This document shows, in pieces, positions 1 through 64,000 of a stretch of 64,000 bases of DNA. The DNA is from a virus (Duplodnaviria; Caudoviricetes). A model generated the notes under the pieces. The model was not told the DNA's origin and did not search any database. It worked only from the letters and a program-made list of their open reading frames with translations. Numbering within the stretch: position 1 is the first letter of the stretch; each line of letters begins with the position of its first letter. The stretch lies in the IMG/VR virus record IMGVR_UViG_3300035182_001152. One strand, written 5' to 3'. Both the position numbers and the translations under genes were made by a program.

Positions 1-2
1 TC

Positions 3-80
3 TGTGTTGAACATACTGGCTGTGCACCCCTCAACATCAAGAGCGTGTACGAACGCGCCCTAGCCTACCTGACCCGATGA
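3..80 (+). CDS. 3' end of an upstream hypothetical gene (partial)
   Basis: Open frame CVEHTGCAPLNIKSVYERALAYLTR* ending in TGA that overlaps the ATG of the topoisomerase gene (ATGA, 77-80). Confidence 0.45.
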   Translation, partial: CVEHTGCAPLNIKSVYERALAYLTR

Positions 81-1423
81 AAAAGCCAGAATCCTCGAAA
101 TACATTAGCCAACAGCGTCGTGACTATTCGCTATACGTCATGCAGATGCGAGCAATCGTGGCTGCAACGGATGGCCTGAAGGCGAGCGGACGGCGCGTAT
201 TGTGGACGGGTCGCGACGGGAAGCACTACAAGAGTGCATCTCTGGCCGGCGCAACAATGCCGATTCACCCCCACGACTCACCAGAGGGGTCTATCAACAC
301 TCTTGCAGCTCCATACGGTAACAACATCCCTCTGCTGAAAGGTGATGGTGCATTCGGCACACTGTTGAATCCAAAGGCGTATGGTGCAGCTCGATACACT
401 GCCGTTGAGACGTCCGAGTTCACTAACGATGTCGTGTTTCGGGACATTGAGATTGTTCCAATGATGGAGAACTACGACGGCACTCTTCAGGAGCCCGTCC
501 ACTTTTTGCCACTAATCCCAATCGCTTTGTTGAACCCAAGCTCTGGCACAGGTGTGGGTTTTGCATCTACGATTCTGCCTCGAGCTTTAGATGATCTGAT
601 CATCGGACAGATTTCACACCTGAAGGGCGCTAAAAAGCTGTCTAACCCGATGCCAAAGTTCCGACCGCTTGACACTCAAGCGTACGCTAAGGAAACGACG
701 GAACGGGGCATAGCATACTACTTCAAGGGCAAGGTTGAAGTCAAAGATACATCAACAGCAGTGATCACGATGCTGCCGTACAGCACCTCTCACCCTGAAG
801 TGATCGCCAAGCTCGATGGGTTGATTGAGAAGGGGATCTTGCTGGATTATGTTGACAATTCGAAGAATGTGATCGACATCAAACTGAAGTTCAAGCGTGG
901 CTATCTCAGCACCGTTGAGGAAGCTGACTTGTTGAAGATGCTCGGATTAGCTGTGCGCGAGTTTGAGAATCTTAACGTGCTGGACTTCACAGGCAAAGCC
1001 GTGTGGAACACAACGCCCGAAGAGTTGATCGCTAAGTTTACCGACTGGCGACTAACGTGGTATGTTAAGCGCTATGAGCGCCTGCGCGACCTACTAGCAA
1101 TTGACATCCAACGCTACTACGACATCCGAACCGCTATCAAACACAATGTTGGTAGCGTCGCCCGGAAGACGCAGTCACGTTCGGAACTGAAAGAGTACCT
1201 CGAACAAATCAAGATCGTGTATCTTGACTACATCGCTGACCTGCCAATTTACCGGTTCACGGAAGACGAGCGTATCAAGAACGATGAACGAATCAAAGAG
1301 GCTGAGGCCCAGATGAAGGTGTACCTCGAATTGTTAGCCTCTGAAGACAAGCGCAAACAAGTGTACCTGACGGAACTGCAAGAAGTTCTAACCAAGTATA
1401 CTAAAGGTATCTACACAAAGTAA
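77..1423 (+). CDS. DNA topoisomerase II, GyrA/ParC-like subunit (T4 gp52-like)
   Basis: DGLKASGRRVL, HPHDS and AYGAARYT (catalytic Tyr) motifs, FLPLIPIALLNPSSGTGVGFAS; 448 aa. Confidence 0.95.
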   Translation: MKKPESSKYISQQRRDYSLYVMQMRAIVAATDGLKASGRRVLWTGRDGKHYKSASLAGATMPIHPHDSPEGSINTLAAPYGNNIPLLKGDGAFGTLLNPKAYGAARYTAVETSEFTNDVVFRDIEIVPMMENYDGTLQEPVHFLPLIPIALLNPSSGTGVGFASTILPRALDDLIIGQISHLKGAKKLSNPMPKFRPLDTQAYAKETTERGIAYYFKGKVEVKDTSTAVITMLPYSTSHPEVIAKLDGLIEKGILLDYVDNSKNVIDIKLKFKRGYLSTVEEADLLKMLGLAVREFENLNVLDFTGKAVWNTTPEELIAKFTDWRLTWYVKRYERLRDLLAIDIQRYYDIRTAIKHNVGSVARKTQSRSELKEYLEQIKIVYLDYIADLPIYRFTEDERIKNDERIKEAEAQMKVYLELLASEDKRKQVYLTELQEVLTKYTKGIYTK

Positions 1424-1437
1424 TTGCAGGAAAACAA

Positions 1438-1683
1438 ATGAGCAAGCACCATGTGCACACCCACTGTACGGTGATGCATGACATCGACTGCATGTCGCTC
1501 GACGAACTCGAGGAGCAGTACGATATTGAGGTTGATGATGACGGATACGTCTGGGACAACCTCGAAGGTCAAGGGTTCGACAGTCTTCGGGAATGGGGAA
1601 GGTTCATCGAAGAGCGAGACTCCGATGAACCTGAGGAAATCTTCATTCCGCGCGCTGGGAAGCGCCGATACGAAGACGACTAA
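1438..1683 (+). CDS. small acidic hypothetical protein
   Basis: 81-aa ORF with upstream GGAAAA RBS-like sequence; converges on the next gene. Confidence 0.7.
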   Translation: MSKHHVHTHCTVMHDIDCMSLDELEEQYDIEVDDDGYVWDNLEGQGFDSLREWGRFIEERDSDEPEEIFIPRAGKRRYEDD

Positions 1684-2054
1684 TCGACCAGCTCAAACTG
1701 AGTAGCAATACTCGGTCCATGCAGAGGTGTATAGCCTTCCGCGATCAGTCTGTTGGAATCAACAGACTTTTTGCCCTTGCTGCGATCAAGCGACCATGTT
1801 ACGTGGTACAGCTTCCCATTAGGACGTATCTTCGTCCCGTCTCTCATCGCAACGACAAAAGCTTCAAGACCGTCCTCCATTGCGTAACCGATAATGTCGA
1901 AGGTCACAGTTGAGCCATACGGGATGTCTTGCTTGAACGGGCCACCAAATACGTGCGTCACGTGATGGCCAATCCACTCGGGAAACTTTGGCGGGAAAAG
2001 CGTCGCCACCTTCGCACGCGACGCTTCTGTTAGAACAAACGCTTGGTAGCTCAT
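1680..2054 (-). CDS. 2H phosphoesterase superfamily protein
   Basis: Two HxT motifs (GHHVTH and YHVTWS) about 53 aa apart; ATGA overlap with the upstream nucleotidase. Confidence 0.75.
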   Translation of the reverse strand: MSYQAFVLTEASRAKVATLFPPKFPEWIGHHVTHVFGGPFKQDIPYGSTVTFDIIGYAMEDGLEAFVVAMRDGTKIRPNGKLYHVTWSLDRSKGKKSVDSNRLIAEGYTPLHGPSIATQFELVD

Positions 2055-2563
2055 TGGTGCACCACGATCTTCTTGAGTTGGGCGATTGTGTCATGGGCAC
2101 TCTTGTGCAGAATGCCAATTCCTCCAGCTTCGATCCACGGCTCGATCGACTTCTTGCGATCATCAATCAAGATCCTGCCAACACCGGCGAACTGCGCCTT
2201 GTCACGAGAAGTGCTCACAAAGCGGGCGAAATTTGCCGCCTCGTGGCCAAGATGCTTGCGCACCCAAGCCCGCTTCTCGTCCGCAGCATTCGGCAGATGG
2301 CCAGGTGCAGAGCAGATTACCTTTGGAATGTGGTACGTGCGCAGATGCTCCCACAACACGAATGCGTCCTCCAAAGGGTCCATTTCCTCGAAGAATTTGC
2401 CACCCTTGCGCCTGTGAGCAGCGAGAGCCTTCCAAAAGTCACTCTTCAGTTGCTTGTTGTTCGGGTCGTGCTCGGGATAGAACCCTGCAATTGCCAGCGC
2501 CCGCTTTTCGAAGTCTGCCAGGACCCCATCAAGGTCGACGTTGATTTCTACGATTGTTGTCAT
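2051..2563 (-). CDS. HAD-family 5'(3')-deoxyribonucleotidase (NT5C-like)
   Basis: VDLDGVLADF (DxDGVL), ICSAP, KRAWV, ILIDDR motifs; start reassigned to ATG 2563 behind AGGAGA RBS. Confidence 0.88.
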   Translation of the reverse strand: MTTIVEINVDLDGVLADFEKRALAIAGFYPEHDPNNKQLKSDFWKALAAHRRKGGKFFEEMDPLEDAFVLWEHLRTYHIPKVICSAPGHLPNAADEKRAWVRKHLGHEAANFARFVSTSRDKAQFAGVGRILIDDRKKSIEPWIEAGGIGILHKSAHDTIAQLKKIVVHQ

Positions 2564-2585
2564 CTCATTTTCTCCTATAACAGTC

Positions 2586-2614
2586 AGTATATAGCAAAAA
2601 GAAAGGCCGGACAA
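2586..2614 (-). promoter_or_regulatory. sigma70-type promoter TTGTCC-N17-TATACT embedded in a terminator hairpin
   Basis: Minus strand reads TTGTCC ggcctttctttttgcta TATACT, upstream of the nucleotidase RBS. Confidence 0.65.
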
Positions 2615-2625
2615 GCCGGCCTTTC
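2596..2625 (-). terminator. rho-independent terminator after nrdB
   Basis: 10-bp stem GAAAGGCCGG/CCGGCCTTTC followed by a T-run on the minus strand. Confidence 0.85.
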
Positions 2626-2643
2626 GTAATCGCATGTGTGCGG

Positions 2644-3648
2644 TTATTGCTTCAGAGCACCCCACACGTCATCCCACGTCCCCTGCAGAGCGCCCTTGGA
2701 GTAACTCGACTCCGTTTGCTCAAAGAAGTTGGTGTGTGACGGCAGAGCAAGCATTTCGTCGACCCAGGGCAGGGGGTTCTTCTTTTGCTTGAAGATGCCC
2801 TTGAGACCCATGCCAATCAATCGGCGGTCTGCAATGTATCGAATGTACGCATGCATGTCTTCCCTGGACAACTGCTGCTTGAATTCTGATGGATCCAGTT
2901 GCTTGTATGCAAGAGTGATGAACGCATCTTCGAGTTCAACCATCTTCTCAGCGATACCGTACAGTTCTGCCTTCAGTTCATTGGTCCAAACGTCCTTGTT
3001 TTCCTTGACAAATTCACGGAACAAGTACGTCATGCCTTCACAGTGAGTCGTCTCGTCAATGATTGACCACGTCACGATCTTTGTCGTGCCAGGCATCAGG
3101 TTATTGCGACCAAAATTCAGCAGCATCACAAATGAGCTGAACAGCTGCATCCCTTCCGTGAACGCAGAGATGGCGCACATTTGTTGAATCACCTTCGTCG
3201 CATCACCCGATTCAGCGATCTTCAGGATGAACTCGTGCTTGTCAGCCATCTCCTTGTATTTCATGAACTCGGTGTACGTAGTGTCTGGGAAGCCCAGTGT
3301 TTCGAGCAGGTGGCTGTACGCAGCGATGTGAACAGCCTCACGTGCTGCGAAGCCAAGTAACATCATCCGAACTTCAGGCTGTGGGAATGCTGGCAGGTAG
3401 TTGTTAACATAGCCAGCTGCAACATCAACGTCTCCTTGTGTGAACAGACGCAAAATCTGCGTTAGGAAGTCCTTCTGTCCAGCACTCAAACGCTTCTTGA
3501 AGTCGTACACATCTTGTTGCATTGGCACCACAGAGTGCAGCCAGTGAATCTGCTCGTGCTTAAGCCACAGCTCGTAGCACTTTGGATAGACGAACGGCTT
3601 AAATGTGCTTCGTACGTCTGTCAATTTAGTCTTCGTCTTTGTCATCAT
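2644..3648 (-). CDS. nrdB: ribonucleotide reductase class Ia beta subunit
   Basis: FTQGDVDVA, EAVHIAAYS, FTEGMQLFSSF, DETTHCEG diiron ligands; FFE near C-terminus; start set at ATG 3648 behind AAGGA. Confidence 0.95.
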   Translation of the reverse strand: MMTKTKTKLTDVRSTFKPFVYPKCYELWLKHEQIHWLHSVVPMQQDVYDFKKRLSAGQKDFLTQILRLFTQGDVDVAAGYVNNYLPAFPQPEVRMMLLGFAAREAVHIAAYSHLLETLGFPDTTYTEFMKYKEMADKHEFILKIAESGDATKVIQQMCAISAFTEGMQLFSSFVMLLNFGRNNLMPGTTKIVTWSIIDETTHCEGMTYLFREFVKENKDVWTNELKAELYGIAEKMVELEDAFITLAYKQLDPSEFKQQLSREDMHAYIRYIADRRLIGMGLKGIFKQKKNPLPWVDEMLALPSHTNFFEQTESSYSKGALQGTWDDVWGALKQ

Positions 3649-4240
3649 GTTTATCATCCTTGATAATTTGCTCGATGCCATACTTTGGTATCGGTAGTTG
3701 TTTGATCACAGCTCGTATCCACGTCGCACGTGGTATCCCTAACTGTTCATATCCTAACTTGCCATATTGGTATGTTTTTGTAGTTCCATCCATAAACACA
3801 ACCGTATGGGGTGCAGCTGTTGGATTCTTTTCAGGCTTACCGCGCATTGGATTCTGGTCACCGGACATACGCTTTGATGCTGCTCTTCGAGATTGCGCTG
3901 TACGTCCAGGATTGTTAATTTTGTGGTGCCATTTCTTAAACTCAGAATAATTACGCTTAATAGTGTCAATCATTCGAGCAGTGAGAAGCCGATGTCCATG
4001 TGGATCACGAAGCATGCACAGAAATGCATATTGAATTCCAGCTTCAGTTGGATGCATTTTGCATAACAAATGATGAGCAACGTAATGCTCTTTATAGGTT
4101 AGCCTAACAAGATTCTCCTTTTCGTTAGTCCCACCCATTGCTTTGGGAACTTTGTGGTGAACCTCATATCCTTGTTCACGTTTATGACCGCGATGAGATC
4201 GTGTTTCAATTAGTTGTTGATATGCTTTGAAATAGTCCAT
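3626..4240 (-). mobile_element. free-standing HNH homing endonuclease between nrdA and nrdB (same position as T4 mobE)
   Basis: YEVHHKVPKAMGGTNEKENLVRLTYKEHYVAHHLL HNH motif; C-terminal NPMRGK NUMOD3-like segment; AT-richer than flanks. Confidence 0.88.
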
Positions 4241-4262
4241 GGATCCCTCCATGGACTATTTA
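4230..4262 (-). promoter_or_regulatory. late promoter (TAAATA) overlapping a 13-bp RBS/AUG-sequestering hairpin
   Basis: AAATAGTCCATGG (4230-4242) / CCATGGACTATTT (4249-4261); mRNA GGAGGG spans the loop; TATTTA at 4257-4262. Confidence 0.85.
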
Positions 4263-4288
4263 TTAGCCTTCGCAACCTTCCGCGAGGG

Positions 4289-6094
4289 TCAACCTTGACA
4301 CGCCAAACAATCTTCGCCTTCGGCAACCTTACGCATTGTCTCAATTTCCTCTTCAATCCGAACTCGCTTGACACGCTTACCAACCTTGTCGGTGTTCGCC
4401 AGCTTTTCAGTGCGGACGTAATACATTGCCTTCGCACCCTTTTTCCAAGCAGAGAAGTGGATCATGTGCAGCTTAGCAATAGAAATGTCGGGACGAATGA
4501 ACACGTTGAACGATTGGCCCTGATCAATGTACGGCTGACGATCTGTCACGTGCTCAACAGTCCACAATTGGTCAATTTCAGACGCACACTTGAACACGTC
4601 TTTCTCATCCTGTGTCAGACAATCCAAAGACTGCGCTGATCCTTCGTCTTGAACGATTTGTAGCCACGCCTGATCGTAATTGCATCGGCCTTGTGCAGCC
4701 TTGACCTTCAGCAGCTCGTCTAGTTGCTTGTTCTTCTGAATGAACGTCCCCGACAGCGTGTCCTGCCGGAATGCATTTGCGCGCCACGCCTCACCCGACG
4801 GCGAAACATTACCGCAGATCAGAGCATTGCTCGCCGTGGGTGCAAGAGCGCTCATATGAGCAAAGCGAAGGCCGGTACCTTCCAGCCACTTCGGCGATCC
4901 ACGTTCAGCGCCGAGATCGGCATTGGCACGCTCCAGGTGAGCGTGGAACTGCTTGAAGATTCGAATATTCGTCGACTTTGCGATAGCACAGTCGAACGGA
5001 ATCAGGTGCTTCTGCAGGTATGAGTGGAAACCCATAATCCCAATACCAATCGAACGCTCTTCAACGGCCGACTTGATGGCACGGGAAATCTGATGAGGAG
5101 CATTGTCGATGAAGTACTGCAGGACGTTGTCCAGCATCTCTGCAATGTCCTTGAAGAACTGGTAGTTGTCCTTGTACTCATCCCAGTGAGCCAGATTGAT
5201 CGAAGACAGGCAGCAGACAGCAGTTGTATCCTTGTCCGTCATCAGCTCAATCTCAGAGCACAGGTTGGACTGCACAACTTTGTAACCGCGTTCCTTGAGG
5301 ATCGGACGGATCGCCTTGTTGACGTTCCCCACAAAGTGGATGTACGGCTCACCGCGGCCTTGGCCAGCACGAAGCTCGAGGAGCTTTGTCCACAATTCGC
5401 GCGCTGAAACCGTTTCATGTAGCTTGCCAGACTGAGGATCGCGCAGTTCCCATGAGTCATCAGCATTCTCGTCGTACATGCAGCGTTCAATGATCTCCAT
5501 GAACTCATCAGGGATATTAACGCCATGGTGGAGGTTTAAGCAGCGACGATTCTGGTCGCCAGTTTCCTTGCGCATTTCAAGGAATTCGGTGATATCTGGG
5601 TGGCTGATATCAAGATACATAGCGTAGCTGCCGCGCCGAGTAGTACCCTGCTTGTACGCTAGACTGGAACGATCGTATACGCCCATGTGCGGTAGAACAC
5701 CAACGGACTTCTCATCGGCGCCGCGGGTGCCAAAATACACACCAACACCACCTCCCAGCATAGACAGCCAGTTCGTTTCCGACAGAGCGTCTACCAGACC
5801 TTCCTTGGAATCGTGAACGTTCACTAGGAAACACGAAATTGGCAGGCCTACCTTGTTGCGGCCGAATGATAGAACCGGGGTGGAGTAGCCTAGCCAGTGC
5901 TTGCTTGCATAGTCATACAAGCGCTGTGCGTGTTCTGGGTTGCTGCCGAAAGCGTGCGATACGTATGCGTATCGGTGCTGCGGCGACGTCTCGTTGTCCA
6001 TCATGTACGAGTCTTTGAGACGTTGAATACCGATCTCATCGAGCAATGCATCGCGCGATGTGTCAATTTCGATGCCTAAGTACACATCTTTCAT
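4289..6094 (-). CDS. nrdA: ribonucleotide reductase class Ia alpha subunit (no N-terminal ATP cone)
   Basis: PISCFL, VQSNLCSEI, CCLSS, LAPTASN, KAMYYVR and C-terminal CLACQG; 601 aa. Confidence 0.95.
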   Translation of the reverse strand: MKDVYLGIEIDTSRDALLDEIGIQRLKDSYMMDNETSPQHRYAYVSHAFGSNPEHAQRLYDYASKHWLGYSTPVLSFGRNKVGLPISCFLVNVHDSKEGLVDALSETNWLSMLGGGVGVYFGTRGADEKSVGVLPHMGVYDRSSLAYKQGTTRRGSYAMYLDISHPDITEFLEMRKETGDQNRRCLNLHHGVNIPDEFMEIIERCMYDENADDSWELRDPQSGKLHETVSARELWTKLLELRAGQGRGEPYIHFVGNVNKAIRPILKERGYKVVQSNLCSEIELMTDKDTTAVCCLSSINLAHWDEYKDNYQFFKDIAEMLDNVLQYFIDNAPHQISRAIKSAVEERSIGIGIMGFHSYLQKHLIPFDCAIAKSTNIRIFKQFHAHLERANADLGAERGSPKWLEGTGLRFAHMSALAPTASNALICGNVSPSGEAWRANAFRQDTLSGTFIQKNKQLDELLKVKAAQGRCNYDQAWLQIVQDEGSAQSLDCLTQDEKDVFKCASEIDQLWTVEHVTDRQPYIDQGQSFNVFIRPDISIAKLHMIHFSAWKKGAKAMYYVRTEKLANTDKVGKRVKRVRIEEEIETMRKVAEGEDCLACQG

Positions 6095-6344
6095 GTAAGA
6101 GTACCTTTGTTGTTGTTATTAGAATTAGTTACCAATGATCACGCGCATACGTACGACTGGACCCAGTCGCCCCAACATTGCATTGGGAGGAAGAAGAAGA
6201 AGAACGGTCGACAGACCGTTTTGGTGTTGATGTCGGTTCATAGGTGGCCTATTTAGTGTTGTTATTTTGAACCGTCGGAACGAACTGAAAGACGCTGCGG
6301 TAGTCTCATTTCATTTTAGCTGACCCCTCTGTTTGTTATCAACA

Positions 6345-6373
6345 GTTGACGATCGATTAACAATTCGTATACT
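6345..6373 (+). promoter_or_regulatory. sigma70-type early promoter GTTGAC-N17-TATACT
   Basis: GTTGAC 6345-6350 and TATACT 6368-6373; identical spacing recurs at 47403-47431. Confidence 0.7.
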
Positions 6374-6443
6374 GAAAAGCGTTAGTTCGTGATCTGCAGC
6401 CCGCAGATCGTTTTCATCAACTGTCATCCATAGGACACCCACC

Positions 6444-6719
6444 ATGGCAGAAAAAGAAGCCCCCAAGGAAAAGGATATCGGTCAGATCGTCCGTTACCTG
6501 ACGACCACGTTCAATCAGGCTACCAGTCAACTCAACCGTCCCTTCCGCAGCAACGCTAAGGGCGCCAACCAGGCGTATCAGTTGCAGACTGCGTTCGCCT
6601 ACCTGCTGAACGAGGTTGTGCAAGGCCCACGCTGCGTCCTGCAGAAGAACATTGCAGCTTGCAATGAGTTCATCGATCAGGTCATTCAAGACCTGAATCA
6701 AGAACAGGCCTCTGCCTGA
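6444..6719 (+). CDS. hypothetical protein (probably early, helical)
   Basis: 91-aa ORF with AGGA RBS downstream of the sigma70 promoter. Confidence 0.7.
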   Translation: MAEKEAPKEKDIGQIVRYLTTTFNQATSQLNRPFRSNAKGANQAYQLQTAFAYLLNEVVQGPRCVLQKNIAACNEFIDQVIQDLNQEQASA

Positions 6720-6739
6720 ACCGAGCGGTCTCAGTGACA

Positions 6740-6745
6740 TAAATA
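6740..6745 (+). promoter_or_regulatory. late promoter TAAATA
   Basis: Intergenic CATAAATA 25 nt before the 6771 start. Confidence 0.65.
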
Positions 6746-6770
6746 CCTCGGTTGCAAAACTGGGGTAACC

Positions 6771-7349
6771 ATGCTCATTGAAGACCTTATCGGGACGAAT
6801 GTCGGTGTCGGCATTCAAGAAATTCAGACAATCAAACGAGAGTGCTCGCAATTCCTAACGGAAGCTGCGGGCTCTCCGTTGTTGAAGGCTCTACCCGAAA
6901 CGTACTTCAACTTCCACAAAGTTAAGGTGCGCTTGCAAAAGCGCCATGATCAAGTGTCTGAGGTATTTGAACGGGCGTTTGGGAGTGAGTTTGCGAACCT
7001 TCGCCAACGAGCTGTGTTCTCATACCCCGTAAAGCCCCACATTCATGAGGGTTCGGACTTGTTCTACGTGTTTCCGATCAACGGATACAAGTACCTATAC
7101 AGCAAAGAAGTATCAAACTCTGGTACGGAGTACCAGCACGTAATCGATACGATGTGTGAGCAATTTGATGACCCATCTCAGGCTTCTGACCTTGTTTCAG
7201 ACCTGTTGAAGTATACGTACGTTTCAGATAACCTACGTGAAGGGATTGCTGCCGACTCAGAAATCATCCTGTACGGCATCCCCTACTACTACGCAATCCG
7301 TGTCAATGCATGTCGCGAGTACGCGCCGTTCTTTGCCAATTGCCGGTGA
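6771..7349 (+). CDS. hypothetical protein, possible virion/head-internal protein
   Basis: 192-aa ORF after a late promoter; N-terminal LIE and FLTE gp21-type motifs. Confidence 0.7.
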   Translation: MLIEDLIGTNVGVGIQEIQTIKRECSQFLTEAAGSPLLKALPETYFNFHKVKVRLQKRHDQVSEVFERAFGSEFANLRQRAVFSYPVKPHIHEGSDLFYVFPINGYKYLYSKEVSNSGTEYQHVIDTMCEQFDDPSQASDLVSDLLKYTYVSDNLREGIAADSEIILYGIPYYYAIRVNACREYAPFFANCR

Positions 7350-7376
7350 CATAAATATATCAACAAAGGACCATAA

Positions 7377-7691
7377 ATGGCCAACATTCTGTTTTCCCTG
7401 CCTAACGGCGCTGAACTGATCGGCAAGGTTGTCGAAGAAACGACCGAAGCGTATACGATCGACCAACCTTTGGCAATTCGCCCAGTTCAAAAGGTCCCTG
7501 GCCAGTTCGTTCTCGACCTGTTCCCCCACAGTCTGACGAACCCCGAAGGCAAGCACAAGTTTAGCAAGAGCCAACTGCTCAGCATCTCACTTGAGATCCC
7601 TGACATGCTTGAGAAGGCTTACAACGAACGCACATCCAGCATCATCATCAACGGTGCTGTTGACGCTTTCGCTAACCTGATTCAGAAGTAA
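7377..7691 (+). CDS. hypothetical protein (possible Sm/SH3-like beta-barrel)
   Basis: 104 aa; TAAATA at 7352-7357 and AAAGGA RBS; L.NG.ELIGKV pattern. Confidence 0.7.
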   Translation: MANILFSLPNGAELIGKVVEETTEAYTIDQPLAIRPVQKVPGQFVLDLFPHSLTNPEGKHKFSKSQLLSISLEIPDMLEKAYNERTSSIIINGAVDAFANLIQK

Positions 7692-7694
7692 GCA

Positions 7695-8696
7695 ATGCCA
7701 AAGGTCGTAGTTAAAGGCGAAAGCGTCTATAAGTGCAACGTATGCACGCGAAGCGTCCGTGTCCCAACTAACAAACAGGGACTGGACGTACTATCTCGTT
7801 GCATCATTACACATGGATGCCAAGGCAAACTACACCGAGTGACATTGACTAAAGATATCAATGAAACCCCTGCCTTCCCTCCAGAAGTGCAGGGCGTTGA
7901 AGATTGGTTCCAACGGAAGGTGCTGTACACACATGAGCAGCCCGTCCAATCGCTGACGTGGACAATTAAGCACGATCTTCAGAATCGTCCCAAGATCCAC
8001 ATTTACGTCAACCGAATCATTGACGGCGTGAAGACGCTCGTCAGCTCGAATCCAAAGACTGTAACAATAATTGACTTGAACACCGTCCAGGTCACGTTTG
8101 ATACAGCTGAATCTGGACTTGCACAGTGCATCGCACTGTCCTCCCAAAATTCAACTAACCCATCCTCTACAGCAGCAACGGCTGCATCAACGACCGCCGT
8201 GCAGATTACGAGCGACGTTGGTGAGCTGACTCTCGCAACGCTGTCGTCCTCCCCACTTGTAGCCCTCGCGTTGACGTATCGCACGTCTGGTATTGCTCAA
8301 GACGTAACAATCCAGTACTCTGGCATTGACAACGTCGCATCGATCAATTCCCCATGGTCGGGCGCTCGCAACGTGGTGATCAATGGCAAAAAGTACACGG
8401 TTCGAAGCTTCAACCTAACTACAACACCGCTCGCACCAGCATACTTCGCTGCTGGTGATGTGCCTGCAGGCTCTGCATTCTACGTAAGCAACTACGTTGG
8501 TGCACCTCCTGCGGCTGGTGAGTGCTTGATTCTGCTCGGCTCACCACCGTACGCAACTATCGACCGTGTGTACGACAAATACATCGACGTGGCATATTTG
8601 AACTCAGACGCACCCGAGTTGTTCTATACAACTGGCAAGGGGTATGCTCAACCGTCAGTGTTGAGGTCTACATACCCGCCCGTGTTGGTAGTTTAA
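7695..8696 (+). CDS. hypothetical, probably structural protein with N-terminal Cys cluster
   Basis: 333 aa; CNVC...RC...GC cluster followed by a beta-rich Thr/Ser/Ala region. Confidence 0.7.
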   Translation: MPKVVVKGESVYKCNVCTRSVRVPTNKQGLDVLSRCIITHGCQGKLHRVTLTKDINETPAFPPEVQGVEDWFQRKVLYTHEQPVQSLTWTIKHDLQNRPKIHIYVNRIIDGVKTLVSSNPKTVTIIDLNTVQVTFDTAESGLAQCIALSSQNSTNPSSTAATAASTTAVQITSDVGELTLATLSSSPLVALALTYRTSGIAQDVTIQYSGIDNVASINSPWSGARNVVINGKKYTVRSFNLTTTPLAPAYFAAGDVPAGSAFYVSNYVGAPPAAGECLILLGSPPYATIDRVYDKYIDVAYLNSDAPELFYTTGKGYAQPSVLRSTYPPVLVV

Positions 8697-8736
8697 TCCG
8701 ACTTTTTGATTCTATAATCTCCAAATAGGAGAAGAT

Positions 8737-10086
8737 ATGGATAATAACAACAAACAACGCCTTCTGGTGGAGTACTTGATTTCCTCCCCGGATACCTTTG
8801 CGCGATGCAAAGGAATTGTCAAGTCGACATACTTCGATCCAGAGTATCGCAAGACAGTTGACTTTTTGCACTCATACTACGACAAGTATAGTGCAACGCC
8901 GAACCCAGCACAGGTCAAGGCTGAAACTGGCGTTCATCTAGAAACACACCACATTACCCGAGATCAGATTATGTACTGTTCGGATGAGATTGAAACATTC
9001 TGTCGCCGCCGCGCGGTGCAACAGGCAATCCTCGCTGCACCGAAGATGATTGCAGATGAGGATTATGGCGGTGTTGAGAACCTAATCAAGGACGCGATTT
9101 CTGTGTCCTTGAATCGTGAACTTGGCCTTGAGTATTTCTTATCGCCACTTGAACGACTACGGGCCCTTGCAGCGACACCGCAACGCACCCCAACCTTGTG
9201 GACCGCATTTGATCAACTGCTCGGTGGTGGCCTGGCACGCAAGGAAATCTTGCTGTTCTCGGCTAACTCCGGCGGTGGTAAGTCGATCACTCTCGCCAAC
9301 TTAGCACTAAACTTCTTGATGCAAGAGAAGTTCCCAGGAGCTGGCAAGAAGATGGATGTGTTGTACATATCTCTAGAACTGTCTGAAGAGTTGATTGCTC
9401 AGCGATTCGACACGATGTACACTGGGATTTCATCGGTTTGCTGGCAGGATAACTACCGCCGAATTGCTGATGAGGTCAAAGATATCGGCCAGCATATGGG
9501 TCGATTGACAATCAAGCACATGCCATCAGGCACGAATGCTAACGCAATCCGCGGATTCCTGAAAGAGTTTGAACTCAAAAATGGATATATCCCTGACCTG
9601 TTAGTGATCGATTACCTTGATATTATGGGAGCAAATGAGCACGTTTCAGCGGATAATGTATTCGAGAAAGACAAGCGCTCAGCTGAACAGCTTCGTGATA
9701 TCTTGTTTGAATACAACATGTATGGTGCCACTGCTTCCCAACAGAACCGTTCTGCCATTGATGCTCAAGAGTTGAATCACAGCCACATCGCTGGCGGTAT
9801 CAGTAAGGTCAATACTGTTGACTGGTATGTGTCAATCATCATGAATTCAACCATGAAAGCCGCTGGCGAGATTGGATTTGCATTCCTGAAGACTCGTAGC
9901 AGCGACGGTGTTGGCAAGACGATCTACCTGAAGTGGGACAACAACAGCCTGCGGATCAAGAACATGCCGAAGGATGAAGAAGTCGATGACGATGGTGTCA
10001 TAAGTAACAAGATCGCCGATCTGAAGGCGAAGAGAACCCCAAAGCAGCAAAAACTGCTTGACATCTTCGACTTGCCAGAGTCGTAA
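8737..10086 (+). CDS. DnaB-like replicative helicase (T4 gp41-like)
   Basis: Walker A ANSGGGKS, YISLELSE, VIDYLD, TASQQNR, KTRSS. Confidence 0.93.
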   Translation: MDNNNKQRLLVEYLISSPDTFARCKGIVKSTYFDPEYRKTVDFLHSYYDKYSATPNPAQVKAETGVHLETHHITRDQIMYCSDEIETFCRRRAVQQAILAAPKMIADEDYGGVENLIKDAISVSLNRELGLEYFLSPLERLRALAATPQRTPTLWTAFDQLLGGGLARKEILLFSANSGGGKSITLANLALNFLMQEKFPGAGKKMDVLYISLELSEELIAQRFDTMYTGISSVCWQDNYRRIADEVKDIGQHMGRLTIKHMPSGTNANAIRGFLKEFELKNGYIPDLLVIDYLDIMGANEHVSADNVFEKDKRSAEQLRDILFEYNMYGATASQQNRSAIDAQELNHSHIAGGISKVNTVDWYVSIIMNSTMKAAGEIGFAFLKTRSSDGVGKTIYLKWDNNSLRIKNMPKDEEVDDDGVISNKIADLKAKRTPKQQKLLDIFDLPES

Positions 10087-10114
10087 ATACACCAATAACA
10101 ATAAAGGAGACGAT

Positions 10115-10417
10115 ATGTCACTGAAGCTCGAACCAACCACAATCATCAACGTTGATAGCTCATCATTCGAAGTATCGAAGATGAGTGCAGAAGTTCAACA
10201 AATGATCAAGTACTTCGATGATTGGCGTCAGAAGGAAGTTGATCTGACCAGCAACCTGCTGATGGTCCGCGGGGCAATCCGCGACATCCAGAACACCCTC
10301 CTGGAGACGATCACCAAGGAATTGGAGGCAGCCAAGGTGAAGGCTGTAGCCCCGGCAGAAGACGTTACCGACGTCGCCCCTGCTCCGGTCAAGCGCATCA
10401 AGCGCACAGCCAAGTAA
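10115..10417 (+). CDS. hypothetical coiled-coil protein
   Basis: Start reassigned to ATG 10115 behind AAGGAGA; TAAATA at 10084-10089. Confidence 0.7.
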   Translation: MSLKLEPTTIINVDSSSFEVSKMSAEVQQMIKYFDDWRQKEVDLTSNLLMVRGAIRDIQNTLLETITKELEAAKVKAVAPAEDVTDVAPAPVKRIKRTAK

Positions 10418-10448
10418 CTCTACCCACTTATAACCAGAAGGATATCAC

Positions 10449-10742
10449 ATGAAACTAACCGAAGGCAAAATCACCACGATCATCTACGAGAAGGACAGTG
10501 GTGAGAAATCGTCCCGTGTCATCATCCCCGTTCAAGTTCCAAAGGATCTGATCCGCGCAATCGACCTGTCGGACGTTGAACCGGATCAACGTGAAGCCGT
10601 CGCGAAGCTGTATGAAGAGTACGCTGAGTACAAGGCTCGATACCTGAGCAATATGTTCAACTTCGAGACGTGGGCTGATCACACATATGGTGCTGTGATG
10701 AAACCAGCGTGGCGATCCTTCAAAACTTCTGGTCTACGGTGA
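10449..10742 (+). CDS. hypothetical protein
   Basis: 97 aa with AAGGA RBS; ends with WRSFK, a pattern seen in SH3/WYL-like phage proteins. Confidence 0.7.
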   Translation: MKLTEGKITTIIYEKDSGEKSSRVIIPVQVPKDLIRAIDLSDVEPDQREAVAKLYEEYAEYKARYLSNMFNFETWADHTYGAVMKPAWRSFKTSGLR

Positions 10743-10746
10743 ACGA

Positions 10747-10774
10747 GAGCCTCTTCGGAGGCTCTTTTCTTTTC
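10747..10774 (+). terminator. rho-independent terminator
   Basis: AGAGCCTC-TTCG-GAGGCTCT followed by TTTCTTTT. Confidence 0.85.
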
Positions 10775-10824
10775 TGGTTCCATAAATACAGCACGAAACT
10801 ACACGCTGTAGAGGAACAGAATCC

Positions 10825-11994
10825 ATGAAACTGCTGAAACAACTAAACGATAACGCCAAGACCCAAGCTCTTGCAGAAGATGCGGCAGGGGGTGCTGTAG
10901 GCGGCGGCGCTATGGGGATTGTTGCTATGCCCCTGTTCTCCTCTCTAGTGAAGAACACCAAGCCTGGCACGTCCATCAAGCCAATCCCAGGCCCGTATGC
11001 TGGCAAGAAGTCCAAGAAGAAGGGCATCTTTGGTCTGAAGGAAGCGTTCGACTCGGCAATGGGTGGTCAAGGTATGGGTGACGCTGCAGGTGGGGCAAAG
11101 CCAGCCCTTGACACCACAGAGGTGATGGCAAAGCTAAAGGGCCTTGAGCAGAAAGAAAAGGTCGACCACCGTGATACCGTCTCGTTTGGCCTTGAGGATG
11201 ATAATGGCGCTACAGTCCGCGTCACTGTCAAGCGCGACCAAGCTGAAGACTTTGAAAAGGCCCTCCAATCGATGATGGCCAGCTTCGAGGAGGAAGACGA
11301 AACTGTGCCAGAGATTGCTGAAGTACTGTTCAAGCTGAAGGATCAGTTTGACATTGTCGATGTTAAGTGGCCAGAAATCGCTGAAGACGAAGAAGAAGAC
11401 CAAGCTGTTGCAGGCGGTGAGCAGGCTGATCCTGGTGGCGAAGGCGACCTAGGCGATCCAAACGATCCGAATGCTGGAGGTGACATGGACCTCGGCGAAC
11501 CAGAGCCAGCTGCTGGTGGGGATGCCGACGCTGCCGGCCTACTGACGCAAGTCATTGACATGATGAAGGCTGACGCTGAAGCCCGTAAGGCAGAGGCGCG
11601 TGCTCGCGAAGCAGAGGCAAAGGGCAAGGAAGCAAACGCGATCGTTGCACAAACAATGGCTCGTGTTAAGCAAGAAGAGCAGTACCTGGACATGGACAGC
11701 TACAACAAGGCTAAGAAGGAAGAGAGCAAGGAAGCCAAGCGTCTAGCACAACTGGCTAAGTGGAAGCACGATCTTGCACGCGATTCTGGCGACAGCCTTG
11801 ATGACGACACTGACGGTGCTGATATGCCTTTGGTTCCAAATCGCGAGACAGCACCAGAAGAAGAGGAGCGCACGTATCGCACCCCTTCACGTGTTCCACA
11901 CACCCAAGTAGCACAACCGAAGAAGGTAGCCCCCGCTAAGGGCCGCGTACACCCGTACGACATCGCCGAATTCATCATTGGTAGGGTCAAATAA
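10825..11994 (+). CDS. acidic low-complexity late protein, probable head-internal/virion protein
   Basis: 389 aa; TAAATA at 10783-10788; ALAE and GLKE gp21-type motifs; acidic linker and coiled coil. Confidence 0.7.
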   Translation: MKLLKQLNDNAKTQALAEDAAGGAVGGGAMGIVAMPLFSSLVKNTKPGTSIKPIPGPYAGKKSKKKGIFGLKEAFDSAMGGQGMGDAAGGAKPALDTTEVMAKLKGLEQKEKVDHRDTVSFGLEDDNGATVRVTVKRDQAEDFEKALQSMMASFEEEDETVPEIAEVLFKLKDQFDIVDVKWPEIAEDEEEDQAVAGGEQADPGGEGDLGDPNDPNAGGDMDLGEPEPAAGGDADAAGLLTQVIDMMKADAEARKAEARAREAEAKGKEANAIVAQTMARVKQEEQYLDMDSYNKAKKEESKEAKRLAQLAKWKHDLARDSGDSLDDDTDGADMPLVPNRETAPEEEERTYRTPSRVPHTQVAQPKKVAPAKGRVHPYDIAEFIIGRVK

Positions 11995-12311
11995 TGGACG
12001 CCCAGTTGTCATTTAAGAGTTACCTAAGTATGGTTGTGGAAGATGTCCAACAAGACATCGCCAAGATCACGTCCGACATTGCAATGATTGATACACAAAT
12101 CAATCAACGCACACAACCGCTTCTGACGCGCAAGGCCGCTCTACAAAAGATGCTGGCCCTCAAGCAGAAGCAGGCGCAAGCGGACGCAACCAAGGATGGC
12201 GCGCCCCAGCCTGGTCAGACGCAGAACCCGATGCAGGCATCAAACCAGACGAAGACGCCTGGTGCTGCACAGACGCAAACACCAGGTAATGCACCTCAGC
12301 TACCTCAATAA
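11994..12311 (+). CDS. hypothetical coiled-coil protein with Gln/Pro tail
   Basis: 105 aa; TAATG overlap; N-terminal LSFKSYL resembles T4 capsid-targeting N-termini. Confidence 0.65.
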   Translation: MDAQLSFKSYLSMVVEDVQQDIAKITSDIAMIDTQINQRTQPLLTRKAALQKMLALKQKQAQADATKDGAPQPGQTQNPMQASNQTKTPGAAQTQTPGNAPQLPQ

Positions 12312-12313
12312 CA

Positions 12314-12982
12314 GTGTTCACACATTTAGACACGATTAGTCCTGTAGAACTGAAGACAATTGAAGGCCCCAAGGGTCGATTCTACGTCACGCCAGAAGGC
12401 AAGAAATACCCATCGATTACCACCGTTCTTGGGGCAGGTGAGAAAGTCTGGCTCCAAGAATGGCGTGCTAGCATGGGTGCTGACCGAGCGGACAAAGAAA
12501 TGCGGCGTGCCGCCAAACGCGGCACGGCAGTGCATGCGATGATCGAGAAGCATCTCGATAACGATCCAAACCCCACACAGGGGCACAAGCTCGAGCACAT
12601 TCCCGATTTCAACCAGCTGCGCCTTCCCCTGAAGAAGGTTAACAACATCCTAACGCAAGAGAGCGCTCTATGGAGCGACACCATGCGTGTTGCGGGACGA
12701 GTGGACTGCGTTGGGGAGTACAAGGGGAAGCTGGCAATCATTGACTTCAAGACGTCAACAAACAACAAGAATACGTCAATGATTGAGGACTACTACCTTC
12801 AAACTACGGCCTATGCCTTGATGTTTGAGGAACGTTACGGAATCCAAATCGATCACCTAGTGATTCTCATGAGCGTTGAGAAGGGATCAGTTCCTTTAGT
12901 GTTTGAGCGCCCGATTGATCCGTACATCGAGCCGCTACTTTTGCGCATAAATAGCTATCACACAAAGTATGGAGCAAAGTAA
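12314..12982 (+). CDS. PD-(D/E)XK exonuclease (RecB/Cas4-like fold)
   Basis: YPSITTVL, RGTAVH, AGRVDC, IIDFKTS, YYLQTTAYA. Confidence 0.88.
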   Translation: MFTHLDTISPVELKTIEGPKGRFYVTPEGKKYPSITTVLGAGEKVWLQEWRASMGADRADKEMRRAAKRGTAVHAMIEKHLDNDPNPTQGHKLEHIPDFNQLRLPLKKVNNILTQESALWSDTMRVAGRVDCVGEYKGKLAIIDFKTSTNNKNTSMIEDYYLQTTAYALMFEERYGIQIDHLVILMSVEKGSVPLVFERPIDPYIEPLLLRINSYHTKYGAK

Positions 12983-13566
12983 TGGACAATCTCGAAACAG
13001 GTGATACCGGCAAGGTACTTGGCAACACAGCAAAGGTCGAATTCTCGTCCTTCGGTAATCGTGCTGTTGAGGGCAAGGTTGATACTGGTGCCACCACGTC
13101 GTCGCTCCATGCCACGAATATCAATGTTAATCAACAACGTGGCCAAGTCTCATTCTCGAGCGAAGCCATTGGCGACAATGTGGTCACACTAGACCTGAAG
13201 GGTGTGCAGGAAGTGCACTCTGCAGACGGTGGAGGCCAACCTCGTCCAATCGTTGAAATTGATGTTACTGTTGACGGCACACCCATCCGCGGAGCCCAAT
13301 TTAACCTGAACGATCGCAGCAACATGGACTCCATGGTTCTGATCGGGCAGAACATCCTAAAGGCGGGCCACTTTACCATCGACCCTAATAAGGGCGGTGA
13401 TGAAGAGGGTACAGCTCCTGATGACCAAACGGCAGCGATGCCCAACGGCGTCAAGAACGAAAGCCAAATTATGCAGGCCATTGAAGTGTTAGTCGAGAAC
13501 AATGTCTCCTTGGGTGACATCCTCGTGTATCTTCAGACGGCTGCAATCAATCGCATCAAAGAGTAA
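12982..13566 (+). CDS. retropepsin-like aspartic protease (RimK-associated 'ATP-dependent Zn protease' family)
   Basis: KVDTGATTSSLHA, RPIV, FNLNDRSNM, VLIGQN. Confidence 0.8.
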   Translation: MDNLETGDTGKVLGNTAKVEFSSFGNRAVEGKVDTGATTSSLHATNINVNQQRGQVSFSSEAIGDNVVTLDLKGVQEVHSADGGGQPRPIVEIDVTVDGTPIRGAQFNLNDRSNMDSMVLIGQNILKAGHFTIDPNKGGDEEGTAPDDQTAAMPNGVKNESQIMQAIEVLVENNVSLGDILVYLQTAAINRIKE

Positions 13567-13571
13567 TAGTC

Positions 13572-14192
13572 GTGGAAACAAAATCACCTTTTTACATTGT
13601 AGAGAACTTCGTATCGCCTTTGAAGTGTGAGGATCTGATCGACACCATTGACTTCAATGTCCCAGATACGGACAAAGAAGGTCACGAGGTGAAGACGATC
13701 AAATACAGCGAAGGTGCAGAGAAGGTAATCTACAATCGGATTAAGATGATCATGCCCGAGCTGCAGGCATATTACCAATTTGTGTATCGTGGCACAGAAC
13801 GTGTCACGTTTGAGTGGTTCCCCGAAGGCAGCAGGGGACAGCATCAGAGTGAAAACAGTGAGTTCACTCGCGGTAAGTGGCTACGCACGCGCGGACGAGA
13901 TTTCTCAGCCGTACTGTTCCTATGCGACTACCAGGACAAGGTGCCTTTCGAGGCAGATTATGAAGTGTACGGCGGTAAGCTCGAATTTGCGCAACACAAA
14001 TTCGGTTTTAACCCTCAGCGTGGTACGTTGGTTGTGTTTCCCAGCGATCCGCACTTCATCAACTGCACCGCTCCTATTTTAGCCGGCGATCTGTATCAGG
14101 CTCGCATTCACATTGCAGCTCAGACGCCGTACCTGTATAATCCCCAAGACTTCCCTGGGGATTATACGAAGTGGTTCAACTCGGTGTTGTGA
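13572..14192 (+). CDS. 2OG-Fe(II) oxygenase-like protein, catalytic residues apparently degenerate
   Basis: RDFSAVLFL, YGGKLEF, GTLVVFPS fold motifs; HxD...H...R triad not canonical. Confidence 0.7.
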   Translation: METKSPFYIVENFVSPLKCEDLIDTIDFNVPDTDKEGHEVKTIKYSEGAEKVIYNRIKMIMPELQAYYQFVYRGTERVTFEWFPEGSRGQHQSENSEFTRGKWLRTRGRDFSAVLFLCDYQDKVPFEADYEVYGGKLEFAQHKFGFNPQRGTLVVFPSDPHFINCTAPILAGDLYQARIHIAAQTPYLYNPQDFPGDYTKWFNSVL

Positions 14193-14198
14193 TCCGCA

Positions 14199-14228
14199 GT
14201 TGATCTAACAACTTAACCGTTGTAACTT
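14199..14228 (+). promoter_or_regulatory. sigma70-type promoter TTGATC-N17-TAACTT
   Basis: Intergenic; followed by an 11-bp 5'UTR hairpin TCCCTATGCGA/TCGCATGGGGA. Confidence 0.5.
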
Positions 14229-14283
14229 CCCTATGCGATTCAGTTCGCATGGGGATCTATTCACTCGACGAAAAGGAAAGACG

Positions 14284-14979
14284 ATGAAGAATACTCATCT
14301 ATTCACCAACGTCACTGCGATTATTGTTTTGTTCGTAGTGCTATTGATCGGCGGCACAACTACCCGCGTCGATCCTGCCAGGGCTACTCCTGTGCAGACC
14401 GTTGAACAGGCAGAGCCTGTTCACAAAATGTCCGTTGAACTGGTTGAAATTTCGACACCAGTGATGGTCAAGAGCAGCATGTCTGCTAACATGAAGAAGG
14501 TGTTTATGATCGGCCGTGAGGTCGGAAACGCTGAAACCCTGCAAGCAATCCTACTGCAGGAAAGTGGCGGTGGCGCCGCTGATCCAGTTGGTACAAAGGG
14601 TGCACCAGTTGGTAAGCGTTCGTACGGTGTGATGCAGGTACAAGTCGTTGCCGCTCGTTCGATCCTGCAACGCCATCCCGAAATGGTCAAAAAGTACTTC
14701 CCTGGGCGGGTGTACGCATCGCTTGCTGACGAGGAAATCATCGCTTTGCTGTTGACCAATGACGAAGCAAACATCCGAATTGCCGCTACCCATTTCAAAC
14801 TGTACATGCAGCTGTGTGGTGGCGATTGGGACCGGGCTGTCGCAGCTTGGAACGCCGGTATTGGTGGTGTTGAAAACATCCCAGATCCTGCGGAATATGA
14901 CTACGTCATCAGCGTCAAATCAAAGCTGGACAACGTAGTTCGATCGTTTAACCGTAAGAACAACCTCACGTTGACTTAA
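14284..14979 (+). CDS. SLT-family lytic transglycosylase with N-terminal hydrophobic anchor
   Basis: AILLQESG (catalytic Glu), YGVMQV, AVAAWNAG; hydrophobic AIIVLFVVLLIGG; start at ATG 14284 behind AAAGGA. Confidence 0.85.
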   Translation: MKNTHLFTNVTAIIVLFVVLLIGGTTTRVDPARATPVQTVEQAEPVHKMSVELVEISTPVMVKSSMSANMKKVFMIGREVGNAETLQAILLQESGGGAADPVGTKGAPVGKRSYGVMQVQVVAARSILQRHPEMVKKYFPGRVYASLADEEIIALLLTNDEANIRIAATHFKLYMQLCGGDWDRAVAAWNAGIGGVENIPDPAEYDYVISVKSKLDNVVRSFNRKNNLTLT

Positions 14980-15037
14980 CAGACGTGAAAAACGTAACAT
15001 AAAACACTGAGACGAATACACCTATAAGGAGAAAAAC

Positions 15038-15400
15038 ATGGCAAAGTTCGCAAAGAAGGAAAAGGAAAGCAAGGGCAACGTGTTGGCTGATCCGGAAGTT
15101 CGGAAGAAGTTCAAATCAGCACTTGCCACGATTACCCACTACTTCCAACAAGCTGATGATGCAAAGGAAGGTGCGAAAGAGTCTGTTGCTGACATCGCCG
15201 TTGAGTACGGTGTCGACAAGAAGCTCGTCCGTAAGTTAGCTACAGTTATGTACAAGCATAACTACGGCGATCTCCAGGAAGAAAATCACCACTTTGAGAT
15301 CCTGTACGAGACAGTGATCGAAGGTAAACTGCGTGACGCGGACCAGATCGGAGGCGATCCTCTGGATGCGCCGGTCGACGACGAAGCTGGTGACGAATAA
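15038..15400 (+). CDS. dsbA: T4 DsbA-like dsDNA-binding protein
   Basis: Helical pattern E.G+DKKLVRKLA.+MYK.N+...EE...FE.LYE.VI; AAGGAGA RBS. Confidence 0.75.
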   Translation: MAKFAKKEKESKGNVLADPEVRKKFKSALATITHYFQQADDAKEGAKESVADIAVEYGVDKKLVRKLATVMYKHNYGDLQEENHHFEILYETVIEGKLRDADQIGGDPLDAPVDDEAGDE

Positions 15401-15402
15401 AC

Positions 15403-15427
15403 AAAGCGGCCTTGTGCCGCTTTCCTT
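15403..15427 (+). terminator. rho-independent terminator
   Basis: AAAGCGGC-CTTGT-GCCGCTTT followed by a pyrimidine run. Confidence 0.65.
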
Positions 15428-15439
15428 CTTGGAGACTCA

Positions 15440-18274
15440 ATGAGTTACATTTCCGCAATAACGAAAGAGAACAAGGTCTACGTTTGGGAGCGAAACGAAG
15501 ACGACGAACGCGTTCTCAAACAGTACAATGCACCGTACTACTACTATTACGATGATGAAGATGGTGATTACACTACCATCTTTGGCACGAAGGTAGCGAA
15601 GGCCGAATTCGAAACGGGTGCACAGTTTCACGCAGCAAAGAAGAAGCATGCTGCTGAGCGCGTGCAGACGTGGGAGAGTGATATTTCTCCTGAGTTGCGC
15701 CTACTGTCCAATGAATACTACGGTAAGCCCGCGCCAAAGCTACACATCACCCTCCTCGATATCGAAGTTGATTACGATCCAGAACTCGGCGTTCGTGTGA
15801 TTGACATGGTTGCAACGAATCCGTACGCACCTATCAATTCCGTTGCGTTAATCCACTGCTGGAAGAAAGAGATTGTCGTTATGTGCGTTCCTCCCGAGGG
15901 ACAAGACTGGAACGATGATAGTCTTCGCATTGCCGTAGAACAGGCTGCTCCAGAAGCTCCGATTGATCCAGACTTGCGCGTTCGTTACATCGTCTGTGAC
16001 ACAGAGCGTGAGTTGCTGCTGAACTTGATCCTTGAGATTGAAGATAGCGACGTGCTTGGCGGCTGGAACAGCGACTTCTTCGACATGCCGTACATTGCAC
16101 AACGGATCGCAAGAGTGCTGGACGGTGAACAAATCTCTCTGGAGACTGCAGAGACGATCGATGAGCGCACGGGCAAGCTCCGTCTGTCGTACACGGAGAA
16201 CCCGAATCCGTCGATCTCTAAAGCCAACAAGTTCAAGTGGCTAAAGAAGCTCGACTTCCCAACATATGGCGCGCCAACGTTCCGTGCTGTTGAGAATAAG
16301 AACACCGGCAAACTGATGGGCAACACGATCGATCTGGTTGGTCGCATTCGCACTGACTACATGAATCTAGTCAAGAAGTACGAGCCAGGTGAGAAAGAAT
16401 CATACAAGCTGGCTACTGTTTCAGCAGACATTCTTGTTGACGACAAGACTGGCGCTCCACTGCTGCCCAAGCTAGAGTATCAGGGCAACCTTGCTGATTT
16501 GTACCGCAACAACTTCCCGTTCTTCGTTCGATACAACATCCGAGATACGGAGATTCTGTACGGCTTTGAACGCAAGCTCGGATACATCGAAATTGCGAAC
16601 CAAAACTACCACCTGTCCACCGGTCTATTCACGCACGTTCTCGGCACGCTGAAGCTTGCTGAACTCGCGCTTGTTAACTACTGTCACCACTCTCTTCGTC
16701 GCGTTGTCAAGAACGTCACAGAGCCTGAGGTTGATCGAGCAATTGACGGTGCACTGGTTCTGCTACCTCAGGTTGGATTGCATGAGTTCATTGGCTCAAT
16801 CGACATCAACTCCCTGTACCCATCTGCGATTCGGTCGTTGAACATTTCTCCGGAAACCCTGCGTGGTCAATTCACACGATTCGTTAAGGATGCTGATGAG
16901 ATTGCCAAGGGCAGCCACGCACGACTAACGTTCCGTGTTGAAGCAACAGGACAGGAAGTGACAAAGACTGCTGCTGAGTGGCGTGAGTACTTCATCGAAC
17001 GTAAGTGGGCTGTGTCCGGCTACGGCACGGTGTTTGATCAGACGAAGCAAGGTTTCATTCCGGCGCTTCTTGCTGAGTGGTACGCAATGCGTAAGCAGTA
17101 TCAGGGCATGAAGAAGGACGCAGCAAATGCGGGCGATTACGAAAAGGCAGGTTATTACGACCGCCTGCAGTATGTGTACAAGATCAAACTGAACAGCCTC
17201 TATGGTGCTCTAACGAACCTGTACTTCCGTTTCTATGACCTGCGAATGGGCGAGTCGACCACAGCTACGGGCCGAGCAATTCTACGACACCAATGTCGTA
17301 CTGTTGCTTTGACTCTTGAAGGGACGTACGACGTCAACTTCCCAATGTACACTGACCTTGATGGAGCTGCTGAGATGGGGTACGATGAGGATGAAGCCCG
17401 GATGGTTTCCCTTAACGGCCCGTACTTCAATGGCAAGCACCAGTCTGACTCCGTGATCTACGGTGACACCGACTCAACGTACTTCAAAACGTACGCACAG
17501 ACGCCTGAAGAGGCGATCGCAATTGCCGATGCAATTGCGGATAAGGTCAACGCATCGTACCCTGAGTTCATGCGCAACACGTTCTTGTGTACGACAGGCT
17601 ACGACAACATCATCAAGGCCGGACGCGAAATCGTATCAGACCGTGGTATTTTCGTAGAAAAGAAGCGATACATCCTGCACTTGATTGACTTGGACGGTAA
17701 GACGGTCGACAAGCTGAAGGTGATGGGCCTAGACACAAAGAAAACAACACTTCCAGCAGAAGTGTCCAAGAAGCTGAACGGCTTTATTGAGCGATTCCTT
17801 AAGGGTGAATCCTGGGAAGAAATCTCCGTGTCGATTGTTGAGTACAAAGAAGAGCTCAAGAACGCAACTGATTTGATGCGTATTGGCATGCCGAAGGGTG
17901 TCAATAAGATTGAAGAGTACACCACGAAGTATGCTGACAAAGGAAAGACGGCTCGACTGCCTGGTCATGTTGCCGCGTCGATCTATTACAATGAAAGTCT
18001 CATAACTTACAAGGACAACATTAGTACACCAATCTCTTCAGGCATGAAGATCAAGGTGTTCTACTTGATCGGTAACCACGGCAAGTTCAAGAGTATTGCT
18101 ATTCCTACCGATTCGGAAGTGATCCCACAATGGTTCCTGGATCACTTCCGCGTTGACCGAGAGGCTCACGTTGAGCGTTTGGTTGATAACCCTCTGAACA
18201 ACATTCTGAAGGCTATTGGCAAGGAACCTCCATCGAAGCAGAGTCTATTTGTGGATAGTCTGCTGGTATTTTAA
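15440..18274 (+). CDS. family B DNA polymerase (T4 gp43-like)
   Basis: Exo DIEVD and GWNSDFFD; DINSLYPS, KIKLNSLYG, YGDTDS; no intein seen. Confidence 0.97.
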   Translation: MSYISAITKENKVYVWERNEDDERVLKQYNAPYYYYYDDEDGDYTTIFGTKVAKAEFETGAQFHAAKKKHAAERVQTWESDISPELRLLSNEYYGKPAPKLHITLLDIEVDYDPELGVRVIDMVATNPYAPINSVALIHCWKKEIVVMCVPPEGQDWNDDSLRIAVEQAAPEAPIDPDLRVRYIVCDTERELLLNLILEIEDSDVLGGWNSDFFDMPYIAQRIARVLDGEQISLETAETIDERTGKLRLSYTENPNPSISKANKFKWLKKLDFPTYGAPTFRAVENKNTGKLMGNTIDLVGRIRTDYMNLVKKYEPGEKESYKLATVSADILVDDKTGAPLLPKLEYQGNLADLYRNNFPFFVRYNIRDTEILYGFERKLGYIEIANQNYHLSTGLFTHVLGTLKLAELALVNYCHHSLRRVVKNVTEPEVDRAIDGALVLLPQVGLHEFIGSIDINSLYPSAIRSLNISPETLRGQFTRFVKDADEIAKGSHARLTFRVEATGQEVTKTAAEWREYFIERKWAVSGYGTVFDQTKQGFIPALLAEWYAMRKQYQGMKKDAANAGDYEKAGYYDRLQYVYKIKLNSLYGALTNLYFRFYDLRMGESTTATGRAILRHQCRTVALTLEGTYDVNFPMYTDLDGAAEMGYDEDEARMVSLNGPYFNGKHQSDSVIYGDTDSTYFKTYAQTPEEAIAIADAIADKVNASYPEFMRNTFLCTTGYDNIIKAGREIVSDRGIFVEKKRYILHLIDLDGKTVDKLKVMGLDTKKTTLPAEVSKKLNGFIERFLKGESWEEISVSIVEYKEELKNATDLMRIGMPKGVNKIEEYTTKYADKGKTARLPGHVAASIYYNESLITYKDNISTPISSGMKIKVFYLIGNHGKFKSIAIPTDSEVIPQWFLDHFRVDREAHVERLVDNPLNNILKAIGKEPPSKQSLFVDSLLVF

Positions 18275-18283
18275 GGGGTAATC

Positions 18284-19144
18284 ATGGTCCGATATCTCGC
18301 TGCAATTGTGCTGGCGCTTCTGACGCAAGTCGCAAATGCTCAGCCTGATCCATCTGCGAAGTCGGTCCTTGTGATTGACGCTGACACTAAGGATGTGCTG
18401 TTCCAGAAGAATCAGGACGACGTTCGGCCAATTGCTTCGATTACAAAGCTGGTCAACGCAATCGTGATTCTGAACGAGCAGCAGCCAATGGATGAGAAGA
18501 TCACAATTACAGAGGATGACGTGGCAGCAACGATGCTGCGAGGCTATCCAACGGGAACATCCCTGCCCGTGGGAACTACGCTCACCCGCGCTGAGCTGCT
18601 GCACCTCGCATTGATGAACTCTCAGAACCGAGCAGCAGCAGCTCTGGCGCGGAGTTACCCAGGAGGGGTACCTGCGTTCGTTCTCCAGATGAATGCCACC
18701 GCTAAGTTGCTGGGGATGACTCACAGCAAATTTGTCGATCCTACGGGGTTGATCAACACAAACGTCTCTACCGTCGGCGATCTCGCACTGCTCGTCTCAG
18801 CGGCTGCGAACTACCCAGTTATCCGTGATTTTAGCACGTCTACTTCGTTCCAAATGACGCAGTACAGCAAGCGGCGTAGTCATACAATCGGATACGGAAC
18901 TACGAACCGTCTTGTCAAATTGGCAGGATGGGACACGATCGTTCAAAAGACAGGCTTCATCAATGACGCTGGCCACTGTATGGTAATGATGACCAAAATT
19001 GCGTCGCGGCGTGTGGTAATGGTGCTGTTGAACACCCCGTCGAACGACCGACGTACAACCGATGCGATCACATTGAAATACTGGGTGGAAACCGGCGAAA
19101 TGCCTCCAGCCACACAACCCAAGAGTCAACGTCGTCATCGTTGA
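18284..19144 (+). CDS. peptidase S11 D-alanyl-D-alanine endo/carboxypeptidase (PBP7/PbpG-like), secreted
   Basis: Signal peptide ending ANA-Q; SxxK (ASITK), SxN (SQN) and KTG motifs intact. Confidence 0.9.
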   Translation: MVRYLAAIVLALLTQVANAQPDPSAKSVLVIDADTKDVLFQKNQDDVRPIASITKLVNAIVILNEQQPMDEKITITEDDVAATMLRGYPTGTSLPVGTTLTRAELLHLALMNSQNRAAAALARSYPGGVPAFVLQMNATAKLLGMTHSKFVDPTGLINTNVSTVGDLALLVSAAANYPVIRDFSTSTSFQMTQYSKRRSHTIGYGTTNRLVKLAGWDTIVQKTGFINDAGHCMVMMTKIASRRVVMVLLNTPSNDRRTTDAITLKYWVETGEMPPATQPKSQRRHR

Positions 19145-19199
19145 CTTCTACAGACTAAACCTGTAGTGTAATCTGACAACAATAATAAGGAGAACCTCC

Positions 19200-19916
19200 A
19201 TGAAGGTCGATCAGCAATCCCTTGCGTACATCGAGAATGTCGTAACCACAGCACGGTTAGTTGGCATCGATGGCATCATCATTGAGAAGGATCGCGTCCG
19301 AGCCGTCGACGAAGACAGCACCGTGATTCTGCTACATACAACTAATGTTCCAGAGTTACCATTTGGTTCGATCGGTCTCAACCGAACGGACGTGTTCTCT
19401 TCCCGCTATGCAATCGCACGGTCGATTGACAACTTTGAGATGGACGTCATTGTAGACGGTCCTGAAGACGCTCGGTACGCACGGGCGCTCACAATGAAGG
19501 CAAAGGGCACGAAGATCGATTACCGTTGTGCCAACCCCGCAACGATCCGTGCCCCAAAGGCTCTGAACGATGCTGTGAAGTATCGTGTTCGGATGCATCC
19601 GGAAGCAGTTCTGCACATGCAAAAGGGTGCGAGTGCTATGGAATCTGATGAGCTGACAATGATTGGCAGCAAAGATTCAGTCTCGTTTGAAGTCTCTGAC
19701 ATCAACGGCGACAAGTTGTCATTCAAATTTGGCGACACAGTTGATAACGTTCAACCAGACGACACGTCAGACCCAAAGTTTGCCAACCGTTATCCCATCA
19801 AGCTGCTACAGACGCTGTTCAAGGCAAATCCTGACGGCTACTTCTTTGTCACGTCCCGTGGCATGTTGAAAGTCTCTGTCAACGGTCTTGACGTCTATGT
19901 TCTTCCGAGGACCTAA
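19200..19916 (+). CDS. DNA sliding clamp (T4 gp45-like)
   Basis: 238 aa, two-domain beta-rich pattern, near the polymerase; GTTGAC promoter at 19140 and AAGGAG RBS. Confidence 0.7.
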   Translation: MKVDQQSLAYIENVVTTARLVGIDGIIIEKDRVRAVDEDSTVILLHTTNVPELPFGSIGLNRTDVFSSRYAIARSIDNFEMDVIVDGPEDARYARALTMKAKGTKIDYRCANPATIRAPKALNDAVKYRVRMHPEAVLHMQKGASAMESDELTMIGSKDSVSFEVSDINGDKLSFKFGDTVDNVQPDDTSDPKFANRYPIKLLQTLFKANPDGYFFVTSRGMLKVSVNGLDVYVLPRT

Positions 19917-19918
19917 TC

Positions 19919-20359
19919 ATGTGGCAAGCATTCAAAAATTGGTGGAAGCGCGACCAACTTGCGCTTGAACAGCGATTCTCTAGTCTTGCAGCTGCCGTCA
20001 ACCAGCAGGCTGCTGAGAGTGCCAAACGAGAGCAAGAGCTCCAGCAACGCTTAGAACAGGCAGAAGCAGAAGCGGCGGTCCTTCGGGAACAAGCAGTTGC
20101 TGACCAATCTAAGCGCGATAGCACTGAGCCGTGGGTTGAAATCAAGAGCGCTGAACATCACCCCGTTCGCGGTCTTGAGATCAAACTCGACTGGAACGAG
20201 GCGTTTGTTCAATACCTGAAGGATGAGGGAATGACCGCTCGCGATGACGAAACGCTCGTCCAAAAGTGGCTTGCCAACATGTACCAGCACGTAGTCGAAC
20301 GACTGGAACAGAAGGTGATCGACAAGTCGGATCAACCTCGCGTTAACGACTTCCTATGA
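19919..20359 (+). CDS. hypothetical protein (coiled coil plus LDWN..FV domain)
   Basis: 146 aa, tightly packed after the clamp gene. Confidence 0.75.
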   Translation: MWQAFKNWWKRDQLALEQRFSSLAAAVNQQAAESAKREQELQQRLEQAEAEAAVLREQAVADQSKRDSTEPWVEIKSAEHHPVRGLEIKLDWNEAFVQYLKDEGMTARDDETLVQKWLANMYQHVVERLEQKVIDKSDQPRVNDFL

Positions 20360-20392
20360 GACCTGCGTGCAAAATCAGTAAGCGCCATTTCA

Positions 20393-20584
20393 GTGATGCG
20401 ATGGCGCAGGAGTCGGCTGAAGGATCAGCTGCCTTCCTTGATTCAGCCGACTAACAGCGACGTTGATATGGTTCTGTTGCTCAATGAGATCGACGATCTT
20501 CAGCAACAGAACTATGCCGCATACACGCTGATAAACGAATACAGACAAAAACTAGACAAAGCTCATGAAATCACTCGTATTTGA
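20393..20584 (+). CDS. small hypothetical protein
   Basis: 63-aa ORF filling the gap before rnh; weak RBS and uncertain start. Confidence 0.45.
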   Translation: MMRWRRSRLKDQLPSLIQPTNSDVDMVLLLNEIDDLQQQNYAAYTLINEYRQKLDKAHEITRI

Positions 20585-21479
20585 CATTTCAAACTTGCTG
20601 TACCGTACGTTCTTCGTCCAAAAGGAAGAGAGCGACGAAACCCTGGCGGGGTTAGCAACCCACTCTGCACTAGTAATGCTGAACAAGTACTTTCGCCAGT
20701 TCAAACCTGACCGCGTTGTGATGGCATTTGACCGCAAGTCATGGCGCAAGGCGTACACTGCCAGCGACAAGTGCATCTCGAAGAAGCCGTACAAGGGCAA
20801 CCGCCGGCAGGACATGACACCGTCGCAGCAGATCAAGTACCAGAAGTTCATCGAGCACATGAAGGAATTCGAGGCGCTGATTGGATCTCATACTACAATC
20901 ATCACGCTCGTGGAGGATGATCTTGAAGCGGACGACTTGATCGCTGGCTATTGCGAGCTCTGTCAAGATGAGACAGAGCATGAAGTGATCGTGATCAGTA
21001 CTGACAGTGACTTGCTGCAATTACTTCGCTACCCCAGTGTCCGAATTGTCTCACCAGCGACTGACAAGCCTCAAGTCTTGTCAGACTTTGACGGCGATCC
21101 TGAGTTCTACGTATTCACAAAATGTCTCCGAGGTGACCCAACCGACAATGTCCAGTCAGCATACCCTGGTGTCCGGTCCACGCGGATCAAGAAGGCGTAT
21201 GACGATCCGTTCGAGCGTGTCCAGTTAATGAAAACGACGTGGACAAATCAGGACAAGATTGAATTCACAGTTCAACAATTGTTTGAGGAAAATCAGATCC
21301 TGATCGATCTGACCAAACAACCGGAAGACATTCGTGAGTTGATCAAGTATTCCGTTGCTGCGTCTGTAGCCAAGCAACGGAAGTTCTCAATGTTCCATAT
21401 TCTGCGATTCATCGGCAAGTACAAGCTGGTCAAAATTAAGGAATCACTGGATCAGTACATTCCGATGTTGAGCTGCTGA
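20565..21479 (+). CDS. rnh: T4 RNase H-like 5'-3' exonuclease / flap endonuclease
   Basis: FDISNLLYR, AFDRKSWRK, YKGNR, EADDLIA, STDSDLLQL, GDPTDNV. Confidence 0.92.
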   Translation: MKSLVFDISNLLYRTFFVQKEESDETLAGLATHSALVMLNKYFRQFKPDRVVMAFDRKSWRKAYTASDKCISKKPYKGNRRQDMTPSQQIKYQKFIEHMKEFEALIGSHTTIITLVEDDLEADDLIAGYCELCQDETEHEVIVISTDSDLLQLLRYPSVRIVSPATDKPQVLSDFDGDPEFYVFTKCLRGDPTDNVQSAYPGVRSTRIKKAYDDPFERVQLMKTTWTNQDKIEFTVQQLFEENQILIDLTKQPEDIRELIKYSVAASVAKQRKFSMFHILRFIGKYKLVKIKESLDQYIPMLSC

Positions 21480-21889
21480 TGCGTTGCTTCATTTACCGCA
21501 ACCTACACAAGGACGGTTACACGTATTCGTTACGTGCTGTTGAAGGCGTCTACAAAGGCCGCGTTATTGGCTACAGTACATTTCTGTGGGTAGATAACGC
21601 GTCCTTTGTGGTGTCAGAGGCAGGAAGGCAGCGCGTTCTTGCAACGCAACGGAAGAACGTTCATGCGGGGATTGTTGGCGATGTTGGCTATCTATTCAAC
21701 TATGAGCCACGACTGATAGTTGACGTCGGGATGACGGAAATGGAGCGGCCGCTAGACCAACTGGTTGAAATTGGCTACAACCCCTACAAGTATGATTCTT
21801 TTGTGGCCAAAATGACGGAAGCGCCCATCAAGAGCGCTTCCCATGTGCTGATTAGTGGTGGCTTAATTGAGGCGTGCGGTCTTACTTAG
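21479..21889 (+). CDS. conserved phage hypothetical protein
   Basis: YRNLHK and FVVSEAGRQRVL..QRKNVHAG motifs typical of a widespread phage family. Confidence 0.75.
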   Translation: MRCFIYRNLHKDGYTYSLRAVEGVYKGRVIGYSTFLWVDNASFVVSEAGRQRVLATQRKNVHAGIVGDVGYLFNYEPRLIVDVGMTEMERPLDQLVEIGYNPYKYDSFVAKMTEAPIKSASHVLISGGLIEACGLT

Positions 21890-22253
21890 GATCTGCACCA
21901 TCCGCTGGTGATGCCGTCTTGTTCTTCAGGAACGAATTCCATCCCGCACCACCAAGCAAATACGTCAGATACATGCCGAAGATGTCGTACGTTAGCTTGT
22001 CGTGGTCTGTGAACGTTAGCACGATCCAAGTGCCGACGATTACACCAACAAGATAGCCTAGTTTGTACGGTGATGCACGATCGTTGGACGAATCGATAAC
22101 CATGTCTTCCCAGCGAATTGGGCTTTTTGGATCATGGCTAGCACGTGCGAACAAGATTACAAACAGTGCGAGTGTTGCGATGACGAACCATGTCGCCCCC
22201 GTGAATGGAATCGCTTGAATAAGGTCGCCAGCCTTGGCGATGATGTTTGACAT
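21882..22253 (-). CDS. membrane protein, holin candidate
   Basis: Two or three hydrophobic segments; late promoter TATTTA at 22274-22279; start set at ATG 22253. Confidence 0.6.
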   Translation of the reverse strand: MSNIIAKAGDLIQAIPFTGATWFVIATLALFVILFARASHDPKSPIRWEDMVIDSSNDRASPYKLGYLVGVIVGTWIVLTFTDHDKLTYDIFGMYLTYLLGGAGWNSFLKNKTASPADGADPK

Positions 22254-22273
22254 AGTGAACTCCCAGAATCCCA

Positions 22274-22287
22274 TATTTACCTAAATA
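22274..22287. promoter_or_regulatory. back-to-back divergent late promoters
   Basis: TATTTA-CC-TAAATA between the holin-like gene and the PAAR gene. Confidence 0.7.
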
Positions 22288-22310
22288 CCACCGGAAAAAG
22301 GAGAAAAACT

Positions 22311-22604
22311 ATGGCAGGCATTGCACGGGTGGGAGATGGAATCTCCTGCGACCCAACCAACAACGTGATCGCTAGCGGCAGCCCTAACGTATTCGTCAAC
22401 GGCAAGGCTGCTGCACGCAAGGGGGATCCGACAACCGCTCATCCGCACGGATCCGCCGCCACAATTCTTGGCGGCAACAGCAAGCATGTGTACATTAACG
22501 GAATTGAAGCTGCGATCATTGGTGATCTTGATAGCCCACACGGGAGCGGATCTCATGTAAACGCTGTGATTGTTGGTGGATCATCTGACGTTAAAATTGG
22601 TTGA
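22311..22604 (+). CDS. PAAR-repeat spike-tip protein (T4 gp5.4-like)
   Basis: IARVGD, GSPNVFVNGKAAARKGD, HPH, YINGIEAAIIGD. Confidence 0.92.
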   Translation: MAGIARVGDGISCDPTNNVIASGSPNVFVNGKAAARKGDPTTAHPHGSAATILGGNSKHVYINGIEAAIIGDLDSPHGSGSHVNAVIVGGSSDVKIG

Positions 22605-22693
22605 TGGGGACCGGAGAAACACAGATAGGTCACTGCTAAAACTCTGTTGGTAAATATCTTTTACGGTACAACTACTCATAGGAGATAACCAAC

Positions 22694-23077
22694 ATGGCAG
22701 CAGCAGTTTCTTACAAAGTTCAAAAGGCACCGAATTCACTCCCTCACATTGAGTGGATCGAGTTGCATAACGATGGCATTCTTCACGAATGCGCAATCAT
22801 GAAGCGTGACGCTTCAGGTAACGTTCTGTTCTTCAAGACGAACGATTTGGACGAAATTGACAAGAAGCGACTCGCCGGCATCCTGATGGATCGTAACGCT
22901 CGCACGTTCGAACTGTGGGATCTAATGGCAAACAAGACACTCGGCAACGGCGTAAACGCTCTTACCTACTTCAACCAGCTTGTTCGTCAGATGACGCCTA
23001 ACGGCCGTATTCTTGACCCACGCGCCGGTCAGATGGGCACGGGCGCAGCTGGTACAGTCAATACCAACACGCAATAA
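22694..23077 (+). CDS. hypothetical late protein
   Basis: 127 aa; TAAATA at 22651-22656 and AGGAGA RBS. Confidence 0.75.
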   Translation: MAAAVSYKVQKAPNSLPHIEWIELHNDGILHECAIMKRDASGNVLFFKTNDLDEIDKKRLAGILMDRNARTFELWDLMANKTLGNGVNALTYFNQLVRQMTPNGRILDPRAGQMGTGAAGTVNTNTQ

Positions 23078-23097
23078 TCAGGCAACTGATTTGCAAA

Positions 23098-23127
23098 CAA
23101 AAATAGCCGCTTAAGCGGCTATTTTTT
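23098..23127. terminator. bidirectional rho-independent terminator
   Basis: A-run, TAGCCGC-TTAA-GCGGCTA, T-run, between convergent genes. Confidence 0.9.
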
Positions 23128-23143
23128 CGTCCGTTGTACTTGG

Positions 23144-24355
23144 TTACGACGTGATTGTGCGAGCAACAGAGATCGTAATCGTGTATGTGATTGCGAGCGT
23201 ACGGTTGGCCGTCTTCAGCACGGGCGAGAAGATCAGGTGAGATAGCAGACGCTCACGTTGAGCAGACGGATTGGTGGGCGAGTTTTGCAAGCCCGCAACC
23301 GTACCCTGAACTGGTGCCAATAGTTGTGCTCCTGACGGTGGGTTTAGCTGTGTCAAGAACGTTGACGTGGCAGACCCAGACAAGTTAACAGCTGAGATAG
23401 CTCCCGAAGAAGGGCTCTGAACCTGCAGGTAGCCAGATGTTTGAGCGCCCGTGATCGACGGGAACGTACCGCCCGTTAAATCAGTAATCAGGAATGTCGC
23501 TGCAGGAGCACCCGGTAGAATTGTCCAAGCGACGTCATTCGTGTTCAGGGCTTGGCATAGATCACCGTACAAAATTTCGCTGCTAGCACCCGAACCGCCA
23601 CTAGAAGGTGTTGTGAACGTGATTGTCTGCAGCGATCCGCCGTCAATCGTGATATTGAAAGAGTACGTGTGACCGGGCAGCAACCCAGTATCATCTGTTG
23701 ACGTCTTCGAAACTGTACCGAAGGCGATCTGGTGATAACCTGAGGTGTTAATCGCGCTTGCACCCATCGTGTACAAGCCGATTTCGTCGAATACAAAGTC
23801 CGATTCTGTGCTAACGACAACACCGTCGTTAATGAATTGGCCGCGTGGTTCATTGCCATTCAATGTGCACGAGATGATCACTTCCGATGTTAGTCCTAGT
23901 TCGTTTGAACGGACGCCAGGACCAGACACGTGCAAAACGGAGACGGGATCGCTTGAAGGAACGGCGCCACCGCCAGCTCGTACGCCAGTATTGCCGTCAG
24001 CAGAACCTGGATCCGTGCCAAGCAGAGGATTCAGCGCTGTCTGACCCGCATCGACGATTTCTGAGTACGTTTCATTGTAAATGCGACTGTCCCACGTAGC
24101 AATGTCGGGTGACTGGCCATCATTTGGCGTCTTGTATGTTACCGTGAACGCAGCATCAACAAGAGTACCACCGTTACCGAATGCCATGCGGTAGATCTGC
24201 GACTGCGCTTCGTTCGCAAGAGCACGAGCGATGATACGCGCCATGTTCTGAGGATGAATTGCGTTATCCTTGTCGAGTAGGACGTTACCAAGATCGTCGA
24301 CGATCTTGCAGTGGCCCTTGACGTGGATGGGCAAATTTACATTGTTTGTTGACAT
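23144..24355 (-). CDS. baseplate/tail structural protein
   Basis: MAFGNGG and FDEIGLY motifs, SHLIFSPVLKTANR..ITYTI C-terminus; TATTTA at 24377-24382. Confidence 0.75.
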   Translation of the reverse strand: MSTNNVNLPIHVKGHCKIVDDLGNVLLDKDNAIHPQNMARIIARALANEAQSQIYRMAFGNGGTLVDAAFTVTYKTPNDGQSPDIATWDSRIYNETYSEIVDAGQTALNPLLGTDPGSADGNTGVRAGGGAVPSSDPVSVLHVSGPGVRSNELGLTSEVIISCTLNGNEPRGQFINDGVVVSTESDFVFDEIGLYTMGASAINTSGYHQIAFGTVSKTSTDDTGLLPGHTYSFNITIDGGSLQTITFTTPSSGGSGASSEILYGDLCQALNTNDVAWTILPGAPAATFLITDLTGGTFPSITGAQTSGYLQVQSPSSGAISAVNLSGSATSTFLTQLNPPSGAQLLAPVQGTVAGLQNSPTNPSAQRERLLSHLIFSPVLKTANRTLAITYTITISVARTITS

Positions 24356-24382
24356 TAAATGTTCTCCTTGATCGGATATTTA

Positions 24383-24610
24383 TCAGTCCATCCGACGCAC
24401 GGAAGTCGTCAACTGTTTGATGGCATTGTTAAGGGCTACAGGCTCTACAGAGGCTTTGCCGAGATCGTACGCACGAATTAGTTCTTCACGAACTTGCTCA
24501 AACACAAACGTGCCTTTTTGTCCTTGTTTCTCGATCCTCAGCATCTGGCAACCACTTAGCTTCAGGTAAGAAGCCAAGACGATGTCGGATGTTCTATATT
24601 CGGATTGCAT
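24383..24610 (-). CDS. small DUF5659-like protein
   Basis: TSDIVLASYLKLSG...KGTFVF pattern; start at ATG 24610 behind GAGG. Confidence 0.6.
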   Translation of the reverse strand: MQSEYRTSDIVLASYLKLSGCQMLRIEKQGQKGTFVFEQVREELIRAYDLGKASVEPVALNNAIKQLTTSVRRMD

Positions 24611-24635
24611 GTGTATTCCTCTTATATGCGTTTGG

Positions 24636-26651
24636 TTATGTGTTGACAGCCTCAATGCGGCTGAGTTTGAATTGTGTTGGATCTCCAGCTGGCACACCAA
24701 AATTGAAACCTGTGAACGTCAATGGCGGGTATGTCAATACTGCGGAGGTATATACAAGCACTCCGTTGATGTAACCCTTGATCTGGTTACCAGATACTAC
24801 TTCCAGGCGAACAGTAATCATGTTGTTGACAGCCACACCAGAGGATAGCGTGTGTGTTGTTCCGCCTGTTTCAGCACCGTCGTTGATCTGGACCATGATC
24901 TGATTGGTTGTCAGATTCGGATAGATGTCGACGTATGGGCCAAAGAAGTCGATTACATTTGTTTCTTTGGCGAAGAAGCGGAAGTACGGATCACCAGTAG
25001 CGGGAGCGGACTTGACGTACACGTCAACCTCTGTGTAGAAGTTGCCGTTGCTTGGGGCGGCCCAACTAGAGCGAGCCCAGATGTTCGTATCCGCTGTCGT
25101 AACAAAGCCGTCGCCTGTCAAAATCAGTTCACTCAGATCGTCAACCACCTGGAAGATGCTCCACGTGTGGCCACTATCAACGGTGTGGGTAGAAAGGTCG
25201 CCGGTTCCCGAGAAAGTGTCCAACAGATAGGCCTGTGCACCAGGGCCGAACACAAACTGAATCTGTTCATGAAAGAATGCAGCGGTGTACAAATCAGGAG
25301 CAGACGCTACTGCGCAGTATGCATCACCATACGAACCGGCATACACCATTGCACCGTCGGTTGACTGACCAACGGGCGTTGTTTGCTTGACGTTTTCCAA
25401 TGTTGTCAAGCGGAAGTTTGCACCCTCAGCTTGAATCGAATTTACTGTGTACGATCCGTCGTTAATACCAAGGTAAGAGCCTGTCACAATCACAGCATCA
25501 CCAGGGACAAATGGTTCCGTGCGGAACACTGCCAATTGACCAGTGCCCAGTGACGTAATGTCAACAATATCCGTGTAAGTTTGCGGATAGCGAGTGGCGG
25601 CCAAGTTAAACACACCAAACTTCGTCGATGGGTTGAAGTAATACGTGTCCACGCCATTGATGGGTGCAGGATATCCGCCTGCGTCTGTCAGCTTGATGGC
25701 TGCGCCGGCCGGCCAATATGGAACGTTATCCGCACTAAGGGGAACGTTTAAGCGCCCATTGCCTTGGACGAGCAGGGAGATTGGCTCAACCAACGTGACT
25801 GTAGACTGCGTTTGTGGGCCGTTTACTGTTACATTCGCGACAGTAAACTTACCATTTGCCGTCGTATCACCGTTACCGTTAACGTACACATAATCACCGG
25901 GTGCTACTGTAACAGTACCTGAGACCAGATTGCCGGTAACAACGATCTGCTTCATTGTGCCTGTCGCCGCAATGATCTGAAACGGTGTAGCCATTACCAA
26001 TTGATTCGTTGTTAAAGCATCAACAACGCAATCGATCGGCGTGCCAGGCGATTGGTTAACGAGGAATGAATTGACTTTCAAGCCGACAGGCTGAACACGC
26101 AGTTGGCCAGTACCCGCACTTGTAAAGCCAATTGGTGATCCACCTGACGTTGCAGATACGTAAATCACATTACCAATGACTGTGACAACATAGTATTGCA
26201 CGCCTGGTAGAATCGTCGTTGTTGCGGTTGGGAACGTTCCATCAGTGGTAAACGTCACCCTGTCACCAACCGTGAACGTGAAGCCGCTAGCGTCTGGTGT
26301 TAGTGTAATCTGAACGGCACCAGTACCAGCAACGGAAGCCAGTAAGTTGATCGGTCCTTGTGCGCTAACAATCGTTGCTTGAGGCAAATCACCACTGTCC
26401 GCCTCACTGTACGGATTCCAAACGAAGCCAAAACCGCACGAATACGTTACAGGAGCATCACCATTGGGACCCGTCATGCCAACGTCTAGGAACATTTTAT
26501 CCGTAACGCCTGCTTTCAGAGCTTCTGAGTACACATACTCAACAAAAACATCAAGCACCTTCGAGTGGTATGGTTTGACCTCTTGGATATACTCCAAGAG
26601 GCCTTCCGTTGGATCGACACGAAACAGTGCAGAAGAAAGTGTGTTAGCCAT
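24636..26651 (-). CDS. tail fibre / receptor-binding-type virion protein
   Basis: 671 aa; N-terminal LLEYIQEVKPYHSK anchor, repeated beta modules, C-terminal lectin-like beta-sandwich. Confidence 0.7.
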   Translation of the reverse strand: MANTLSSALFRVDPTEGLLEYIQEVKPYHSKVLDVFVEYVYSEALKAGVTDKMFLDVGMTGPNGDAPVTYSCGFGFVWNPYSEADSGDLPQATIVSAQGPINLLASVAGTGAVQITLTPDASGFTFTVGDRVTFTTDGTFPTATTTILPGVQYYVVTVIGNVIYVSATSGGSPIGFTSAGTGQLRVQPVGLKVNSFLVNQSPGTPIDCVVDALTTNQLVMATPFQIIAATGTMKQIVVTGNLVSGTVTVAPGDYVYVNGNGDTTANGKFTVANVTVNGPQTQSTVTLVEPISLLVQGNGRLNVPLSADNVPYWPAGAAIKLTDAGGYPAPINGVDTYYFNPSTKFGVFNLAATRYPQTYTDIVDITSLGTGQLAVFRTEPFVPGDAVIVTGSYLGINDGSYTVNSIQAEGANFRLTTLENVKQTTPVGQSTDGAMVYAGSYGDAYCAVASAPDLYTAAFFHEQIQFVFGPGAQAYLLDTFSGTGDLSTHTVDSGHTWSIFQVVDDLSELILTGDGFVTTADTNIWARSSWAAPSNGNFYTEVDVYVKSAPATGDPYFRFFAKETNVIDFFGPYVDIYPNLTTNQIMVQINDGAETGGTTHTLSSGVAVNNMITVRLEVVSGNQIKGYINGVLVYTSAVLTYPPLTFTGFNFGVPAGDPTQFKLSRIEAVNT

Positions 26652-27372
26652 TCAGGGTTTCCAATTCTTTAGTAAACGGTTCAACCATCGCCAATGGAAA
26701 ACATTCTGTCCACCCTGCAAACTGACGGGACGTAAGTCCAACAGTACGATATCGTTGCCCCTTATACTTATGAAGTAGTGCCTGTTCTAGTCGGTATGCT
26801 TCTCCAAGGGTTGTTGATACGGAAATGATAGTTTTGACCTTGCTTGTTCCAAATCGTTGACTGACTCTCTGTTTAGTTATGCCAATCTTGCAAAACCGAT
26901 CGTCAACGGTAACCAAATACAATAGTGCATGGTGATTCTGTTCATCTGGATTCTCTGTAAAATACGAATCTGAATACTTGCCACGCACGTACATAGAGCA
27001 TTTCATGCACCCAGCACCATTCAAGTGGTCAGCCGGCCGCTGTAGGAACGTTCCATGATCATAACACTTAATCGCGACCTTCTTATTCATACTGATGAGC
27101 GTTGTTGAGTCATAGCAGTATGTGGAGCCGTGTACTTGTCGAGCTCTAGCGATGAACTCTTGCGTGGTTACCTTACCCGTCCCACCGCATTTGGGACAGC
27201 CATACTTGTGCATATGGTCTTTAGGTGTCTGCATGAATGATCCATGACTAGGGCACGTAATCTCAACTTTTGTTGTTACGTTTACAAACTCTACTTTTTC
27301 ATATGTGTATTGACCGCCATGCTTTTGCATGGCACGGTCAATAAACGTCTGTTGTGATAATTTTGCTGGCAT
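26644..27372 (-). mobile_element. free-standing homing endonuclease with zinc-binding repeats (DUF723/Hef-like) and GIY-YIG-like nuclease domain
   Basis: Two ITCPSHGSF...GCPKC-type repeats; LYLV...KIGIT; FAGWTECF; AT-richer than flanks. Confidence 0.82.
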
Positions 27373-27407
27373 AAAATAGCTCCTTTGATCTATTTATGAC
27401 ACAGGAG
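27370..27407 (-). promoter_or_regulatory. late promoter plus RBS-sequestering structure
   Basis: TATTTA 27391-27396; mRNA CAUAAAUAG/CUAUUUUAUG stem and CUCCU/AGGAG pairing. Confidence 0.7.
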
Positions 27408-27409
27408 GG

Positions 27410-30400
27410 TCAGTCGTCGAAAAGACCCCCAACCTCAAGCACGCGAATACCGTGCAGGGCGATCCAGGACGTCTTCAGTAGTTCCTTGTATTTAGCGCGA
27501 GTGGATAGGGCGTCAGATAACGCTTCGAACCAAATTGCGTTGACGTGCAAGGCGTTGAACGTTGTGTAAATCGTATCCATCGCTACTGCAATATTCGCAG
27601 GAGTATCAAACGAATGTGTCGCGAAGAAAGCATCGATATCCGTTGGAGAGAAGTCATTCAGCGGATTGGTCAAGTACGCAAGTACTGTCGCAAGGCCAAG
27701 CTGTTTATCAACGAATGCTTGATCAATTCCAAGACCGAAGCGAGTGTCCGTGCCTAGTGCAGCATCGTACAGCTCGCGCTCAAGCGAAGGTACGCGGATA
27801 GACGAATCGGTTAGCTTGTAGCCGATTAGAGATTCAACCAAACGATCCCACAGAACACGAGCAATCGTGCTCGTTTGATCACGACGGAACATCAACCACT
27901 CCTGGTGCTTGTTCTTCAGATTCATCTGCTTGCCGTTGGCAGCAGGATCATCGCGAAGAGCCCAGTCGCGGGTGAAACGAACGAAGTAACGGTTGTCGTC
28001 GTTGATGTAGCTTGCAACCTTACGAATGATTGCTTCACGATACAGCACCGGCACTTGGTAGTCCGCCTCTGTCAGAATGCCGAGACTAAAGATTGATCCG
28101 TACTCAATCATGCCATAACCGTACTTCTCCATCAGGTATGGGTCGTCCTTAGGACGCTGAACGATGAAGTAAGGAGTTGGAATTGCAACCAGCTGCTGTG
28201 CTACCTCGAATGCTGATAGGCTGCTCGAATCCGTTACGTCACGTGTGGTCGACCCTTCTACCCAGAAGTAGTAGTTTGTCACTGTTGTGGCACCAGTATT
28301 AGCACCACCATACGTGAACGTCGTTGTTGAGTATTCGTAATCAGACTTCCACTGGATCATCTGCGTGCCGTCGTCAACCACGTCTGGGTTAAACGCAGCT
28401 TCAGCAGTCGTGATTGTGTGGACTGGACGGATAATGTCAATAATGTCGTACTCATTCAGCACAACCGGGTTAGCAGCTGTGACGTAGAACTGTGAACCAT
28501 CCTGCGTAATTGGCAGGCCGGTCTCAACGAGCACACCGTTGACATACACATCAACTGTGTCAGCACCAGTACCCGTCAGCACCCAAGCACTTGGATTGGA
28601 CGGTGTCCAAACGTAACGTTGCAGACCCGTTGCCGTCGACACATTATACGGCCACGTAATCGTAGCAGTGACACTTGCCGTTGCACGCAAAGAAGCAACC
28701 ATGAGAGGTGCTAGAACACGGTCGCGCAACATCGACTGGGAGACCCAATCAGTAGCAACGAAGCCTGGAACAACCATAACGCTGGCGCCGGCTGTGGTAA
28801 TTACCACAGGTTCCTCAGTCGATGGGTCCAGTAACGTGAACGTTGTTCCAGTATTAGCAACAACATACGGTACACCTGAGTCAATTCCAACAGGTAGGGT
28901 AGCTGCAGTGAACAACACACGATCACCTTGTGTGAACGATACTGACGTTGTGACTTCGTTAGTGGTGGTGTTAATCGTTGCAGCGTGTGACGTACGTACA
29001 CGCTTGAACACGTTCTTACGAGGTGTTCCGGTTGCTTTGTTGTTCTGAGCGATCAACGAGTTTGTCGATTGAGATGTAACCAGTGCGTCCCACTGGGATG
29101 GTGGCACTGAAGACTTGACCCACTCATACACCTTAACGTCAGCCCACGGTGCCAGCTTACCCCAGTTGTACAGGCGTGCGTTGACGTCTGGGAACACCTT
29201 GTCATCGTAGTATGGCAGATAGCCAAGTGCAGCCGTATCTAGCCACACCGTGCCGACTTCTTGTTGGTTCCAGAAGTTCAGCGATGCGTTTGTTGGGTTT
29301 GCAGTGAATTCGTAGCGAGCTGGGTCACCAGCGTGCTGCAGATCAACGTTGTGGATTGCAACGTGTGAATGACTGCCGCGTGCCGGATCCCAAATCGGAA
29401 TCTGCTGAACTACTGTATTCGCAACGTTGTCAATCAATTTAGCCGGGCTTAGCTTTGTCTTGGCGGGGTTTAATGCGAAGATTATCAGCACGTCTTGGAA
29501 GCCGAGCTTGTTGAAGCGAATGATCTCAGAGTCAACCTTCGTCACTTCCTTAACACCCGACCCAGCGTCATAGAACTCCGTCACGTAGTTACCGAAGTCT
29601 TCCGTCGTCACGAAGCCGAGCGGCGCGGTTGTTGAAGGTACAGACACAACAGTGATTGTTGTGTTTGTGCCATCGTACACGACAGCTGTTGGGTAGTACG
29701 AACCATTGTTCGAATCAGATTGTGTGATTGCAAAGGGGACACCCACTTGCACGTTGTTGGTTTCGTTGCCTGCAAGCACGATGGTTGTACTTGTAGCGCT
29801 GACGATCGGCGTATCCGTCTTCGCTAGAATGCGGTGCAACACGCGGACATCGTCACAAGGCTGATCCAACTTGAAATACACACAGTCAGTCGCAGCCAAG
29901 CCGTCAACTAGCACCGGTTGAACCGTAACTCGCGCTGATTGATCAACCGTCCACAGCCCCGTAGTTGAATTATAACCAAACAACTGGTTCGTTGTTGGGT
30001 TGAACCAGAACGTAATCGTCCTTTCAGCGCCAGGAGGGGGTGGGTTTACACCAGAGTGAATCAGCGTCATTGAAGAGACGCTTGCATCCAGGAACAGTGG
30101 TGAACCAATTTCCGCCTTTTGCTCTGGGAAGTTGTTCCAACGTGTTCCGTCGTTCCACGAAACAGGCTGGAAGCCCTTGTTGACGGCAGCAACAACGTCG
30201 TCATCCGTTGGTAGTTCAGACGTAGCCAAGAACTCCAGACGGACGTCGTCCAGCGCACCGTCCGTTGAAAACATGTTGATCTCTGGATACACACGTGGGC
30301 GGGAGTCGCCATATTCAGCAATCTTGTACGCCCAGAATTCATCCATCTGCGCGTCGATGAAGCGACGAGAGTTGATGTATGCCTTGACGCTGTTGACGGA

Positions 30401-33400
30401 GCCCTTTGTTTGAATCATGCCACGGTAGAACAAAAACTGTGACTTGCTGTTAATGTTCAAGAAGTCAAGGAAGGACGACTTGCCCGTGTATCCTAGTAGG
30501 GCGCGGGACCGGCGTGCGAACTCTGATGTTTCAGACAGCTCCATCGTATCGTAGAAGTTGCGGATATCTCCCGTGGAACCTTCAATGTTACGATTGAATT
30601 GTTGATCGAGCAGGTAGTATCCACCCAACGTTGGACGAAGGGTGTAGTCAGCCTTCTCAAAGTAATCAACGTCGAACTTCTGCGACTGCAACCCGAGGAA
30701 CGGATCGTAAATCAGTGAGCCATCAACGGTGTAATCATTGAAGATCAAGAAGTGTTCGTAGCCTTCCACGAACAAGTGAGCGCCACCAACGTGGATGTAG
30801 TTGTATGGATCATCCACGTAGATCGGATCTACGTCATTCGTAATCGCAGGACGGATAGCAATTTGGCTCCGCTTGTCTTGACGGTACACAGTAATTTTAT
30901 CGGCGTTCAACGGACGGGCATATTGGTCATAGATCGTCTGTTGGATGCGAATATCACTGTATGGACCTTCAATCACATTCGACAGCACGCCAAGCGGTGT
31001 GTCAATCCAAGCACCGTTCCGCTGTGGGTTCATTTCAAAACGTGGGTATGCGCGATTCTTGTTGTACAGACCGACCATCACCTGACCGGATCCCGCAGTC
31101 GACAGCGTAACAAACGACGATGAGTCGTTTGGATTGGCACTAATTGACAAGCGGAACACACCCGTTGACACATTGACAATGTAGTATGGAGTGTTGCCGA
31201 TCAGTGGTGCAGGTAAGTCGCCTGACGACGACACAGTCACAACCGTACCGCTCAACCACTGAGGAACAGCGGCGCCGAACGTCAACAGGCTGGTCGTTGG
31301 GTTAGCTGTGACGGGGAACGTGTCGGAGATTGTGATTCGCGATTGACGCAGACCATACGCCCAGTTAATGAACCGCTCCGTCTCAACTGACCAGTCAGCG
31401 ATGCGGCCGGTTTCAGGATCGAAGTCGCGAGCATCCGCAACACCTTGGAGAATTCCCTGGTCAGCCTGGTACGCAGCATAGCCATCAAACAAGTTGATCA
31501 GCGATTGCATACCCAACACCGTGTATGGTGGTGAGAATTTCTGAACGTCTGTCCGATCGACAACGTAGTGGAACCACAGATCCTGTGTATTGCCATTGCC
31601 ACCGTACACATAGAACGACGTATCAACCTGAGAGATCGTCAAGTTGCCTTCACCCGCAGACGTTAGATCGATTGCATTACCGAGGATTGCGTCGTTTGGT
31701 GTTGCGGCGAGCTTGAACGTGTTACCTGTGATGCGGATCACGTAGTATGGCGTGTTGGGCAGTAGTGGTGCTGGTAGGAACTTCGCGGAACCAATCACCA
31801 CCATATCGCCTGTTTGCCAAGGCAGAGACTTAGCAACGTTAACAGTACCATCGGCAGCAGACGTAGCAATCGCCTGCTGCACGTTAATGCGGGTTCGGTT
31901 CGTCGTAGTTTCAAACACGGACGATGTCACGGTATACGTGCCGTTGTTGGTCGATGAACCAACAACGGTCAATGTTGAACCTGCTGTGAACGTTGACGTG
32001 TAGTCGCCACTGATACCGAACTGACGAGCTGCAGCGTTAGCAACAACGATTGGGTAGCGGAATGCTGTGCCAACGTCAGTCGTTGGATCTGCTGTAAATT
32101 GGTACGAACGAATGCCGTAATACGAAATTTCGCGCGCAACTGCGGCGAGTGAATCAACCTCCATCTTCCACTGTGCTTGGTTGTTGTACTGCACCAGCGG
32201 AGGTGGAATGTTCAGTAGGGTGACTTCGAAGCCATCCAGCCACATATCACGAATCACGCCGTTGTTAGCCAGTGTGATTTGGTAATCTTGGTTGATCACG
32301 TCGAAGTACTTGTTTGCGATCTCAAACGTGCTTGTATCGACAATGCCACCAAATTGGTAGGTCAGACGCGGGCTCCAACCAGCCCACATCTCGCGGAACT
32401 GGGTATTGGTGTCAAAACCGCTGAAACGGTTGAAGTTAACGTACCATTGGTTAATACCACGGACAAGGTATACCTTGTCCGTGTCATACACGTCACCGTG
32501 GAACAGCGTATCAACGTGGCTGTACACTTGCTTAAACGTTGTCTCTACCTGCAATCCATCAACAACCGTGTAGCGTGGGCCAAAAGCGGCGTGCAAGAAC
32601 CGTGCTGGCTGCATCAGGAATGCAATTACAGGCTGATCATATGGGTGCTGCCCCGATACTGTCCACGACCACTCCACCGGACCAACATCGCCAAATGCAT
32701 AGTCAGCGTCAGGAGCGACGATTTCAACACCGTAGTTGTTGAAAATCGAGCGGACTGTAGGATTTGCCAACGCAAGTGATGCATTGTCGTAGTATGGTGG
32801 TAGTAGGGCATCTGGGGCGTAGCCGCCTGGGATACCACCATCAGAGATGTTGACGGAGAAGTAAGCATAGTGTGGCAGGGCTTGTCCATCGGTCACTGGG
32901 TTACCTGTGCTGATAGCACCGTTGGGATACGTGCGGCCAGCAGGTACAATGCCAAGACGGACGTTCTGCCACATACCCGTCGTCGTTGAGTGAACGTACT
33001 TCCACTTACGTGCACCAGTGGTGTCAAGGTACTCATCATCCCACCACGTTGGCTTATCGTGGTAGCCCTGCAGCTTCCACGGCTCCAGGTTAGGATATGG
33101 TGTGCCGTACCAACGTGTGTACACTTCTTGCCAAGAAGAGGCAAAAGCTGGAGTGATGTCATTACGAGGACCGAGCACAGGCGTGCTTGCAGCGTAATTC
33201 CACGTGAATGCGTTTGTAGCCGTGTAGGCTGTATTCACGTACGGTGAAGACTGTTCTGATGCAGCAAGGAACGCCGTAAAGCGTGAGCGGCTGAGATTGT
33301 TGTAGGTGGTTTGCTCACTCTGCGTTGGCGTTAGCGTGCTGTAATCAAACACGGATGCCGATACAGGCGTGACTTCGTACAGACGCGTTTCAACCTCCAG

Positions 33401-36400
33401 CTGCACTGCACCCAACAGTTCCGCAAAATTGACAGTTGTCCACAGAGGGCTAATGTCACCAGAACCCGGCGTAGTCACAGCAACCCACGTGAAGCTCGAC
33501 TTCTTGTAGGTTGCTTGTGTTGTGAAATTGTAGTACATCGTACCGTCAGCAATTTCAGCTCCCGAAGCATCGTAGAACGAAGGCGCGACGCCGTTGATCG
33601 CATATGGGCTGAATCGCTGTAGCTTGCGTACACCACCACTGACACGGTACCAGTACACGCCTGTGCGCAGGCTGCCAAATGCTGCAATGGCATTCGCTGT
33701 TGTTGGTGCTGCGGCTGTGCTAACTACACCAAACTTGCCATTGCTAACGCGCGAATCAGTGATACCACAGATGATTCGCGACAGTTTGTCAGCTTCGGCA
33801 GCGCTGTAGTAGATCTGGGAACGGTGACCATCGTGGTGGAACAGACGAACGTCGCCGTTGTCGTTTGTCAAGTGTGGGCGATACAGTGTAGCTAGGCCTA
33901 ACATCGGAGCTGTAGCGATCCAATTTTGGATGCCCTTGCCCGTAGTTGGATCGTATGCCACAGTATCTCCATACGTCTGAGCTTCAAAATCATTGGTTTC
34001 GTACTCAGAGATCACCGATTCGCTCAAGAATGCGCCAAAGTCTAGTAAGGACTCAGGAGTATACGTTGCGAACGTTGTCGTGATCGTCTTGTTGAAGATG
34101 TCACGAATTGACAACAGACCGGAAGCGTATTCACGAGCGGCGAATTCTATTACGCCCACTGGGGTGACATTCGTCACGTTAACGGCTGAGATCAGCGTAT
34201 CAAAGCCGTCGTTGTGTTCCTTAATTGTACCACCAACGCCGTAACCGACGTCGTTTTGTGTCAGAGTATATGCTCCACCACCCAGCAAGCCAGGGATTGC
34301 TGTTTGACCTGATAGGATCGAACGGAAGTGTGTCAGGATCTGTGAGAACTTAACAATCTGCTTATTTTCGTGCTCTGGGTTGTACTGCCATTGATCCAAC
34401 ACTTCCCAATCACCAAGCTCGCTACCAACCGTAACGGGGTTGCGTGATGCATCAACGTATGAAGGAACGTATTGTTGATTCGTAAGACCGTGCTTCCACA
34501 CCGTTTGTAGAGTTGGGTCCGTGTCGTTGATTACCAGATCAGACACGGGCACCCATGCACTTGCGTTGCGTTGATACAACACATTGTTCGTCGTGTCCAT
34601 CCAGAATGAATGTTCAACATTCAATAGGGATGCAGGTGGCAATGCTGAGATAACAGGACGGCGGAACGCAATGCCAGCACCAACCGTTACAGGGATGTTC
34701 TGTGTCCAAGCCTTACCGTCCCAGTACTGTACGGTGTTCAGCAGAGGGCTATACCAGAAGCTCTGTGGAGTAAACGTGTTACGGTAGCCGTAAATCACAT
34801 TGTCGTCCCGATCCAGGAGGTACTGCTGAAATTCGTATTCCTTACCATCCGTAGAGGCAACGATGCGGCGGCCAACGGCTGGGTTGACAGACGAAGAAGA
34901 CGATTCATTAAAAGCAAACAAAGGATTAGCAGCGATCACATCTGACGTGACGACATCGTACACGTTGAATTGTGGGTATTGGTTGATCAACGTCTTTGTT
35001 TGCTCTAACTTGTGATATTTTGTCAGCGACAGGTACGCAGGTTGTGTACCTGCAACCGTAGCTAACGTGAATGCCGTCTCATCTTCAATAGTACGAACAG
35101 GAATGGCGTACATACCTGCATCAGCCTGTGCGGCAGGGCCAACTTCGAGGCGTACGATGTCGAATTGTGCCAGAGGCGTCTGGAACACGATTGACTGAAC
35201 GTATGGAATTGTTTGTGTCGTCTGTCGTGTTGTACCAACCACAGTATATGAAGGGACACCCACACCAACAATTTCGGTGTAGTTCGCGTATTGGCGAATG
35301 CCGTTTACGTACACGCGTAGTTCGTTGCTGCCAGGAGTTGCGTACAGCTGCGACGTTGCCAGGTTGTAACGGAATTGATCAACAAGATCAATCTGTGTTA
35401 CGCCGGTAATGTCGATATTCTGTTCTTGGAAGGCATTACCAATTTGGATCGAGGTTGTTTGTGGAACAAACGTCAATCCGTTGTCAGCATGAACTGGCAG
35501 GGAGCTAACAGCAACCAGAGGAGGGGGGTTGACCAAATCTTGTGTGAGGAAGTAATTCCAGCTACAGTTTCGTGACGGTACGCCAACCGTGGACGTTTGA
35601 TCCAGTACCCAGTGAACGTGGTAACCACGCCAGATGTCTCCTGCAGCCGTCAGCAAAGGTTCAATGCGAGCATACTCTAGGCCGCCACCTGAAGGTGTTG
35701 ACGTGAATGTTGATTCTGCGAGCGCAACTACCGTACACAGGTAGCCGAGACCGACGGCGGTTTGCACTAGCGACGGATCGCTAATCGTAACTTGACGATA
35801 TTCAGACGCAGCGACGGTGTAAACTGCTGAAGCAAGGGTGTCGTCGGTGAAACGGAACTTGAAGCCAGGAACAAACGTTTGCGAGTAGTCGGTGTCACGG
35901 TTGACGGTTGCCGTTTGTTGGAAGAGGTACAACGTCCAGACACCACCAATGTTGGTGACGTAGTAGCCCTTAATTGGCTCTAGTTCAAATCGTGATGGCA
36001 CAACCGTCGCTGAGGCGAACGCTGCATCAACGGTTGAGCGATACTTCCACGCATACGTGAAACTTGTCCACTCGTTTTGTTCAATCGTGCTGTTGTACTC
36101 AATGATTGGGACTTGAGCACGCTTGACGTCGGAAAAGGACTGAACTTGTGATTTGTGAATCCAGGCGTTTTGAGAAGACCACTGATTCAACACCTGCGGT
36201 GTGCAACCTGCAGATGTGTCCCATTCAATCCCCTCACCAGCATCCCATTGACCAATGTCCCAACCGTACGTTCCGTTGCAGACGCAGTTTGCTTCCGCTT
36301 GGTATTCGTTCAGCTGTTGGGTTAGGTCGATGTTTACAGCAATCGCTTGGACGGTTGCAACCCACGCGGTGCCTGACCACGATTTGAGGATTGAAGCTGT

Positions 36401-37192
36401 AGTATCGTACCACCACTGGCCAAGGAACGGTACGGCTGGTGGTGTAGATCCTGCTGACGCGATCGATTCAACGACGGCGACGGTCGTCTTGTTTGTGGTA
36501 GAATCGTACGTAGAACTTGCCACAACCCAGCGCTTGTTGGCAACGTTGACGTCAACGTTGCCATCTGTGTAGAACGCAAATCCAGCAATGAACAGGTCAT
36601 CCTGCTTCGACGAGATCACGAACGTGTCTGTCGCATAGCCAATTGCTTGCACGGGGAAAGTGCCGCCACGCAGGGCGATCATGTTTGCGTATGATTGAGC
36701 CTTGCTTTGAGCCTTATTGCAACGATTTTCAATCGTGAAGTACTGGGCGGGATCGCGGGCATTTTCTGGCTTCCAGAAGTAATCCTGGTAGTTAATCAGC
36801 ATGTCCATGTTCACTGGAGGTGCCCAGTTGAACTGAAGAGTATTGGCCCACAAAGGCAAACGATTGATGTCAACACCCATCAGCGCTAGCTGCTCTTGGA
36901 ATGCCTTATAGGACAGAGCATTCTCAACAGTACCAACCGTTGAGAACATCGTTGGTGCTAGTTGAAACGCTTGACGGTGGGGGGTTGATTCCTTGATCTG
37001 ACGATCAACGAGGGCTTGTGGATTGCCTTGACCGATGAAGCCCGCAACACGTGCAGTGTCGTCCTTCGTCAGGTGACGATTGAACGCAACATCAAACATG
37101 CTCTTGTTGACTTCAGAGCGGTATACCTCTGGGAGGTAGTTGTTGATGTTATTGAAGGGGATCGTGTGATCTGAGTTTGTTGCCACGGGCAT
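27410..37192 (-). CDS. giant baseplate wedge protein (gp7-like position)
   Basis: Uninterrupted 3260-aa ORF downstream of gp6; N-terminal YLPEVYR; repeated beta modules. Confidence 0.8.
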   Translation of the reverse strand: MPVATNSDHTIPFNNINNYLPEVYRSEVNKSMFDVAFNRHLTKDDTARVAGFIGQGNPQALVDRQIKESTPHRQAFQLAPTMFSTVGTVENALSYKAFQEQLALMGVDINRLPLWANTLQFNWAPPVNMDMLINYQDYFWKPENARDPAQYFTIENRCNKAQSKAQSYANMIALRGGTFPVQAIGYATDTFVISSKQDDLFIAGFAFYTDGNVDVNVANKRWVVASSTYDSTTNKTTVAVVESIASAGSTPPAVPFLGQWWYDTTASILKSWSGTAWVATVQAIAVNIDLTQQLNEYQAEANCVCNGTYGWDIGQWDAGEGIEWDTSAGCTPQVLNQWSSQNAWIHKSQVQSFSDVKRAQVPIIEYNSTIEQNEWTSFTYAWKYRSTVDAAFASATVVPSRFELEPIKGYYVTNIGGVWTLYLFQQTATVNRDTDYSQTFVPGFKFRFTDDTLASAVYTVAASEYRQVTISDPSLVQTAVGLGYLCTVVALAESTFTSTPSGGGLEYARIEPLLTAAGDIWRGYHVHWVLDQTSTVGVPSRNCSWNYFLTQDLVNPPPLVAVSSLPVHADNGLTFVPQTTSIQIGNAFQEQNIDITGVTQIDLVDQFRYNLATSQLYATPGSNELRVYVNGIRQYANYTEIVGVGVPSYTVVGTTRQTTQTIPYVQSIVFQTPLAQFDIVRLEVGPAAQADAGMYAIPVRTIEDETAFTLATVAGTQPAYLSLTKYHKLEQTKTLINQYPQFNVYDVVTSDVIAANPLFAFNESSSSSVNPAVGRRIVASTDGKEYEFQQYLLDRDDNVIYGYRNTFTPQSFWYSPLLNTVQYWDGKAWTQNIPVTVGAGIAFRRPVISALPPASLLNVEHSFWMDTTNNVLYQRNASAWVPVSDLVINDTDPTLQTVWKHGLTNQQYVPSYVDASRNPVTVGSELGDWEVLDQWQYNPEHENKQIVKFSQILTHFRSILSGQTAIPGLLGGGAYTLTQNDVGYGVGGTIKEHNDGFDTLISAVNVTNVTPVGVIEFAAREYASGLLSIRDIFNKTITTTFATYTPESLLDFGAFLSESVISEYETNDFEAQTYGDTVAYDPTTGKGIQNWIATAPMLGLATLYRPHLTNDNGDVRLFHHDGHRSQIYYSAAEADKLSRIICGITDSRVSNGKFGVVSTAAAPTTANAIAAFGSLRTGVYWYRVSGGVRKLQRFSPYAINGVAPSFYDASGAEIADGTMYYNFTTQATYKKSSFTWVAVTTPGSGDISPLWTTVNFAELLGAVQLEVETRLYEVTPVSASVFDYSTLTPTQSEQTTYNNLSRSRFTAFLAASEQSSPYVNTAYTATNAFTWNYAASTPVLGPRNDITPAFASSWQEVYTRWYGTPYPNLEPWKLQGYHDKPTWWDDEYLDTTGARKWKYVHSTTTGMWQNVRLGIVPAGRTYPNGAISTGNPVTDGQALPHYAYFSVNISDGGIPGGYAPDALLPPYYDNASLALANPTVRSIFNNYGVEIVAPDADYAFGDVGPVEWSWTVSGQHPYDQPVIAFLMQPARFLHAAFGPRYTVVDGLQVETTFKQVYSHVDTLFHGDVYDTDKVYLVRGINQWYVNFNRFSGFDTNTQFREMWAGWSPRLTYQFGGIVDTSTFEIANKYFDVINQDYQITLANNGVIRDMWLDGFEVTLLNIPPPLVQYNNQAQWKMEVDSLAAVAREISYYGIRSYQFTADPTTDVGTAFRYPIVVANAAARQFGISGDYTSTFTAGSTLTVVGSSTNNGTYTVTSSVFETTTNRTRINVQQAIATSAADGTVNVAKSLPWQTGDMVVIGSAKFLPAPLLPNTPYYVIRITGNTFKLAATPNDAILGNAIDLTSAGEGNLTISQVDTSFYVYGGNGNTQDLWFHYVVDRTDVQKFSPPYTVLGMQSLINLFDGYAAYQADQGILQGVADARDFDPETGRIADWSVETERFINWAYGLRQSRITISDTFPVTANPTTSLLTFGAAVPQWLSGTVVTVSSSGDLPAPLIGNTPYYIVNVSTGVFRLSISANPNDSSSFVTLSTAGSGQVMVGLYNKNRAYPRFEMNPQRNGAWIDTPLGVLSNVIEGPYSDIRIQQTIYDQYARPLNADKITVYRQDKRSQIAIRPAITNDVDPIYVDDPYNYIHVGGAHLFVEGYEHFLIFNDYTVDGSLIYDPFLGLQSQKFDVDYFEKADYTLRPTLGGYYLLDQQFNRNIEGSTGDIRNFYDTMELSETSEFARRSRALLGYTGKSSFLDFLNINSKSQFLFYRGMIQTKGSVNSVKAYINSRRFIDAQMDEFWAYKIAEYGDSRPRVYPEINMFSTDGALDDVRLEFLATSELPTDDDVVAAVNKGFQPVSWNDGTRWNNFPEQKAEIGSPLFLDASVSSMTLIHSGVNPPPPGAERTITFWFNPTTNQLFGYNSTTGLWTVDQSARVTVQPVLVDGLAATDCVYFKLDQPCDDVRVLHRILAKTDTPIVSATSTTIVLAGNETNNVQVGVPFAITQSDSNNGSYYPTAVVYDGTNTTITVVSVPSTTAPLGFVTTEDFGNYVTEFYDAGSGVKEVTKVDSEIIRFNKLGFQDVLIIFALNPAKTKLSPAKLIDNVANTVVQQIPIWDPARGSHSHVAIHNVDLQHAGDPARYEFTANPTNASLNFWNQQEVGTVWLDTAALGYLPYYDDKVFPDVNARLYNWGKLAPWADVKVYEWVKSSVPPSQWDALVTSQSTNSLIAQNNKATGTPRKNVFKRVRTSHAATINTTTNEVTTSVSFTQGDRVLFTAATLPVGIDSGVPYVVANTGTTFTLLDPSTEEPVVITTAGASVMVVPGFVATDWVSQSMLRDRVLAPLMVASLRATASVTATITWPYNVSTATGLQRYVWTPSNPSAWVLTGTGADTVDVYVNGVLVETGLPITQDGSQFYVTAANPVVLNEYDIIDIIRPVHTITTAEAAFNPDVVDDGTQMIQWKSDYEYSTTTFTYGGANTGATTVTNYYFWVEGSTTRDVTDSSSLSAFEVAQQLVAIPTPYFIVQRPKDDPYLMEKYGYGMIEYGSIFSLGILTEADYQVPVLYREAIIRKVASYINDDNRYFVRFTRDWALRDDPAANGKQMNLKNKHQEWLMFRRDQTSTIARVLWDRLVESLIGYKLTDSSIRVPSLERELYDAALGTDTRFGLGIDQAFVDKQLGLATVLAYLTNPLNDFSPTDIDAFFATHSFDTPANIAVAMDTIYTTFNALHVNAIWFEALSDALSTRAKYKELLKTSWIALHGIRVLEVGGLFDD

Positions 37193-37206
37193 ACCTCTTG
37201 TTATAC

Positions 37207-37698
37207 TTATACAGCCAGATATTGGATTGCGTTCGCTAGTGTAGTGGTGCTGTCTACAGCAAACCCGAGCATTTTGTTACAGCGCGTACATAATAACCCT
37301 CGAACTCTACCAGACGTGTGACAGTGATCAACTGTGAGAGAAGTGCGTGTTCGTCCTCCTACTGTCAATCCAACCAAGCAAATTTTGCACAATCCTTTCT
37401 GTACGTTAAGCATCGCTTCAATTTGCTCTGGTGATAACCCATACTTACGTTGCAGCGTGCTACGTTTGATCTTATCCAAGTTTTTGCGAGCATACTGACG
37501 ACGGCTCTCACGTCCTGTTGGGGTGTTGGATCCACCTGGATTGCTGTCTTGGTGCAACTTCACATAGAGGCGGTTGCAGCATACACATGCCGCAGACGAC
37601 GTTAACCGTTCACATAGGTGTCCATGTTTACATGGCTTACCCGTCCAGTAATATGTGTGTCCACCCACACGAGCATTGTGACGTGACATAATTATCAT
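37207..37698 (-). mobile_element. free-standing endonuclease VII-family (His-Me finger) homing endonuclease
   Basis: QKGLCKIC...VDHCHTSGRVRGLLCTRCNKMLG...AIQYL; start uncertain (37707, 37698 or 37689). Confidence 0.85.
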
Positions 37699-37719
37699 GT
37701 GATCCATGATAATTATTTA
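37688..37719 (-). promoter_or_regulatory. late promoter overlapping a 12-bp AUG-sequestering hairpin
   Basis: ATAATTATCATG (37688-37699) / CATGATAATTAT (37705-37716); TATTTA at 37714-37719. Confidence 0.8.
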
Positions 37720-37751
37720 TGAAGAGGTATGCTCGGTTTAACCCGGGTTGT

Positions 37752-40700
37752 TTACGCGTTCAGACGAAGGTTCGTTGGCGTGTACCCGGTAACGATCTGG
37801 ATGTTGTCAACGGTGATATCTGGATACAACACCTCATCTTCGCGCGCTTGCACTTGGAACAGGTCACCAAACTGATCTTGCGCTAGCGTTGGGACCAACA
37901 CAACAGAGCTGATTTCTGACGGCAGTGCGGCGTGAATAGCGGCTGCTAGTTCCGTGAAGTAGAACGTTTCACCAAACTCCCACAGTATAATGTTGAAGAA
38001 ATTGCGAATTGTAGTGACGATCGTTGTTTTGATTTGGTTGTCCGTTAGGTTACGATCTGACGAACGGACAACCAAGAACGAAGCCTGCAACGCAGCAGAT
38101 GCCTTTGAACCAAACAGCAGCTTAATCTTGCCAGGGTGCAAAACGATCGTATCTGAGATCATCTTGTTGTCCAGCAGATAGTTGTACGACGTGCGTAGAT
38201 CTAGCGGCGTTGGCAGCGTTGGCTGTGTTGCCAGAGGATCCTCAAGCCAGCGCTTCAGTGCCATGTAGTAACCCTTTGTAATCACGAACGAGTCGATGAT
38301 GTTTGAAGGTGACGGATCAACTAGATGGTAACGCGGTGAGCGGTGGAACCAAGCAAAGTTCAAATCTGAACGACCCTCCCAACGCTGCCACAATCCCGTG
38401 CCGTTGATGACGTCAGTTGCATATGACGTGATCGACGTTGCTGTCGTGGGTGCTGGCGTCCACGGATCAACTGTAGTTGATCGCGTGAAGTACACGTAAT
38501 CTTTGATGCGAATTGTGATCTGTGATCCTACTGGAGCTGTGCCGTAGATTGAATTGTACAGGATCACTTGGTTTGACGCGTATGAGCCAGACGATGCTGA
38601 CACACCCCACATTACACCTTCACCAGCAAGCGGAGTGCCGTTGTATTCAATCGTCACATCAGGGGTGGTGTCAGGCGCAGCAGGATCGATGTAGTAATAC
38701 ACTGGTAGCGTGATTGCCATACCCCCAAACAGCGGAATTCCTGTTGGCACTGTGTAGTTATACTTTGGCATCATGATGTCTGCCACACCACGGTGGTTGA
38801 CGATGTCGTCAATGATTAGGTCATCTGGTACACCATCGTTGTTGGAGTCTTGGGACATCACTGACAAGCGATTAACGTCTGGGAGACCTGAATCAGGACC
38901 GGAATCGACTGTCTCCTGACCAAGCACGTTGTACACCCAGTTTTGAGATAGGATGCCCGTGCGGTTGTAGTTGACGTTTGCCTGCAAAATCACAACGCTG
39001 TCAACGTCGGATTGCAATGTATCGTACTCAATCACAGATGAAGCCTGGTTCGTATTCCAGAAAGACGTAGTTTGACTCTGGAATACCAAGCGGCGCGCAG
39101 TACGCGTGACATTGTAGCGCGTTTCAAAGATTGACGCCTGTATTACAGAGAACAGAGGTGTAGTGATGTAGTTTGCAGGCCAACCTGGCAGTGTTGTTGG
39201 GGAGTCAGAACGCTTAACGGCGTACCATTCATACGTTGTCAGGTTGTAGTACATGTCCATCTGTGTTGGCACAGGTGGAGGAGTCAGTGCGTTCGTAATG
39301 CGAACGATTTCATCGGTGTTGAACACACGACGGAATGACTGCAACGGTACGCCGGCGCTGACAATCTGGACAAAGATGTCTGTTGACGATAGCAGTGGCT
39401 CAATGTAAGTGCTAATTAACACACTAATGTCCACTACTGGCGTCGTCCCAGTTTCGGGGGTATCTTCAAAATACAGCAGCCCGTCGTCACCGTAAATCTT
39501 GACGTTCTCGTATGTGCCTGAGGCATCATGCCAAGGAATGTACTTTGAATCACCGGCAAACGTGCGGTTGATTGAGCGCAGCTTCAAGATCGAAGGATCC
39601 TGCAGCATGAACACGTTATAGTCTTGACCGTTAACCATACGGTCTTGTGAATAGTACACGGCGGGAGCAGTTACACGAACGTGCTCGATATCTTCAGCTG
39701 ATGAGCCGTTCTGCAACGAGCTGATCAAGCTGAATGTGAATGTGAACGTCTGTGTACGGCCAAATGTATCAACGTACGTGAACGATGCGGGAGTGTTGAC
39801 GACTGATGCTTGCGGCACAACAATGTCAGCATTCAGCGATGTACGAACCCAGATGTCAAACGTACCAAGAGGGATGTCAGCAAATTCACCGTCACCGAAG
39901 ATCAGGCGAACGGTGTTGTTGTCACGCGTTTCTATTTCGTACTTGTTGCGCTTGGGGTTGGTGTTGAAGATAACGTTCTGTGCGTGTGCCAGGTCAACCT
40001 GAACCCACTCGCCAGACTTACCGTCTGTCGTTGGCGTTAGGTATGGCAGAACCGTCTTAACGTCTGTTGTCTCGCCCGTGACGGGATCAACATTGTTGAC
40101 CCACACGTCCGTGTCGTTGACATTCTGTGCGGAGACGTTGTACGTTTGGTTCGGGGTAATACCATCAAACGTTGTACGGAAACGCTGCAAAGTACCTTGT
40201 TTGGTATAGCAAAAGAAGCCTGTTGTGTCGGATGAGTCACCCAGGCCGTCTTGACCGTACAGGAGCGTAAAGTTGGCGTTGTTGTACGGACGACGCTCGA
40301 CAATACCCTGATCTGCGTCGTATGCGACGGGGACCAACTCCATTGGTGCTGACCGACCGTTGACAGCAGCGGTGTACGAGAATACGCCCGTTGCCAGCGG
40401 TGACAGGTTCCACGAATACATTTCGAACAGCACGTCTTGAATTTGGAATCGGTCCGTTGGACCAACAGAGCCAAATTGTTGCTCTAGGACGCGGTTCATC
40501 ACGAGAATGAACTGATCTTTCCAGCTAGAGTTGCCAAGATCGTTCCAACGAATCGTCTTGTTTGCAAGATCGTTGCCGTTTGCATCGACTACAGATTCAG
40601 TTGTCGATACGGACATTAGTTTAACCAGGCCACGAGCTGGCAGAGAGCGGGCAGCTGTGTAGGAAACCAACTTAGCTAAGCGGAGAATCGAGTCTTTACG

Positions 40701-40961
40701 CTGCGCCGCCGAGATGAAGTTCTCGTGTGCGTTGATATCCATCCGATAAGACAGTACTTCAGCGATGTACGCGAACACTTCAACGATTGCGATGAATTCA
40801 CTGGATTCAATGAAGTCGTTGAAAGTCTCCGGGAAGTACAGCTTAATGTAGTCGAGGATACTCTGTTTGACCGTGTTGTAGTCAAATGCTGCGAAGTTGA
40901 TGTTTTGGAAGCTGTCGTACACCCTCTCCCACGACTCAGCGCGAGATACTAATCTTGACAT
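37752..40961 (-). CDS. baseplate wedge subunit (T4 gp6-like, extended)
   Basis: FAAFDYNTVKQ, FNDFIESSE, ENFISAAQRKDSILRLAKLVSY, LIFGDGEFA, QDRMVNGQDY. Confidence 0.9.
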   Translation of the reverse strand: MSRLVSRAESWERVYDSFQNINFAAFDYNTVKQSILDYIKLYFPETFNDFIESSEFIAIVEVFAYIAEVLSYRMDINAHENFISAAQRKDSILRLAKLVSYTAARSLPARGLVKLMSVSTTESVVDANGNDLANKTIRWNDLGNSSWKDQFILVMNRVLEQQFGSVGPTDRFQIQDVLFEMYSWNLSPLATGVFSYTAAVNGRSAPMELVPVAYDADQGIVERRPYNNANFTLLYGQDGLGDSSDTTGFFCYTKQGTLQRFRTTFDGITPNQTYNVSAQNVNDTDVWVNNVDPVTGETTDVKTVLPYLTPTTDGKSGEWVQVDLAHAQNVIFNTNPKRNKYEIETRDNNTVRLIFGDGEFADIPLGTFDIWVRTSLNADIVVPQASVVNTPASFTYVDTFGRTQTFTFTFSLISSLQNGSSAEDIEHVRVTAPAVYYSQDRMVNGQDYNVFMLQDPSILKLRSINRTFAGDSKYIPWHDASGTYENVKIYGDDGLLYFEDTPETGTTPVVDISVLISTYIEPLLSSTDIFVQIVSAGVPLQSFRRVFNTDEIVRITNALTPPPVPTQMDMYYNLTTYEWYAVKRSDSPTTLPGWPANYITTPLFSVIQASIFETRYNVTRTARRLVFQSQTTSFWNTNQASSVIEYDTLQSDVDSVVILQANVNYNRTGILSQNWVYNVLGQETVDSGPDSGLPDVNRLSVMSQDSNNDGVPDDLIIDDIVNHRGVADIMMPKYNYTVPTGIPLFGGMAITLPVYYYIDPAAPDTTPDVTIEYNGTPLAGEGVMWGVSASSGSYASNQVILYNSIYGTAPVGSQITIRIKDYVYFTRSTTVDPWTPAPTTATSITSYATDVINGTGLWQRWEGRSDLNFAWFHRSPRYHLVDPSPSNIIDSFVITKGYYMALKRWLEDPLATQPTLPTPLDLRTSYNYLLDNKMISDTIVLHPGKIKLLFGSKASAALQASFLVVRSSDRNLTDNQIKTTIVTTIRNFFNIILWEFGETFYFTELAAAIHAALPSEISSVVLVPTLAQDQFGDLFQVQAREDEVLYPDITVDNIQIVTGYTPTNLRLNA

Positions 40962-41268
40962 GATGTGATCCTTTATGAAATGGTTTTACATAACTTAGGG
41001 TATATGTAAAACACTCTGTGTGTCCGTTAAATTGGATAGACGGACTGTGCCGACGCGCCGCTGTTGCTGTTCCACACTCGGGGCATCCGGCAGCTTTTTT
41101 AGATGCATGCACAGATGGGAGTTGGTCAAAGAGTCCTTGTTCGTTGCAAATAATTGTAACAGGATTGTGCACACCCGTATAGTGGGCAAGAGAGTAGTCG
41201 TACTTATCACCATGCCATTTTTTAGCATTGATGATGAACGATTCCGCCCCCGCTGTTAACCCTGACAT
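40936..41268 (-). pseudogene. internally deleted DUF723/Hef-like homing endonuclease remnant
   Basis: One HGDKYDYS...IC...GCPECG repeat joined directly to FNGHTECF; the nuclease core present in the 26644 paralog is missing. Confidence 0.72.
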
Positions 41269-41339
41269 GCTGTATTCCTTGATGTTTCGTACGTACGCGC
41301 GCATTCCCACGATTCAGCACGGGAAATTAGTCGACTCAT
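41256..41339 (-). pseudogene. orphaned duplicate of the gp6 N-terminus
   Basis: MSRLISRAESWE versus gp6 MSRLVSRAESWE; TAATG-coupled to the gp25 stop; terminates after 27 codons. Confidence 0.85.
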
Positions 41340-41716
41340 TATGCGCTCTCAAATGTGATGTTAATGTCCAGGTTACCTGTGAGGTTCAATTCAACGTACA
41401 GTAGAAGTGCACTCGCTACAACGCTGTTCGTATCGTACGAAGGCGAAATCGTCAGGTTGAGTAGTTCTACACGTGGGTCGAACGCGAATACAGCTCGCAG
41501 GTCCTCTTCAAGCACGTCAAGCGTGATTGAGTCGAGAGGTTCGAACACTAGATCAGGAATTCGTGTCCCAAAAGTAGGCATCATCACACGTTCACCGCGA
41601 CGGGTGAAGATGTGATTCAGCAGATCGAGCTTAACCAACTCTGCGTCTGCAATTGAGAATGCTTTGTTCGTTTGGTATTCGTACGATGAATACCCACGAT
41701 ACAGCCCTACGGTCAT
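41339..41716 (-). CDS. baseplate wedge protein (T4 gp25-like)
   Basis: DLLNHIFTRRGERVMMPTFGTRIPDLVFEP, FDPRV; TATTTA at 41741-41746. Confidence 0.93.
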   Translation of the reverse strand: MTVGLYRGYSSYEYQTNKAFSIADAELVKLDLLNHIFTRRGERVMMPTFGTRIPDLVFEPLDSITLDVLEEDLRAVFAFDPRVELLNLTISPSYDTNSVVASALLLYVELNLTGNLDINITFESA

Positions 41717-41762
41717 GGTGTGTTCCTATGCTTGTTTCGATATTTATCTAAGGGGCAGCTGG

Positions 41763-43310
41763 TTATCTGCGCCAGTACATGCCGCGATCGATGTTGCGGC
41801 CGCGTTCAACCTTACCAACGGAAGGGTCGTCATATCCAAATTCAGGTGTGTGGCTGCTATCGTCCGCTGTCATCGTGCGAGCCCACGGCTCATGATCCGG
41901 TACGCGGTTGGTCCACAGTGCGGCTTGCTCTGCAGCATCGTCTGCAGAACCTGCGCTATCAGCTGGCGATGCTGAGGGACCGTTCAGGTCAATTGAACCA
42001 CCGCTAAGCACCACAGCGCTACCGGATACATTTGTGGAGCCACCACCAGAAATCAACATGTCGGCACCAGATTTCAGGTTCATAGCAGCGCCAGACTCAA
42101 CATTGACGGCGGCGCCCGCCTTAGCGTTTGTTGCGGCACCTGACTCTAGGTTGAGAACGGACCCAGCCTTGACGTTAACGTTCGTATCGCCCTGTAAGAA
42201 CATCGATTGTGCCGCATGCTGGCGAATATTTTGAGCCGATTTCAAGCTCATATCTTTGGCAGCGTCTAGCCGAATCTCATCATCTGAATGCATGTGAATG
42301 CCTTCTTTGGCATACATTCGGATCGATTTATCGGATGTCATGTTGATTTCTGACGACGATCGAATGTTGACTTTATTCGCTGAGAAGATATCGATGTTGC
42401 CATCCATATCCAGTTCGATCCAATTATTGCCCTTCGCAGTAGCAATGTAGATTCGCTCATTCGTGTCATCAAGAATGATCTGATGGCCAGATGTTGTGCG
42501 GAACCGCAGCCGACAGTTTTCCTGGCGATCATCCATCGAGAAGGCATGGAATCCTGGCGTGCTGAACGAGTACACCATAGAGTCGTAGTTACGATCAGTG
42601 TACGATGACGGAGCGTGTGGATCTGTCCGACTGACTTGATATCCTTGGGTGCTTGTCCAATCGCCGTGCTTGACATCTTTGTCATCCTGAACGCGTGAGT
42701 AAGTTTGGTTTAACTGTGATACGTCGATTCGCGATACGCTGTAATCAGCGGCGCGTGAACGGAACTCGTAATTTGCCTCACTTTTGTGTCCGAATGCTTG
42801 CTTCAGGTTATCTGCCAAAGGCTGGATAAACTTTTCTGAAGATGAATACGGACCGTACGGAGCGGGATCGTCACCGGCTTTCTCAAGCTCAGGGTGATCA
42901 TCATACATGAACCGGCCGTGCGGCATCGTATGTGGTGTGAATTGATCATAGATGCAACCAAAGTACATCCGCGTCATCGGATTACCGTCGATACACAGCA
43001 CAGCAACCTGTGATCCAACTTTTGGAATTGCCCACATTCCGTATGCAACGCCACCTTCAGTTTCCTGTATTCCAGGACCGCGAGATCCTACTTGCACCTG
43101 ACCACCAAAAGGCGACATGTAAATTGCCCACGGCAGGTCCTCAACGTTTGAACCCCACGGATCACCCCACTGTGAGCAGACGACACGGATCCGACCCATT
43201 TGTTGGGGGTCGTTCGTATCAACAACAGTACCGATTGTTACGAACGGTACTGTGCTCGGCGTTTGTGCAGCGTTCTGAAAAACTTCGTACTGCCGGGTGT
43301 ACATTGGCAT
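41763..43310 (-). CDS. baseplate central spike (gp5/VgrG-like OB-fold plus beta-helix)
   Basis: GTVVDTNDPQQMGRIRV, LPWA, WAIPKVGSQV, TTSGHQIILDD, beta-helix repeats. Confidence 0.9.
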   Translation of the reverse strand: MPMYTRQYEVFQNAAQTPSTVPFVTIGTVVDTNDPQQMGRIRVVCSQWGDPWGSNVEDLPWAIYMSPFGGQVQVGSRGPGIQETEGGVAYGMWAIPKVGSQVAVLCIDGNPMTRMYFGCIYDQFTPHTMPHGRFMYDDHPELEKAGDDPAPYGPYSSSEKFIQPLADNLKQAFGHKSEANYEFRSRAADYSVSRIDVSQLNQTYSRVQDDKDVKHGDWTSTQGYQVSRTDPHAPSSYTDRNYDSMVYSFSTPGFHAFSMDDRQENCRLRFRTTSGHQIILDDTNERIYIATAKGNNWIELDMDGNIDIFSANKVNIRSSSEINMTSDKSIRMYAKEGIHMHSDDEIRLDAAKDMSLKSAQNIRQHAAQSMFLQGDTNVNVKAGSVLNLESGAATNAKAGAAVNVESGAAMNLKSGADMLISGGGSTNVSGSAVVLSGGSIDLNGPSASPADSAGSADDAAEQAALWTNRVPDHEPWARTMTADDSSHTPEFGYDDPSVGKVERGRNIDRGMYWRR

Positions 43311-43369
43311 AGTATTACCTTAGATTATGTTTGTGGGGCCACTCACCATGTACGGTGATGTTGTATCTG

Positions 43370-46237
43370 TTATTGGTCGTGTTGTGTTGTGGCAGGTGCA
43401 GTGTCCTGGGGTTTGACAGGACCTGCTGTGCACGGTGAGCCTGTTCCTGTCTGTGTAGCAGCGTTTTGTTGCGCGGCGACAGCTGTGCTGGCTGTTCGAG
43501 GAGCGTCTTGAGGATCAGTTGAAGCGTACGACGCACCTGGAGCCCCTGCCGCTCCAGCTGGAGGTATTGGTGTTTTCTGACGAGCAACTGCAATGCCACC
43601 CTTCAACTGAGCTGCCATTGTCTTGGCTGCCCAGCTCCGTAGATAACCAACTGTTGTGTTTGGTTTAATAATTGTTGGATTTGCCGGCGCAATCTTGGAG
43701 AATATTTTCTCTCCAAGAGTCGTCAACACTAGCTCATTGCCGCCCGTCGCATCGTCAGCGTGGATGACTAGCAACGCAGTTCCTAGGCCTAAGAAGTGAG
43801 CTAGGTACAGATCACCCGGATCTGTGGATCCAATTTGCAATCCGTTATCACGAAGTAATGCAGCACCACCATTGGCGTTATCGCGCGGGTTTGTCCGGGT
43901 ATCGGGAGTGATTGAATTGACGCCAAACACCTTGCCTTGCTTGACCAAATGCTGCCACGTTGACGTAACGAATTGGTACAATCCAGTTGCATTAGATGTT
44001 GGGGCTTTTGCTGTTGGTTTGAACGACGATTCCTGTGCAGCAAACTGAGCCATTGTTACAATGTTGACGCCGTAGCGATTCGATGCGTCAGTGATTGCTG
44101 CCTTCACTTCAGGGGATGCCTCATCCCAACCCTTAACAACGGACGGATCATTACCGGTTGGTGATGTATTGACTGTCTTTGCGTCATCACGGTTTGTTGG
44201 TGTTGTATCGCCTGAGGGTGGAACAACGGGAACGACCGGTCCTGCTGGTTGCGAGGGGGCTGTATCACCAATCGCGTTGTCAAAGCACGTGCCGACACCA
44301 TCATTCAAGTTGACTTCATCTTGGTTCTGATCCTTGGTTGCTTGGAATGAACTTGCCTTTGGTAGACTGATCATCTGCAGGGTCTGAGTGAATTCACCAT
44401 CATCAAATGAGTGATCAATACCAACAACATAGTAGTAGCCATCATACCAGAATGGGCGGGCATAGTCTTGTGATTCGTCCGTTCCATTGATGGAACGGCC
44501 CGTGAACAACGAAAAATCATCGTTGTTTCGTGGCATCATAATGTTAACCTTGACATATGCAGGGGAGTGTGTCCAATCTGCGAACCCCGACTGATTGTCT
44601 GCTGGAGTTGGCTCCGTAGAACGTGTAGCTGACTGCACGACATACTCTGGAGACGACGTTTTGTTTGTCGATCCCAACAACTCCGCGTTACCCGTGATCC
44701 GCATCGACGCATCCGTCACTTCGAATGATGAGTGTTTCGTTAGAGTGTACGCACTCTGAATAGCGTGGCTACCATTCTGTGTGTTGATCAGGTTTGATGC
44801 CTTGATTTGTGAGCCAAAGAAGACAGGGGTCTTAACAACCTCGCCGAACCGAGCCAGATAACTGTTTACGTCAGCCGACGACGGCTGCATCATCCGATTC
44901 GCACCGCGTTCTAATTGGCTCTTAAATGTATTTGCGATTGTTGCCGTTTGCAAATACGCCAGCCCCATGTTGACCTTCATATCGAGCTCAAGAATATCGA
45001 TATTCTTGCCGGTGTAAATGTAGTCAAACTCAATAATGTTCCGCTTCAACTTCAGATATTCTGGATCATTCTCAAGCTGTGCCTTTGACTTATCACCTTG
45101 AAGTACCTGGAACGCAGGATTGTACACAATTGACTTTGGCGTTTTGAACCGCTCTACGCGGTAGTACACCGTGTAGTCTATCCCAGTTTCTGTTGGCACA
45201 GATACTAGTGCACTGTGAATCTTGTGCTCATACTTTATGCCTGTTGACGTATCACCCACAGCCATATCTGCCTGCACCTGCGGAGACATCAGCATGATCG
45301 TGCTGATTGCAGTTTCAATGCTAGTGGGAGGCGGAAACGTCAGTTGTGCAGCATCAGCACAACCTGCAGAGCTCTTGTATTGTTGTGGTTGGTTTGTGAC
45401 TGTGTACTTGATACCGTCCGTGTCTTGGTAATCCTCACCAACTTCAATCACATACTTGACCCTACACAAGGAATTCAACAACGTTTGTGTATCACCTTGC
45501 AGACTCTTGATCTGTTTGTACACACATTGGAAGTACTTTTCGTAGTTGCTATTGATGTTGTCTTGCAGCCTGCCTAGGGTGATAGCCAAGCTGTCCCCTG
45601 CTGATATACTCATTGCGTTACCAATCATGCTATACTGCGGCAGACGGGTTGCACCGTGCCCACCAGTAACGAACTGCATTTCGTAGTTACCGCCAGCTTC
45701 CGTAAACGACCCTGTGATTTCACACATAATGAGCGTCAGAGGAGAAATATCTGTGATTGAGTCTGCGTAGTCGTCGCGGTCACCAGTTTGAAACTGGTTT
45801 TCACCAACGAACACTGTTTTCAGAACGTATACAACATGCGCACTGTCAACACCAAGGGAGACACAACACTGCACTAGTTGGTCAAGGAATGCAACACCCT
45901 TAGGCTCCGAAATTCTAATGGAACCTTCCGTCGCAATCGAAGTTGAACGGTCACCGGGCACTGCTTGAGCGCCCGTTGCGGATGTCCAGTGAGCAGATTC
46001 GATTGTATACGCTGCATCTGTAGAGCCATTGATCAGGATAATGTACTTACCACCCGTTTCAGTGGTCTTAATGCCGTACTGACCCTGCGGCGATGAGTTG
46101 GCGTCGGGGTGGCTCCACACGTTCAAATCCGTGCTCGTGGCGAGTGTGTCGGCGGTTTGACTGGAATCACACATCGCCAGCACATGGTAGTAACTGTACG
46201 ACCGAAACGATGAAAGTCGGCTTGATGGGTTAGACAT
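43370..46237 (-). CDS. baseplate hub protein fused to a C-terminal SLT/lysozyme-like domain
   Basis: GYYYVVGIDHSFDDGEFTQTL hub end; AAQESSF, ATGLYQF, LYLAHFLG transglycosylase motifs; TATTTA at 46267-46272. Confidence 0.8.
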   Translation of the reverse strand: MSNPSSRLSSFRSYSYYHVLAMCDSSQTADTLATSTDLNVWSHPDANSSPQGQYGIKTTETGGKYIILINGSTDAAYTIESAHWTSATGAQAVPGDRSTSIATEGSIRISEPKGVAFLDQLVQCCVSLGVDSAHVVYVLKTVFVGENQFQTGDRDDYADSITDISPLTLIMCEITGSFTEAGGNYEMQFVTGGHGATRLPQYSMIGNAMSISAGDSLAITLGRLQDNINSNYEKYFQCVYKQIKSLQGDTQTLLNSLCRVKYVIEVGEDYQDTDGIKYTVTNQPQQYKSSAGCADAAQLTFPPPTSIETAISTIMLMSPQVQADMAVGDTSTGIKYEHKIHSALVSVPTETGIDYTVYYRVERFKTPKSIVYNPAFQVLQGDKSKAQLENDPEYLKLKRNIIEFDYIYTGKNIDILELDMKVNMGLAYLQTATIANTFKSQLERGANRMMQPSSADVNSYLARFGEVVKTPVFFGSQIKASNLINTQNGSHAIQSAYTLTKHSSFEVTDASMRITGNAELLGSTNKTSSPEYVVQSATRSTEPTPADNQSGFADWTHSPAYVKVNIMMPRNNDDFSLFTGRSINGTDESQDYARPFWYDGYYYVVGIDHSFDDGEFTQTLQMISLPKASSFQATKDQNQDEVNLNDGVGTCFDNAIGDTAPSQPAGPVVPVVPPSGDTTPTNRDDAKTVNTSPTGNDPSVVKGWDEASPEVKAAITDASNRYGVNIVTMAQFAAQESSFKPTAKAPTSNATGLYQFVTSTWQHLVKQGKVFGVNSITPDTRTNPRDNANGGAALLRDNGLQIGSTDPGDLYLAHFLGLGTALLVIHADDATGGNELVLTTLGEKIFSKIAPANPTIIKPNTTVGYLRSWAAKTMAAQLKGGIAVARQKTPIPPAGAAGAPGASYASTDPQDAPRTASTAVAAQQNAATQTGTGSPCTAGPVKPQDTAPATTQHDQ

Positions 46238-46282
46238 TGGAGATCATATTCCTTATGGTATGTCGGTATTTACACCTGAACA

Positions 46283-46603
46283 TTACGAGCCTGCAAGCAG
46301 TTCGCTAAACAAACGTCCACGATCAGGAAGCAGGATCACAGTTCCCTCGTTGAAGTCTTCATACACGTCAGAGATTGCATTATACTGCATGATAAACCAC
46401 TGAAGCGTGGACTTACCATACATATCGTACGCTAGTAGGTCTGGACGATTGGCATACTTTGCACTAATGGTGTACACAATGTCGGTTGGTGACTTCGCAA
46501 ACACTTTGCGTTCCCACCAAGCAATGCGATTACCCTTGACGGTCGTTGTGCCACCTTGAACGTAACGTCCGCCGCGTTGTTGGTCTGATCGTTGAAAGGC
46601 CAT
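46283..46603 (-). CDS. baseplate wedge protein (gp53/LysM-like)
   Basis: RPDLLAYDMYGKSTLQWFIMQYN...GTVILLP. Confidence 0.82.
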   Translation of the reverse strand: MAFQRSDQQRGGRYVQGGTTTVKGNRIAWWERKVFAKSPTDIVYTISAKYANRPDLLAYDMYGKSTLQWFIMQYNAISDVYEDFNEGTVILLPDRGRLFSELLAGS

Positions 46604-46611
46604 GTTATTCC

Positions 46612-47364
46612 TTAGAAGTTGACCAAATTACCGGTCTTGTATTTCATCAGGTCAAACTGCTCGTACTCACTAGGGGAGTGTGTCTCAATCAATGAGATCG
46701 TGATGTCCATTTTACGGGGGAATGGTTCCGAGCTTGCTGTTGGACTGCCGGTTGTGTCGTATACAGGAATGTAATCAACATCCTCTGGATATGTAATCCC
46801 AAGATTGGTCATTACTACGGGCACACGATTGATGTTCACTCGAGGGCCAGTCCCACGCAAATCATTCGAAGAAGATGAGTACGCATATAAGTACAGTACA
46901 TCTGGTGGTGCACCCCGAAGTTGGACGCCTTGCTCAACGATTCGCTTTTTGGCTGCTGCATCACGGTTATCATGCGATTGCGGTGCGGTATCGTTGATCG
47001 TTGGATTAGAGCGGTTCGCCTGATTCGTTGCTGTTAAAGTGTTCGTACTTCCAAAGTAAGGGAGTAGCCAACTGCGCAACTTTTGAAGGTTCGTCATGTT
47101 CCGCACAGCGTCAGCGACATTACGAGAGATCAAATGCGCCGTGATTTCAAACGAACGCGAGTTTGTGTGCTTGTATACCTGAATCGCGCCCGGAAGGTGA
47201 ACTGGGGTGATTGCGGAGTATTCAGCTGATCGTGTTTCTGAGAATGATGGCGTCACATCGAATGCCACCTGCGCTTCCCGAATAGACGATGGATCACCAC
47301 CGTACGTCAGGCTTGCAATCGGCACCAGACGTACTTTGTAGTTGTTCTCTTTGATATCGGACAT
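46612..47364 (-). CDS. tail-tube initiator / baseplate protein (gp48/gp54-like)
   Basis: GAPPDVLYLYAY...VPVVMTNLGITYPEDVDY; TATTTA at 47392-47397. Confidence 0.65.
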   Translation of the reverse strand: MSDIKENNYKVRLVPIASLTYGGDPSSIREAQVAFDVTPSFSETRSAEYSAITPVHLPGAIQVYKHTNSRSFEITAHLISRNVADAVRNMTNLQKLRSWLLPYFGSTNTLTATNQANRSNPTINDTAPQSHDNRDAAAKKRIVEQGVQLRGAPPDVLYLYAYSSSSNDLRGTGPRVNINRVPVVMTNLGITYPEDVDYIPVYDTTGSPTASSEPFPRKMDITISLIETHSPSEYEQFDLMKYKTGNLVNF

Positions 47365-47402
47365 TCGGGTTACTCCAAGGCTCAGACTTCGTATTTATTG
47401 GC

Positions 47403-47431
47403 GTTGACCTTTGGAAAAATTCGGCTATACT
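47403..47431 (+). promoter_or_regulatory. sigma70-type promoter GTTGAC-N17-TATACT
   Basis: Same layout as 6345-6373, upstream of the gp55-like gene. Confidence 0.7.
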
Positions 47432-47461
47432 AACCTAAACCTCACGAAGAAGGTACCCTCT

Positions 47462-48058
47462 ATGGCAACAAAAGCACTCCCTACAGCAACGTCACGCAAT
47501 TCCATCACCCAAGCAGGTAAGACGATTTACCTGACAAACAAAGAGTTACTGTCCGCAGTCAAGGACTCAAAAACAAAGGGCCGAATGTCGGACGTGCTGG
47601 CAAAGATGCTGCAACTGTTGTGTTCCCGCTACGCTAAAAAAGGCAACTTCATCAACTATTCATACAATGAAGACATGCAAGCGTACGCCATGATGATGCT
47701 TGTGCGCACATGGAACAGCTTTGACCCCGAGAAGAGCAACAACCCGTTTGCGTTCTTCACGCAGTGCGTCAAAAACTCATTCATCCAGTACCTAAACCAA
47801 GAGCAACGTCAGCGTGACGTGCGTGACCTCCTACTGATTGATCAGGGTCTTAACCCTTCATACGGATACGAAGGGAACGGTCGTCAGGGTATCGAAGATG
47901 AGCAAGACTTTGACTCAATGCGTTCTGTTGTTGAACTCCAGACGCGTGAGCGTTACGTGGATGCCCCGATTGAGCGCGATTCAAAGGGTGCAGAAATCGT
48001 GCCGGTTGAGGTTCCAGTTGGAGATGATGAAACTGTTGATGCCTTAGTGATGTACTAA
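47462..48058 (+). CDS. late-transcription sigma factor (T4 gp55-like)
   Basis: YLTNKELL, NFINYSYNEDM, FDPEKSNNPFAFFTQ; start reassigned to ATG 47462. Confidence 0.92.
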   Translation: MATKALPTATSRNSITQAGKTIYLTNKELLSAVKDSKTKGRMSDVLAKMLQLLCSRYAKKGNFINYSYNEDMQAYAMMMLVRTWNSFDPEKSNNPFAFFTQCVKNSFIQYLNQEQRQRDVRDLLLIDQGLNPSYGYEGNGRQGIEDEQDFDSMRSVVELQTRERYVDAPIERDSKGAEIVPVEVPVGDDETVDALVMY

Positions 48059-48235
48059 GAGAATGAGAACAATAACACGCTCAAACAAATTAGTAATCAA
48101 AGATGGGGTGGCGTGAAGCAAGCTGTTCTCGATACAATGGTCCACAGTGGCCATATCGAACATAAGGATGCAAAGCCTGTTCGAACCATGGACTCTCTTG
48201 AATACATCCTATATGTATTTACAAGAACGGAAGTT

Positions 48236-49297
48236 ATGAAATACAAAAAAACAGCATCGTTTACAGACATCCACTGGGGTGCGAAGACTAATAGTGAACT
48301 TCACAACCAGGATTGCGAACGATTTATAGATTGGTTCTGCGAGCAAGTGCGTAGTGACCCTGAAATTGATCACATTATTTTCATGGGTGATTGGTACGAA
48401 AACCGGTCAGCTCTGAACATTTCAACCTTAACATATTCACACCGGGGAGCATCTAAGTTAAGTGCTCTAGGGTTACCCGTGTTTTTTATCATTGGTAACC
48501 ATGATCTGTATCACCGTCACACACGAGAAATTTATTCACCAATTACATTCAAGCACCTACCTAACTTTGTCATTGTTGACAATCCTGTGGTAGTTCCGGA
48601 GATTGGAACTGGTGCTCTGCTCTCACCGTATCTGTTTCCAGAAGAATATGAAGGGTTAGATCAGCATTTGAAACTGAGTACATGGTGGGGACACTTTGAA
48701 TTCAAAGGATTCGTGATCACAGGCTATAACGTGGTTATGCCTACGGGGCCAGATCCTGTTAAATATGCAGGTCCAGACCATATTTTCTCAGGTCATTTTC
48801 ATCAACGGCAAACGCAAGGAAATATCACCTATATTGGCAACGCCTTCCCGTCGAATTTTGGCGATGCCAATGACTTTGTTCGTGGCATGGCAATCTATGA
48901 TCATGCAAAGAAGAAGCTGTCATTCAAAGATTGGGCTGATTGCCCCAAGTACGTGCGTGTCAAGCTAACGAAGATGCTCGACGAGGACTACGTTCTCCCT
49001 GCAAATGCGCGCGTCAAATGCGTCCTCGATGCCGATTTGACGTTTGAGCAGAGTACTGCCATCCGTGAAGAATACACGGAGAAATTTACTCTCCGTGAGT
49101 TTGCCCTAGAAGAAACCAACGAATTGGATGATGTGCTCAGTAACACCGAATCATCAGCTACGGATGACGTTGGGGAAATGGCTGAAATCAGTGATGTTAA
49201 CACTGTCAATCAGCTGGTGATTCAAATGCTTGCAGATATCAAGAGCGACAAGATTGATTCTGCCGTTCTTGTTGAACAGTACAAAAGACTCGTATGA
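48236..49297 (+). CDS. Mre11/SbcD-like recombination nuclease (T4 gp47-like)
   Basis: TDIHWG, MGDWYENR, IGNHD, GHFE, SGHFH; start reassigned to ATG 48236. Confidence 0.92.
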   Translation: MKYKKTASFTDIHWGAKTNSELHNQDCERFIDWFCEQVRSDPEIDHIIFMGDWYENRSALNISTLTYSHRGASKLSALGLPVFFIIGNHDLYHRHTREIYSPITFKHLPNFVIVDNPVVVPEIGTGALLSPYLFPEEYEGLDQHLKLSTWWGHFEFKGFVITGYNVVMPTGPDPVKYAGPDHIFSGHFHQRQTQGNITYIGNAFPSNFGDANDFVRGMAIYDHAKKKLSFKDWADCPKYVRVKLTKMLDEDYVLPANARVKCVLDADLTFEQSTAIREEYTEKFTLREFALEETNELDDVLSNTESSATDDVGEMAEISDVNTVNQLVIQMLADIKSDKIDSAVLVEQYKRLV

Positions 49298-51063
49298 TTC
49301 GTTTCAAGACATTAACACTCCGCAATTTCCTGTCGTATGGTAACAACGTGACTACGTTCAATCTAGAACGGCCGGGCACCACGCTTATCATTGGACAGGA
49401 TCTCGATACAATGACTGAAGATACCGTCAGTTCCAATGGTGTCGGCAAGACAACATTTCTCCAAGGGTTGGTGTATGCGCTGTTCCAGCGGATCATTGGT
49501 GAGGACTTCACACAAGACAGTCTGATCAACAACATCAACAAGAAGGAAATGGAAGTCACTCTCGAGTTCTACGCTGAGAATGGCAACCTGTACCGAATCG
49601 TCCGCCACCGTAAGATGAGGTCAGGCCCTGAAGGCAATGCAGTCTACCTTTTTGAAAATGGCAAGGACATCTCCGTTGACGTGGGCGGCACGAACAAGAA
49701 AATTGTTGAAGTCCTCGGCATGCCGTACGAGCTATTCGTGCGAATCATCGTGTTCTCCGCCTCCAACGAATCGTTCCTCAAGCTCCCGGTTACCAGCACG
49801 ACTGGCCCGAATCAGAAAACTTTCATTGAGGATTTGTTTGGCCTATCTGTGCTCACTGAGCAAGCTGAAAAGCTGCGTCAGATCATCAAGGATAACAAGG
49901 CTGACATGGATATCAAGCGCGTCAAGATTGAGGCTCACCAAGCTGAACACGCTCGACACCTGGCTCAGATTGAGAAAGCGAAAGAACGGCAGCGACAGTG
50001 GGAAGTTCAACGTGCAAACTCAATTGCGACTCTAGAACGCAAGCAGAAGCTGGTTGAGGGCGTTGACATTGAGCGCGAACGCGTTGCACACCGAAAACTG
50101 AAGCAGGTTGACACGGAAATCCGCGAAATCTCTACGGAAAAGGCTAACGCTGTACGTGAGTGCCGTCAGCATACGCAACAATTGACCAAGATTGACAATG
50201 AAATCGCCTTGTTGGCTGAAAATAAGTGCCCGCACTGTAAGCAGCAGTTCGCCGGCGCGGCTGATGAGATTAAAGTCAAAGAGGCTGAGCTAGTTACCCT
50301 GGATTCCACTATTGAAACTCTGTCGAAAGAGGTTAAAGAGTTGGAAGCAGTGCTTGATGAGCTCGCACGGTTGAAGGAAGCTGTCTCACAGGAGATCACT
50401 GTTGACAACATTGAAGAACTTGCGCGGATTGCAAGTGAGGTGGCGTCATCTCGTGATCAAATTGAAGCTCTGAAGGTTGCGCCGAACCCTCACGATGAAG
50501 CCCTCCAGGAATTGGAGGCTGTTGTGTTAGACGAGGTGAACTTTGATGATCTCAACACGATTCAGCGCGAGATTGATCATCAGAACTTCCTGCTAAAGCT
50601 ACTGACTAAGAGTGACAGCTTCGTGCGCAAGAACCTGCTGAACAAGTACCTACCGTTCCTCAACGGACGTGTTCAGTACTACCTGCAGCTTCTCGGCCTA
50701 CCTCACACAGTTGAGTTCCAAGAGGACCTGACGGCAAAGATTTCACGCAGCGGCGTTGAAACCAAGTTTGGTCTGCTCTCTACTGGTCAGCGTGCCCGCC
50801 TTGACTTCGCATTCTCCGTAGCGTTCAAGGATGTTCGTGAGCGTTTGCATGGCCGTACAAACATCTGCATGTTTGATGAGGTTCTTGACTTCGGTCTTGA
50901 TGCCGTTGGGGTGGTTGCTTGTGCAAAGGTGATTAAGATCCTTGCCCAAACGGAAGGGCTATCAATGTACGTGATCTCACACCGCGCTGAGGTTGAGCGT
51001 GAGTTTGAACGCAAGATGACGATCCAAATGGTCAAGAAATTCTCGTACGTCAAAGAGGACTAA
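49294..51063 (+). CDS. Rad50/SbcC-like recombination ATPase (T4 gp46-like)
   Basis: NFLSYGN, NGVGKT, zinc hook CPHC, signature LSTGQ, Walker B MFDEVLD, ISH. Confidence 0.94.
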   Translation: MIRFKTLTLRNFLSYGNNVTTFNLERPGTTLIIGQDLDTMTEDTVSSNGVGKTTFLQGLVYALFQRIIGEDFTQDSLINNINKKEMEVTLEFYAENGNLYRIVRHRKMRSGPEGNAVYLFENGKDISVDVGGTNKKIVEVLGMPYELFVRIIVFSASNESFLKLPVTSTTGPNQKTFIEDLFGLSVLTEQAEKLRQIIKDNKADMDIKRVKIEAHQAEHARHLAQIEKAKERQRQWEVQRANSIATLERKQKLVEGVDIERERVAHRKLKQVDTEIREISTEKANAVRECRQHTQQLTKIDNEIALLAENKCPHCKQQFAGAADEIKVKEAELVTLDSTIETLSKEVKELEAVLDELARLKEAVSQEITVDNIEELARIASEVASSRDQIEALKVAPNPHDEALQELEAVVLDEVNFDDLNTIQREIDHQNFLLKLLTKSDSFVRKNLLNKYLPFLNGRVQYYLQLLGLPHTVEFQEDLTAKISRSGVETKFGLLSTGQRARLDFAFSVAFKDVRERLHGRTNICMFDEVLDFGLDAVGVVACAKVIKILAQTEGLSMYVISHRAEVEREFERKMTIQMVKKFSYVKED

Positions 51064-51086
51064 ATACACCCTTTAGGAGACGTATC

Positions 51087-51416
51087 ATGCAGATTCAGTG
51101 GGCAAGCTCGTATGTATACATCGTGGCAAACAAGGGTGAGGAAATCACCGAAGAATGGTGGCGCGACCCTAATATCCAACTGATGACGCGACTGAATGAG
51201 GACACCGGCGCATGTTTTGTTATGCGGCGTCGCCCAGAGCCAGCGTCAGTTCGTGAGTGGGTCAATCCTGCAACATTCGCCACCGAGCTGCGCTATTTGC
51301 ATGGGTGGGATTACACAACGGCATATAAGGGTCACATGACCTATGACATTTTGTACCTGCCCCTGGATGGTCACGTGTATACACCACGTGAGCAGGAAAT
51401 GATGAACAACAAATGA
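51087..51416 (+). CDS. paralog 1 of tandem unknown family
   Basis: WWRDPNI...WVNPAT...HVYT; TAAATA at 51061-51066 and AGGAG RBS. Confidence 0.75.
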   Translation: MQIQWASSYVYIVANKGEEITEEWWRDPNIQLMTRLNEDTGACFVMRRRPEPASVREWVNPATFATELRYLHGWDYTTAYKGHMTYDILYLPLDGHVYTPREQEMMNNK

Positions 51417-51754
51417 AGATTCAACGCCTAGACAACCAGTTAATGATCACCGCTCATGGTGATAATCGCGGCGACCCCGATTGGTGGAAAGATCCAACAA
51501 TCAGCATCGTTACATATATGGATTTGGATAGCAAATTGTCGTGGATGGCAACTCGTACTACCCCAAATCCTATCGTGAAAAATTGGGTTAATCCAACAAC
51601 GGGCGTTGTTACATTGCGTGCTGTTTGCTCGTGGGATGTGCAGGGATATGATCGTCGCGGTGAATTCTTCGACTACAGTACGTCATTCCCTGTCAACAAA
51701 CACGTATACACTGACAAGGAAGCGGCGATTTTCAATCGTCGGAATACGCCATGA
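51413..51754 (+). CDS. paralog 2 of tandem unknown family
   Basis: WWKDPTI...WVNPTT...HVYT; ATGA overlap. Confidence 0.75.
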   Translation: MKIQRLDNQLMITAHGDNRGDPDWWKDPTISIVTYMDLDSKLSWMATRTTPNPIVKNWVNPTTGVVTLRAVCSWDVQGYDRRGEFFDYSTSFPVNKHVYTDKEAAIFNRRNTP

Positions 51755-52080
51755 TTACGTTTGACCGCAAGGGATCACTGCTGTTTGTTCAAAAAGACAG
51801 TAGCCACCCTATTGATGGCGACTGGTTTCGTGATCCACTGATTGATACGATCATTGTGCTGAACCTGGAAACAGGTGCGTTTGATACGTTCGAACGCACG
51901 ACTGATAAGCCATACTTCTCCCCATATACAACGACGACCTACATTCTCGTCCACGAATGGCATTTAACTGTCATCGGTCCTGATGGAATCGCACGCGTCG
52001 CGCGCCTTGAAATTGTCGTTAACAGGCATCAATACACAGAGAAGGAGAAGCAGATTTACCTCCGCCGACATGGTAGCTGA
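51751..52080 (+). CDS. paralog 3 of tandem unknown family
   Basis: WFRDPLI...HQYT; ATGA overlap. Confidence 0.75.
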   Translation: MITFDRKGSLLFVQKDSSHPIDGDWFRDPLIDTIIVLNLETGAFDTFERTTDKPYFSPYTTTTYILVHEWHLTVIGPDGIARVARLEIVVNRHQYTEKEKQIYLRRHGS

Positions 52081-52087
52081 CGTGTTT

Positions 52088-52106
52088 AGCACCTTAAATA
52101 GGTGCT
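52088..52106 (+). promoter_or_regulatory. late promoter inside a hairpin
   Basis: AGCACCT-TAAAT-AGGTGCT with TAAATA at 52095-52100. Confidence 0.65.
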
Positions 52107-52121
52107 TTACAGGAGCTATCC

Positions 52122-52601
52122 ATGGAACGAGTACTCGGGATCGATCAATCATACAACAACTGCGGTTTCGTCATGAAAGATGAAGCAAACGCGATGATTG
52201 ATTTTGGTACGTTCAAGTCAGCCAAAGCAAGCGACATCTATGACCGCGCACGACAAATCGCTGGATTCGTTGCCGACAAGGCCGTTGAGCACAACGCTAA
52301 GCGAATTCACATTGAGGGGCTGGCTTTCGGCATTCGTGGTGACGCAACACGCGATCTGGCAGGCTTGCTGTTCACGATCATTACAACGCTACGTAACCGG
52401 AACATAAATGTAGAGGTGGAAATCATCGCTCCCACGTCCCTGAAGAAATTCGCTACAGGTTCTGGGAAGTCCGATAAGGCAGCGATGATTACGGCAGTCC
52501 CAGCCGCTATTCTTGAGAAGTTCACAGAAGCAAAATACAAAAAATCAACTGGATTGGCGGACTTATGCGATGCATACTGGCTGTCCCAGTTCAAGGCATA
52601 A
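52122..52601 (+). CDS. RuvC-like Holliday junction resolvase
   Basis: VLGIDQSY, IHIEGLAFG, PTSLKKFATGSGKSDK, DLCDAY. Confidence 0.88.
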   Translation: MERVLGIDQSYNNCGFVMKDEANAMIDFGTFKSAKASDIYDRARQIAGFVADKAVEHNAKRIHIEGLAFGIRGDATRDLAGLLFTIITTLRNRNINVEVEIIAPTSLKKFATGSGKSDKAAMITAVPAAILEKFTEAKYKKSTGLADLCDAYWLSQFKA

Positions 52602-52630
52602 TACATAGCTACCTAATGCAGGTGCAAGCC

Positions 52631-53182
52631 ATGACAAGAAGCGAAGCCAGACGACTCAATTTGATGTACTATGATGCTACAAGGCCTTGCAAATTAGGTC
52701 ACACAAAGCGCTACACGTCAACTAGGCGATGCTGTGAATGCACTGCTTCACAGGGTAGCGAATGGCGGAGAGTCAACGTAGACCGGGTCAAGCAAACGAG
52801 TGCTGCCTATTACACAAACCATGAAGCTCGGATCCAAGCTCGAACTCACAAGTACTACGAATCTAACAAACAAGCATACAAAAACCGCAGTCATCAATGG
52901 CGTAGATTGAACCCACATAAAATTGTGGAGCATAATCGACTACGAAATACGAGACTGCAGCAGGCAATTCCTGGGTGGTTTGAGGATGATTTGGTTAAGC
53001 AGCTGTACGCAAAGAGAGATGAACTCAATGAAAGGTATGACTGGGAGTTAACAGTAGACCATATTATCCCGCTAAATCCGCGCGACGGATCGGTGTGCGG
53101 ATTGCATTGTTGGGCTAACTTACAACTACCCAGCAAGGGATTAAACGACTCCAAACGCGATAACTATATCACAGACTGGTAA
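52631..53182 (+). mobile_element. free-standing HNH endonuclease
   Basis: TVDHIIPL...VCGLHCWANLQ...NDSK; N-terminal PCKLGH...R..S...CCEC; start set at ATG 52631. Confidence 0.85.
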
Positions 53183-53520
53183 CAAGTCTGTCGCTGAAAC
53201 AACACAGCGTAATAACTAGAAACATCAGGCGGATATACCCTGCTACCGCCGGAGTGGGAACAGATCAGTGCAATGCTGATAACGAGCCCGTGGTATGGAG
53301 TCCACAGAAGTTGACCCGCTTGGGAGTAATGCCCACTTTACAAATCAAACAAGCCTGTGTAGTTCAGGCCGTGAGGTACTTCCAATCAGCCACGTTAGAG
53401 CGGGGCAGGGATCAATTATCGCTGTAGCCGGTAGTTCCGACCAGAAAAACGAATCAGCCATAATGCCGTCACGAAGTAGGCATTATGGCTGATAGCGCAG
53501 CTCCCTATGTTCCGGCCAGC
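53172..53520 (+). ncRNA. candidate large structured non-coding RNA (family unassigned)
   Basis: No credible ORF; at least eight short helices plus two long-range pairings; G-U wobbles favour the plus strand. Confidence 0.5.
53444..53493 (-). terminator. 15-bp hairpin, probable terminator for the gp26/gp51-like transcript
   Basis: ATCAGCCATAATGCC (53453-53467) / GGCATTATGGCTGAT (53479-53493), followed by TCGTTTTT on the minus strand. Confidence 0.6.
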
Positions 53521-53527
53521 TCAGCAG

Positions 53528-53755
53528 TTAGTAGATCGGGTTGGTCTTCTTGGCTTCCATTTCGAGTCGTTTCTCGATGAACTCGCTGACGGCCTCCCGT
53601 TCCACTCGTGTCATCTCGTACATTTCACCGTACTGAATAGCGCCTCGCATGAAGTACACTAACTGGATGATATTCGTCATCATTCGACGTTTATCTTCGC
53701 TCATTCGACGAAACATCTCGCGGACGTCGTCGTGAGAGCCCGAGCTAAGCGTCAT
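53528..53755 (-). CDS. baseplate hub assembly protein (T4 gp51-like)
   Basis: LVYFMRGAIQYGEMYEMTRVERE; ATGA-coupled to the gp26-like gene. Confidence 0.75.
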   Translation of the reverse strand: MTLSSGSHDDVREMFRRMSEDKRRMMTNIIQLVYFMRGAIQYGEMYEMTRVEREAVSEFIEKRLEMEAKKTNPIY

Positions 53756-54555
53756 GTAAAAAAACTGACGGGGTTCGCAGAAATCTGGACTGGCATAGTC
53801 TTCTTGCAGTCCTTACACACCTGCTCAGAAACGAACTCAATACCCCACGAAGTAGCATGCTGAGCAGTGCGCTCAATCATCTTCTTCCAGCCGAGGGGCA
53901 ATGAGATCACCCATTCACGGATGTCGTTGCGGTCTGAAACATCGTCAACACGACGGATCACACCGGTAAGAGTGTTAATGATCAACGCTTCTGCCTCCAC
54001 GTGCGTGATGTCTTCCGTCTTCGTCAAAGCGGTCGTCTGGTACAACTCAACAACATCGCTGTATGTCAAGGGCTTGAGAACGACAACCTGACCATTCGGA
54101 AGTGTTGTTTTGTACTCCTCATTGATTACCGTTGGGTCAATCACCTTTGTATTGCGGATCATCTGCTGCATATCAACCATGTAGTTGTGCGTCTTCGCAC
54201 CTTCACACGTGTGGCGATACGACACTTCCATGAATTGTCCGAAAGACACCTCACGCAGACACGCCAGCAGGAAGTCCACATCTTTTGATAGGAGCTTACC
54301 TGGCTTCAACACCTGTGGAATACAGTTGGCGAAGATTTCCGTCACTGCCTTCCCTGACAGTAGCTTGTCAGGCGTGCTCAGAATGATTTCATCCATTGCC
54401 GTCATTGGGCGAACTTCAACCTCACCGCCCTTGACGCTCGGATCCAACTCACCATCATCGTAAAAAAGACCTTGAGATGGTAAGCGGTACGTGACACCAG
54501 GGACGCGTAAGCGTTCCAATAGTGGGTTCGTACGCTTTGTTACTTGTTCTGACAT
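53752..54555 (-). CDS. baseplate hub subunit/chaperone (T4 gp26-like)
   Basis: YRLPSQG, VRPMTAMDE, DVDFLLACLR.VSFG, C-terminal CKDC; TATTTA at 54577-54582. Confidence 0.82.
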   Translation of the reverse strand: MSEQVTKRTNPLLERLRVPGVTYRLPSQGLFYDDGELDPSVKGGEVEVRPMTAMDEIILSTPDKLLSGKAVTEIFANCIPQVLKPGKLLSKDVDFLLACLREVSFGQFMEVSYRHTCEGAKTHNYMVDMQQMIRNTKVIDPTVINEEYKTTLPNGQVVVLKPLTYSDVVELYQTTALTKTEDITHVEAEALIINTLTGVIRRVDDVSDRNDIREWVISLPLGWKKMIERTAQHATSWGIEFVSEQVCKDCKKTMPVQISANPVSFFT

Positions 54556-54642
54556 TGTTATCTCCTTTGATGGAGCTATTTAGGCAGGTTCCCTTAACGG
54601 GGGGACACAGCGATAAATATCGAAAGTAAAGGGTATAACACC

Positions 54643-57027
54643 ATGGCAGATGCGGCACAACAGCAGTTACAACAATCAACGAGGGAGCTAACGCAAGCTC
54701 TCCGCATGCTTGCGAACCAGTCATCTCAGACTGCCGCTGCTACACAAGCAAACTACCAGAAATACCTAACCCTCAATGATGAGCTAGAGGACCACCGCAC
54801 TCAAATTATCAAAGGCCGCACCCTAACTAAGCAGCAACAAAAGCTCGATGAGGAGATGTTGGCTGCAAAGCGGAAGGAACTCCATCTTCTGAAAGAGTAT
54901 CAGAAGGCGCAAGAATCCGCCAACGAGATCGCCAACAATACAAATAAGTCGGAGTTGGAGAAGAGCGAAGCGGCCAAACATGCTCAGAAAGCTCTCCGTC
55001 GCTTCGAAGCTGCGCAGGGCGAGACGGTGGCCGCAACTAAAGAACTTGAAGATTCGCTCAGTGGGCTGACAAAAGGCGTTAACCTTGCCGGTATGGCAAT
55101 GGTCTGGTTTGGCACGACTGTAAAGAACGCCGCTTTTCAGGCACGCGACCAAGTTGTAGCAAACCAAGGAATGGTCTCAGGCACCGGAAGCCTGATTGAT
55201 GCCCTGAAGCAACAACAAGACGAAGCTCTGTCACTTGGTTTGTCTGGCTCTGAGTACGCAGGTATTATCAACGAGAGCCGTCAAATGGTTAACGCCATGG
55301 GTGGCGCATCCATGGCAACCAAGGAAGCTGAATCCAGTTTAGTCAGCTTCTACACGATGACTGGTGACTCGAAGAAGGCGTACGAGGCACTCATTCAGAC
55401 AATGGGAACGTTTGCTGCCAAGGGTATTACCCCCACGCAGCAAGTTCTTGAGGGATATGCACAAGACGTCAAGACGCTTGGAATGCAGACGGGTATGAAC
55501 GAGGCACAAGCACGTCAGTACTACGAAGACATTGCTTCTGACGCTGACTCAATTGACTTACTGCGGAGTGCACGCAAGGAAGAACGCGCGGCTATTCTAG
55601 CCAGCCAGCGCGCTATGGTGCAGCAAGCCATTGCTGTTGGTATGACAGCAGAGCAGGCGAAGGAAGCCACAAAAATGTTGAACAAGATGGTTGACGCGAA
55701 GCCGCTCGATCGTCTGAGGCAAGCTGCAAAGATTCGCGCTCTGAGTGGCGCACTGGGAATTGCTGGTGGTAACGAAGCTGCCGACGCACTTATCGCTGGC
55801 AAGCGCGCAACTGCTGTCCAAAAGCAAGCAATAATGCAGTTCGGCCAGAATGCTGCAAATGCAATGGATCAGGCAGCGAGACAAGGTTTTGGCTCTGAAA
55901 TCGTTGCATCACAGTTGATGGATAAGCTAGATCTCGACCAATACTACGGCAAAGGTAGCCCATTTTCAACCACGCTTGGTGACAAGCTTGCAAACCCAAT
56001 CAAGGAGCTGCAAGCATCAACAGTTGACGCATCAAAGAGTCAACTGGCTAAACTTGCCTATCTAGCCGACAAGGCAGCCAGACAAGCAGAGCTACTGACT
56101 GGTGGCAACCATTACCTTGGTGTTCTAGTTAGCACCGTCGAGCTGATCGCAGCAATGGTGATTGGCGGAAAACTTGTTAGCTTCGGTAAGAATCTACTCG
56201 GAGAGGTTGCAGGCAAATTGGGTCTTCGGGGAGCAGCCGCAGGAGCTGCTGGTGAGGCCGCCGCGGTCGGTGAAGGCGTTGCTGCAGGTGCCGGCGGTGC
56301 TACTGAAGGAGCAACTGGGGCTGCCGAAGGTGTTGCGGGCGCAGCAGAAGGAACATCTACAGCGGTGACTGCACTCAGCACTCTAAGCAAGGCAGCCAAG
56401 ATTCTCGGCCCACTCGCAACCGTTGGTGCAGGCGTGTACGAGGGCTATCAATCGTACAAAGAAAACGGCAGGACGGGCGAAGCAGTTGGCACTGGTGTTG
56501 GTACAGCCGCGGGGGGTCTAGCTGGCGGCTGGGCAGGTGCCGGTGCCGGTGCCGCAGCAGGCGCCTTTGTTGGCAGCATCGTCCCTGTAATCGGTACAGC
56601 TGTTGGCGCCGCCGTCGGCGGCGTGTTTGGCGGCCTTGGAGGCGGCTTGTTTGGCGCTCGGGGCGGTGGTAAGGTCGGCAAAGCAGTTGGTGGTAAATTT
56701 GATCCAGAGGGCAAGCCTGTCGTTCCGAACCCAGCCGCTGACGAGAAAGATCCCGCTGTCGAAGTGGCAAAGCGTACCGCCGACTCGAACGCGTCAATCA
56801 TGACTGCTGTCACCTCAACGGCCGACGGCATTGCTGCTCAACTGAAGAAGATGGATCAACAAAATACTACACTGCAATCAATTGCAGACATGACGCAGCG
56901 CGTAATTGAGCTGAACGAAAAGCAGTTGATTGCTCTAACGATGACGGAGAAGGAACGCACTGATACGAACACTCGTAAGACCCTTCGTCGCAACAATAAG
57001 TTTGGTTCACAATACAACTACGTATAA
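54643..57027 (+). CDS. probable tape-measure / tail-length protein
   Basis: 794 aa helical coiled coil with Gly/Ala-rich hydrophobic segment; TAAATA at 54614-54619; next to gp26 and portal. Confidence 0.65.
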   Translation: MADAAQQQLQQSTRELTQALRMLANQSSQTAAATQANYQKYLTLNDELEDHRTQIIKGRTLTKQQQKLDEEMLAAKRKELHLLKEYQKAQESANEIANNTNKSELEKSEAAKHAQKALRRFEAAQGETVAATKELEDSLSGLTKGVNLAGMAMVWFGTTVKNAAFQARDQVVANQGMVSGTGSLIDALKQQQDEALSLGLSGSEYAGIINESRQMVNAMGGASMATKEAESSLVSFYTMTGDSKKAYEALIQTMGTFAAKGITPTQQVLEGYAQDVKTLGMQTGMNEAQARQYYEDIASDADSIDLLRSARKEERAAILASQRAMVQQAIAVGMTAEQAKEATKMLNKMVDAKPLDRLRQAAKIRALSGALGIAGGNEAADALIAGKRATAVQKQAIMQFGQNAANAMDQAARQGFGSEIVASQLMDKLDLDQYYGKGSPFSTTLGDKLANPIKELQASTVDASKSQLAKLAYLADKAARQAELLTGGNHYLGVLVSTVELIAAMVIGGKLVSFGKNLLGEVAGKLGLRGAAAGAAGEAAAVGEGVAAGAGGATEGATGAAEGVAGAAEGTSTAVTALSTLSKAAKILGPLATVGAGVYEGYQSYKENGRTGEAVGTGVGTAAGGLAGGWAGAGAGAAAGAFVGSIVPVIGTAVGAAVGGVFGGLGGGLFGARGGGKVGKAVGGKFDPEGKPVVPNPAADEKDPAVEVAKRTADSNASIMTAVTSTADGIAAQLKKMDQQNTTLQSIADMTQRVIELNEKQLIALTMTEKERTDTNTRKTLRRNNKFGSQYNYV

Positions 57028-57088
57028 ACAGCCGATAAATTGACGACATAAATATTAGATAGTCTGAGTACACACCTAGGGACCAACA

Positions 57089-58759
57089 ATGGCAAAGTTT
57101 GCAGAGTTCTATAAGATCGTTACGCCCAAGCCTGGCGTAACGACAATGTCCGATAGCCAAGGGATTGGCGATCAGGGCAGCTATGCCAATTACACGTGGT
57201 ATCAGCGTCTCGTCCAAGGCTCAGCATCTCGTCTGACGCGCTACCGCGAATACGACATGATGGACAACGACGTAGAAGTCGCCCGCTCCCTTGACACAAT
57301 CGCTGAAGAAATGATTGGCTCTGATCCAAACTCCGATATGCCGCTGGAATTGGTGATGGATAGCGCCAAAGACGACAATATCCCAACCTCTGCTGTGATG
57401 ACGCTTCGTGCTGCTTTGCGGTACTGGAATGATCTTCACGAGTGGAACAACCGTCTATTCTGGCTGTCGCGCACAACAATCAAGTACGGCGACTGCTTTT
57501 ACCTGCGCCATAAAGACACACGCATGTGGGAGTACGTTCACCCAAAGACTGTTGTAGCTGCAATCGTTGATGAACGCGACATGACCAAGGTAATCGGATG
57601 GCAGATTAAGCGTGATACAAAGGCGCCAAATTCTCCATACAACCAGCCAACTGGTCACATGGGCAATTACTCAAATGAGCTGGTCGACACTTTCAGCGCC
57701 GATGAGATTGTGTGGTTCTCATTACGCAATGACATGTCCGAGGCAGCACCCTTCGGTGAATCAATCCTTCGCGCTGTCTATCGTGCACAGAAGCAGAAGG
57801 AACTGCTAGAAGACGCCATCATCATCTACCGGATTCAACGTGCTCCTGAACGCCGCGTATTCTATATCGATGTGGGCAAAATGCCGCCTCAACGCGTCAA
57901 GGCTCACTTGGAAGGGATCAAGAACGAGATCCGCCAACGCAAGATCCCCACATTTGGCGGTGGTACTGATCAGGTTGATTCTGTATACAACCCACAACAA
58001 ATGAGCGAAGACTTTTTCTTCGCTCAGCGTCCTGATGGTGCTGGCAGCAAGGTTGAAACGCTACCTGGCGGCCAAGGGCTTGGCGAGCTCGCCGACCTGG
58101 AATACTTCCAGTGGAAGGTCTTCCGTGGCTTGCGTATTCCTCTGTCGTTCATGCGTGAAGGTCAAGATAACGCAATGATGTCAGATGGCAAGACGGGCGT
58201 TGCATACATTCAAGAACTCCGCTTTGCAATGTACATTAAGCGCCTGCAGGGTTACATGAACCGTGTCCTAGACAAGGAATTCAAACGTTACCTACGCGCC
58301 GCAGGCATCAACGTCGATCCGACAATCTTCCACATCAAGCTGAATGACCCAGAAAACTTCGGCATCTACCGTCAACAACAGTTGGACAACGACCTATTGA
58401 CAACGTACTCACAGACAGCGGCGATTGAACACATGTCCAAGCGCTTTGCACAGAAGAAGTACCTCCAGATGCCTGATGAGGAAATTCTGCTCAACTTCCG
58501 TTGGCGTTGTGAAGAGTTGGGACTTGATCCTGACGGAGACCCGAAAGCTAACATGCTAGCTGTTTACGGCCCTCCACCGGCAGAGGATGGCGGAATGGGT
58601 GCTGGTGGCTTGGGTGGAATGATGGCTGGAACGCTTGGCGGCCCTGGCATGGATCAACCGTTAGGTATGGGTGAACCAGGCATGGGCGGTCCCGAAACTC
58701 AAATTGGAGGCGCCGCTCAACCCCCCGGAAATGGTGGGGCAACTCCGCCGGCCCAGTAA
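57089..58759 (+). CDS. portal protein (T4 gp20-like)
   Basis: LLEDAIIIYRIQRAPERRVFYIDVGKMP, MSEDFFF, VETLPGG; TAAATA at 57049-57054. Confidence 0.97.
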   Translation: MAKFAEFYKIVTPKPGVTTMSDSQGIGDQGSYANYTWYQRLVQGSASRLTRYREYDMMDNDVEVARSLDTIAEEMIGSDPNSDMPLELVMDSAKDDNIPTSAVMTLRAALRYWNDLHEWNNRLFWLSRTTIKYGDCFYLRHKDTRMWEYVHPKTVVAAIVDERDMTKVIGWQIKRDTKAPNSPYNQPTGHMGNYSNELVDTFSADEIVWFSLRNDMSEAAPFGESILRAVYRAQKQKELLEDAIIIYRIQRAPERRVFYIDVGKMPPQRVKAHLEGIKNEIRQRKIPTFGGGTDQVDSVYNPQQMSEDFFFAQRPDGAGSKVETLPGGQGLGELADLEYFQWKVFRGLRIPLSFMREGQDNAMMSDGKTGVAYIQELRFAMYIKRLQGYMNRVLDKEFKRYLRAAGINVDPTIFHIKLNDPENFGIYRQQQLDNDLLTTYSQTAAIEHMSKRFAQKKYLQMPDEEILLNFRWRCEELGLDPDGDPKANMLAVYGPPPAEDGGMGAGGLGGMMAGTLGGPGMDQPLGMGEPGMGGPETQIGGAAQPPGNGGATPPAQ

Positions 58760-58845
58760 ATCCGCGCGATTTCCGAACGCGTACCAATAAATAAATCAGC
58801 GGCTTCGTGACGGAGCCTACAACAACTTCCACATAGGGGTCAAGT

Positions 58846-59112
58846 ATGAACAAGCAAATGAAGCAACATCTCGAATCAGTAGTCGACGCTCTGGTTGAAC
58901 AAGATACAGCCGCAGCCAAGGAAGCCTTCCACAGCTACCTGCGCCTGAAGTCACAAGCCATCCTGATGGGTGAAGCTGCCGATGAGTCGGACGATGAAGA
59001 CGACGAAAAGAAGGATGACAAGAAGGTCGATAAGGATCTGAAGAAGGTTGACAAAGACCTGAAGAAGGCCGAAAAGGACCAAAAGAAGGACGTTGAAGAT
59101 ACTGAAGAGTAA
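58846..59112 (+). CDS. prohead core protein (gp67/gp68-like)
   Basis: Small highly charged protein between portal and protease; TAAATA at 58788-58793. Confidence 0.65.
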   Translation: MNKQMKQHLESVVDALVEQDTAAAKEAFHSYLRLKSQAILMGEAADESDDEDDEKKDDKKVDKDLKKVDKDLKKAEKDQKKDVEDTEE

Positions 59113-59134
59113 TCTCAACGGCTAAGGAGACGTC

Positions 59135-59773
59135 ATGTCAAACTCACCAATCCTACTCTGTGAAGAGCTGTACGCGCCTGAAGCACGAATCGTTTCCGAA
59201 TCGTCATCAGACGGCAAGTCCATGTGGCTTAACGGCGTTTGCATGCAGAGCACGATCAAGAACCGTAATGGTCGTAACTACCCGCTGCAAGAAATTGCTA
59301 ACGCTGTCAACAGCGCGAAGCAACGCATCAAGGAAAACAATGGCATTTTTGGTGAGCTTGATCACCCACAAACTCTGAACATCAATAGCGATCGCATTTC
59401 ACACGTGATCACCGAAATGTGGATGAGTGGCAATGATGCCTACGGTAAGGCAAAGCTGCTGAACACACCAATGGGTCTAATCGCTCAAGAGCTGCTGAAG
59501 AGCGGCGTCAAAATTGGTGTATCAAGCCGTGGTGCTGGTAATGTTAACGAAAGTGGTGATGTTCAGGGCTTCCAGTTCATCACATACGACATCGTCATTA
59601 CACCAAGCGCTCCAGGTGCAATGCCAGGCCTAGTGTACGAATCTCTATTGTCCAAGCAAGGTCAAAAGGTTCAAACGCTGTCTGAACAGATGCGTAATGA
59701 CCCAGCAGCTCAGAAGTACTTCAAGAAGGAATTCCTGAAGTGGCTAAACACATCTGACTTTGCTAAGGTCTGA
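59135..59773 (+). CDS. prohead protease (T4 gp21-like)
   Basis: NRNGRNYP, GELDHP, RISHVI, GVSSRGAG, DIVITPSAPGA. Confidence 0.96.
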   Translation: MSNSPILLCEELYAPEARIVSESSSDGKSMWLNGVCMQSTIKNRNGRNYPLQEIANAVNSAKQRIKENNGIFGELDHPQTLNINSDRISHVITEMWMSGNDAYGKAKLLNTPMGLIAQELLKSGVKIGVSSRGAGNVNESGDVQGFQFITYDIVITPSAPGAMPGLVYESLLSKQGQKVQTLSEQMRNDPAAQKYFKKEFLKWLNTSDFAKV

Positions 59774-59816
59774 TTTCAAGCTAACGAAGCGACAAATCTG
59801 AAATTTTCAGGTGCCA

Positions 59817-59845
59817 CAAAAAGCCGCAGAAATCTGCGGCTTTTT
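59817..59845 (+). terminator. rho-independent terminator
   Basis: AAAAGCCGCAGA-A-ATCTGCGGCTTTTT. Confidence 0.85.
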
Positions 59846-59943
59846 CATTCTCACGAGCTAGTTTTACTGGCTCAAGGGAACAGTCCCATAAATAAATTCA
59901 CAACAAGATTTGCACTAAGCAACTTGTCACGGAGAACACCCAA

Positions 59944-60879
59944 ATGGATGAACTGTTTAACAAACTACTTGCCGCGGAAGTACTGACCGAGGAAACGAAG
60001 CAAGAGCTACAAGCAGCCTTTACTGAAAAGCTCAATGAAGCAGTTCAAAAGGCACGTGCTGACGCTCAAGCTGCAGTCACTGCCGAACTAAACGAAGCTT
60101 GGCTGTCCGAACGTGACACCCTGATCGAAGCACTCGATGCTAAGGTCACAGAAGCTCTAACAGAAGAAATGTCGGAACTGCGTACAGATATTGAACGCTT
60201 CCGCGATCTCGAAGCTGAATACGCTGAAAAGCTGGTCGAAGCTAAGGGTCAAATGGCTATCACCGTCAAGAAGGATGTGGCCCAGTTGATTGAAAAGCTC
60301 GACAACTTCCTGGAAATCCGCCTGGCCACCGAAATCGAAGAGCTGCGCGAAGACATCCAAGAAGTGAAGAAGAACGAATTTGGTAAGAAGGTGTTTGAAT
60401 CGTTTGTTGCTGAATTCAAGAAGCACTACGCTGGTGATGATTCCATCGAAGCGAAACTGAATGAATCAGAACAACGTCTGGAAGACACACTTGCCGCTCT
60501 TGAAGAAGCTGAAAAGAAGGCTGCAAAGCTGGAACGCTCTATCAAGATGGAAAAGACTTTGGCGCCACTATCTGGTCGTTCACGCGACGTGATGGAAGCA
60601 ATCCTGAAGAGCATCGACACACCGATGCTTGAAGAAGCTTACAACACGTACGTCGGCCGAGTGCTCAAGGAAACGTCCGCTAAGGACGTAAAGACCTCAG
60701 AGAAGGAAGATGCAGTACTAGCTGAAGGTAAGGGTAAGAAGGAAGTAACTGGTGTTGTGAAGTCTGGTGACGACAAGGCACTGAAGGAAGAAGAAGCAAT
60801 TCTGGAATCCGCAGAACCAAAGTCCACGATTTCGACATCTGAAAAGGACCGCTACCGTCGTCTCGCCGGTTTGGCCTAA
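59944..60879 (+). CDS. prohead scaffold protein (T4 gp22-like)
   Basis: Acidic coiled coil between protease and capsid genes; TAAATA at 59889-59894. Confidence 0.88.
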   Translation: MDELFNKLLAAEVLTEETKQELQAAFTEKLNEAVQKARADAQAAVTAELNEAWLSERDTLIEALDAKVTEALTEEMSELRTDIERFRDLEAEYAEKLVEAKGQMAITVKKDVAQLIEKLDNFLEIRLATEIEELREDIQEVKKNEFGKKVFESFVAEFKKHYAGDDSIEAKLNESEQRLEDTLAALEEAEKKAAKLERSIKMEKTLAPLSGRSRDVMEAILKSIDTPMLEEAYNTYVGRVLKETSAKDVKTSEKEDAVLAEGKGKKEVTGVVKSGDDKALKEEEAILESAEPKSTISTSEKDRYRRLAGLA

Positions 60880-60924
60880 ATCTCAACCTGCTATTACTAG
60901 CAAACCACTCTACGGAGAAACACA

Positions 60925-62367
60925 ATGAACGATCTATTTGAAAATTGGTCAGAAGTTAAGGACGCCCTGTTGGAAGGTCTGGACACTTCGAAGAAGCAAA
61001 TCGTCGGCACTCTGCTTGAAAACCAGAAGTCCCACATCCTGAACGAAACTGCAGCCGCTGGCGCAGTTGCTGCTCAAGACATCGCAGGTTTCCGCAAGAT
61101 CCTGATTCCGATGATCCGCCGTATCATCCCTGGTACAATCGCAACCGAAATCGTTGGTGTTCAGCCAATGCAAGGTCCAGTTGGCCTCGTTTACACGATG
61201 CGCTACAAGTACGGTGAAGCTGTTGCAGTTCCTGCAGCTGGCTCCGCTGGCAACCCATGGACGGCAAACGGTTCTGACGGTACAATTTCCGCTGGTTCGG
61301 AAATGTTCGGTAACAACCCTGTTCTGCGTCAATTCTACTCTGGTGCCGCCGGTGCCGCAGTGGGTGACGGTGGTGCAGCTCAGCCTGCTGGTGCTTCTGG
61401 CATCACCAACGCTGCTGCTGACGAAGCAGACATCCAGGGCAACGCATCACGTGGTGCATGGCCTTCAAGCCTGCCAGCATACAACAGCTCGCTGTTTGGT
61501 CCATACCCATCGTCGGGTACTGACGCCATCGGCCAAGCTTACGCTGGTCGTCTGTACGGTGGTGCTGGCTCCTTCATCGAAGGTTCTGGTGGTCGTACAG
61601 TGAAGCTGGAAGTCGTGTCGCAAGCTGTTGAAGCTGGTACACGCAAGCTGCAAGCTGGTTGGACGGTCGAAGCTATGCAAGACCTGAAGAGCCAGCACGG
61701 TCTGGACCTCGAGTCCGAACTGTCGCAAGTTGTTTCTGCAGAAATCGTGCAAGAAATCGACAGCGAAATCCTGTCCGACCTGTTGGCTCTGGCCGGCACG
61801 GTTGGTACGTACGACTACTCGTCGATCGGTCTGGGCCCTCAGTACCAGCCAGCATACCTGGGCGATCGTTTCGCTAACCTGGGTATTGTGATCAACGCAG
61901 TTGCAAACGAAATCGCTCGTAAGACGCGTCGTGGTGCAGCCAACTTCATCGTTGTCTCTCCAATGGTCGTTTCGATCCTCCAGTCAGCAGCTAAGTCGGT
62001 GTTCGCACCAGCTGTTGCAGGCTCGTTCAAGGGTCCTAACAACTCGATGCTAGTCGGTACTCTGAACGGTTCGATCAAGGTTTACAGCTACCTGTGGAAC
62101 CAAGTCTCCGGTCTGGGCTCCGCTGTGAACGACGTGATCCTCGTCGGTTACAAGGGTGGCAACGGTGAAACGGACACTGGTTACTTCTACTGCCCATACA
62201 TCCCTCTGATGTCAAGCGGTGTCGTGATCAACCCAGTCACGTTCCAGCCAGTCGTTTCGATGATGACTCGTTACGGCAAGACAGCGTTCACGCAAACGCA
62301 AACATCGTTGGGCAACAGCGCTGATTATTACGGTAAGATCAACGTTTCCAACTTCCAGTTCGCCTAA
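60925..62367 (+). CDS. major capsid protein (T4 gp23-like)
   Basis: LLENQ, IPMIRR, GVQPMQGPVG, RKLQAGWTVEAMQDLKSQHGLD, FYCPYIPL, MTRYG. Confidence 0.98.
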   Translation: MNDLFENWSEVKDALLEGLDTSKKQIVGTLLENQKSHILNETAAAGAVAAQDIAGFRKILIPMIRRIIPGTIATEIVGVQPMQGPVGLVYTMRYKYGEAVAVPAAGSAGNPWTANGSDGTISAGSEMFGNNPVLRQFYSGAAGAAVGDGGAAQPAGASGITNAAADEADIQGNASRGAWPSSLPAYNSSLFGPYPSSGTDAIGQAYAGRLYGGAGSFIEGSGGRTVKLEVVSQAVEAGTRKLQAGWTVEAMQDLKSQHGLDLESELSQVVSAEIVQEIDSEILSDLLALAGTVGTYDYSSIGLGPQYQPAYLGDRFANLGIVINAVANEIARKTRRGAANFIVVSPMVVSILQSAAKSVFAPAVAGSFKGPNNSMLVGTLNGSIKVYSYLWNQVSGLGSAVNDVILVGYKGGNGETDTGYFYCPYIPLMSSGVVINPVTFQPVVSMMTRYGKTAFTQTQTSLGNSADYYGKINVSNFQFA

Positions 62368-62419
62368 TCAACGCACCCTTCGGGGTGCTTGCCTAAGCAA
62401 GCGGGATGACGAAAGTCAC

Positions 62420-62448
62420 AAAGGTCTCTTCGGAGACCTTTTTTATTG
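62420..62448 (+). terminator. terminator, copy 1 of a 29-bp direct repeat
   Basis: AAAGGTCTCTTCGGAGACCTTTTTTATTG. Confidence 0.9.
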
Positions 62449-62637
62449 CTTGAATGAAATGTGCAGCAAATCTTCAAACGTTACCCTGGAAAGTAACCGT
62501 TGTTGAGAGAGATTTACTAACCGACAATAAGCGCACTGGTTAATTGTTACCAACGGGAAACCGTGATGCAGAGGTGTTGTGCGTAGGTTGTCTATCACAC
62601 AACGAACAACGCAAAGATACAAACGAAAGTCAAATAT

Positions 62638-62827
62638 GAGCGCACTTTTCATTGCCCAACCGACTCCCTCCGGAGTCACCCTTACCGAAGCATTCAACGC
62701 ATGGCGTGCCGAACAAGGCCTCAAGCCTGTCGCACCACAAACCTTGAAGCGATATGTTGGAGGTGGTGCTGGATATGAAAATGGTCCTCCGAAGAAGCTC
62801 ATGCAGTTCCTTCGAACGATTGTGTAA
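62638..62827 (+). CDS. small hypothetical protein in the terminator-flanked cassette
   Basis: MSALFIAQPTPSG...LRTIV*; start (62579 or about 62637) uncertain. Confidence 0.45.
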
Positions 62828-62847
62828 CGCACCTAGTGCGGAAGGCA

Positions 62848-62876
62848 AAAGGTCTCTTCGGAGACCTTTTTTATTG
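62848..62876 (+). terminator. terminator, copy 2 of the 29-bp direct repeat
   Basis: Identical to 62420-62448. Confidence 0.9.
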
Positions 62877-62912
62877 GCTGAACGTAAATACTCAACCACG
62901 TTGGGAGAATAT

Positions 62913-63536
62913 ATGTTCATTGTGAAGCCCTCTACCTTCAATCCGTCTCTATACCTAACCAAGACCGTTGACGATGAACACGCCTTAAACAGCACCCTTG
63001 TCCGATACTTTGACAAGGATGGTTTCGAGCTAACACCACTTGAGCGTGAATACTATGTGGCTAACGGCGTAGAGTTGACGAGCTACTTGGAAAACATAGC
63101 AGCTCACAAATCTTGGATTGAACTAGAGGCACGACACCCATCAGTGTTTTTAGACCACAGCATGCTGTTAGAGCGGTACCAATTTGCTGGTGATGCTGCA
63201 GCTCAACTTGAGCGCCTCGCGCGTGCAAACCCCGAGCTCTGGAAACTTCTGCGTACGCGGTGCAAGTGGGGAATTGACTTCTCCGTGGATTACATCACGG
63301 ACAATTGTGTGACGGATGTGTTTCACGTAGAGTTTGACAGCCAATCTCTGGAACAACTACTACCAATCAAGAGCATCGTTGAGCAAATTGTTCTATCTAC
63401 TGATTGGGTTGATGCGGGAGAGCGAATTCGCGCCAACCGTTGCCAGTGGGAGCATCTTGAAGGCAAAGAGCAACAAAACTGGAAGGCAAAGTACTTTGGG
63501 TTCAATGCCGCAGAGATCCTCTGCAAGACATTGTAG
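62913..63536 (+). CDS. conserved phage hypothetical protein
   Basis: FDKDGFEL..LE..YY..NG and KWGIDFSVDY motifs; TAAATA at 62885-62890 and GGGAGA RBS. Confidence 0.75.
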   Translation: MFIVKPSTFNPSLYLTKTVDDEHALNSTLVRYFDKDGFELTPLEREYYVANGVELTSYLENIAAHKSWIELEARHPSVFLDHSMLLERYQFAGDAAAQLERLARANPELWKLLRTRCKWGIDFSVDYITDNCVTDVFHVEFDSQSLEQLLPIKSIVEQIVLSTDWVDAGERIRANRCQWEHLEGKEQQNWKAKYFGFNAAEILCKTL

Positions 63537-63607
63537 CTTTTTACCATCTGAACCAATTCCACGATAAATATCTAGCGCAAAACTCGTGCGAAAAGGTGAC
63601 GCAACAT

Positions 63608-63952
63608 ATGCTAACATTCAAGCAGTATCTCGAAAGCAAGGACCAGCTCCGCAAAGCCATTGAGAATACTCCAACTGCCATCATTGAATATGAGGTCAAA
63701 AAGTATTGTTCGTTGACTGTTGGCGAGACAGAGGATGAGAAGACACTGGTTGGCTTGAAACCCAAGCACAAGATCATTGTTGAGTGGCGCTACGACAGCG
63801 TCCAAGACCCAACCCCCGAGTCAATCCAATTCGTCGGTCTCAAGGATATCGACGAAGATGAAAAGGTGTCCACATTCTGGACCGGATCAAAGCTAACAAA
63901 ATGGCTCGCACGCCACACCACGAAGGAAGTCAACAATGGATACAAAGTTTAA
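63608..63952 (+). CDS. hypothetical late protein, possible head-internal protein
   Basis: N-terminus MLTFKQYLES resembles the T4 capsid-targeting sequence; TAAATA at 63565-63570. Confidence 0.7.
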   Translation: MLTFKQYLESKDQLRKAIENTPTAIIEYEVKKYCSLTVGETEDEKTLVGLKPKHKIIVEWRYDSVQDPTPESIQFVGLKDIDEDEKVSTFWTGSKLTKWLARHTTKEVNNGYKV

Positions 63953-64000
63953 CCTGCTGAAGACGGCAAACGACCGCATCATTATCGAGCGATATGAAGA
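63936..64000 (+). CDS. 5' end of next gene (partial)
   Basis: MDTKFNLLKTANDRIIIERYE... behind AAGGA, open to the window end. Confidence 0.55.
   Translation, partial: MDTKFNLLKTANDRIIIERYE

Follow-up and report, generated by a model that had tools for sequence, protein, structure and literature searches.

An Endo VII-type endonuclease gene probably splits a conserved T4-type translation-control hairpin ahead of a giant virion structural protein gene in an uncultured jumbo phage

Phages can control translation by hiding the ribosome site in an RNA duplex. For example, replicase control in the RNA coliphages MS2 and Qbeta relies on long-distance RNA pairing, which has been demonstrated and is conserved as a long-range contact. 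A different device joins a local hairpin to a late promoter, and it has been documented for the T4 genes e, soc, 49, 25, and 26, for I-TevI, I-TevII, I-TevIII, and segB, and for Aeh1 mobE (PMC2988022, PMC3014915). In the T4 late genes, the Shine-Dalgarno sequence lies in the 3' strand of the stem, and a promoter of the TATAAATA type is placed such that the 5' strand is missing from late transcripts (PMC3014915, PMC2988022). The hairpin and late-promoter device of the T4 kind is itself already known. In this study, we describe a junction between two genes of an uncultured phage where such a hairpin seems to have been opened by an inserted gene. The window is the whole stretch of DNA analysed, 64,000 nucleotides, and the features that concern us are as follows.

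37752..40961, minus strand: gp6-like baseplate wedge gene, the upstream neighbour, 1069 aa (phrog_10646 baseplate wedge subunit, E 7e-267)
37722..37735, minus strand: 5' arm (anti-Shine-Dalgarno) of the proposed ancestral hairpin, in mRNA sense CGAGCAUACCUCUU, homologous to the 5' arms of the relatives L004, L030, and L009
37714..37721, minus strand: CATAAATA, a T4-type late-promoter-like box, resident at the junction in all relatives
37688..37716, minus strand: perfect 12-bp hairpin with a 5-nt loop, overlapping the 3' end of the promoter box
37208..37712, minus strand: inserted segment, approximate extent from the left and right junction alignments, with boundaries good to a few bases only
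37207..37707, minus strand: Endo VII-type (His-Me finger) free-standing endonuclease ORF, 166 aa (PF02945 Endonuclease_7, E 4e-21; phrog_2633)
37186..37199, minus strand: 3' arm, made up of the Shine-Dalgarno sequence AAGAGG (37199-37194), a spacer, and the first GTG base, homologous to the 3' arms of L004, L030, and L009
27410..37186, minus strand: giant virion structural protein gene, 3258 aa from GTG 37186 or 3260 aa if from ATG 37192

The locus resembles the hairpins of T4 late genes in having the Shine-Dalgarno sequence in the 3' strand, a predicted internal late promoter, and a late or structural gene on a putative polycistronic message. It differs in belonging to a clade of uncultured jumbo phages, known from sequence alone, with Xanthomonas phage XacN1 as a distant relative, in its place at a gp6-like/giant-gene junction, and in that the stem of the window is interrupted by a gene of ~505 nt. 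As in MS2 and Qbeta, a ribosome site could be hidden by pairing between segments that lie hundreds of nucleotides from each other; here, in contrast, the distance would be secondary, arising from the insertion, and the long-range function is putative. The endonuclease resembles the hairpin-regulated T-even endonucleases (I-TevI, I-TevII, I-TevIII, segB, and Aeh1 mobE), in which a stable hairpin that overlaps a late promoter contains the start of the ORF, a host promoter has been harnessed, and an existing operon has been joined (PMC2988022). Unlike these, the nuclease is of the Endo VII type (PF02945) and not GIY-YIG or classic HNH, and it probably sits within the regulatory hairpin of another gene.

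The preliminary description of this DNA had reported an exact 11-bp reverse complement, GCATACCTCTT (37189-37199) against AAGAGGTATGC (37722-37732), which extends to 13 matches of 14 (37186-37199 / 37722-37735), flanks an Endo VII-type gene, and has its upstream arm just 5' of a TAAATA promoter. Each of these statements held. The spacing from arm to arm is 522 nt, both arms are outside the endonuclease ORF, and the upstream arm ends, in mRNA sense, 1 base ahead of the box (37721-37714). The downstream arm had been said to contain both the Shine-Dalgarno sequence and the AUG of the giant gene; the former is indeed within the arm, whereas the start codon needs correction. ATG 37192 is only 1 nt past the Shine-Dalgarno sequence and GTG 37186 is 7 nt past it, the GTG is the start kept in relatives (GTG GCx), and public gene calls use the same start with 3258 aa. 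These observations make GTG 37186, and not ATG 37192, the probable start of the giant gene. The giant protein had also been called a baseplate protein, a role for which the support is its position beside baseplate genes and a PHROG match to "virion structural protein", and only the broader term is used here. A plus-strand ORF starting from the upstream arm (37729..37875, 48 aa) was dropped: it overlaps the conserved 3' end of the gp6-like gene in antisense and has no support.

The gp6-like gene also adjoins the giant gene in XacN1, Xoo-sp13, and RAS14. A contiguous hairpin at this junction had been predicted for relatives without the endonuclease, and it was found in L004, L030, L033, L036, L038, L010, L011, L037, L075, L021, and others. 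In more than 10 uncultured jumbo phages without the endonuclease, the gap between the two genes is 55-90 nt and holds one contiguous hairpin, in the order of a pyrimidine anti-Shine-Dalgarno arm directly upstream of ATAAATA, ATAAATA in the loop, an arm over the Shine-Dalgarno sequence, and then the GTG start. The 3' arm thus covers the ribosome site in relatives, as in the T4 type; the complement found in the window spans AAGAGG to the first GTG base, at its distance of 522 nt. The stem of L037 has 19 bp, with -35.5 kcal/mol and a z of -8.2, and its 3' arm spans the GTG too; that of L030 has 12 bp (z -4.4), the z values of L011 and L010 are -5.7 and -3.5, respectively, and the stem of L004, the closest relative, is weak (z about -1 to -1.9). 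In the more distant XacN1 and L015-L019 the promoter is kept and the anti-Shine-Dalgarno arm is absent, which indicates that the hairpin is specific to one clade. The junction alignments showed that the arms of the window align with those of the relatives, that homology breaks after CATAAATA(A/T)T and returns only ~10 nt upstream of the Shine-Dalgarno sequence, the stretch in between being the site of the endonuclease ORF, and that the segment 37208..37712 has no counterpart in endonuclease-less relatives. A near-identity DNA search of the phage collection gave no match to the window, and a distant DNA search of the same collection gave only a 130-nt match, in Stenotrophomonas phages. Other inserts were seen at the same junction: in L009 a GIY-YIG/NUMOD3 gene captured the hairpin, Shine-Dalgarno sequence, and GTG, and in L014, L037, L049, and L071 an insert lies upstream of an intact module.

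Cognate duplexes of 5' and 3' arms averaged -10.7 kcal/mol, compared with -7.7 kcal/mol for non-cognate ones (permutation p <= 2e-4), and the arm pair of the window ranked first among 33 modules by duplex energy. In a covariance-model alignment the share of cells that pair is 83%, compared with 67.5% in shuffled and 38-50% in slid controls, and 14 of the 19 pairs change on both sides; these counts are inflated, as the alignment is model-fitted and four of its rows are reverse-strand. The arms do not share one register, and RNAalifold accordingly predicted no consensus structure when given 15 modules aligned plainly with MAFFT. By these comparisons the arms co-vary, and the stem is apparently maintained by selection.

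The window contains 15 copies of ATAAATA where 3.2 would be expected, and almost all of them precede an ORF start on the matching strand by 19-37 nt; the TAAATA between the arms is invariant in two alignments. To judge from this enrichment and placement, ATAAATA behaves as a real promoter-like motif. The box stands in or at the 5' strand of the stem, so that predicted late transcripts would lack that strand. A second promoter of the giant gene at TATAAGTA (~37204-37211) was weighed and dropped, since all 15 motif copies of the window read ATAAATA.

The PF02945 match spans residues 84-164 of the endonuclease, whose start is likely ATG 37689, giving 160 aa; the public gene call also has 160 aa. 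No clear Shine-Dalgarno sequence was found ahead of its candidate ATGs, and its stop codon is 8 nt ahead of the Shine-Dalgarno sequence of the giant gene. The 12-bp hairpin (fold -12.8 kcal/mol, z -4.1) spans the candidate start codons at 37707, 37698, and 37689 and is gone from a transcript starting at ~37708; since its 5' strand overlaps the same promoter, late transcripts would open it too. The gene looks foreign, judging from its next-best homologue, which is 43% identical, its GC3 of 0.43 versus 0.56 +/- 0.04 in neighbour genes, and its synonymous codon usage, whose log-likelihood is ~4.6 sd lower than in the neighbours. A protein search with the endonuclease turned up the insertion in no second lineage; it is carried by four public contigs, which do not differ over their overlap and represent one sequence variant. 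No endonuclease-less variant of the same phage was found among the contigs of four metagenome DNA runs, and an L004-type empty-site phage is present in the same four runs. The sequencing runs in which the stretch was found include no RNA run. The gene is sporadic, being absent at the junction from L004, L030, L033, and about 25 others. Its nuclease domain and this distribution are those of a free-standing homing endonuclease, with homing and cleavage putative.

We believe it very probable that the two arms once formed a conserved T4-type translation-control hairpin, which was split when the endonuclease gene inserted into its loop. The spacer RNA between the ancestral gp6-like and giant genes would fold into a stem, its 5' strand just upstream of the ATAAATA late promoter and partly overlapping it, and its 3' strand formed by the Shine-Dalgarno sequence of the giant gene, sometimes with the GTG start. 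Transcripts reading through from gp6 would carry both strands and hide the ribosome site, and transcripts from the late promoter would lack the 5' strand and be translatable. The Endo VII-type gene would then have entered between the promoter box and the Shine-Dalgarno sequence, that is, into the hairpin loop; it would use the resident late promoter, and the giant gene would now be the second cistron. The gp6-like gene is the putative source of any read-through transcripts into the giant gene. It seems itself to be behind a late promoter (41747), so the gain from silencing such transcripts is unclear. The preliminary description had offered insertion into the loop of a former local anti-RBS hairpin and long-range repression over the present distance as alternatives. 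The contiguous hairpin of the relatives and the homology of the arms support the former, and the two are not exclusive: one concerns the origin of the arrangement, the other its present-day function.

The complementarity might instead be a coincidence of an ordinary Shine-Dalgarno sequence and a pyrimidine stretch with no shared history. A blind search of the window found 23 distinct exact inverted repeats of at least 11 nt with a gap of at most 600 nt, where Markov simulations gave ~10 pairs, and the upstream arm has several further partial partners; by such a search, finding an 11-base inverted repeat within 600 nt is unremarkable. However, both arms align to the contiguous, co-varying hairpin arms of relatives. 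In a targeted test, the 22 nt 5' of the promoter and the translation start region of the giant gene formed a duplex of -20.0 kcal/mol, past the 1st percentile (-15.2 kcal/mol) of a background (mean -7.0, sd 2.9) in which random 22-mers of the window were set against its translation start regions. We rejected pure chance on the comparative data and consider it highly improbable. That the arms are terminal inverted repeats brought by a mobile element of the endonuclease is extremely improbable: they do flank the inserted gene in inverted orientation, but at the empty sites of endonuclease-less relatives both are adjacent and part of the host promoter/Shine-Dalgarno region. This reading was rejected, as the arms belong to the host spacer and not to the insert; Endo VII and HNH cassettes are also not known to carry terminal repeats. 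The hairpin module could act mainly at another level, with the masking of the Shine-Dalgarno sequence incidental, as a stabiliser or processing site at the 3' end of the gp6 message or as a protein operator over the late promoter. The stems of the distant L073, L076, and L023 flank the promoter and stop short of the Shine-Dalgarno sequence, and I-TevI autorepresses at an operator overlapping its late promoter (PMC2988022); the 12-bp element (37688-37716), a perfect DNA palindrome, could be such an operator. The stems lack a following U-run and are therefore not intrinsic terminators. The 3' arm in the close clade lies consistently over the Shine-Dalgarno sequence, in L037 also over the GTG, and we consider a main role at another level improbable.

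The remaining question is whether the split arms still act as an anti-Shine-Dalgarno helix over 522 nt, which would add to the loop-insertion explanation without replacing it. On read-through transcripts the inner 12-bp hairpin would keep ribosomes off the endonuclease ORF, and the ribosome site of the giant gene would be hidden in the outer helix; the single late promoter would remove both 5' strands. The helix is perfect over 11 bp and, at -20 kcal/mol for the arm regions, among the strongest of the 33 modules. Its partition-function pair probability was ~0.99 in three read-through contexts, leaving the Shine-Dalgarno sequence only 0.04-0.05 unpaired, but 0.017 in a 1001-nt context. The Shine-Dalgarno sequence of the late transcript is also mostly paired in silico (0.18 unpaired), so the predicted contrast between long and late transcripts is modest. 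Seven bases of the 5' arm are unpaired in the local fold and could nucleate pairing, and both arms were left beyond the ORF. Compared with L030 and L004, the arms of the window carry matched changes on both strands (a C-G pair to U-A, and one C lost with one G lost), although these are not datable relative to the insertion. The unameliorated codon usage of the endonuclease suggests a recent insertion, in which case the perfect arms may be merely inherited, and the single variant with the insertion offers no variation for covariation in the split state. We regard a helix that still acts as possible but doubtful. A nested two-gene switch kept by selection, in which one late promoter lies inside two concentric structures, an outer 11-13-bp helix that spans 522 nt and covers the ribosome site of the giant gene, and an inner hairpin of 12 bp that covers the start of the endonuclease gene, so that read-through silences both genes and promoter-initiated transcripts express both, is a tentative and rather unlikely extension.

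The practical value of these results is modest: the start codon of the giant gene was corrected, and a promoter and hairpin annotation was defined for this phage group. The T4 device appears conserved, with covariation, in an uncultured jumbo-phage clade far from T4. On the loop-insertion explanation, the window offers a clean natural example of a selfish endonuclease gene fitted into a phage operon through the loop of a regulatory hairpin, with the resident late promoter taken over and the control element of the host gene left intact in sequence and stretched over 522 nt. If the split helix works, the window would provide a natural system, ready for use, in which to ask how widely the strands of a translational repressor helix can be separated; an inactive helix would be a dated fossil marking a recent insertion. 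If the nested switch is true, the endonuclease would have integrated while preserving the control of the host gene and copied the same control for itself.

All genes at the locus lie on the minus strand, with the gp6-like gene followed by the endonuclease ORF and then the giant ORF:

40961..37752, minus strand, gp6-like baseplate wedge gene (phrog_10646, E 7e-267)
37707..37207, minus strand, 166-aa Endo VII-type ORF (PF02945 Endonuclease_7, E 4e-21)
37192..27410, minus strand, giant ORF

The inverted repeat that the preliminary description reported around the endonuclease gene was recovered, with 11 exact bases, or 13/14 at 37186-37199 / 37722-37735, and its arms are separated by 522 nt. In the mRNA sense, the upstream arm stops one base short of CATAAATA (37721-37714), and AAGAGG (37199-37194) sits in the downstream arm. 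The same description had placed the giant-gene start at AUG (ATG 37192), only 1 base from the Shine-Dalgarno sequence. We consider GTG 37186 the likely start, because its 7-nt spacing falls within the 7-9 nt found when the leaders of other window genes were compared, because the giant gene of the closest relatives opens with GTG GCx and has no upstream ATG, and because the public gene calls give a giant protein of 3258 aa. A further inverted repeat, at 38034-38075 in the gp6-like coding region, has perfect 13-bp arms spaced 16 nt apart.

Exact inverted repeats of at least 11 nt with a gap of at most 600 nt numbered 23 distinct in the window, compared with about 10 pairs in Markov-simulated windows, and the repeat by itself, counted blind, would merit no attention. 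Unlike the blind count, a targeted pairing test sets the arms apart from chance. The 22 nt that precede the promoter form a duplex of -20.0 kcal/mol with the giant-gene translation start region, whereas random window 22-mers paired with the window's translation start regions gave a mean of -7.0 (sd 2.9, 1st percentile -15.2 kcal/mol).

The window has 15 copies of the motif ATAAATA, where 3.2 would be expected, and nearly all of them precede an ORF on the same strand, 19-37 nt from its start; gp25 and other structural genes are among these ORFs. With this enrichment and placement, the motif has the properties of a T4-type late promoter box. At promoters 24383, 63564, 47398 and 10782 (spanning 24355-24409, 63538-63598, 47364-47424 and 10756-10830), the 5' flank can likewise pair with the Shine-Dalgarno region, at -10 to -14 kcal/mol and none near -20; according to these models, several genes of this phage may use the hairpin device. 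After the plus-strand ATAAATA at 58787-58793, two small hairpins are predicted in the next 60 nt, and no ORF of at least 100 aa starts within 40 nt downstream.

The split arms are probably the remains of a local hairpin whose loop received the endonuclease gene, and they may in addition form a 522-nt pairing that represses the giant gene. The contiguous hairpin proposed for relatives lacking the endonuclease was indeed present in the closer clade. The cultured phages XacN1, Xoo-sp13 and RAS14/CM1 are distant (30-55% protein identity), and carry the gp6-like and giant genes side by side without an endonuclease, with a CTAAATA box and a GTG start. In about 60 additional loci from metagenome and IMG/VR scans, the gap between these genes was 55-90 nt in most cases. 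In the closer clade (including L004, L030, L033, L034, L036, L038, L010, L011, L037, L043, L075, L021 and L009), the spacer is a single hairpin, with a pyrimidine-rich 5' arm abutting or overlapping xATAAATA and a 3' arm made of the Shine-Dalgarno sequence, sometimes with the GTG. The stem was a perfect 19 bp in L037 (-35.5 kcal/mol, z -8.2) and 12 bp in L030 (z -4.4); z was -5.7 in L011 and -3.5 in L010, and the stem was weaker and mismatched in L004, which at 78% gp6 identity is the closest relative. In a 77%-identical relative (L008:1102-1251), the spacer is 150 nt, with no evident anti-Shine-Dalgarno arm; it holds a 35-codon ORF that begins 5 nt past TAAATA and whose terminal ATGA overlaps the giant-gene start.

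The arm sequences vary between lineages, each fitting its own partner. The mean duplex energy was -10.7 kcal/mol for cognate and -7.7 for non-cognate arms (permutation p <= 2e-4), and the window's separated arms ranked 1/33 by cognate energy. In the covariance-model alignment (R1, A8), pairing holds in 83% of cells, compared with 67.5% after shuffling and 38-50% with slid partners, and 14/19 pairs changed on both sides; this alignment is model-fitted, its sequences are mutually related, and in four rows the same palindromic hairpins are read on the reverse strand. Relative to L030 and L004, changes in one window arm are matched by changes in the other, and these may predate or postdate the insertion. 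In junction alignments, homology spans the gp6 3' end and the 5' arm up to CATAAATA(A/T)T and restarts within a few bases of the Shine-Dalgarno sequence, on its 5' side. The unmatched segment, about 37712-37208, coincides almost entirely with the endonuclease ORF.

Partition-function folds gave the long-range helix a pair probability of about 0.99 in three read-through RNA contexts and 0.017 in a 1001-nt context. The unpaired probability of the Shine-Dalgarno sequence was 0.04-0.05 in the former three, versus 0.18 in promoter-initiated RNA. In the models, a local fold (-22.3 kcal/mol, z -5.1) competes with this helix: GAGCAU (37729-37734), the six bases at the start of the 5' arm, can pair with AUGCUC (37671-37676) inside the endonuclease ORF, enclosing the endonuclease's own 12-bp hairpin. 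Seven bases of the arm then stay unpaired as a possible nucleation site for the long-range helix. We regard a present-day function of the 522-nt pairing as possible, though less likely than not.

The next-best homologue of the endonuclease is 43% identical, its GC3 is 0.43 against 0.56 +/- 0.04 in neighbours, and its synonymous codon log-likelihood lies about 4.6 sd below theirs. Since it has no close relative and a foreign codon usage, we believe that the gene is acquired, and probably recently. The public contigs with the insertion, four in all, were identical over their overlap. All four metagenome runs in which this phage occurs (X1-X4) also contain a contig with an L004-type empty junction past the gp6 stop (window 37749-37793); therefore, phages with and without the endonuclease co-occur in the same mat/sediment samples.

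The endonuclease has its own hairpin at 37688-37716, with a mismatch-free stem of 12 bp and a loop of 5 nt (-12.8 kcal/mol, z -4.1). This hairpin overlaps the 3' end of the promoter box, spans each of the three candidate ATGs and cannot form in a transcript starting near 37708. This arrangement of hairpin, start and late promoter is as in I-TevI, segB and mobE (PMC2988022). In two loci, at window 37707 and L014:4197, only 5-6 nt separate TAAATA from the earliest ATG of the inserted ORF, which places this ATG near the expected 5' end of a T4-type late transcript. The mRNA may be leaderless, or translation may begin further downstream, at ATG 37689 in the case of the window.

The gp6-like/giant-gene junction is a repeated insertion site. 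In L009, a 70%-identical relative, a 221-aa GIY-YIG/NUMOD3 (seg-like) gene (L009:4246-4967) after the hairpin captured the hairpin, the Shine-Dalgarno sequence and the GTG-GCT start of the giant gene, which there begins at an ATG overlapping the endonuclease stop. Upstream of an intact module, inserts were found in L014 (DUF7487 protein), L037 and L041 (fibre-like gene), L049 (TnpB fragment) and L071. Among the loci found, only the window has its module split in the loop. Two more small ORFs, at 40936-41310 and 26644-27372, match DUF723 / treble-clef zinc fingers and adjoin baseplate genes; gp25 and the gp6-like gene flank one of them, and the other directly follows the giant gene, behind a further ATAAATA. 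The baseplate region appears heavily colonised by endonuclease-like genes.

Studies have established the hairpin/late-promoter device for T4 genes e, soc, 49, 25 and 26, and several homing endonucleases use it (PMC3014915, PMC2988022); the module here is the same device. What is new is its conservation with covariation in this clade of jumbo phages, a copy with an endonuclease gene inside it that makes use of that copy's promoter, and the nested geometry produced by insertion into the device.

Follow-up and report, generated by a model that had tools for sequence, protein, structure and literature searches.

Examination of the gp25-gp6 junction was carried out in the window, that is, the whole stretch of 64,000 nucleotides analysed here, which derives from an uncultured jumbo phage. 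A gp25-like baseplate wedge gene, a short stub homologous to the beginning of gp6, the remnant of an endonuclease gene and the functional gp6 gene follow one another at this locus, and all of them are encoded on the minus strand (Table 1). The functional gp6 is a homologue of ORF324 of Xanthomonas phage XacN1 and is presumably essential, being a conserved baseplate wedge gene. The stop codon of gp25 (TAA, 41341-41339) overlaps the ATG of the stub (41339-41337) in the arrangement TAATG. The stub ORF reads MSRLISRAESWECARTYETSRNTACQG and opens with MSRLISRAESWE, and 378 nt downstream of its start the live gp6 begins with MSRLVSRAESWE. Of 36 nucleotides, 11 distinguish the two starts, and only one of the 12 encoded residues is changed (Ile/Val). 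This coupling and this duplicate had been put forward in the original prediction, and both were confirmed by the sequence of the window and by four assemblies and four sequencing runs. The junction sequence is identical in the four independent assemblies and in contigs of the four public runs (microbial mat, sediment), and it is thus real DNA and not an assembly artefact. The five sequences of this phage show no differences across the region. When the first and last 14 residues of every long ORF were compared with the surrounding 5 kb (matches of at least 9 of 14 residues), the duplicated gp6 start proved to be unique in the 64-kb window.

Table 1. Features of the gp25-gp6 locus, with positions in the window
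Feature	Position	Strand	Basis
Late-promoter-like motif ATAAATA upstream of gp25	41741..41747	(-)	Putative promoter, motif only
gp25-like baseplate wedge gene, 125 aa	41339..41716	(-)	Pfam PF04965, E 6e-9; PHROG baseplate wedge subunit
Dead native gp6 5' stub, 27-codon ORF, ATG in TAATG overlap	41256..41339	(-)	gp6-homologous part ~41339-41275
Ribosome-binding site AAGGAA of the relic, 6 nt before its ATG	41275..41280	(-)	Read from the sequence
Homing-endonuclease relic ORF, 110 aa	40936..41268	(-)	Pfam DUF723; PHROG endonuclease families
Single complete DUF723/CapR-type zinc-ribbon repeat, relic residues 9-68	41065..41244	(-)	Alignments to homologues
Second zinc-ribbon repeat, first ~12 codons only, cut off (relic residues 81-92)	40993..41028	(-)	Aligns with start of repeat 2 in P0020 and in the window's own paralogue
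gp6 leader of spacer/insert type, with ribosome site AAAGGA (40974-40969) 7 nt before ATG	40962..40981	(-)	Aligns with L014 spacer leader
First ~60 nt of live gp6, likely imported 'recoded' tract (Ser2 = TCA)	40902..40961	(-)	Allele comparison
Functional gp6/J-like baseplate wedge gene, 1069 aa	37752..40961	(-)	PHROG 10646 baseplate wedge subunit, E 7e-267

The stub shares with the uninterrupted relatives both the TAATGA overlap and an AGY codon for Ser2 (AGT). It remains recognisable as gp6 as far as codon 20-22 or so, although small indels occur past codon 12 (z = 5.9 for the best local alignment, with relative L007). The original prediction that the stub degrades as soon as the match of 12 codons ends is therefore borne out by the indels only; the likeness goes on beyond them, which places the insertion point at about codon 20-22 and not at codon 12. 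The start of gp6 is called differently in the available annotations. In L084, L085 and L087-L089, the JGI calls put it 13 codons downstream (1056 aa), a choice that avoids an overlap with the relic ORF, and the Logan calls take the ATG itself (1069 aa). With the same DNA underlying both, only the annotation differs. The start should be placed at 40961, and neither the stub nor the relic ORF should be annotated as a gene.

The ORF of 110 codons between the two gp6 starts is, from its sequence, the decaying relic of an endonuclease gene. Its stop codon (TGA, 40938-40936) lies 23 nt inside gp6. The frame matches Pfam DUF723 (PF05265) with an E value of 2.6e-4 (21.3 bits against a cut-off of 20.9), and its DUF723/CapR repeat has 40-60% identity to the repeats of 109 longer proteins. 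In these longer homologues (250-750 aa), two to six repeats precede a nuclease domain (T5orf172/MUG113, GIY-YIG or MTES_1575), a build described for phage T5orf172 homing endonucleases (PMC10448857). In the relic, no nuclease family was matched beyond the repeat in Pfam or PHROGs. In addition, the CxxH of the repeat has become CxxQ by way of Gln44 (CAA at 41139-41137), and the stretch reads C-N-E-Q-G. Of 364 repeats from ~109 homologues, 358 have H here, 5 have C and 1 has D, and a Gln at such a near-invariant position means that a zinc ligand has been lost. Since this ligand of repeat 1 and the sequence beyond ~12 codons of repeat 2 are both gone, the relic can no longer home. The endonuclease remnant of the original prediction thus proved to be what it had been taken for. 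No relative of similar length other than the relic itself was found among 5.8 billion sequences searched. An intact, distant paralogue (242 aa, 33% identity) is present elsewhere in the window at 27372-26644. On an unrelated phage contig (L170:1522-5797), nrdD is called as two ORFs of 292 and 408 aa separated by a gap of 329 nt, and a DUF723 endonuclease gene of 598 aa lies directly downstream of it; the interruption of this nrdD may be an intron or of some other kind.

To place the locus among its relatives, about 150 related gp25-gp6 junctions were taken from viral and metagenome collections. A second gp6 start was present in none of the ~150, relatives without the element included. The junctions are of three kinds. 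In the majority, the stop and start codons overlap (TAATG or ATGA), and the closest relatives, L003-L006 with 78-83% gp25 identity, belong here; no empty-site relative above 83% gp25 identity was found. In the second kind, 45-80 nt separate the two genes, and this spacer contains a ribosome site and a late-promoter-like (T/C)ATAAATA. In the third kind, an insert of 0.3-2.2 kb holds a nuclease-type gene, several of them with DUF723, and is again followed by ATAAATA and a ribosome site. In XacN1, a Xanthomonas jumbo phage and the nearest named phage, the gap between gp25 and gp6 is 40 nt with nothing between. The position between the two genes is therefore polymorphic for presence and absence: most of the ~150 junctions are empty, and nuclease-type genes occur in at least 10, which makes the junction a recurrent landing site. 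Inserts of 0.9-2.2 kb with genes of 270-550 aa were seen in L015, L024, L032, L042, L052, L056, L076, L079, L103 and L116. The endonuclease-type genes examined, those of L015, L017, L024, L032, L042, L052, L056, L076 and L079, are on the opposite strand, and no donor with an endonuclease gene on the same strand at this junction was found among the relatives examined. Alignment of the related junctions was expected to bring to light uninterrupted alleles as well as intact versions of the element. Uninterrupted alleles were found, but no intact version of the relic gene was met at a gp25-gp6 junction; its best matches, with 55-60% identity over one repeat, are in unrelated contexts, one of them beside a split nrdD.

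Several single observations were made at these junctions. The insert genes include several with DUF723 and weak MTES_1575 or DUF7487 matches, and one with a Mom-like match. The junction of L017 holds a DUF723 relic of 76 aa. In L079, a tRNA-Gly gene (anticodon TCC, 3376-3446, minus strand) stands right after the gp25 stop, beside an opposite-strand gene of 524 aa. In L154 (2857-3100), gp25 and gp6 are separated by an unrelated ORF of 77 codons (MKTEELFESEV...), each end of which forms a TAATG overlap.

The spelling of Ser2 differs between the kinds of junction. Among distinct alleles, overlapped junctions have AGY in 22 and TCN in 2, whereas spacer and insert junctions have TCN in 16 and AGY in 2. 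The split could reflect either a constraint of the overlap (TAATGA/ATGA) on this codon or a spread of insert-linked starts together with the inserts. The two gp6 termini that flank the endonuclease ORF fall on opposite sides of it: the unused stub is of the overlap type of the clade and the copy in use is of the insert type. Over its first 30 nucleotides, the live copy agrees with the insert-type relative L015 at 25 and with the spacer-type relative L014 at 24, against 17-20 for its own clade and a mean of 23.7 within that clade. Over 36 nucleotides, the stub matches the clade at 25-29 positions and the live copy at 23-25. From nucleotide 61 onward, gp6 of the window is 73.5% identical to the clade, and clade members are 75.4% identical among themselves; trees of gp25 and of three gp6 segments always placed the window with L003, L005, L006 and L007. 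These results indicate that the foreign tract is short, about the length of the stub. A longer co-conversion tract was looked for by sliding-window identity and segment trees; with relatives of 70-80% nucleotide identity, too distant for finer resolution, the nearest relative stayed the same past the first ~60 nt. The signal of the imported tract itself extends over ~60 nt and consists of small counts (~21 mismatches observed, 14 expected). Occupying the exact place at which gp6 starts in the clade, the stub would be the native start, and the live start looks foreign.

Divergence of the two starts was also compared with chance. When 11 random substitutions were placed in the 36 nt, one residue change or fewer was obtained in 0 of 200,000 simulations, and the passage from AGT to TCA at Ser2 takes three nucleotide changes. 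A difference of 11 of 36 nucleotides with only 1 of 12 residues altered implies that both starts diverged under selection, as working gp6 N-termini in separate genomes.

The similarity to spacer-type alleles includes the leader of the live gp6. A stretch of ~20-30 nt there aligns with the L014 spacer, in a local alignment with three gaps that begins about 20 nt upstream of the live ATG. The AAAGGA ribosome site, which the original prediction had assigned to the 3' end of the endonuclease, lies within this aligned leader, and it most likely came with the foreign gp6 leader and not with endonuclease coding sequence. The relic frame merely runs through it. For the tail of the relic, HHVKISIS, two readings were considered, a piece of a T5orf172 domain and a deletion joint formed through microhomology at the gp6 ATG; both were given up on account of the same alignment. 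An L014-type contig from run X2, from the same samples, matches 40947-40967 with one mismatch. In three of the same samples, a contig of the empty-site L003 type is shorter by exactly 378 nt from the gp25 anchor to the gp6 anchor. Phages of the L014 type and of the empty-site L003 type are thus present in the same samples.

Transcription signals were sought in the window. The motif ATAAATA is enriched, with 15 occurrences found against 3.2 expected, and would fit the core of a T4-like late promoter; its full form, TATAAATA, has no exact match in the window. The sites include the one before gp25 (Table 1) as well as 37714-37720 and 27391-27397, all three on the minus strand, and lie just upstream of gp25 and of endonuclease genes. 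There is no ATAAATA between gp25 and gp6, the next on the strand (37720-37714) being downstream of gp6, and a promoter and terminator scan of the insert gave nothing above chance. Since the motif is absent between the two genes, gp6 is probably transcribed from the motif preceding gp25, through the stub and the relic.

The locus is probably the scar of faulty homing or recombination at a hot spot of endonuclease genes, with homology used on one side and an illegitimate joint on the other. We infer the donor, the double-strand break and the order of events as follows. The recipient ancestor would have had the overlap of gp25 stop and gp6 start (TAATG) typical of the clade. The donor would have been a co-infecting relative with a DUF723/CapR-type homing endonuclease gene between gp25 and gp6, co-oriented with gp6, and its gp6 would have had its own leader, its own ribosome site and first codons of the TCN type. 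The right side of the exchange would have been completed by homologous recombination within gp6, near codon 20. The left side would be an illegitimate joint, in which the end of the recipient, lying near codons 20-22 of the native gp6, was attached just upstream of the ribosome site of the endonuclease gene. The product would carry, in order, the native stub, the endonuclease gene, the foreign leader with the first ~20 codons, and native gp6. In such a product gp6 stays whole, and it would be translated from the imported AAAGGA on a transcript begun upstream of gp25. Given the presumed essentiality of gp6, its replacement start must have come in the same event as the insertion. As codons 1-12 of the stub are untouched, the indels after codon 12 may be scars of the joint and not slow decay. 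In the same or a later event, the endonuclease gene beyond repeat 2 would have been lost, together with the ATAAATA that other insert-type alleles keep. The break could have been made by the enzyme of the relic itself or by a related enzyme in trans, as mobE acts in trans for the defunct I-TevIII (PMC2790892). For the homing of T4, one-sided, illegitimate double-strand-break repair at microhomologies is established according to the reviewed account of that work (Parker et al. 1999, as reviewed in PMC2988022).

A dedicated mobile cassette, in which an endonuclease gene and a recoded gp6 start home together into a naive gp6 coding sequence with the stub and gp25 serving as left homology, is an unlikely alternative to faulty homing at this locus. 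In this reading the recoded copy would be immune to cleavage, its recognition site being destroyed as the original prediction proposed, and the unit would be a phage counterpart of the mitochondrial mobile ORFs. The architecture is indeed the mirror image of the gene hybrids of Allomyces and Glomus (PMC3630166), but it is confined to a single phage population and is missing from all of the ~150 relatives. The live copy does look foreign, and homing of the unit, once formed, would in principle be possible if the stub served as the left homology arm; the endonuclease, however, is dead by now, and no intact homologue is found at the junction, the closest being those of other contexts. Moreover, the first formation of such a cassette would still require the illegitimate event of faulty homing. 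Of the recoded 5' end in the original prediction, the synonymous divergence and the match to insert-type alleles hold, while the dedicated invading cassette is seen in one lineage, with a dead enzyme. A broader version, namely that phage homing endonucleases colonise essential structural genes as cassettes without intron or intein, appears improbable. We give little weight to its further part, that such cassettes are made up of a cleavage-immune, synonymously recoded start with leader and ribosome site and that the split of AGY and TCN is the footprint of their sweep.

That the 110-aa ORF is kept by selection, either as a domesticated one-repeat DNA-binding protein resembling CapR or as an open frame for coupling translation from gp25 through the stub and the relic to gp6, is quite unlikely. 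CapR is a precedent for the co-option of such domains (PMC10448857), but in the relic the near-invariant zinc ligand is gone and the second repeat is cut off. The 110 open codons and the good AAGGAA site might speak for a working gene, yet a related protein of similar length is lacking in the 5.8 billion sequences. A coupling chain is possible in that the stop of the stub is 8 nt after the ATG of the relic and the stop of the relic 23 nt after the ATG of gp6; against its need, gp6 has a ribosome site of its own. It is very improbable that the gp6 start was duplicated within one genome and then diverged, and that the endonuclease gene was inserted between the copies at a later time. Replication slippage can produce short duplications, but a dead copy would not have held 11 of 12 residues while 11 of 36 nucleotides changed, as the simulations show, the Ser2 codons are three changes apart, and the live copy resembles the alleles of other clades. 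It is scarcely credible that the first copy is joined to gp6 by a self-splicing intron or some other recoding device, for although group I introns often house endonuclease genes, no Rfam family, ribozyme core included, was detected in 40700-41800 at E values up to 1, the stub has indels after codon 12, and nothing needs joining because the second start is complete and has a ribosome site to itself.

Faulty homing as proposed here can be compared with known systems, the nearest of which are in fungal mitochondria. There, mobile endonuclease ORFs bring a foreign C-terminal piece into a gene and leave the native C-terminus unused, as in atp6 of Allomyces macrogynus and in atp6, atp9, cox2 and nad3 of Glomus (PMC3630166). 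The phage locus is alike in having an endonuclease ORF within a gene and a foreign, diverged copy of a terminus, with the native one unused and neither intron nor intein present. Unlike the mitochondrial hybrids, which are 3' or C-terminal, involve LAGLIDADG or GIY-YIG enzymes and are often fused in frame, the exchange described here concerns the 5' end and the N-terminus, comprises ~20 codons and is accompanied by a DUF723-type relic. It also differs in affecting a phage structural gene and in supplying a new leader and ribosome site. As to mobility of the hybrid unit, it was found in one lineage, with a defunct enzyme, and in none of the ~150 related junctions, and not in several lineages with an active enzyme. 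Insertion without an intron, considered unusual in the original prediction, is upheld as far as no intron model matches, but it is not a new principle, given the mitochondrial precedent.

Among phages, the intronless homing of the T4 Seg and Mob endonucleases (PMC2988022) is similar in that a free-standing gene lies between conserved genes and is polymorphic for presence and absence. Carry-over of donor flanks and illegitimate junctions with one-sided homology, known from T4 homing (PMC2988022), would be further features in common, the foreign origin of the flank being suggested in the present case by the resemblance, in small counts, of the gp6 leader and first ~60 nt to spacer- and insert-type alleles. 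Normal homing of Seg and Mob genes, in contrast, leaves no duplicate, and the enzyme here is defunct and known from sequence alone. Endonuclease genes inside phage genes have also been described, namely mobE in nrdA of Aeh1, and mobA with the gene 60 bypass element in the topoisomerase of T4 (gene 39-60) (PMC2988022). In these cases as in ours, an essential coding region has received an endonuclease gene without an intron and has remained functional. They differ in that the protein is split into two working polypeptides, whereas at the gp6 locus a duplicate takes the place of the displaced piece and the protein is kept in one piece. Phage T5orf172 homing endonucleases have repeated CapR/DUF723/DUF4397 zinc-finger domains and are found at recombination boundaries (PMC10448857). 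The relic resembles them (PMC10448857) in its type of DNA-binding repeat, its phage-borne state, its position at a boundary of differently related sequence and its deletion-prone repeats, but it lacks a nuclease domain. A keyword search of open-access text retrieved no earlier phage example in which a duplicated start accompanies an endonuclease gene, a search of this scope being weak evidence of absence.

The junction is a real and well-preserved fossil of an aberrant, endonuclease-linked exchange in an uncultured jumbo phage, and its new aspect is the 5' end of a phage structural gene. Fossils of faulty homing of this kind are rare in phages and have so far been described mainly in fungal mitochondria. 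In the proposed account, both sides of the homing accident are preserved at the locus, the gene start of the recipient and that of the donor. Endonuclease-linked exchange can thus replace both the translation signals and the first codons of a virion gene that is essential. In XacN1-like jumbo phages, the gp25-gp6 junction is marked as a recurrent landing site, and the spelling of Ser2, AGY or TCN, would serve as a sequence marker for alleles that have passed through insertion.

Follow-up and report, generated by a model that had tools for sequence, protein, structure and literature searches.

A probable structured RNA family, previously unclassified, at operon ends of uncultured jumbo phages

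We analyzed a 64,000-nt stretch of viral DNA (Duplodnaviria; Caudoviricetes), hereafter the window, and a gap of 345 nt within it (53183–53527) bounded by the stop codon of an HNH-type nuclease gene (TAA, 53180–53182) and the stop codon of a minus-strand 75-aa open reading frame (53528–53530) (Table 1). The RuvC gene preceding the HNH gene encodes an ordinary resolvase-type protein of 159 aa, and the HNH protein gave ~30% tblastn matches to small phage nucleases and no match in a Pfam profile search. ARAGORN found 0 tRNA or tmRNA genes in the window. The original prediction described the gap as structured and non-coding, and comparison with relatives bears this out by revealing a conserved element in which no reading frame is conserved; its description of the gap as free of open reading frames holds only in that sense, as frames of 57 and 65 aa are present. 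Among homologues, stops occur in all frames and the spacing between conserved segments varies by non-multiples of 3. A small reading frame starting from a GGGAG-N-AUG motif was considered and rejected, since the frames differ and four relatives have no AUG.

Table 1. Genes and RNA features at the locus, in window coordinates
Feature	Position	Strand	Basis or remark
RuvC-type resolvase gene	52122–52601	+	Pfam RuvC PF02075, E 9e-5
HNH-type (endonuclease VII-like) gene, free-standing, 183 aa	52631–53182	+	PHROG phrog_1035 "endonuclease VII", E 1.3e-8
Hairpin P0, CAGACT/AGTCTG around the HNH stop codon	53172–53190	+	Sequence; peculiar to this phage
Core unit	53192–53438	+	Conserved across homologues; edges are contig branch points at 53192 and 53409–53438
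P1 hairpin CGCUG/CAGCG, AAACAA loop conserved	53192–53209	+	Covariation; 5′ edge of conserved element
Linker UAACUAGAAAC, single-stranded, invariant	53213–53223	+	Alignments A12, A13
P2 hairpin GGCGG/CCGCC	53228–53250	+	5/5 pairs covary
Three-way junction P3a/P3/P4	53257–53316	+	Covariation of P3 and P4
CUUGGGAG (invariant), then P5 hairpin	53319–53341	+	P5 88% paired, poorly aligned
P6 hairpin GCCUG/CAGGC	53353–53369	+	5/5 pairs covary
P7, CGUG 53370–53373 / CACG 53391–53394, and G-rich tract to 53411	53370–53411	+	Covariation
15-bp hairpin (module C)	53453–53467/53479–53493	.	Sequence; conserved apical motif CGAAGU
3′ tail (module D), CUAUG.U.CC partly conserved	53494–53527	+	Alignments, weak; reaches the stop of the 75-aa frame
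75-aa reading frame, convergent with the element	53528–53755	-	42–64% identity in relatives
Baseplate hub gene, beyond the 75-aa frame	53752–54555		Pfam T4_baseplate

A covariance model built from one relative (R1) recovered the window at E 1e-12 together with ~12 distinct homologues, and the window scores 129 bits against the family model (R2). MAFFT misaligned the stems, and the model was instead bootstrapped from L040 and L045 with a hand-drawn structure; two-sequence RNAalifold was uninformative on either strand. The homologues come from uncultured jumbo-phage contigs of one group only, with baseplate hubs 53–67% identical to that of the window. The window RuvC protein is 40–71% identical to that encoded ahead of the element in L001, L123, L371, L278, L375, L041 and L040, and blocks of 20 nt in the gap are invariant although flanking proteins share only 40–70% identity. 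Neither model matched the whole records of the cultured phages RsoM2USA, XacN1, Xoo-sp13 and RAS14 or ~100 loci of distant hub relatives, and because RsoM2USA has no model match, the unannotated 1-kb gap after its hub gene is not this element. Scanning with Rfam 15 (4,227 families) gave no match in the window at the gathering threshold or at E ≤ 10 and no family match to the element at E ≤ 1 in the loci of five relatives, in line with the original view that the RNA fits no known class; the same scan detected GOLLD and tRNAs elsewhere in the relatives' loci and was therefore working. On these searches the family is previously unclassified and restricted to a single clade of uncultured jumbo phages. 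Neither blastn with the gap nor megablast with 12 kb found a match among phages, and a report of 8,495 unnamed candidates (PMC10690425) names none of the genes found here in its text. Short patterns yielded candidates that we rejected: one chance match inside a gene in IMG/VR for a 19-nt module-B pattern (L035), at least 120 chance matches in genome contigs for a 16-mer, none fitting R1, and, for a 24-nt module-B pattern, chance matches in coding DNA (L365, L366) and ordinary terminators (L367, L370).

The element is predicted to fold into a 5′ domain composed of P1, P2, a three-way junction of P3a, P3 and P4, and then P5, followed by a 3′ domain composed of P6 and a P7 pseudoknot, with a long hairpin carrying a conserved apical loop afterwards. 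The short stems originally drawn at P1, P2, P3 (ATCAG/CTGAT), P4 (GTGG/CCAC), P6 and P7 are all present and covary in relatives, and together with a small pseudoknot they bring the number of helices supported by compensatory changes among homologues to seven. In P1, where matching by R1 and R2 begins at 53191, all 4 pairs covary and pairing is complete (100% of cells); the conserved P2 loop of 13–14 nt contains ACCCU. At the three-way junction, P3 (53264–53268/53276–53280) is a perfect stem in each lineage with a different sequence every time, and 5 of 6 pairs covary in P4 (53290–53293/53302–53305). Both are enclosed by P3a, in which GGAAC pairs with GUU..CC and which is invariant and therefore outside the reach of covariation testing, and the junction strands AG, AACGAGCC and AGAA show no variation among copies. 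Within the 3′ domain, P7 has a conserved 16-nt loop (AGGUACUUCCAAUCAG) and a closing pair that is G-U in 9 of 11 sequences, with pair 31–53 read as CG in five copies, UA in five and UG in one; the candidate pseudoknot S2 joins CAGC (53387–53390) to GCGG (53400–53403) and includes a pair that is GC in eight copies and AU in three. The longer-range pairings fared worse. In relatives GAGTGGG/CCCACTT retains only 4–6 of 7 pairs, without compensatory changes, CCCGCTT/GAGCGGG likewise falls to 4–6 of 7, and CCCTGC/GCAGGG retains 3–6 of 6, with only an invariant CCCU/AGGG core kept.

Alignment shuffles placed this covariation far beyond chance. In the 5′ domain 87% of cells are paired compared to 72% in shuffles, with 18 pairs changed on both sides against 9.1 expected, and in the 3′ domain 96% are paired compared to 81%; for each domain 0 of 500 shuffles reached the observed value, a control that overstates significance because the sequences are few and related. 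Slid-alignment controls for both domains gave 23–49%. The paralogous copies sharing one contig (L300 and L368) also differ from one another by compensatory stem changes. Folding energy behaved differently: the z-score of the whole gap is −4.55 for the plus strand and −2.75 for the minus, but without the 15-bp hairpin 53192–53438 scores −0.91 and 0.00, no better than shuffles, which is the outcome that the original prediction had named as counting against it. We nonetheless hold it probable that a true RNA element, both structured and conserved, lies here.

Most of the excess folding energy is contributed by the 15-bp hairpin, which had been correctly identified from the start. Followed on the minus strand by the U-run UCGUUUUUC (complement of 53444–53450), it is the only place in the gap where a GC-rich hairpin with a U-run directly after it was found, and it escaped the terminator scan because its loop is 11 nt. 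The hairpin is likely the intrinsic terminator of the convergent operon of the hub gene and 75-aa frame, and it probably also belongs to the RNA, since a corresponding long hairpin, its loop of the GAAGUGA type, occurs in both contexts described below. A plausible hub-operon terminator that supplies most of the folding signal invites the explanation that the gap is a mere bidirectional terminator region whose incidental hairpins are kept by close relatedness. We regard this as extremely unlikely, as both the covariation and the second context already speak against it: flanking proteins are 40–70% identical, yet 20-nt blocks are invariant and stems are changed by compensatory pairs, the element is also found between co-directional genes, and a minus-strand terminator hairpin leaves 53192–53438 unexplained.

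The strand of the RNA appears to be plus, judging from the conserved P7 G-U pair, the A-rich plus-strand loops and the direction of genes in the NadM context. The original argument for this strand, from terminal G-U wobbles, does not survive, as the core helices comprise 264 Watson-Crick, 3 G-U and 7 A-C pairs (G-U, 3 of ~290). Such near absence of G-U would also fit hairpins formed at the DNA level or use of both strands, and one could picture a site for replication priming, recombination or packaging that is structured as a single strand or cruciform, or else a repeat that mediates rearrangement between two copies. Taken jointly we judge these DNA-level functions distinctly improbable. Nearly pure Watson-Crick pairing, the presence of two copies per genome, their near-identity in this phage population (suggestive of gene conversion), the homing endonuclease gene located at the element edge and the lack of an own promoter all speak for them. 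Against them, the P7 G-U pair is conserved in 9 of 11 sequences where the opposite strand would have A-C, and the multi-helix junction, pseudoknot and A-rich invariant loops typify RNA tertiary structure; by eye, the unit edges show no terminal inverted repeats or target duplications, and the window site lies at converging rather than diverging transcription.

We next considered the association with the HNH gene, through which the original prediction had likened the RNA to HEARO/omegaRNA-IscB and TnpB reRNA. In all ten syntenic relatives the element comes straight after RuvC and the HNH gene is missing, and at least three further copies have neither RuvC nor HNH nearby; the HNH link is refuted because the ten relatives keep the element without it. 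Likewise, the RNA does not start at the HNH 3′ end, where it had been placed: conservation begins on the 5′ side with P1 at 53192, and the CAGACT/AGTCTG hairpin around the HNH stop, though present as described, is specific to this phage, with an unrelated hairpin or none at the same position in other copies. The HNH gene is a later insertion, particular to this phage, that separates RuvC from the element, and it is neither part of the RNA family nor a partner of the RNA. Homing-endonuclease genes are often found beside conserved targets, and the gene may be a selfish insertion of this kind beside strongly conserved DNA. The resemblance to IscB and TnpB systems, in which a structured RNA also lies beside RuvC- and HNH-fold genes, is therefore tempting but wrong, and removing it separates the family from OMEGA-type RNA-guided nucleases. 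IscB is one polypeptide of ~400–500 aa with split RuvC, bridge helix and HNH, whereas here the 159-aa and 183-aa proteins are separate; the RNA and nuclease of IscB-omegaRNA systems co-occur, whereas here the RNA is kept in ten relatives without HNH; and the HEARO covariance model (RF02033) does not match the element in the searches above. TnpB reRNA overlaps the tnpB 3′ end and the IS200/605 right end, and the element's locus has neither a TnpB-like reading frame nor IS200/605 ends.

Contigs from related samples point to a second copy of the element in this genome. A 248-nt contig spans exactly 53192–53438 with 8 differences (~97% identical), all at 53230–53248 in P2 and including C>A at 53230 with G>T at 53248, so that P2 is the sole part distinguishing the window from the near-identical second copy. 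Contigs of related samples branch at 53192, 53221 and 53409–53438, and two contigs carry both copies. One contig connects the upstream hairpin of the other context to 53192–53700 with zero differences; it may represent a recombinant lacking the HNH gene or else a join made by the assembler across the repeat. In a 237-nt contig from a metatranscriptome library, the 3′ end of RuvC runs into the element without an intervening HNH gene, a weak hint of RNA that could also be DNA carry-over. Nine RNA-library runs from three studies contained 3 of 26 sampled words, a small share that gives no evidence of expression, and the parts of the HNH gene without cover in runs X2 and X4 reflect a coverage hole and not a finding.

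The genomic contexts of the element bear on how it might act. In L123, L371, L278 and L375 it begins 0–10 nt past the RuvC stop or overlaps it (in L123 the RuvC frame overlaps P1), and in another context it lies between a coaD-like gene and NadM-Nudix, co-directional with all flanking genes. At least three contexts have no neighboring protein in common, and a small neighbor protein common to all was looked for and not found; unrelated neighbors argue against a cis-regulator of one gene. We nonetheless weighed a riboswitch-like or protein-controlled cis-regulatory RNA in which P1–P4 sense a ligand or factor and P5 with its U-run forms a terminator or anti-terminator governing read-through, into NadM-Nudix in one context and by antisense transcription into the hub operon in the window. 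This possibility is unlikely but credible. Highly conserved junction and loop nucleotides surround the three-way junction as in an aptamer, and invariant junction nucleotides are also found in three-way-junction riboswitches (purine and TPP, and NAD+ classes by context). P5 followed by U6 was called terminator-like in L331 (5849–5864), and L335 and L300 have the same form, but in the window, L040, L041 and L375 the U-run is either weak or missing. The P3 loop GGAGC complements the 3′ half of P5 as an alternative pairing, although in two lineages only (L300, L335). A co-directional gene follows three copies; it encodes NadM-Nudix in L277 and L300/L331, whereas in L335 its product is a 299-aa protein of unknown function. 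By eye a promoter between the element and nadM fits 8 of 12 positions, uncalled by the scan. The hairpin with a U-run in some copies and the location of one context upstream of an NAD-salvage gene are further features shared with riboswitches. In the commonest context, however (10 phages including the window), no co-directional gene lies downstream and the next gene is convergent, as at 10 of ~14 loci overall, so the element is not consistently the 5′ leader of a controlled gene. Downstream genes differ between contexts, 280–500 nt of further conserved structure separates P5 from the next start codon, and the element also departs from riboswitches in its large extra 3′ domain and lack of an Rfam riboswitch match.

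The same position at stop codons raises the possibility of an RNA that cleaves itself or is otherwise catalytic and so processes the upstream mRNA at its 3′ end, a reading we hold to be very unlikely. Phage genomes contain many small ribozymes, the conserved edge falls exactly at the upstream stop codon or overlaps it in L123, L371, L278 and L375, and invariant unpaired nucleotides gather at a three-way junction with a possible pseudoknot. No Rfam ribozyme family matched even at E ≤ 10, core motifs of hammerhead, twister, hatchet, pistol and HDV-like ribozymes were not recognized, and the size and two-domain build of the element exceed those of known self-cleavers. Large orphan RNAs in which many helices are conserved are seldom met, and earlier examples have proved to be ribozymes, riboswitches or RNA-protein machines. 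It is a rather remote prospect that giant phages have here a new class of RNA that senses a ligand or is catalytic, for example an NAD-pathway metabolite sensor gating read-through at P5 beside NAD-salvage genes, or a ribozyme trimming operon 3′ ends.

The reading we tentatively prefer, at a confidence a little short of even, is an orphan non-coding RNA family co-transcribed with upstream genes and acting in trans. A promoter scan and comparison of upstream flanks revealed no conserved promoter ahead of P1, for which reason the RNA would most likely be transcribed as a 3′ extension of the upstream genes, and this transcript may afterwards be processed. As a guess, the RNA could act in trans, its invariant purine-rich loops and junctions binding a factor of the phage or host so that it serves as scaffold or decoy. 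In position and direction it resembles 3′UTR-derived and operon-end sRNAs, which also lie right after a stop codon with no conserved promoter and in the direction of the upstream gene, although it is far larger and more structured than Hfq-type sRNAs. The element is kept as two diverging copies per genome at operon ends by DNA-repair and NAD-salvage genes, and a defined construct of 250 nt is available from it for probing structure, screening ligands and assaying cleavage.

The closest parallels in form are GOLLD and ROOL, large multi-helix orphan RNAs with invariant loops that are often phage-borne. Their Rfam models match neither the sequence nor the structure of the element, which at ~250–330 nt is shorter than the GOLLD model of at least ~420 nt and, in contrast to these RNAs, has no adjacent tRNAs in the window and occurs in two copies per genome. 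In the phage's relatives, a GOLLD RNA and tRNAs lie 2–4 kb from the NadM-context copy.

We gathered relatives of this jumbo phage locus by searching IMG/VR and JGI metagenomes with the baseplate hub protein and by matching short DNA patterns that are conserved, and MAFFT alignments of the gap revealed invariant blocks separated by stems that differ in sequence. The hub protein shares 40% identity with its counterpart in Ralstonia phage RsoM2USA and 30–35% with those of the XacN1 group, and the best DNA match to the window is a microbial-mat metagenome. A covariance model of the structure drawn on contig locus L040, built from the near-identical pair L040/L045 and searched against all fetched loci, matched the window at 53191-53351 (E 1e-12), as well as L123, L041, L277, L335/L338, L371, L278 and its identical copies, L300/L331/L377, L375 and L376, with partial matches in L304/L318 and L001. 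In the model-guided alignment of 13 5′ domains, 87% of cells are paired versus 72% in shuffles, two-sided changes occur in 18 pairs versus 9.1 expected, and 0 of 500 shuffles attain any of five measures, although the aligned sequences are few and related and shuffle counts thus overstate significance; pairing with slid partners reaches only 30–46%. The original prediction had proposed a large structured RNA here, and helices P1 (4/4 pairs), P2 (5/5), P4 (5/6) and, in the 3′ domain, P6 (5/5) are indeed maintained by paired changes among homologs. P3 varies in length and aligns poorly, with a hand reading giving each lineage its own perfect 4–6-bp stem, and P3a (GGAAC with GUU..CC), the predicted closing helix of the three-way junction, is invariant and so carries no covariation signal. 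Across 11 3′ domains, 96% of cells are paired versus 81% in shuffles, one pair of P7 (CGYG/YRCG) occurs as C-G and as U-A in five sequences each and once as U-G, and a candidate pseudoknot of two to three pairs (CAGC/GCGG) has G-C in eight sequences against A-U in the other three. Because slid controls are low and independent stem replacements numerous, a chance origin of this pairing appears very unlikely, and we consider it probable that the locus encodes a genuine structured RNA element.

Features of the window around the candidate RNA element
Feature	Coordinates	Strand	Description
Long ORF	27410-37192	minus	3260 aa, one ORF
Three tandem paralogous ORFs	51087-52080		109-113 aa, 25-30% mutual identity; between SbcC-like ATPase and RuvC
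RuvC	52122-52601		upstream of HNH-type gene; ordinary small resolvase
HNH-type gene	52631-53182	plus	183 aa; PHROG 'endonuclease VII'; no Pfam match
Gap	53183-53527		between converging HNH-type gene and 75-aa ORF
Element core	53192-53438	plus	conserved candidate RNA; strand probable
15-bp hairpin	53453-67/53479-93		U-run after stem on minus strand only
Conserved ORF	53528-53755	minus	75 aa; after hub gene
Baseplate hub gene	53752-54555	minus	Pfam T4_baseplate

The predicted local hairpins are all present in the sequence. The whole gap folds more stably than shuffles (z -4.55 plus strand, z -2.75 minus strand), with most of the excess stability arising from the 15-bp hairpin; the core alone scores z -0.91 (plus) and 0.00 (minus), so that folding energy without the terminator hairpin fails to bear out the prediction and the case for the element rests on comparison with relatives. 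The predicted helix GAGTGGG/CCCACTT is perfect in the window only (4–6 of 7 pairs in relatives, no compensation), CCCGCTT/GAGCGGG drops to 4/7 in three lineages, and CCCTGC/GCAGGG keeps an invariant CCCU/AGGG core and loses the rest. The bipartite pseudoknot as originally drawn is unsupported, since its distal pairings are not fully kept in relatives; the P2 loop may still contact AGGG through bases that are invariant. As the original reading by eye had suggested, known RNA families do not account for the region: Rfam returned no match at gathering threshold across the window, nor a relevant one in 53000-53800 at E<=10, ARAGORN found no tRNA or tmRNA, and the element is not in Rfam 15. It appears undescribed in the full-text literature as far as this was covered, and parts of it could be among the 8495 unnamed candidate RNAs that a 2023 study catalogued from IMG/VR (PMC10690425). 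A ribozyme, another reading raised for this fold, ranks fourth and is quite improbable.

One possibility raised for the RNA was an association with the HNH-type gene, in the OMEGA sense, and its start was placed at that gene's 3′ end; the relatives contradict both. The order SbcC-like, RuvC, gap, convergent ORF, hub recurs in L001/L039, L040/L045, L041, L042, L123, L278/L358/L368/L369, L304/L318, L371 and L375, with a RuvC-to-ORF gap of about 260–350 nt and a convergent ORF of 62–75 aa, and each of these relatives lacks the HNH gene, indicating that the window's copy is an insertion of ~590 bp between RuvC and the element, best explained as a homing endonuclease parked by very conserved sequence. 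P1 begins at 53192, and this is precisely where contigs from related samples branch; the hairpin enclosing the HNH stop codon (53172-53190) is not shared by other copies, which have unrelated hairpins or none. In L123, the RuvC ORF (10472-10960) overlaps the first hairpin of the element, whose match starts at 10940; P1 and the linker encode the final six RuvC codons and stop (10942-10960), and translation up to this stop codon would open P1. L123 also has a single ORF in place of the three tandem paralogs.

The element occurs in further contexts. In L277 and L300/L331/L377, it is preceded by a small ORF that lies downstream of a coaD-like cytidylyltransferase and followed by a bifunctional NadM-Nudix gene, with a NadR-like kinase nearby and all these genes on its strand; L335/L338 and L376 carry it in yet other surroundings, and no neighboring protein common to the contexts was found. 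IMGVR_UViG_3300050158_000039 and 3300050161_000064 each hold one RuvC-context and one NadM-context copy, those of the former (L300 and L368) lying ~75 kb apart with compensatory stem differences. Among runs of related DNA, a 248-nt contig, taken as a near-identical second copy, equals 53192-53438 bar 8 changes, all in P2 and its loop and including the mutually compensating C>A at 53230 and G>T at 53248, and P2 (53230-53248) may therefore functionally distinguish these near-identical paralogs. The family was not found in the complete records of phages RsoM2USA, XacN1, Xoo-sp13 and RAS14, in about 100 loci with more distantly related hubs or in bacterial-genome matches of a 16-mer. Since the two-domain fold is conserved with many invariant unpaired bases, is kept in multiple copies and contexts, and depends on no single neighboring gene, we tentatively rank first an independently functioning, probably trans-acting non-coding RNA, a reading we hold at slightly under even odds. 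Second in rank, and unlikely, is a sensor acting in cis that would use P5 as its platform.

The element is not a protein gene. Seven members carry GGGAG-N2-AUG, but the AUG is missing from L123, L375, L041 and L040, and a small protein was rejected as ORFs after it run 8 to >40 codons with conserved blocks read in differing frames. Block spacing varies by non-multiples of three, most members have stops in all six frames, and the two longest ORFs, in the window and L001, are unrelated.

The G-U wobbles originally cited for the plus strand are a weak argument, the five best helices comprising 264 Watson-Crick, 3 G-U and 7 A-C pairs. The plus strand is nonetheless favored because the P7 closing pair is G-U in 9/11 sequences (which would read as A-C on the opposite strand), the unpaired invariant stretches are rich in A when read as plus strand, as is usual in RNA loops and junctions, and NadM-context flanking genes are co-directional; a structure acting at the DNA level ranks third and is rather improbable. 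No conserved promoter was found upstream of P1, which touches or overlaps the stop codon of the preceding gene, so that the RNA would most simply arise by read-through from that gene. In a wastewater metatranscriptome library, a 237-nt contig that lacks HNH connects a diverged 3′ end of RuvC to 53280-53341 (one difference); this agrees with co-transcription, though the contig could derive from DNA. The 15-bp hairpin is probably the hub-operon terminator; it probably also belongs to the RNA, because a corresponding long hairpin, its apical loop of a similar GAAGUGA type, occurs in the NadM context, where there is no convergent gene. In L300/L331 and L335, U6 follows P5, which there resembles a plus-strand terminator, whereas P5 of the window is weak; that the region is merely a terminator ranks last and is highly implausible.

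Downstream of its hub gene, RsoM2USA has ~1.4 kb without annotated genes (251624-253024; L033:4787-6187), comprising a 60-aa ORF positioned like the window's 75-aa ORF and ~1 kb without a long ORF, with no match to RNA models. The cofactor cluster of L331 (4888-8181) and L277 (5096-7242), encoding the coaD-like cytidylyltransferase, NadM-Nudix (NMN adenylyltransferase plus Nudix) and the NadR-like AAA_28 kinase, resembles a phage module for NAD salvage or reconstitution. Full-length GOLLD RNA (Rfam RF02032; L331:9536-9970, 219 bits; L277:7938-8365, 204 bits) and then tRNA genes follow 2–4 kb downstream of the element copy in both, including amber-suppressor-type tRNAs with anticodon CTA (L331:11827-11902, L277:10315-10390; tRNA-Pyl by ARAGORN) that may point to part of these phage genomes recoding TAG.
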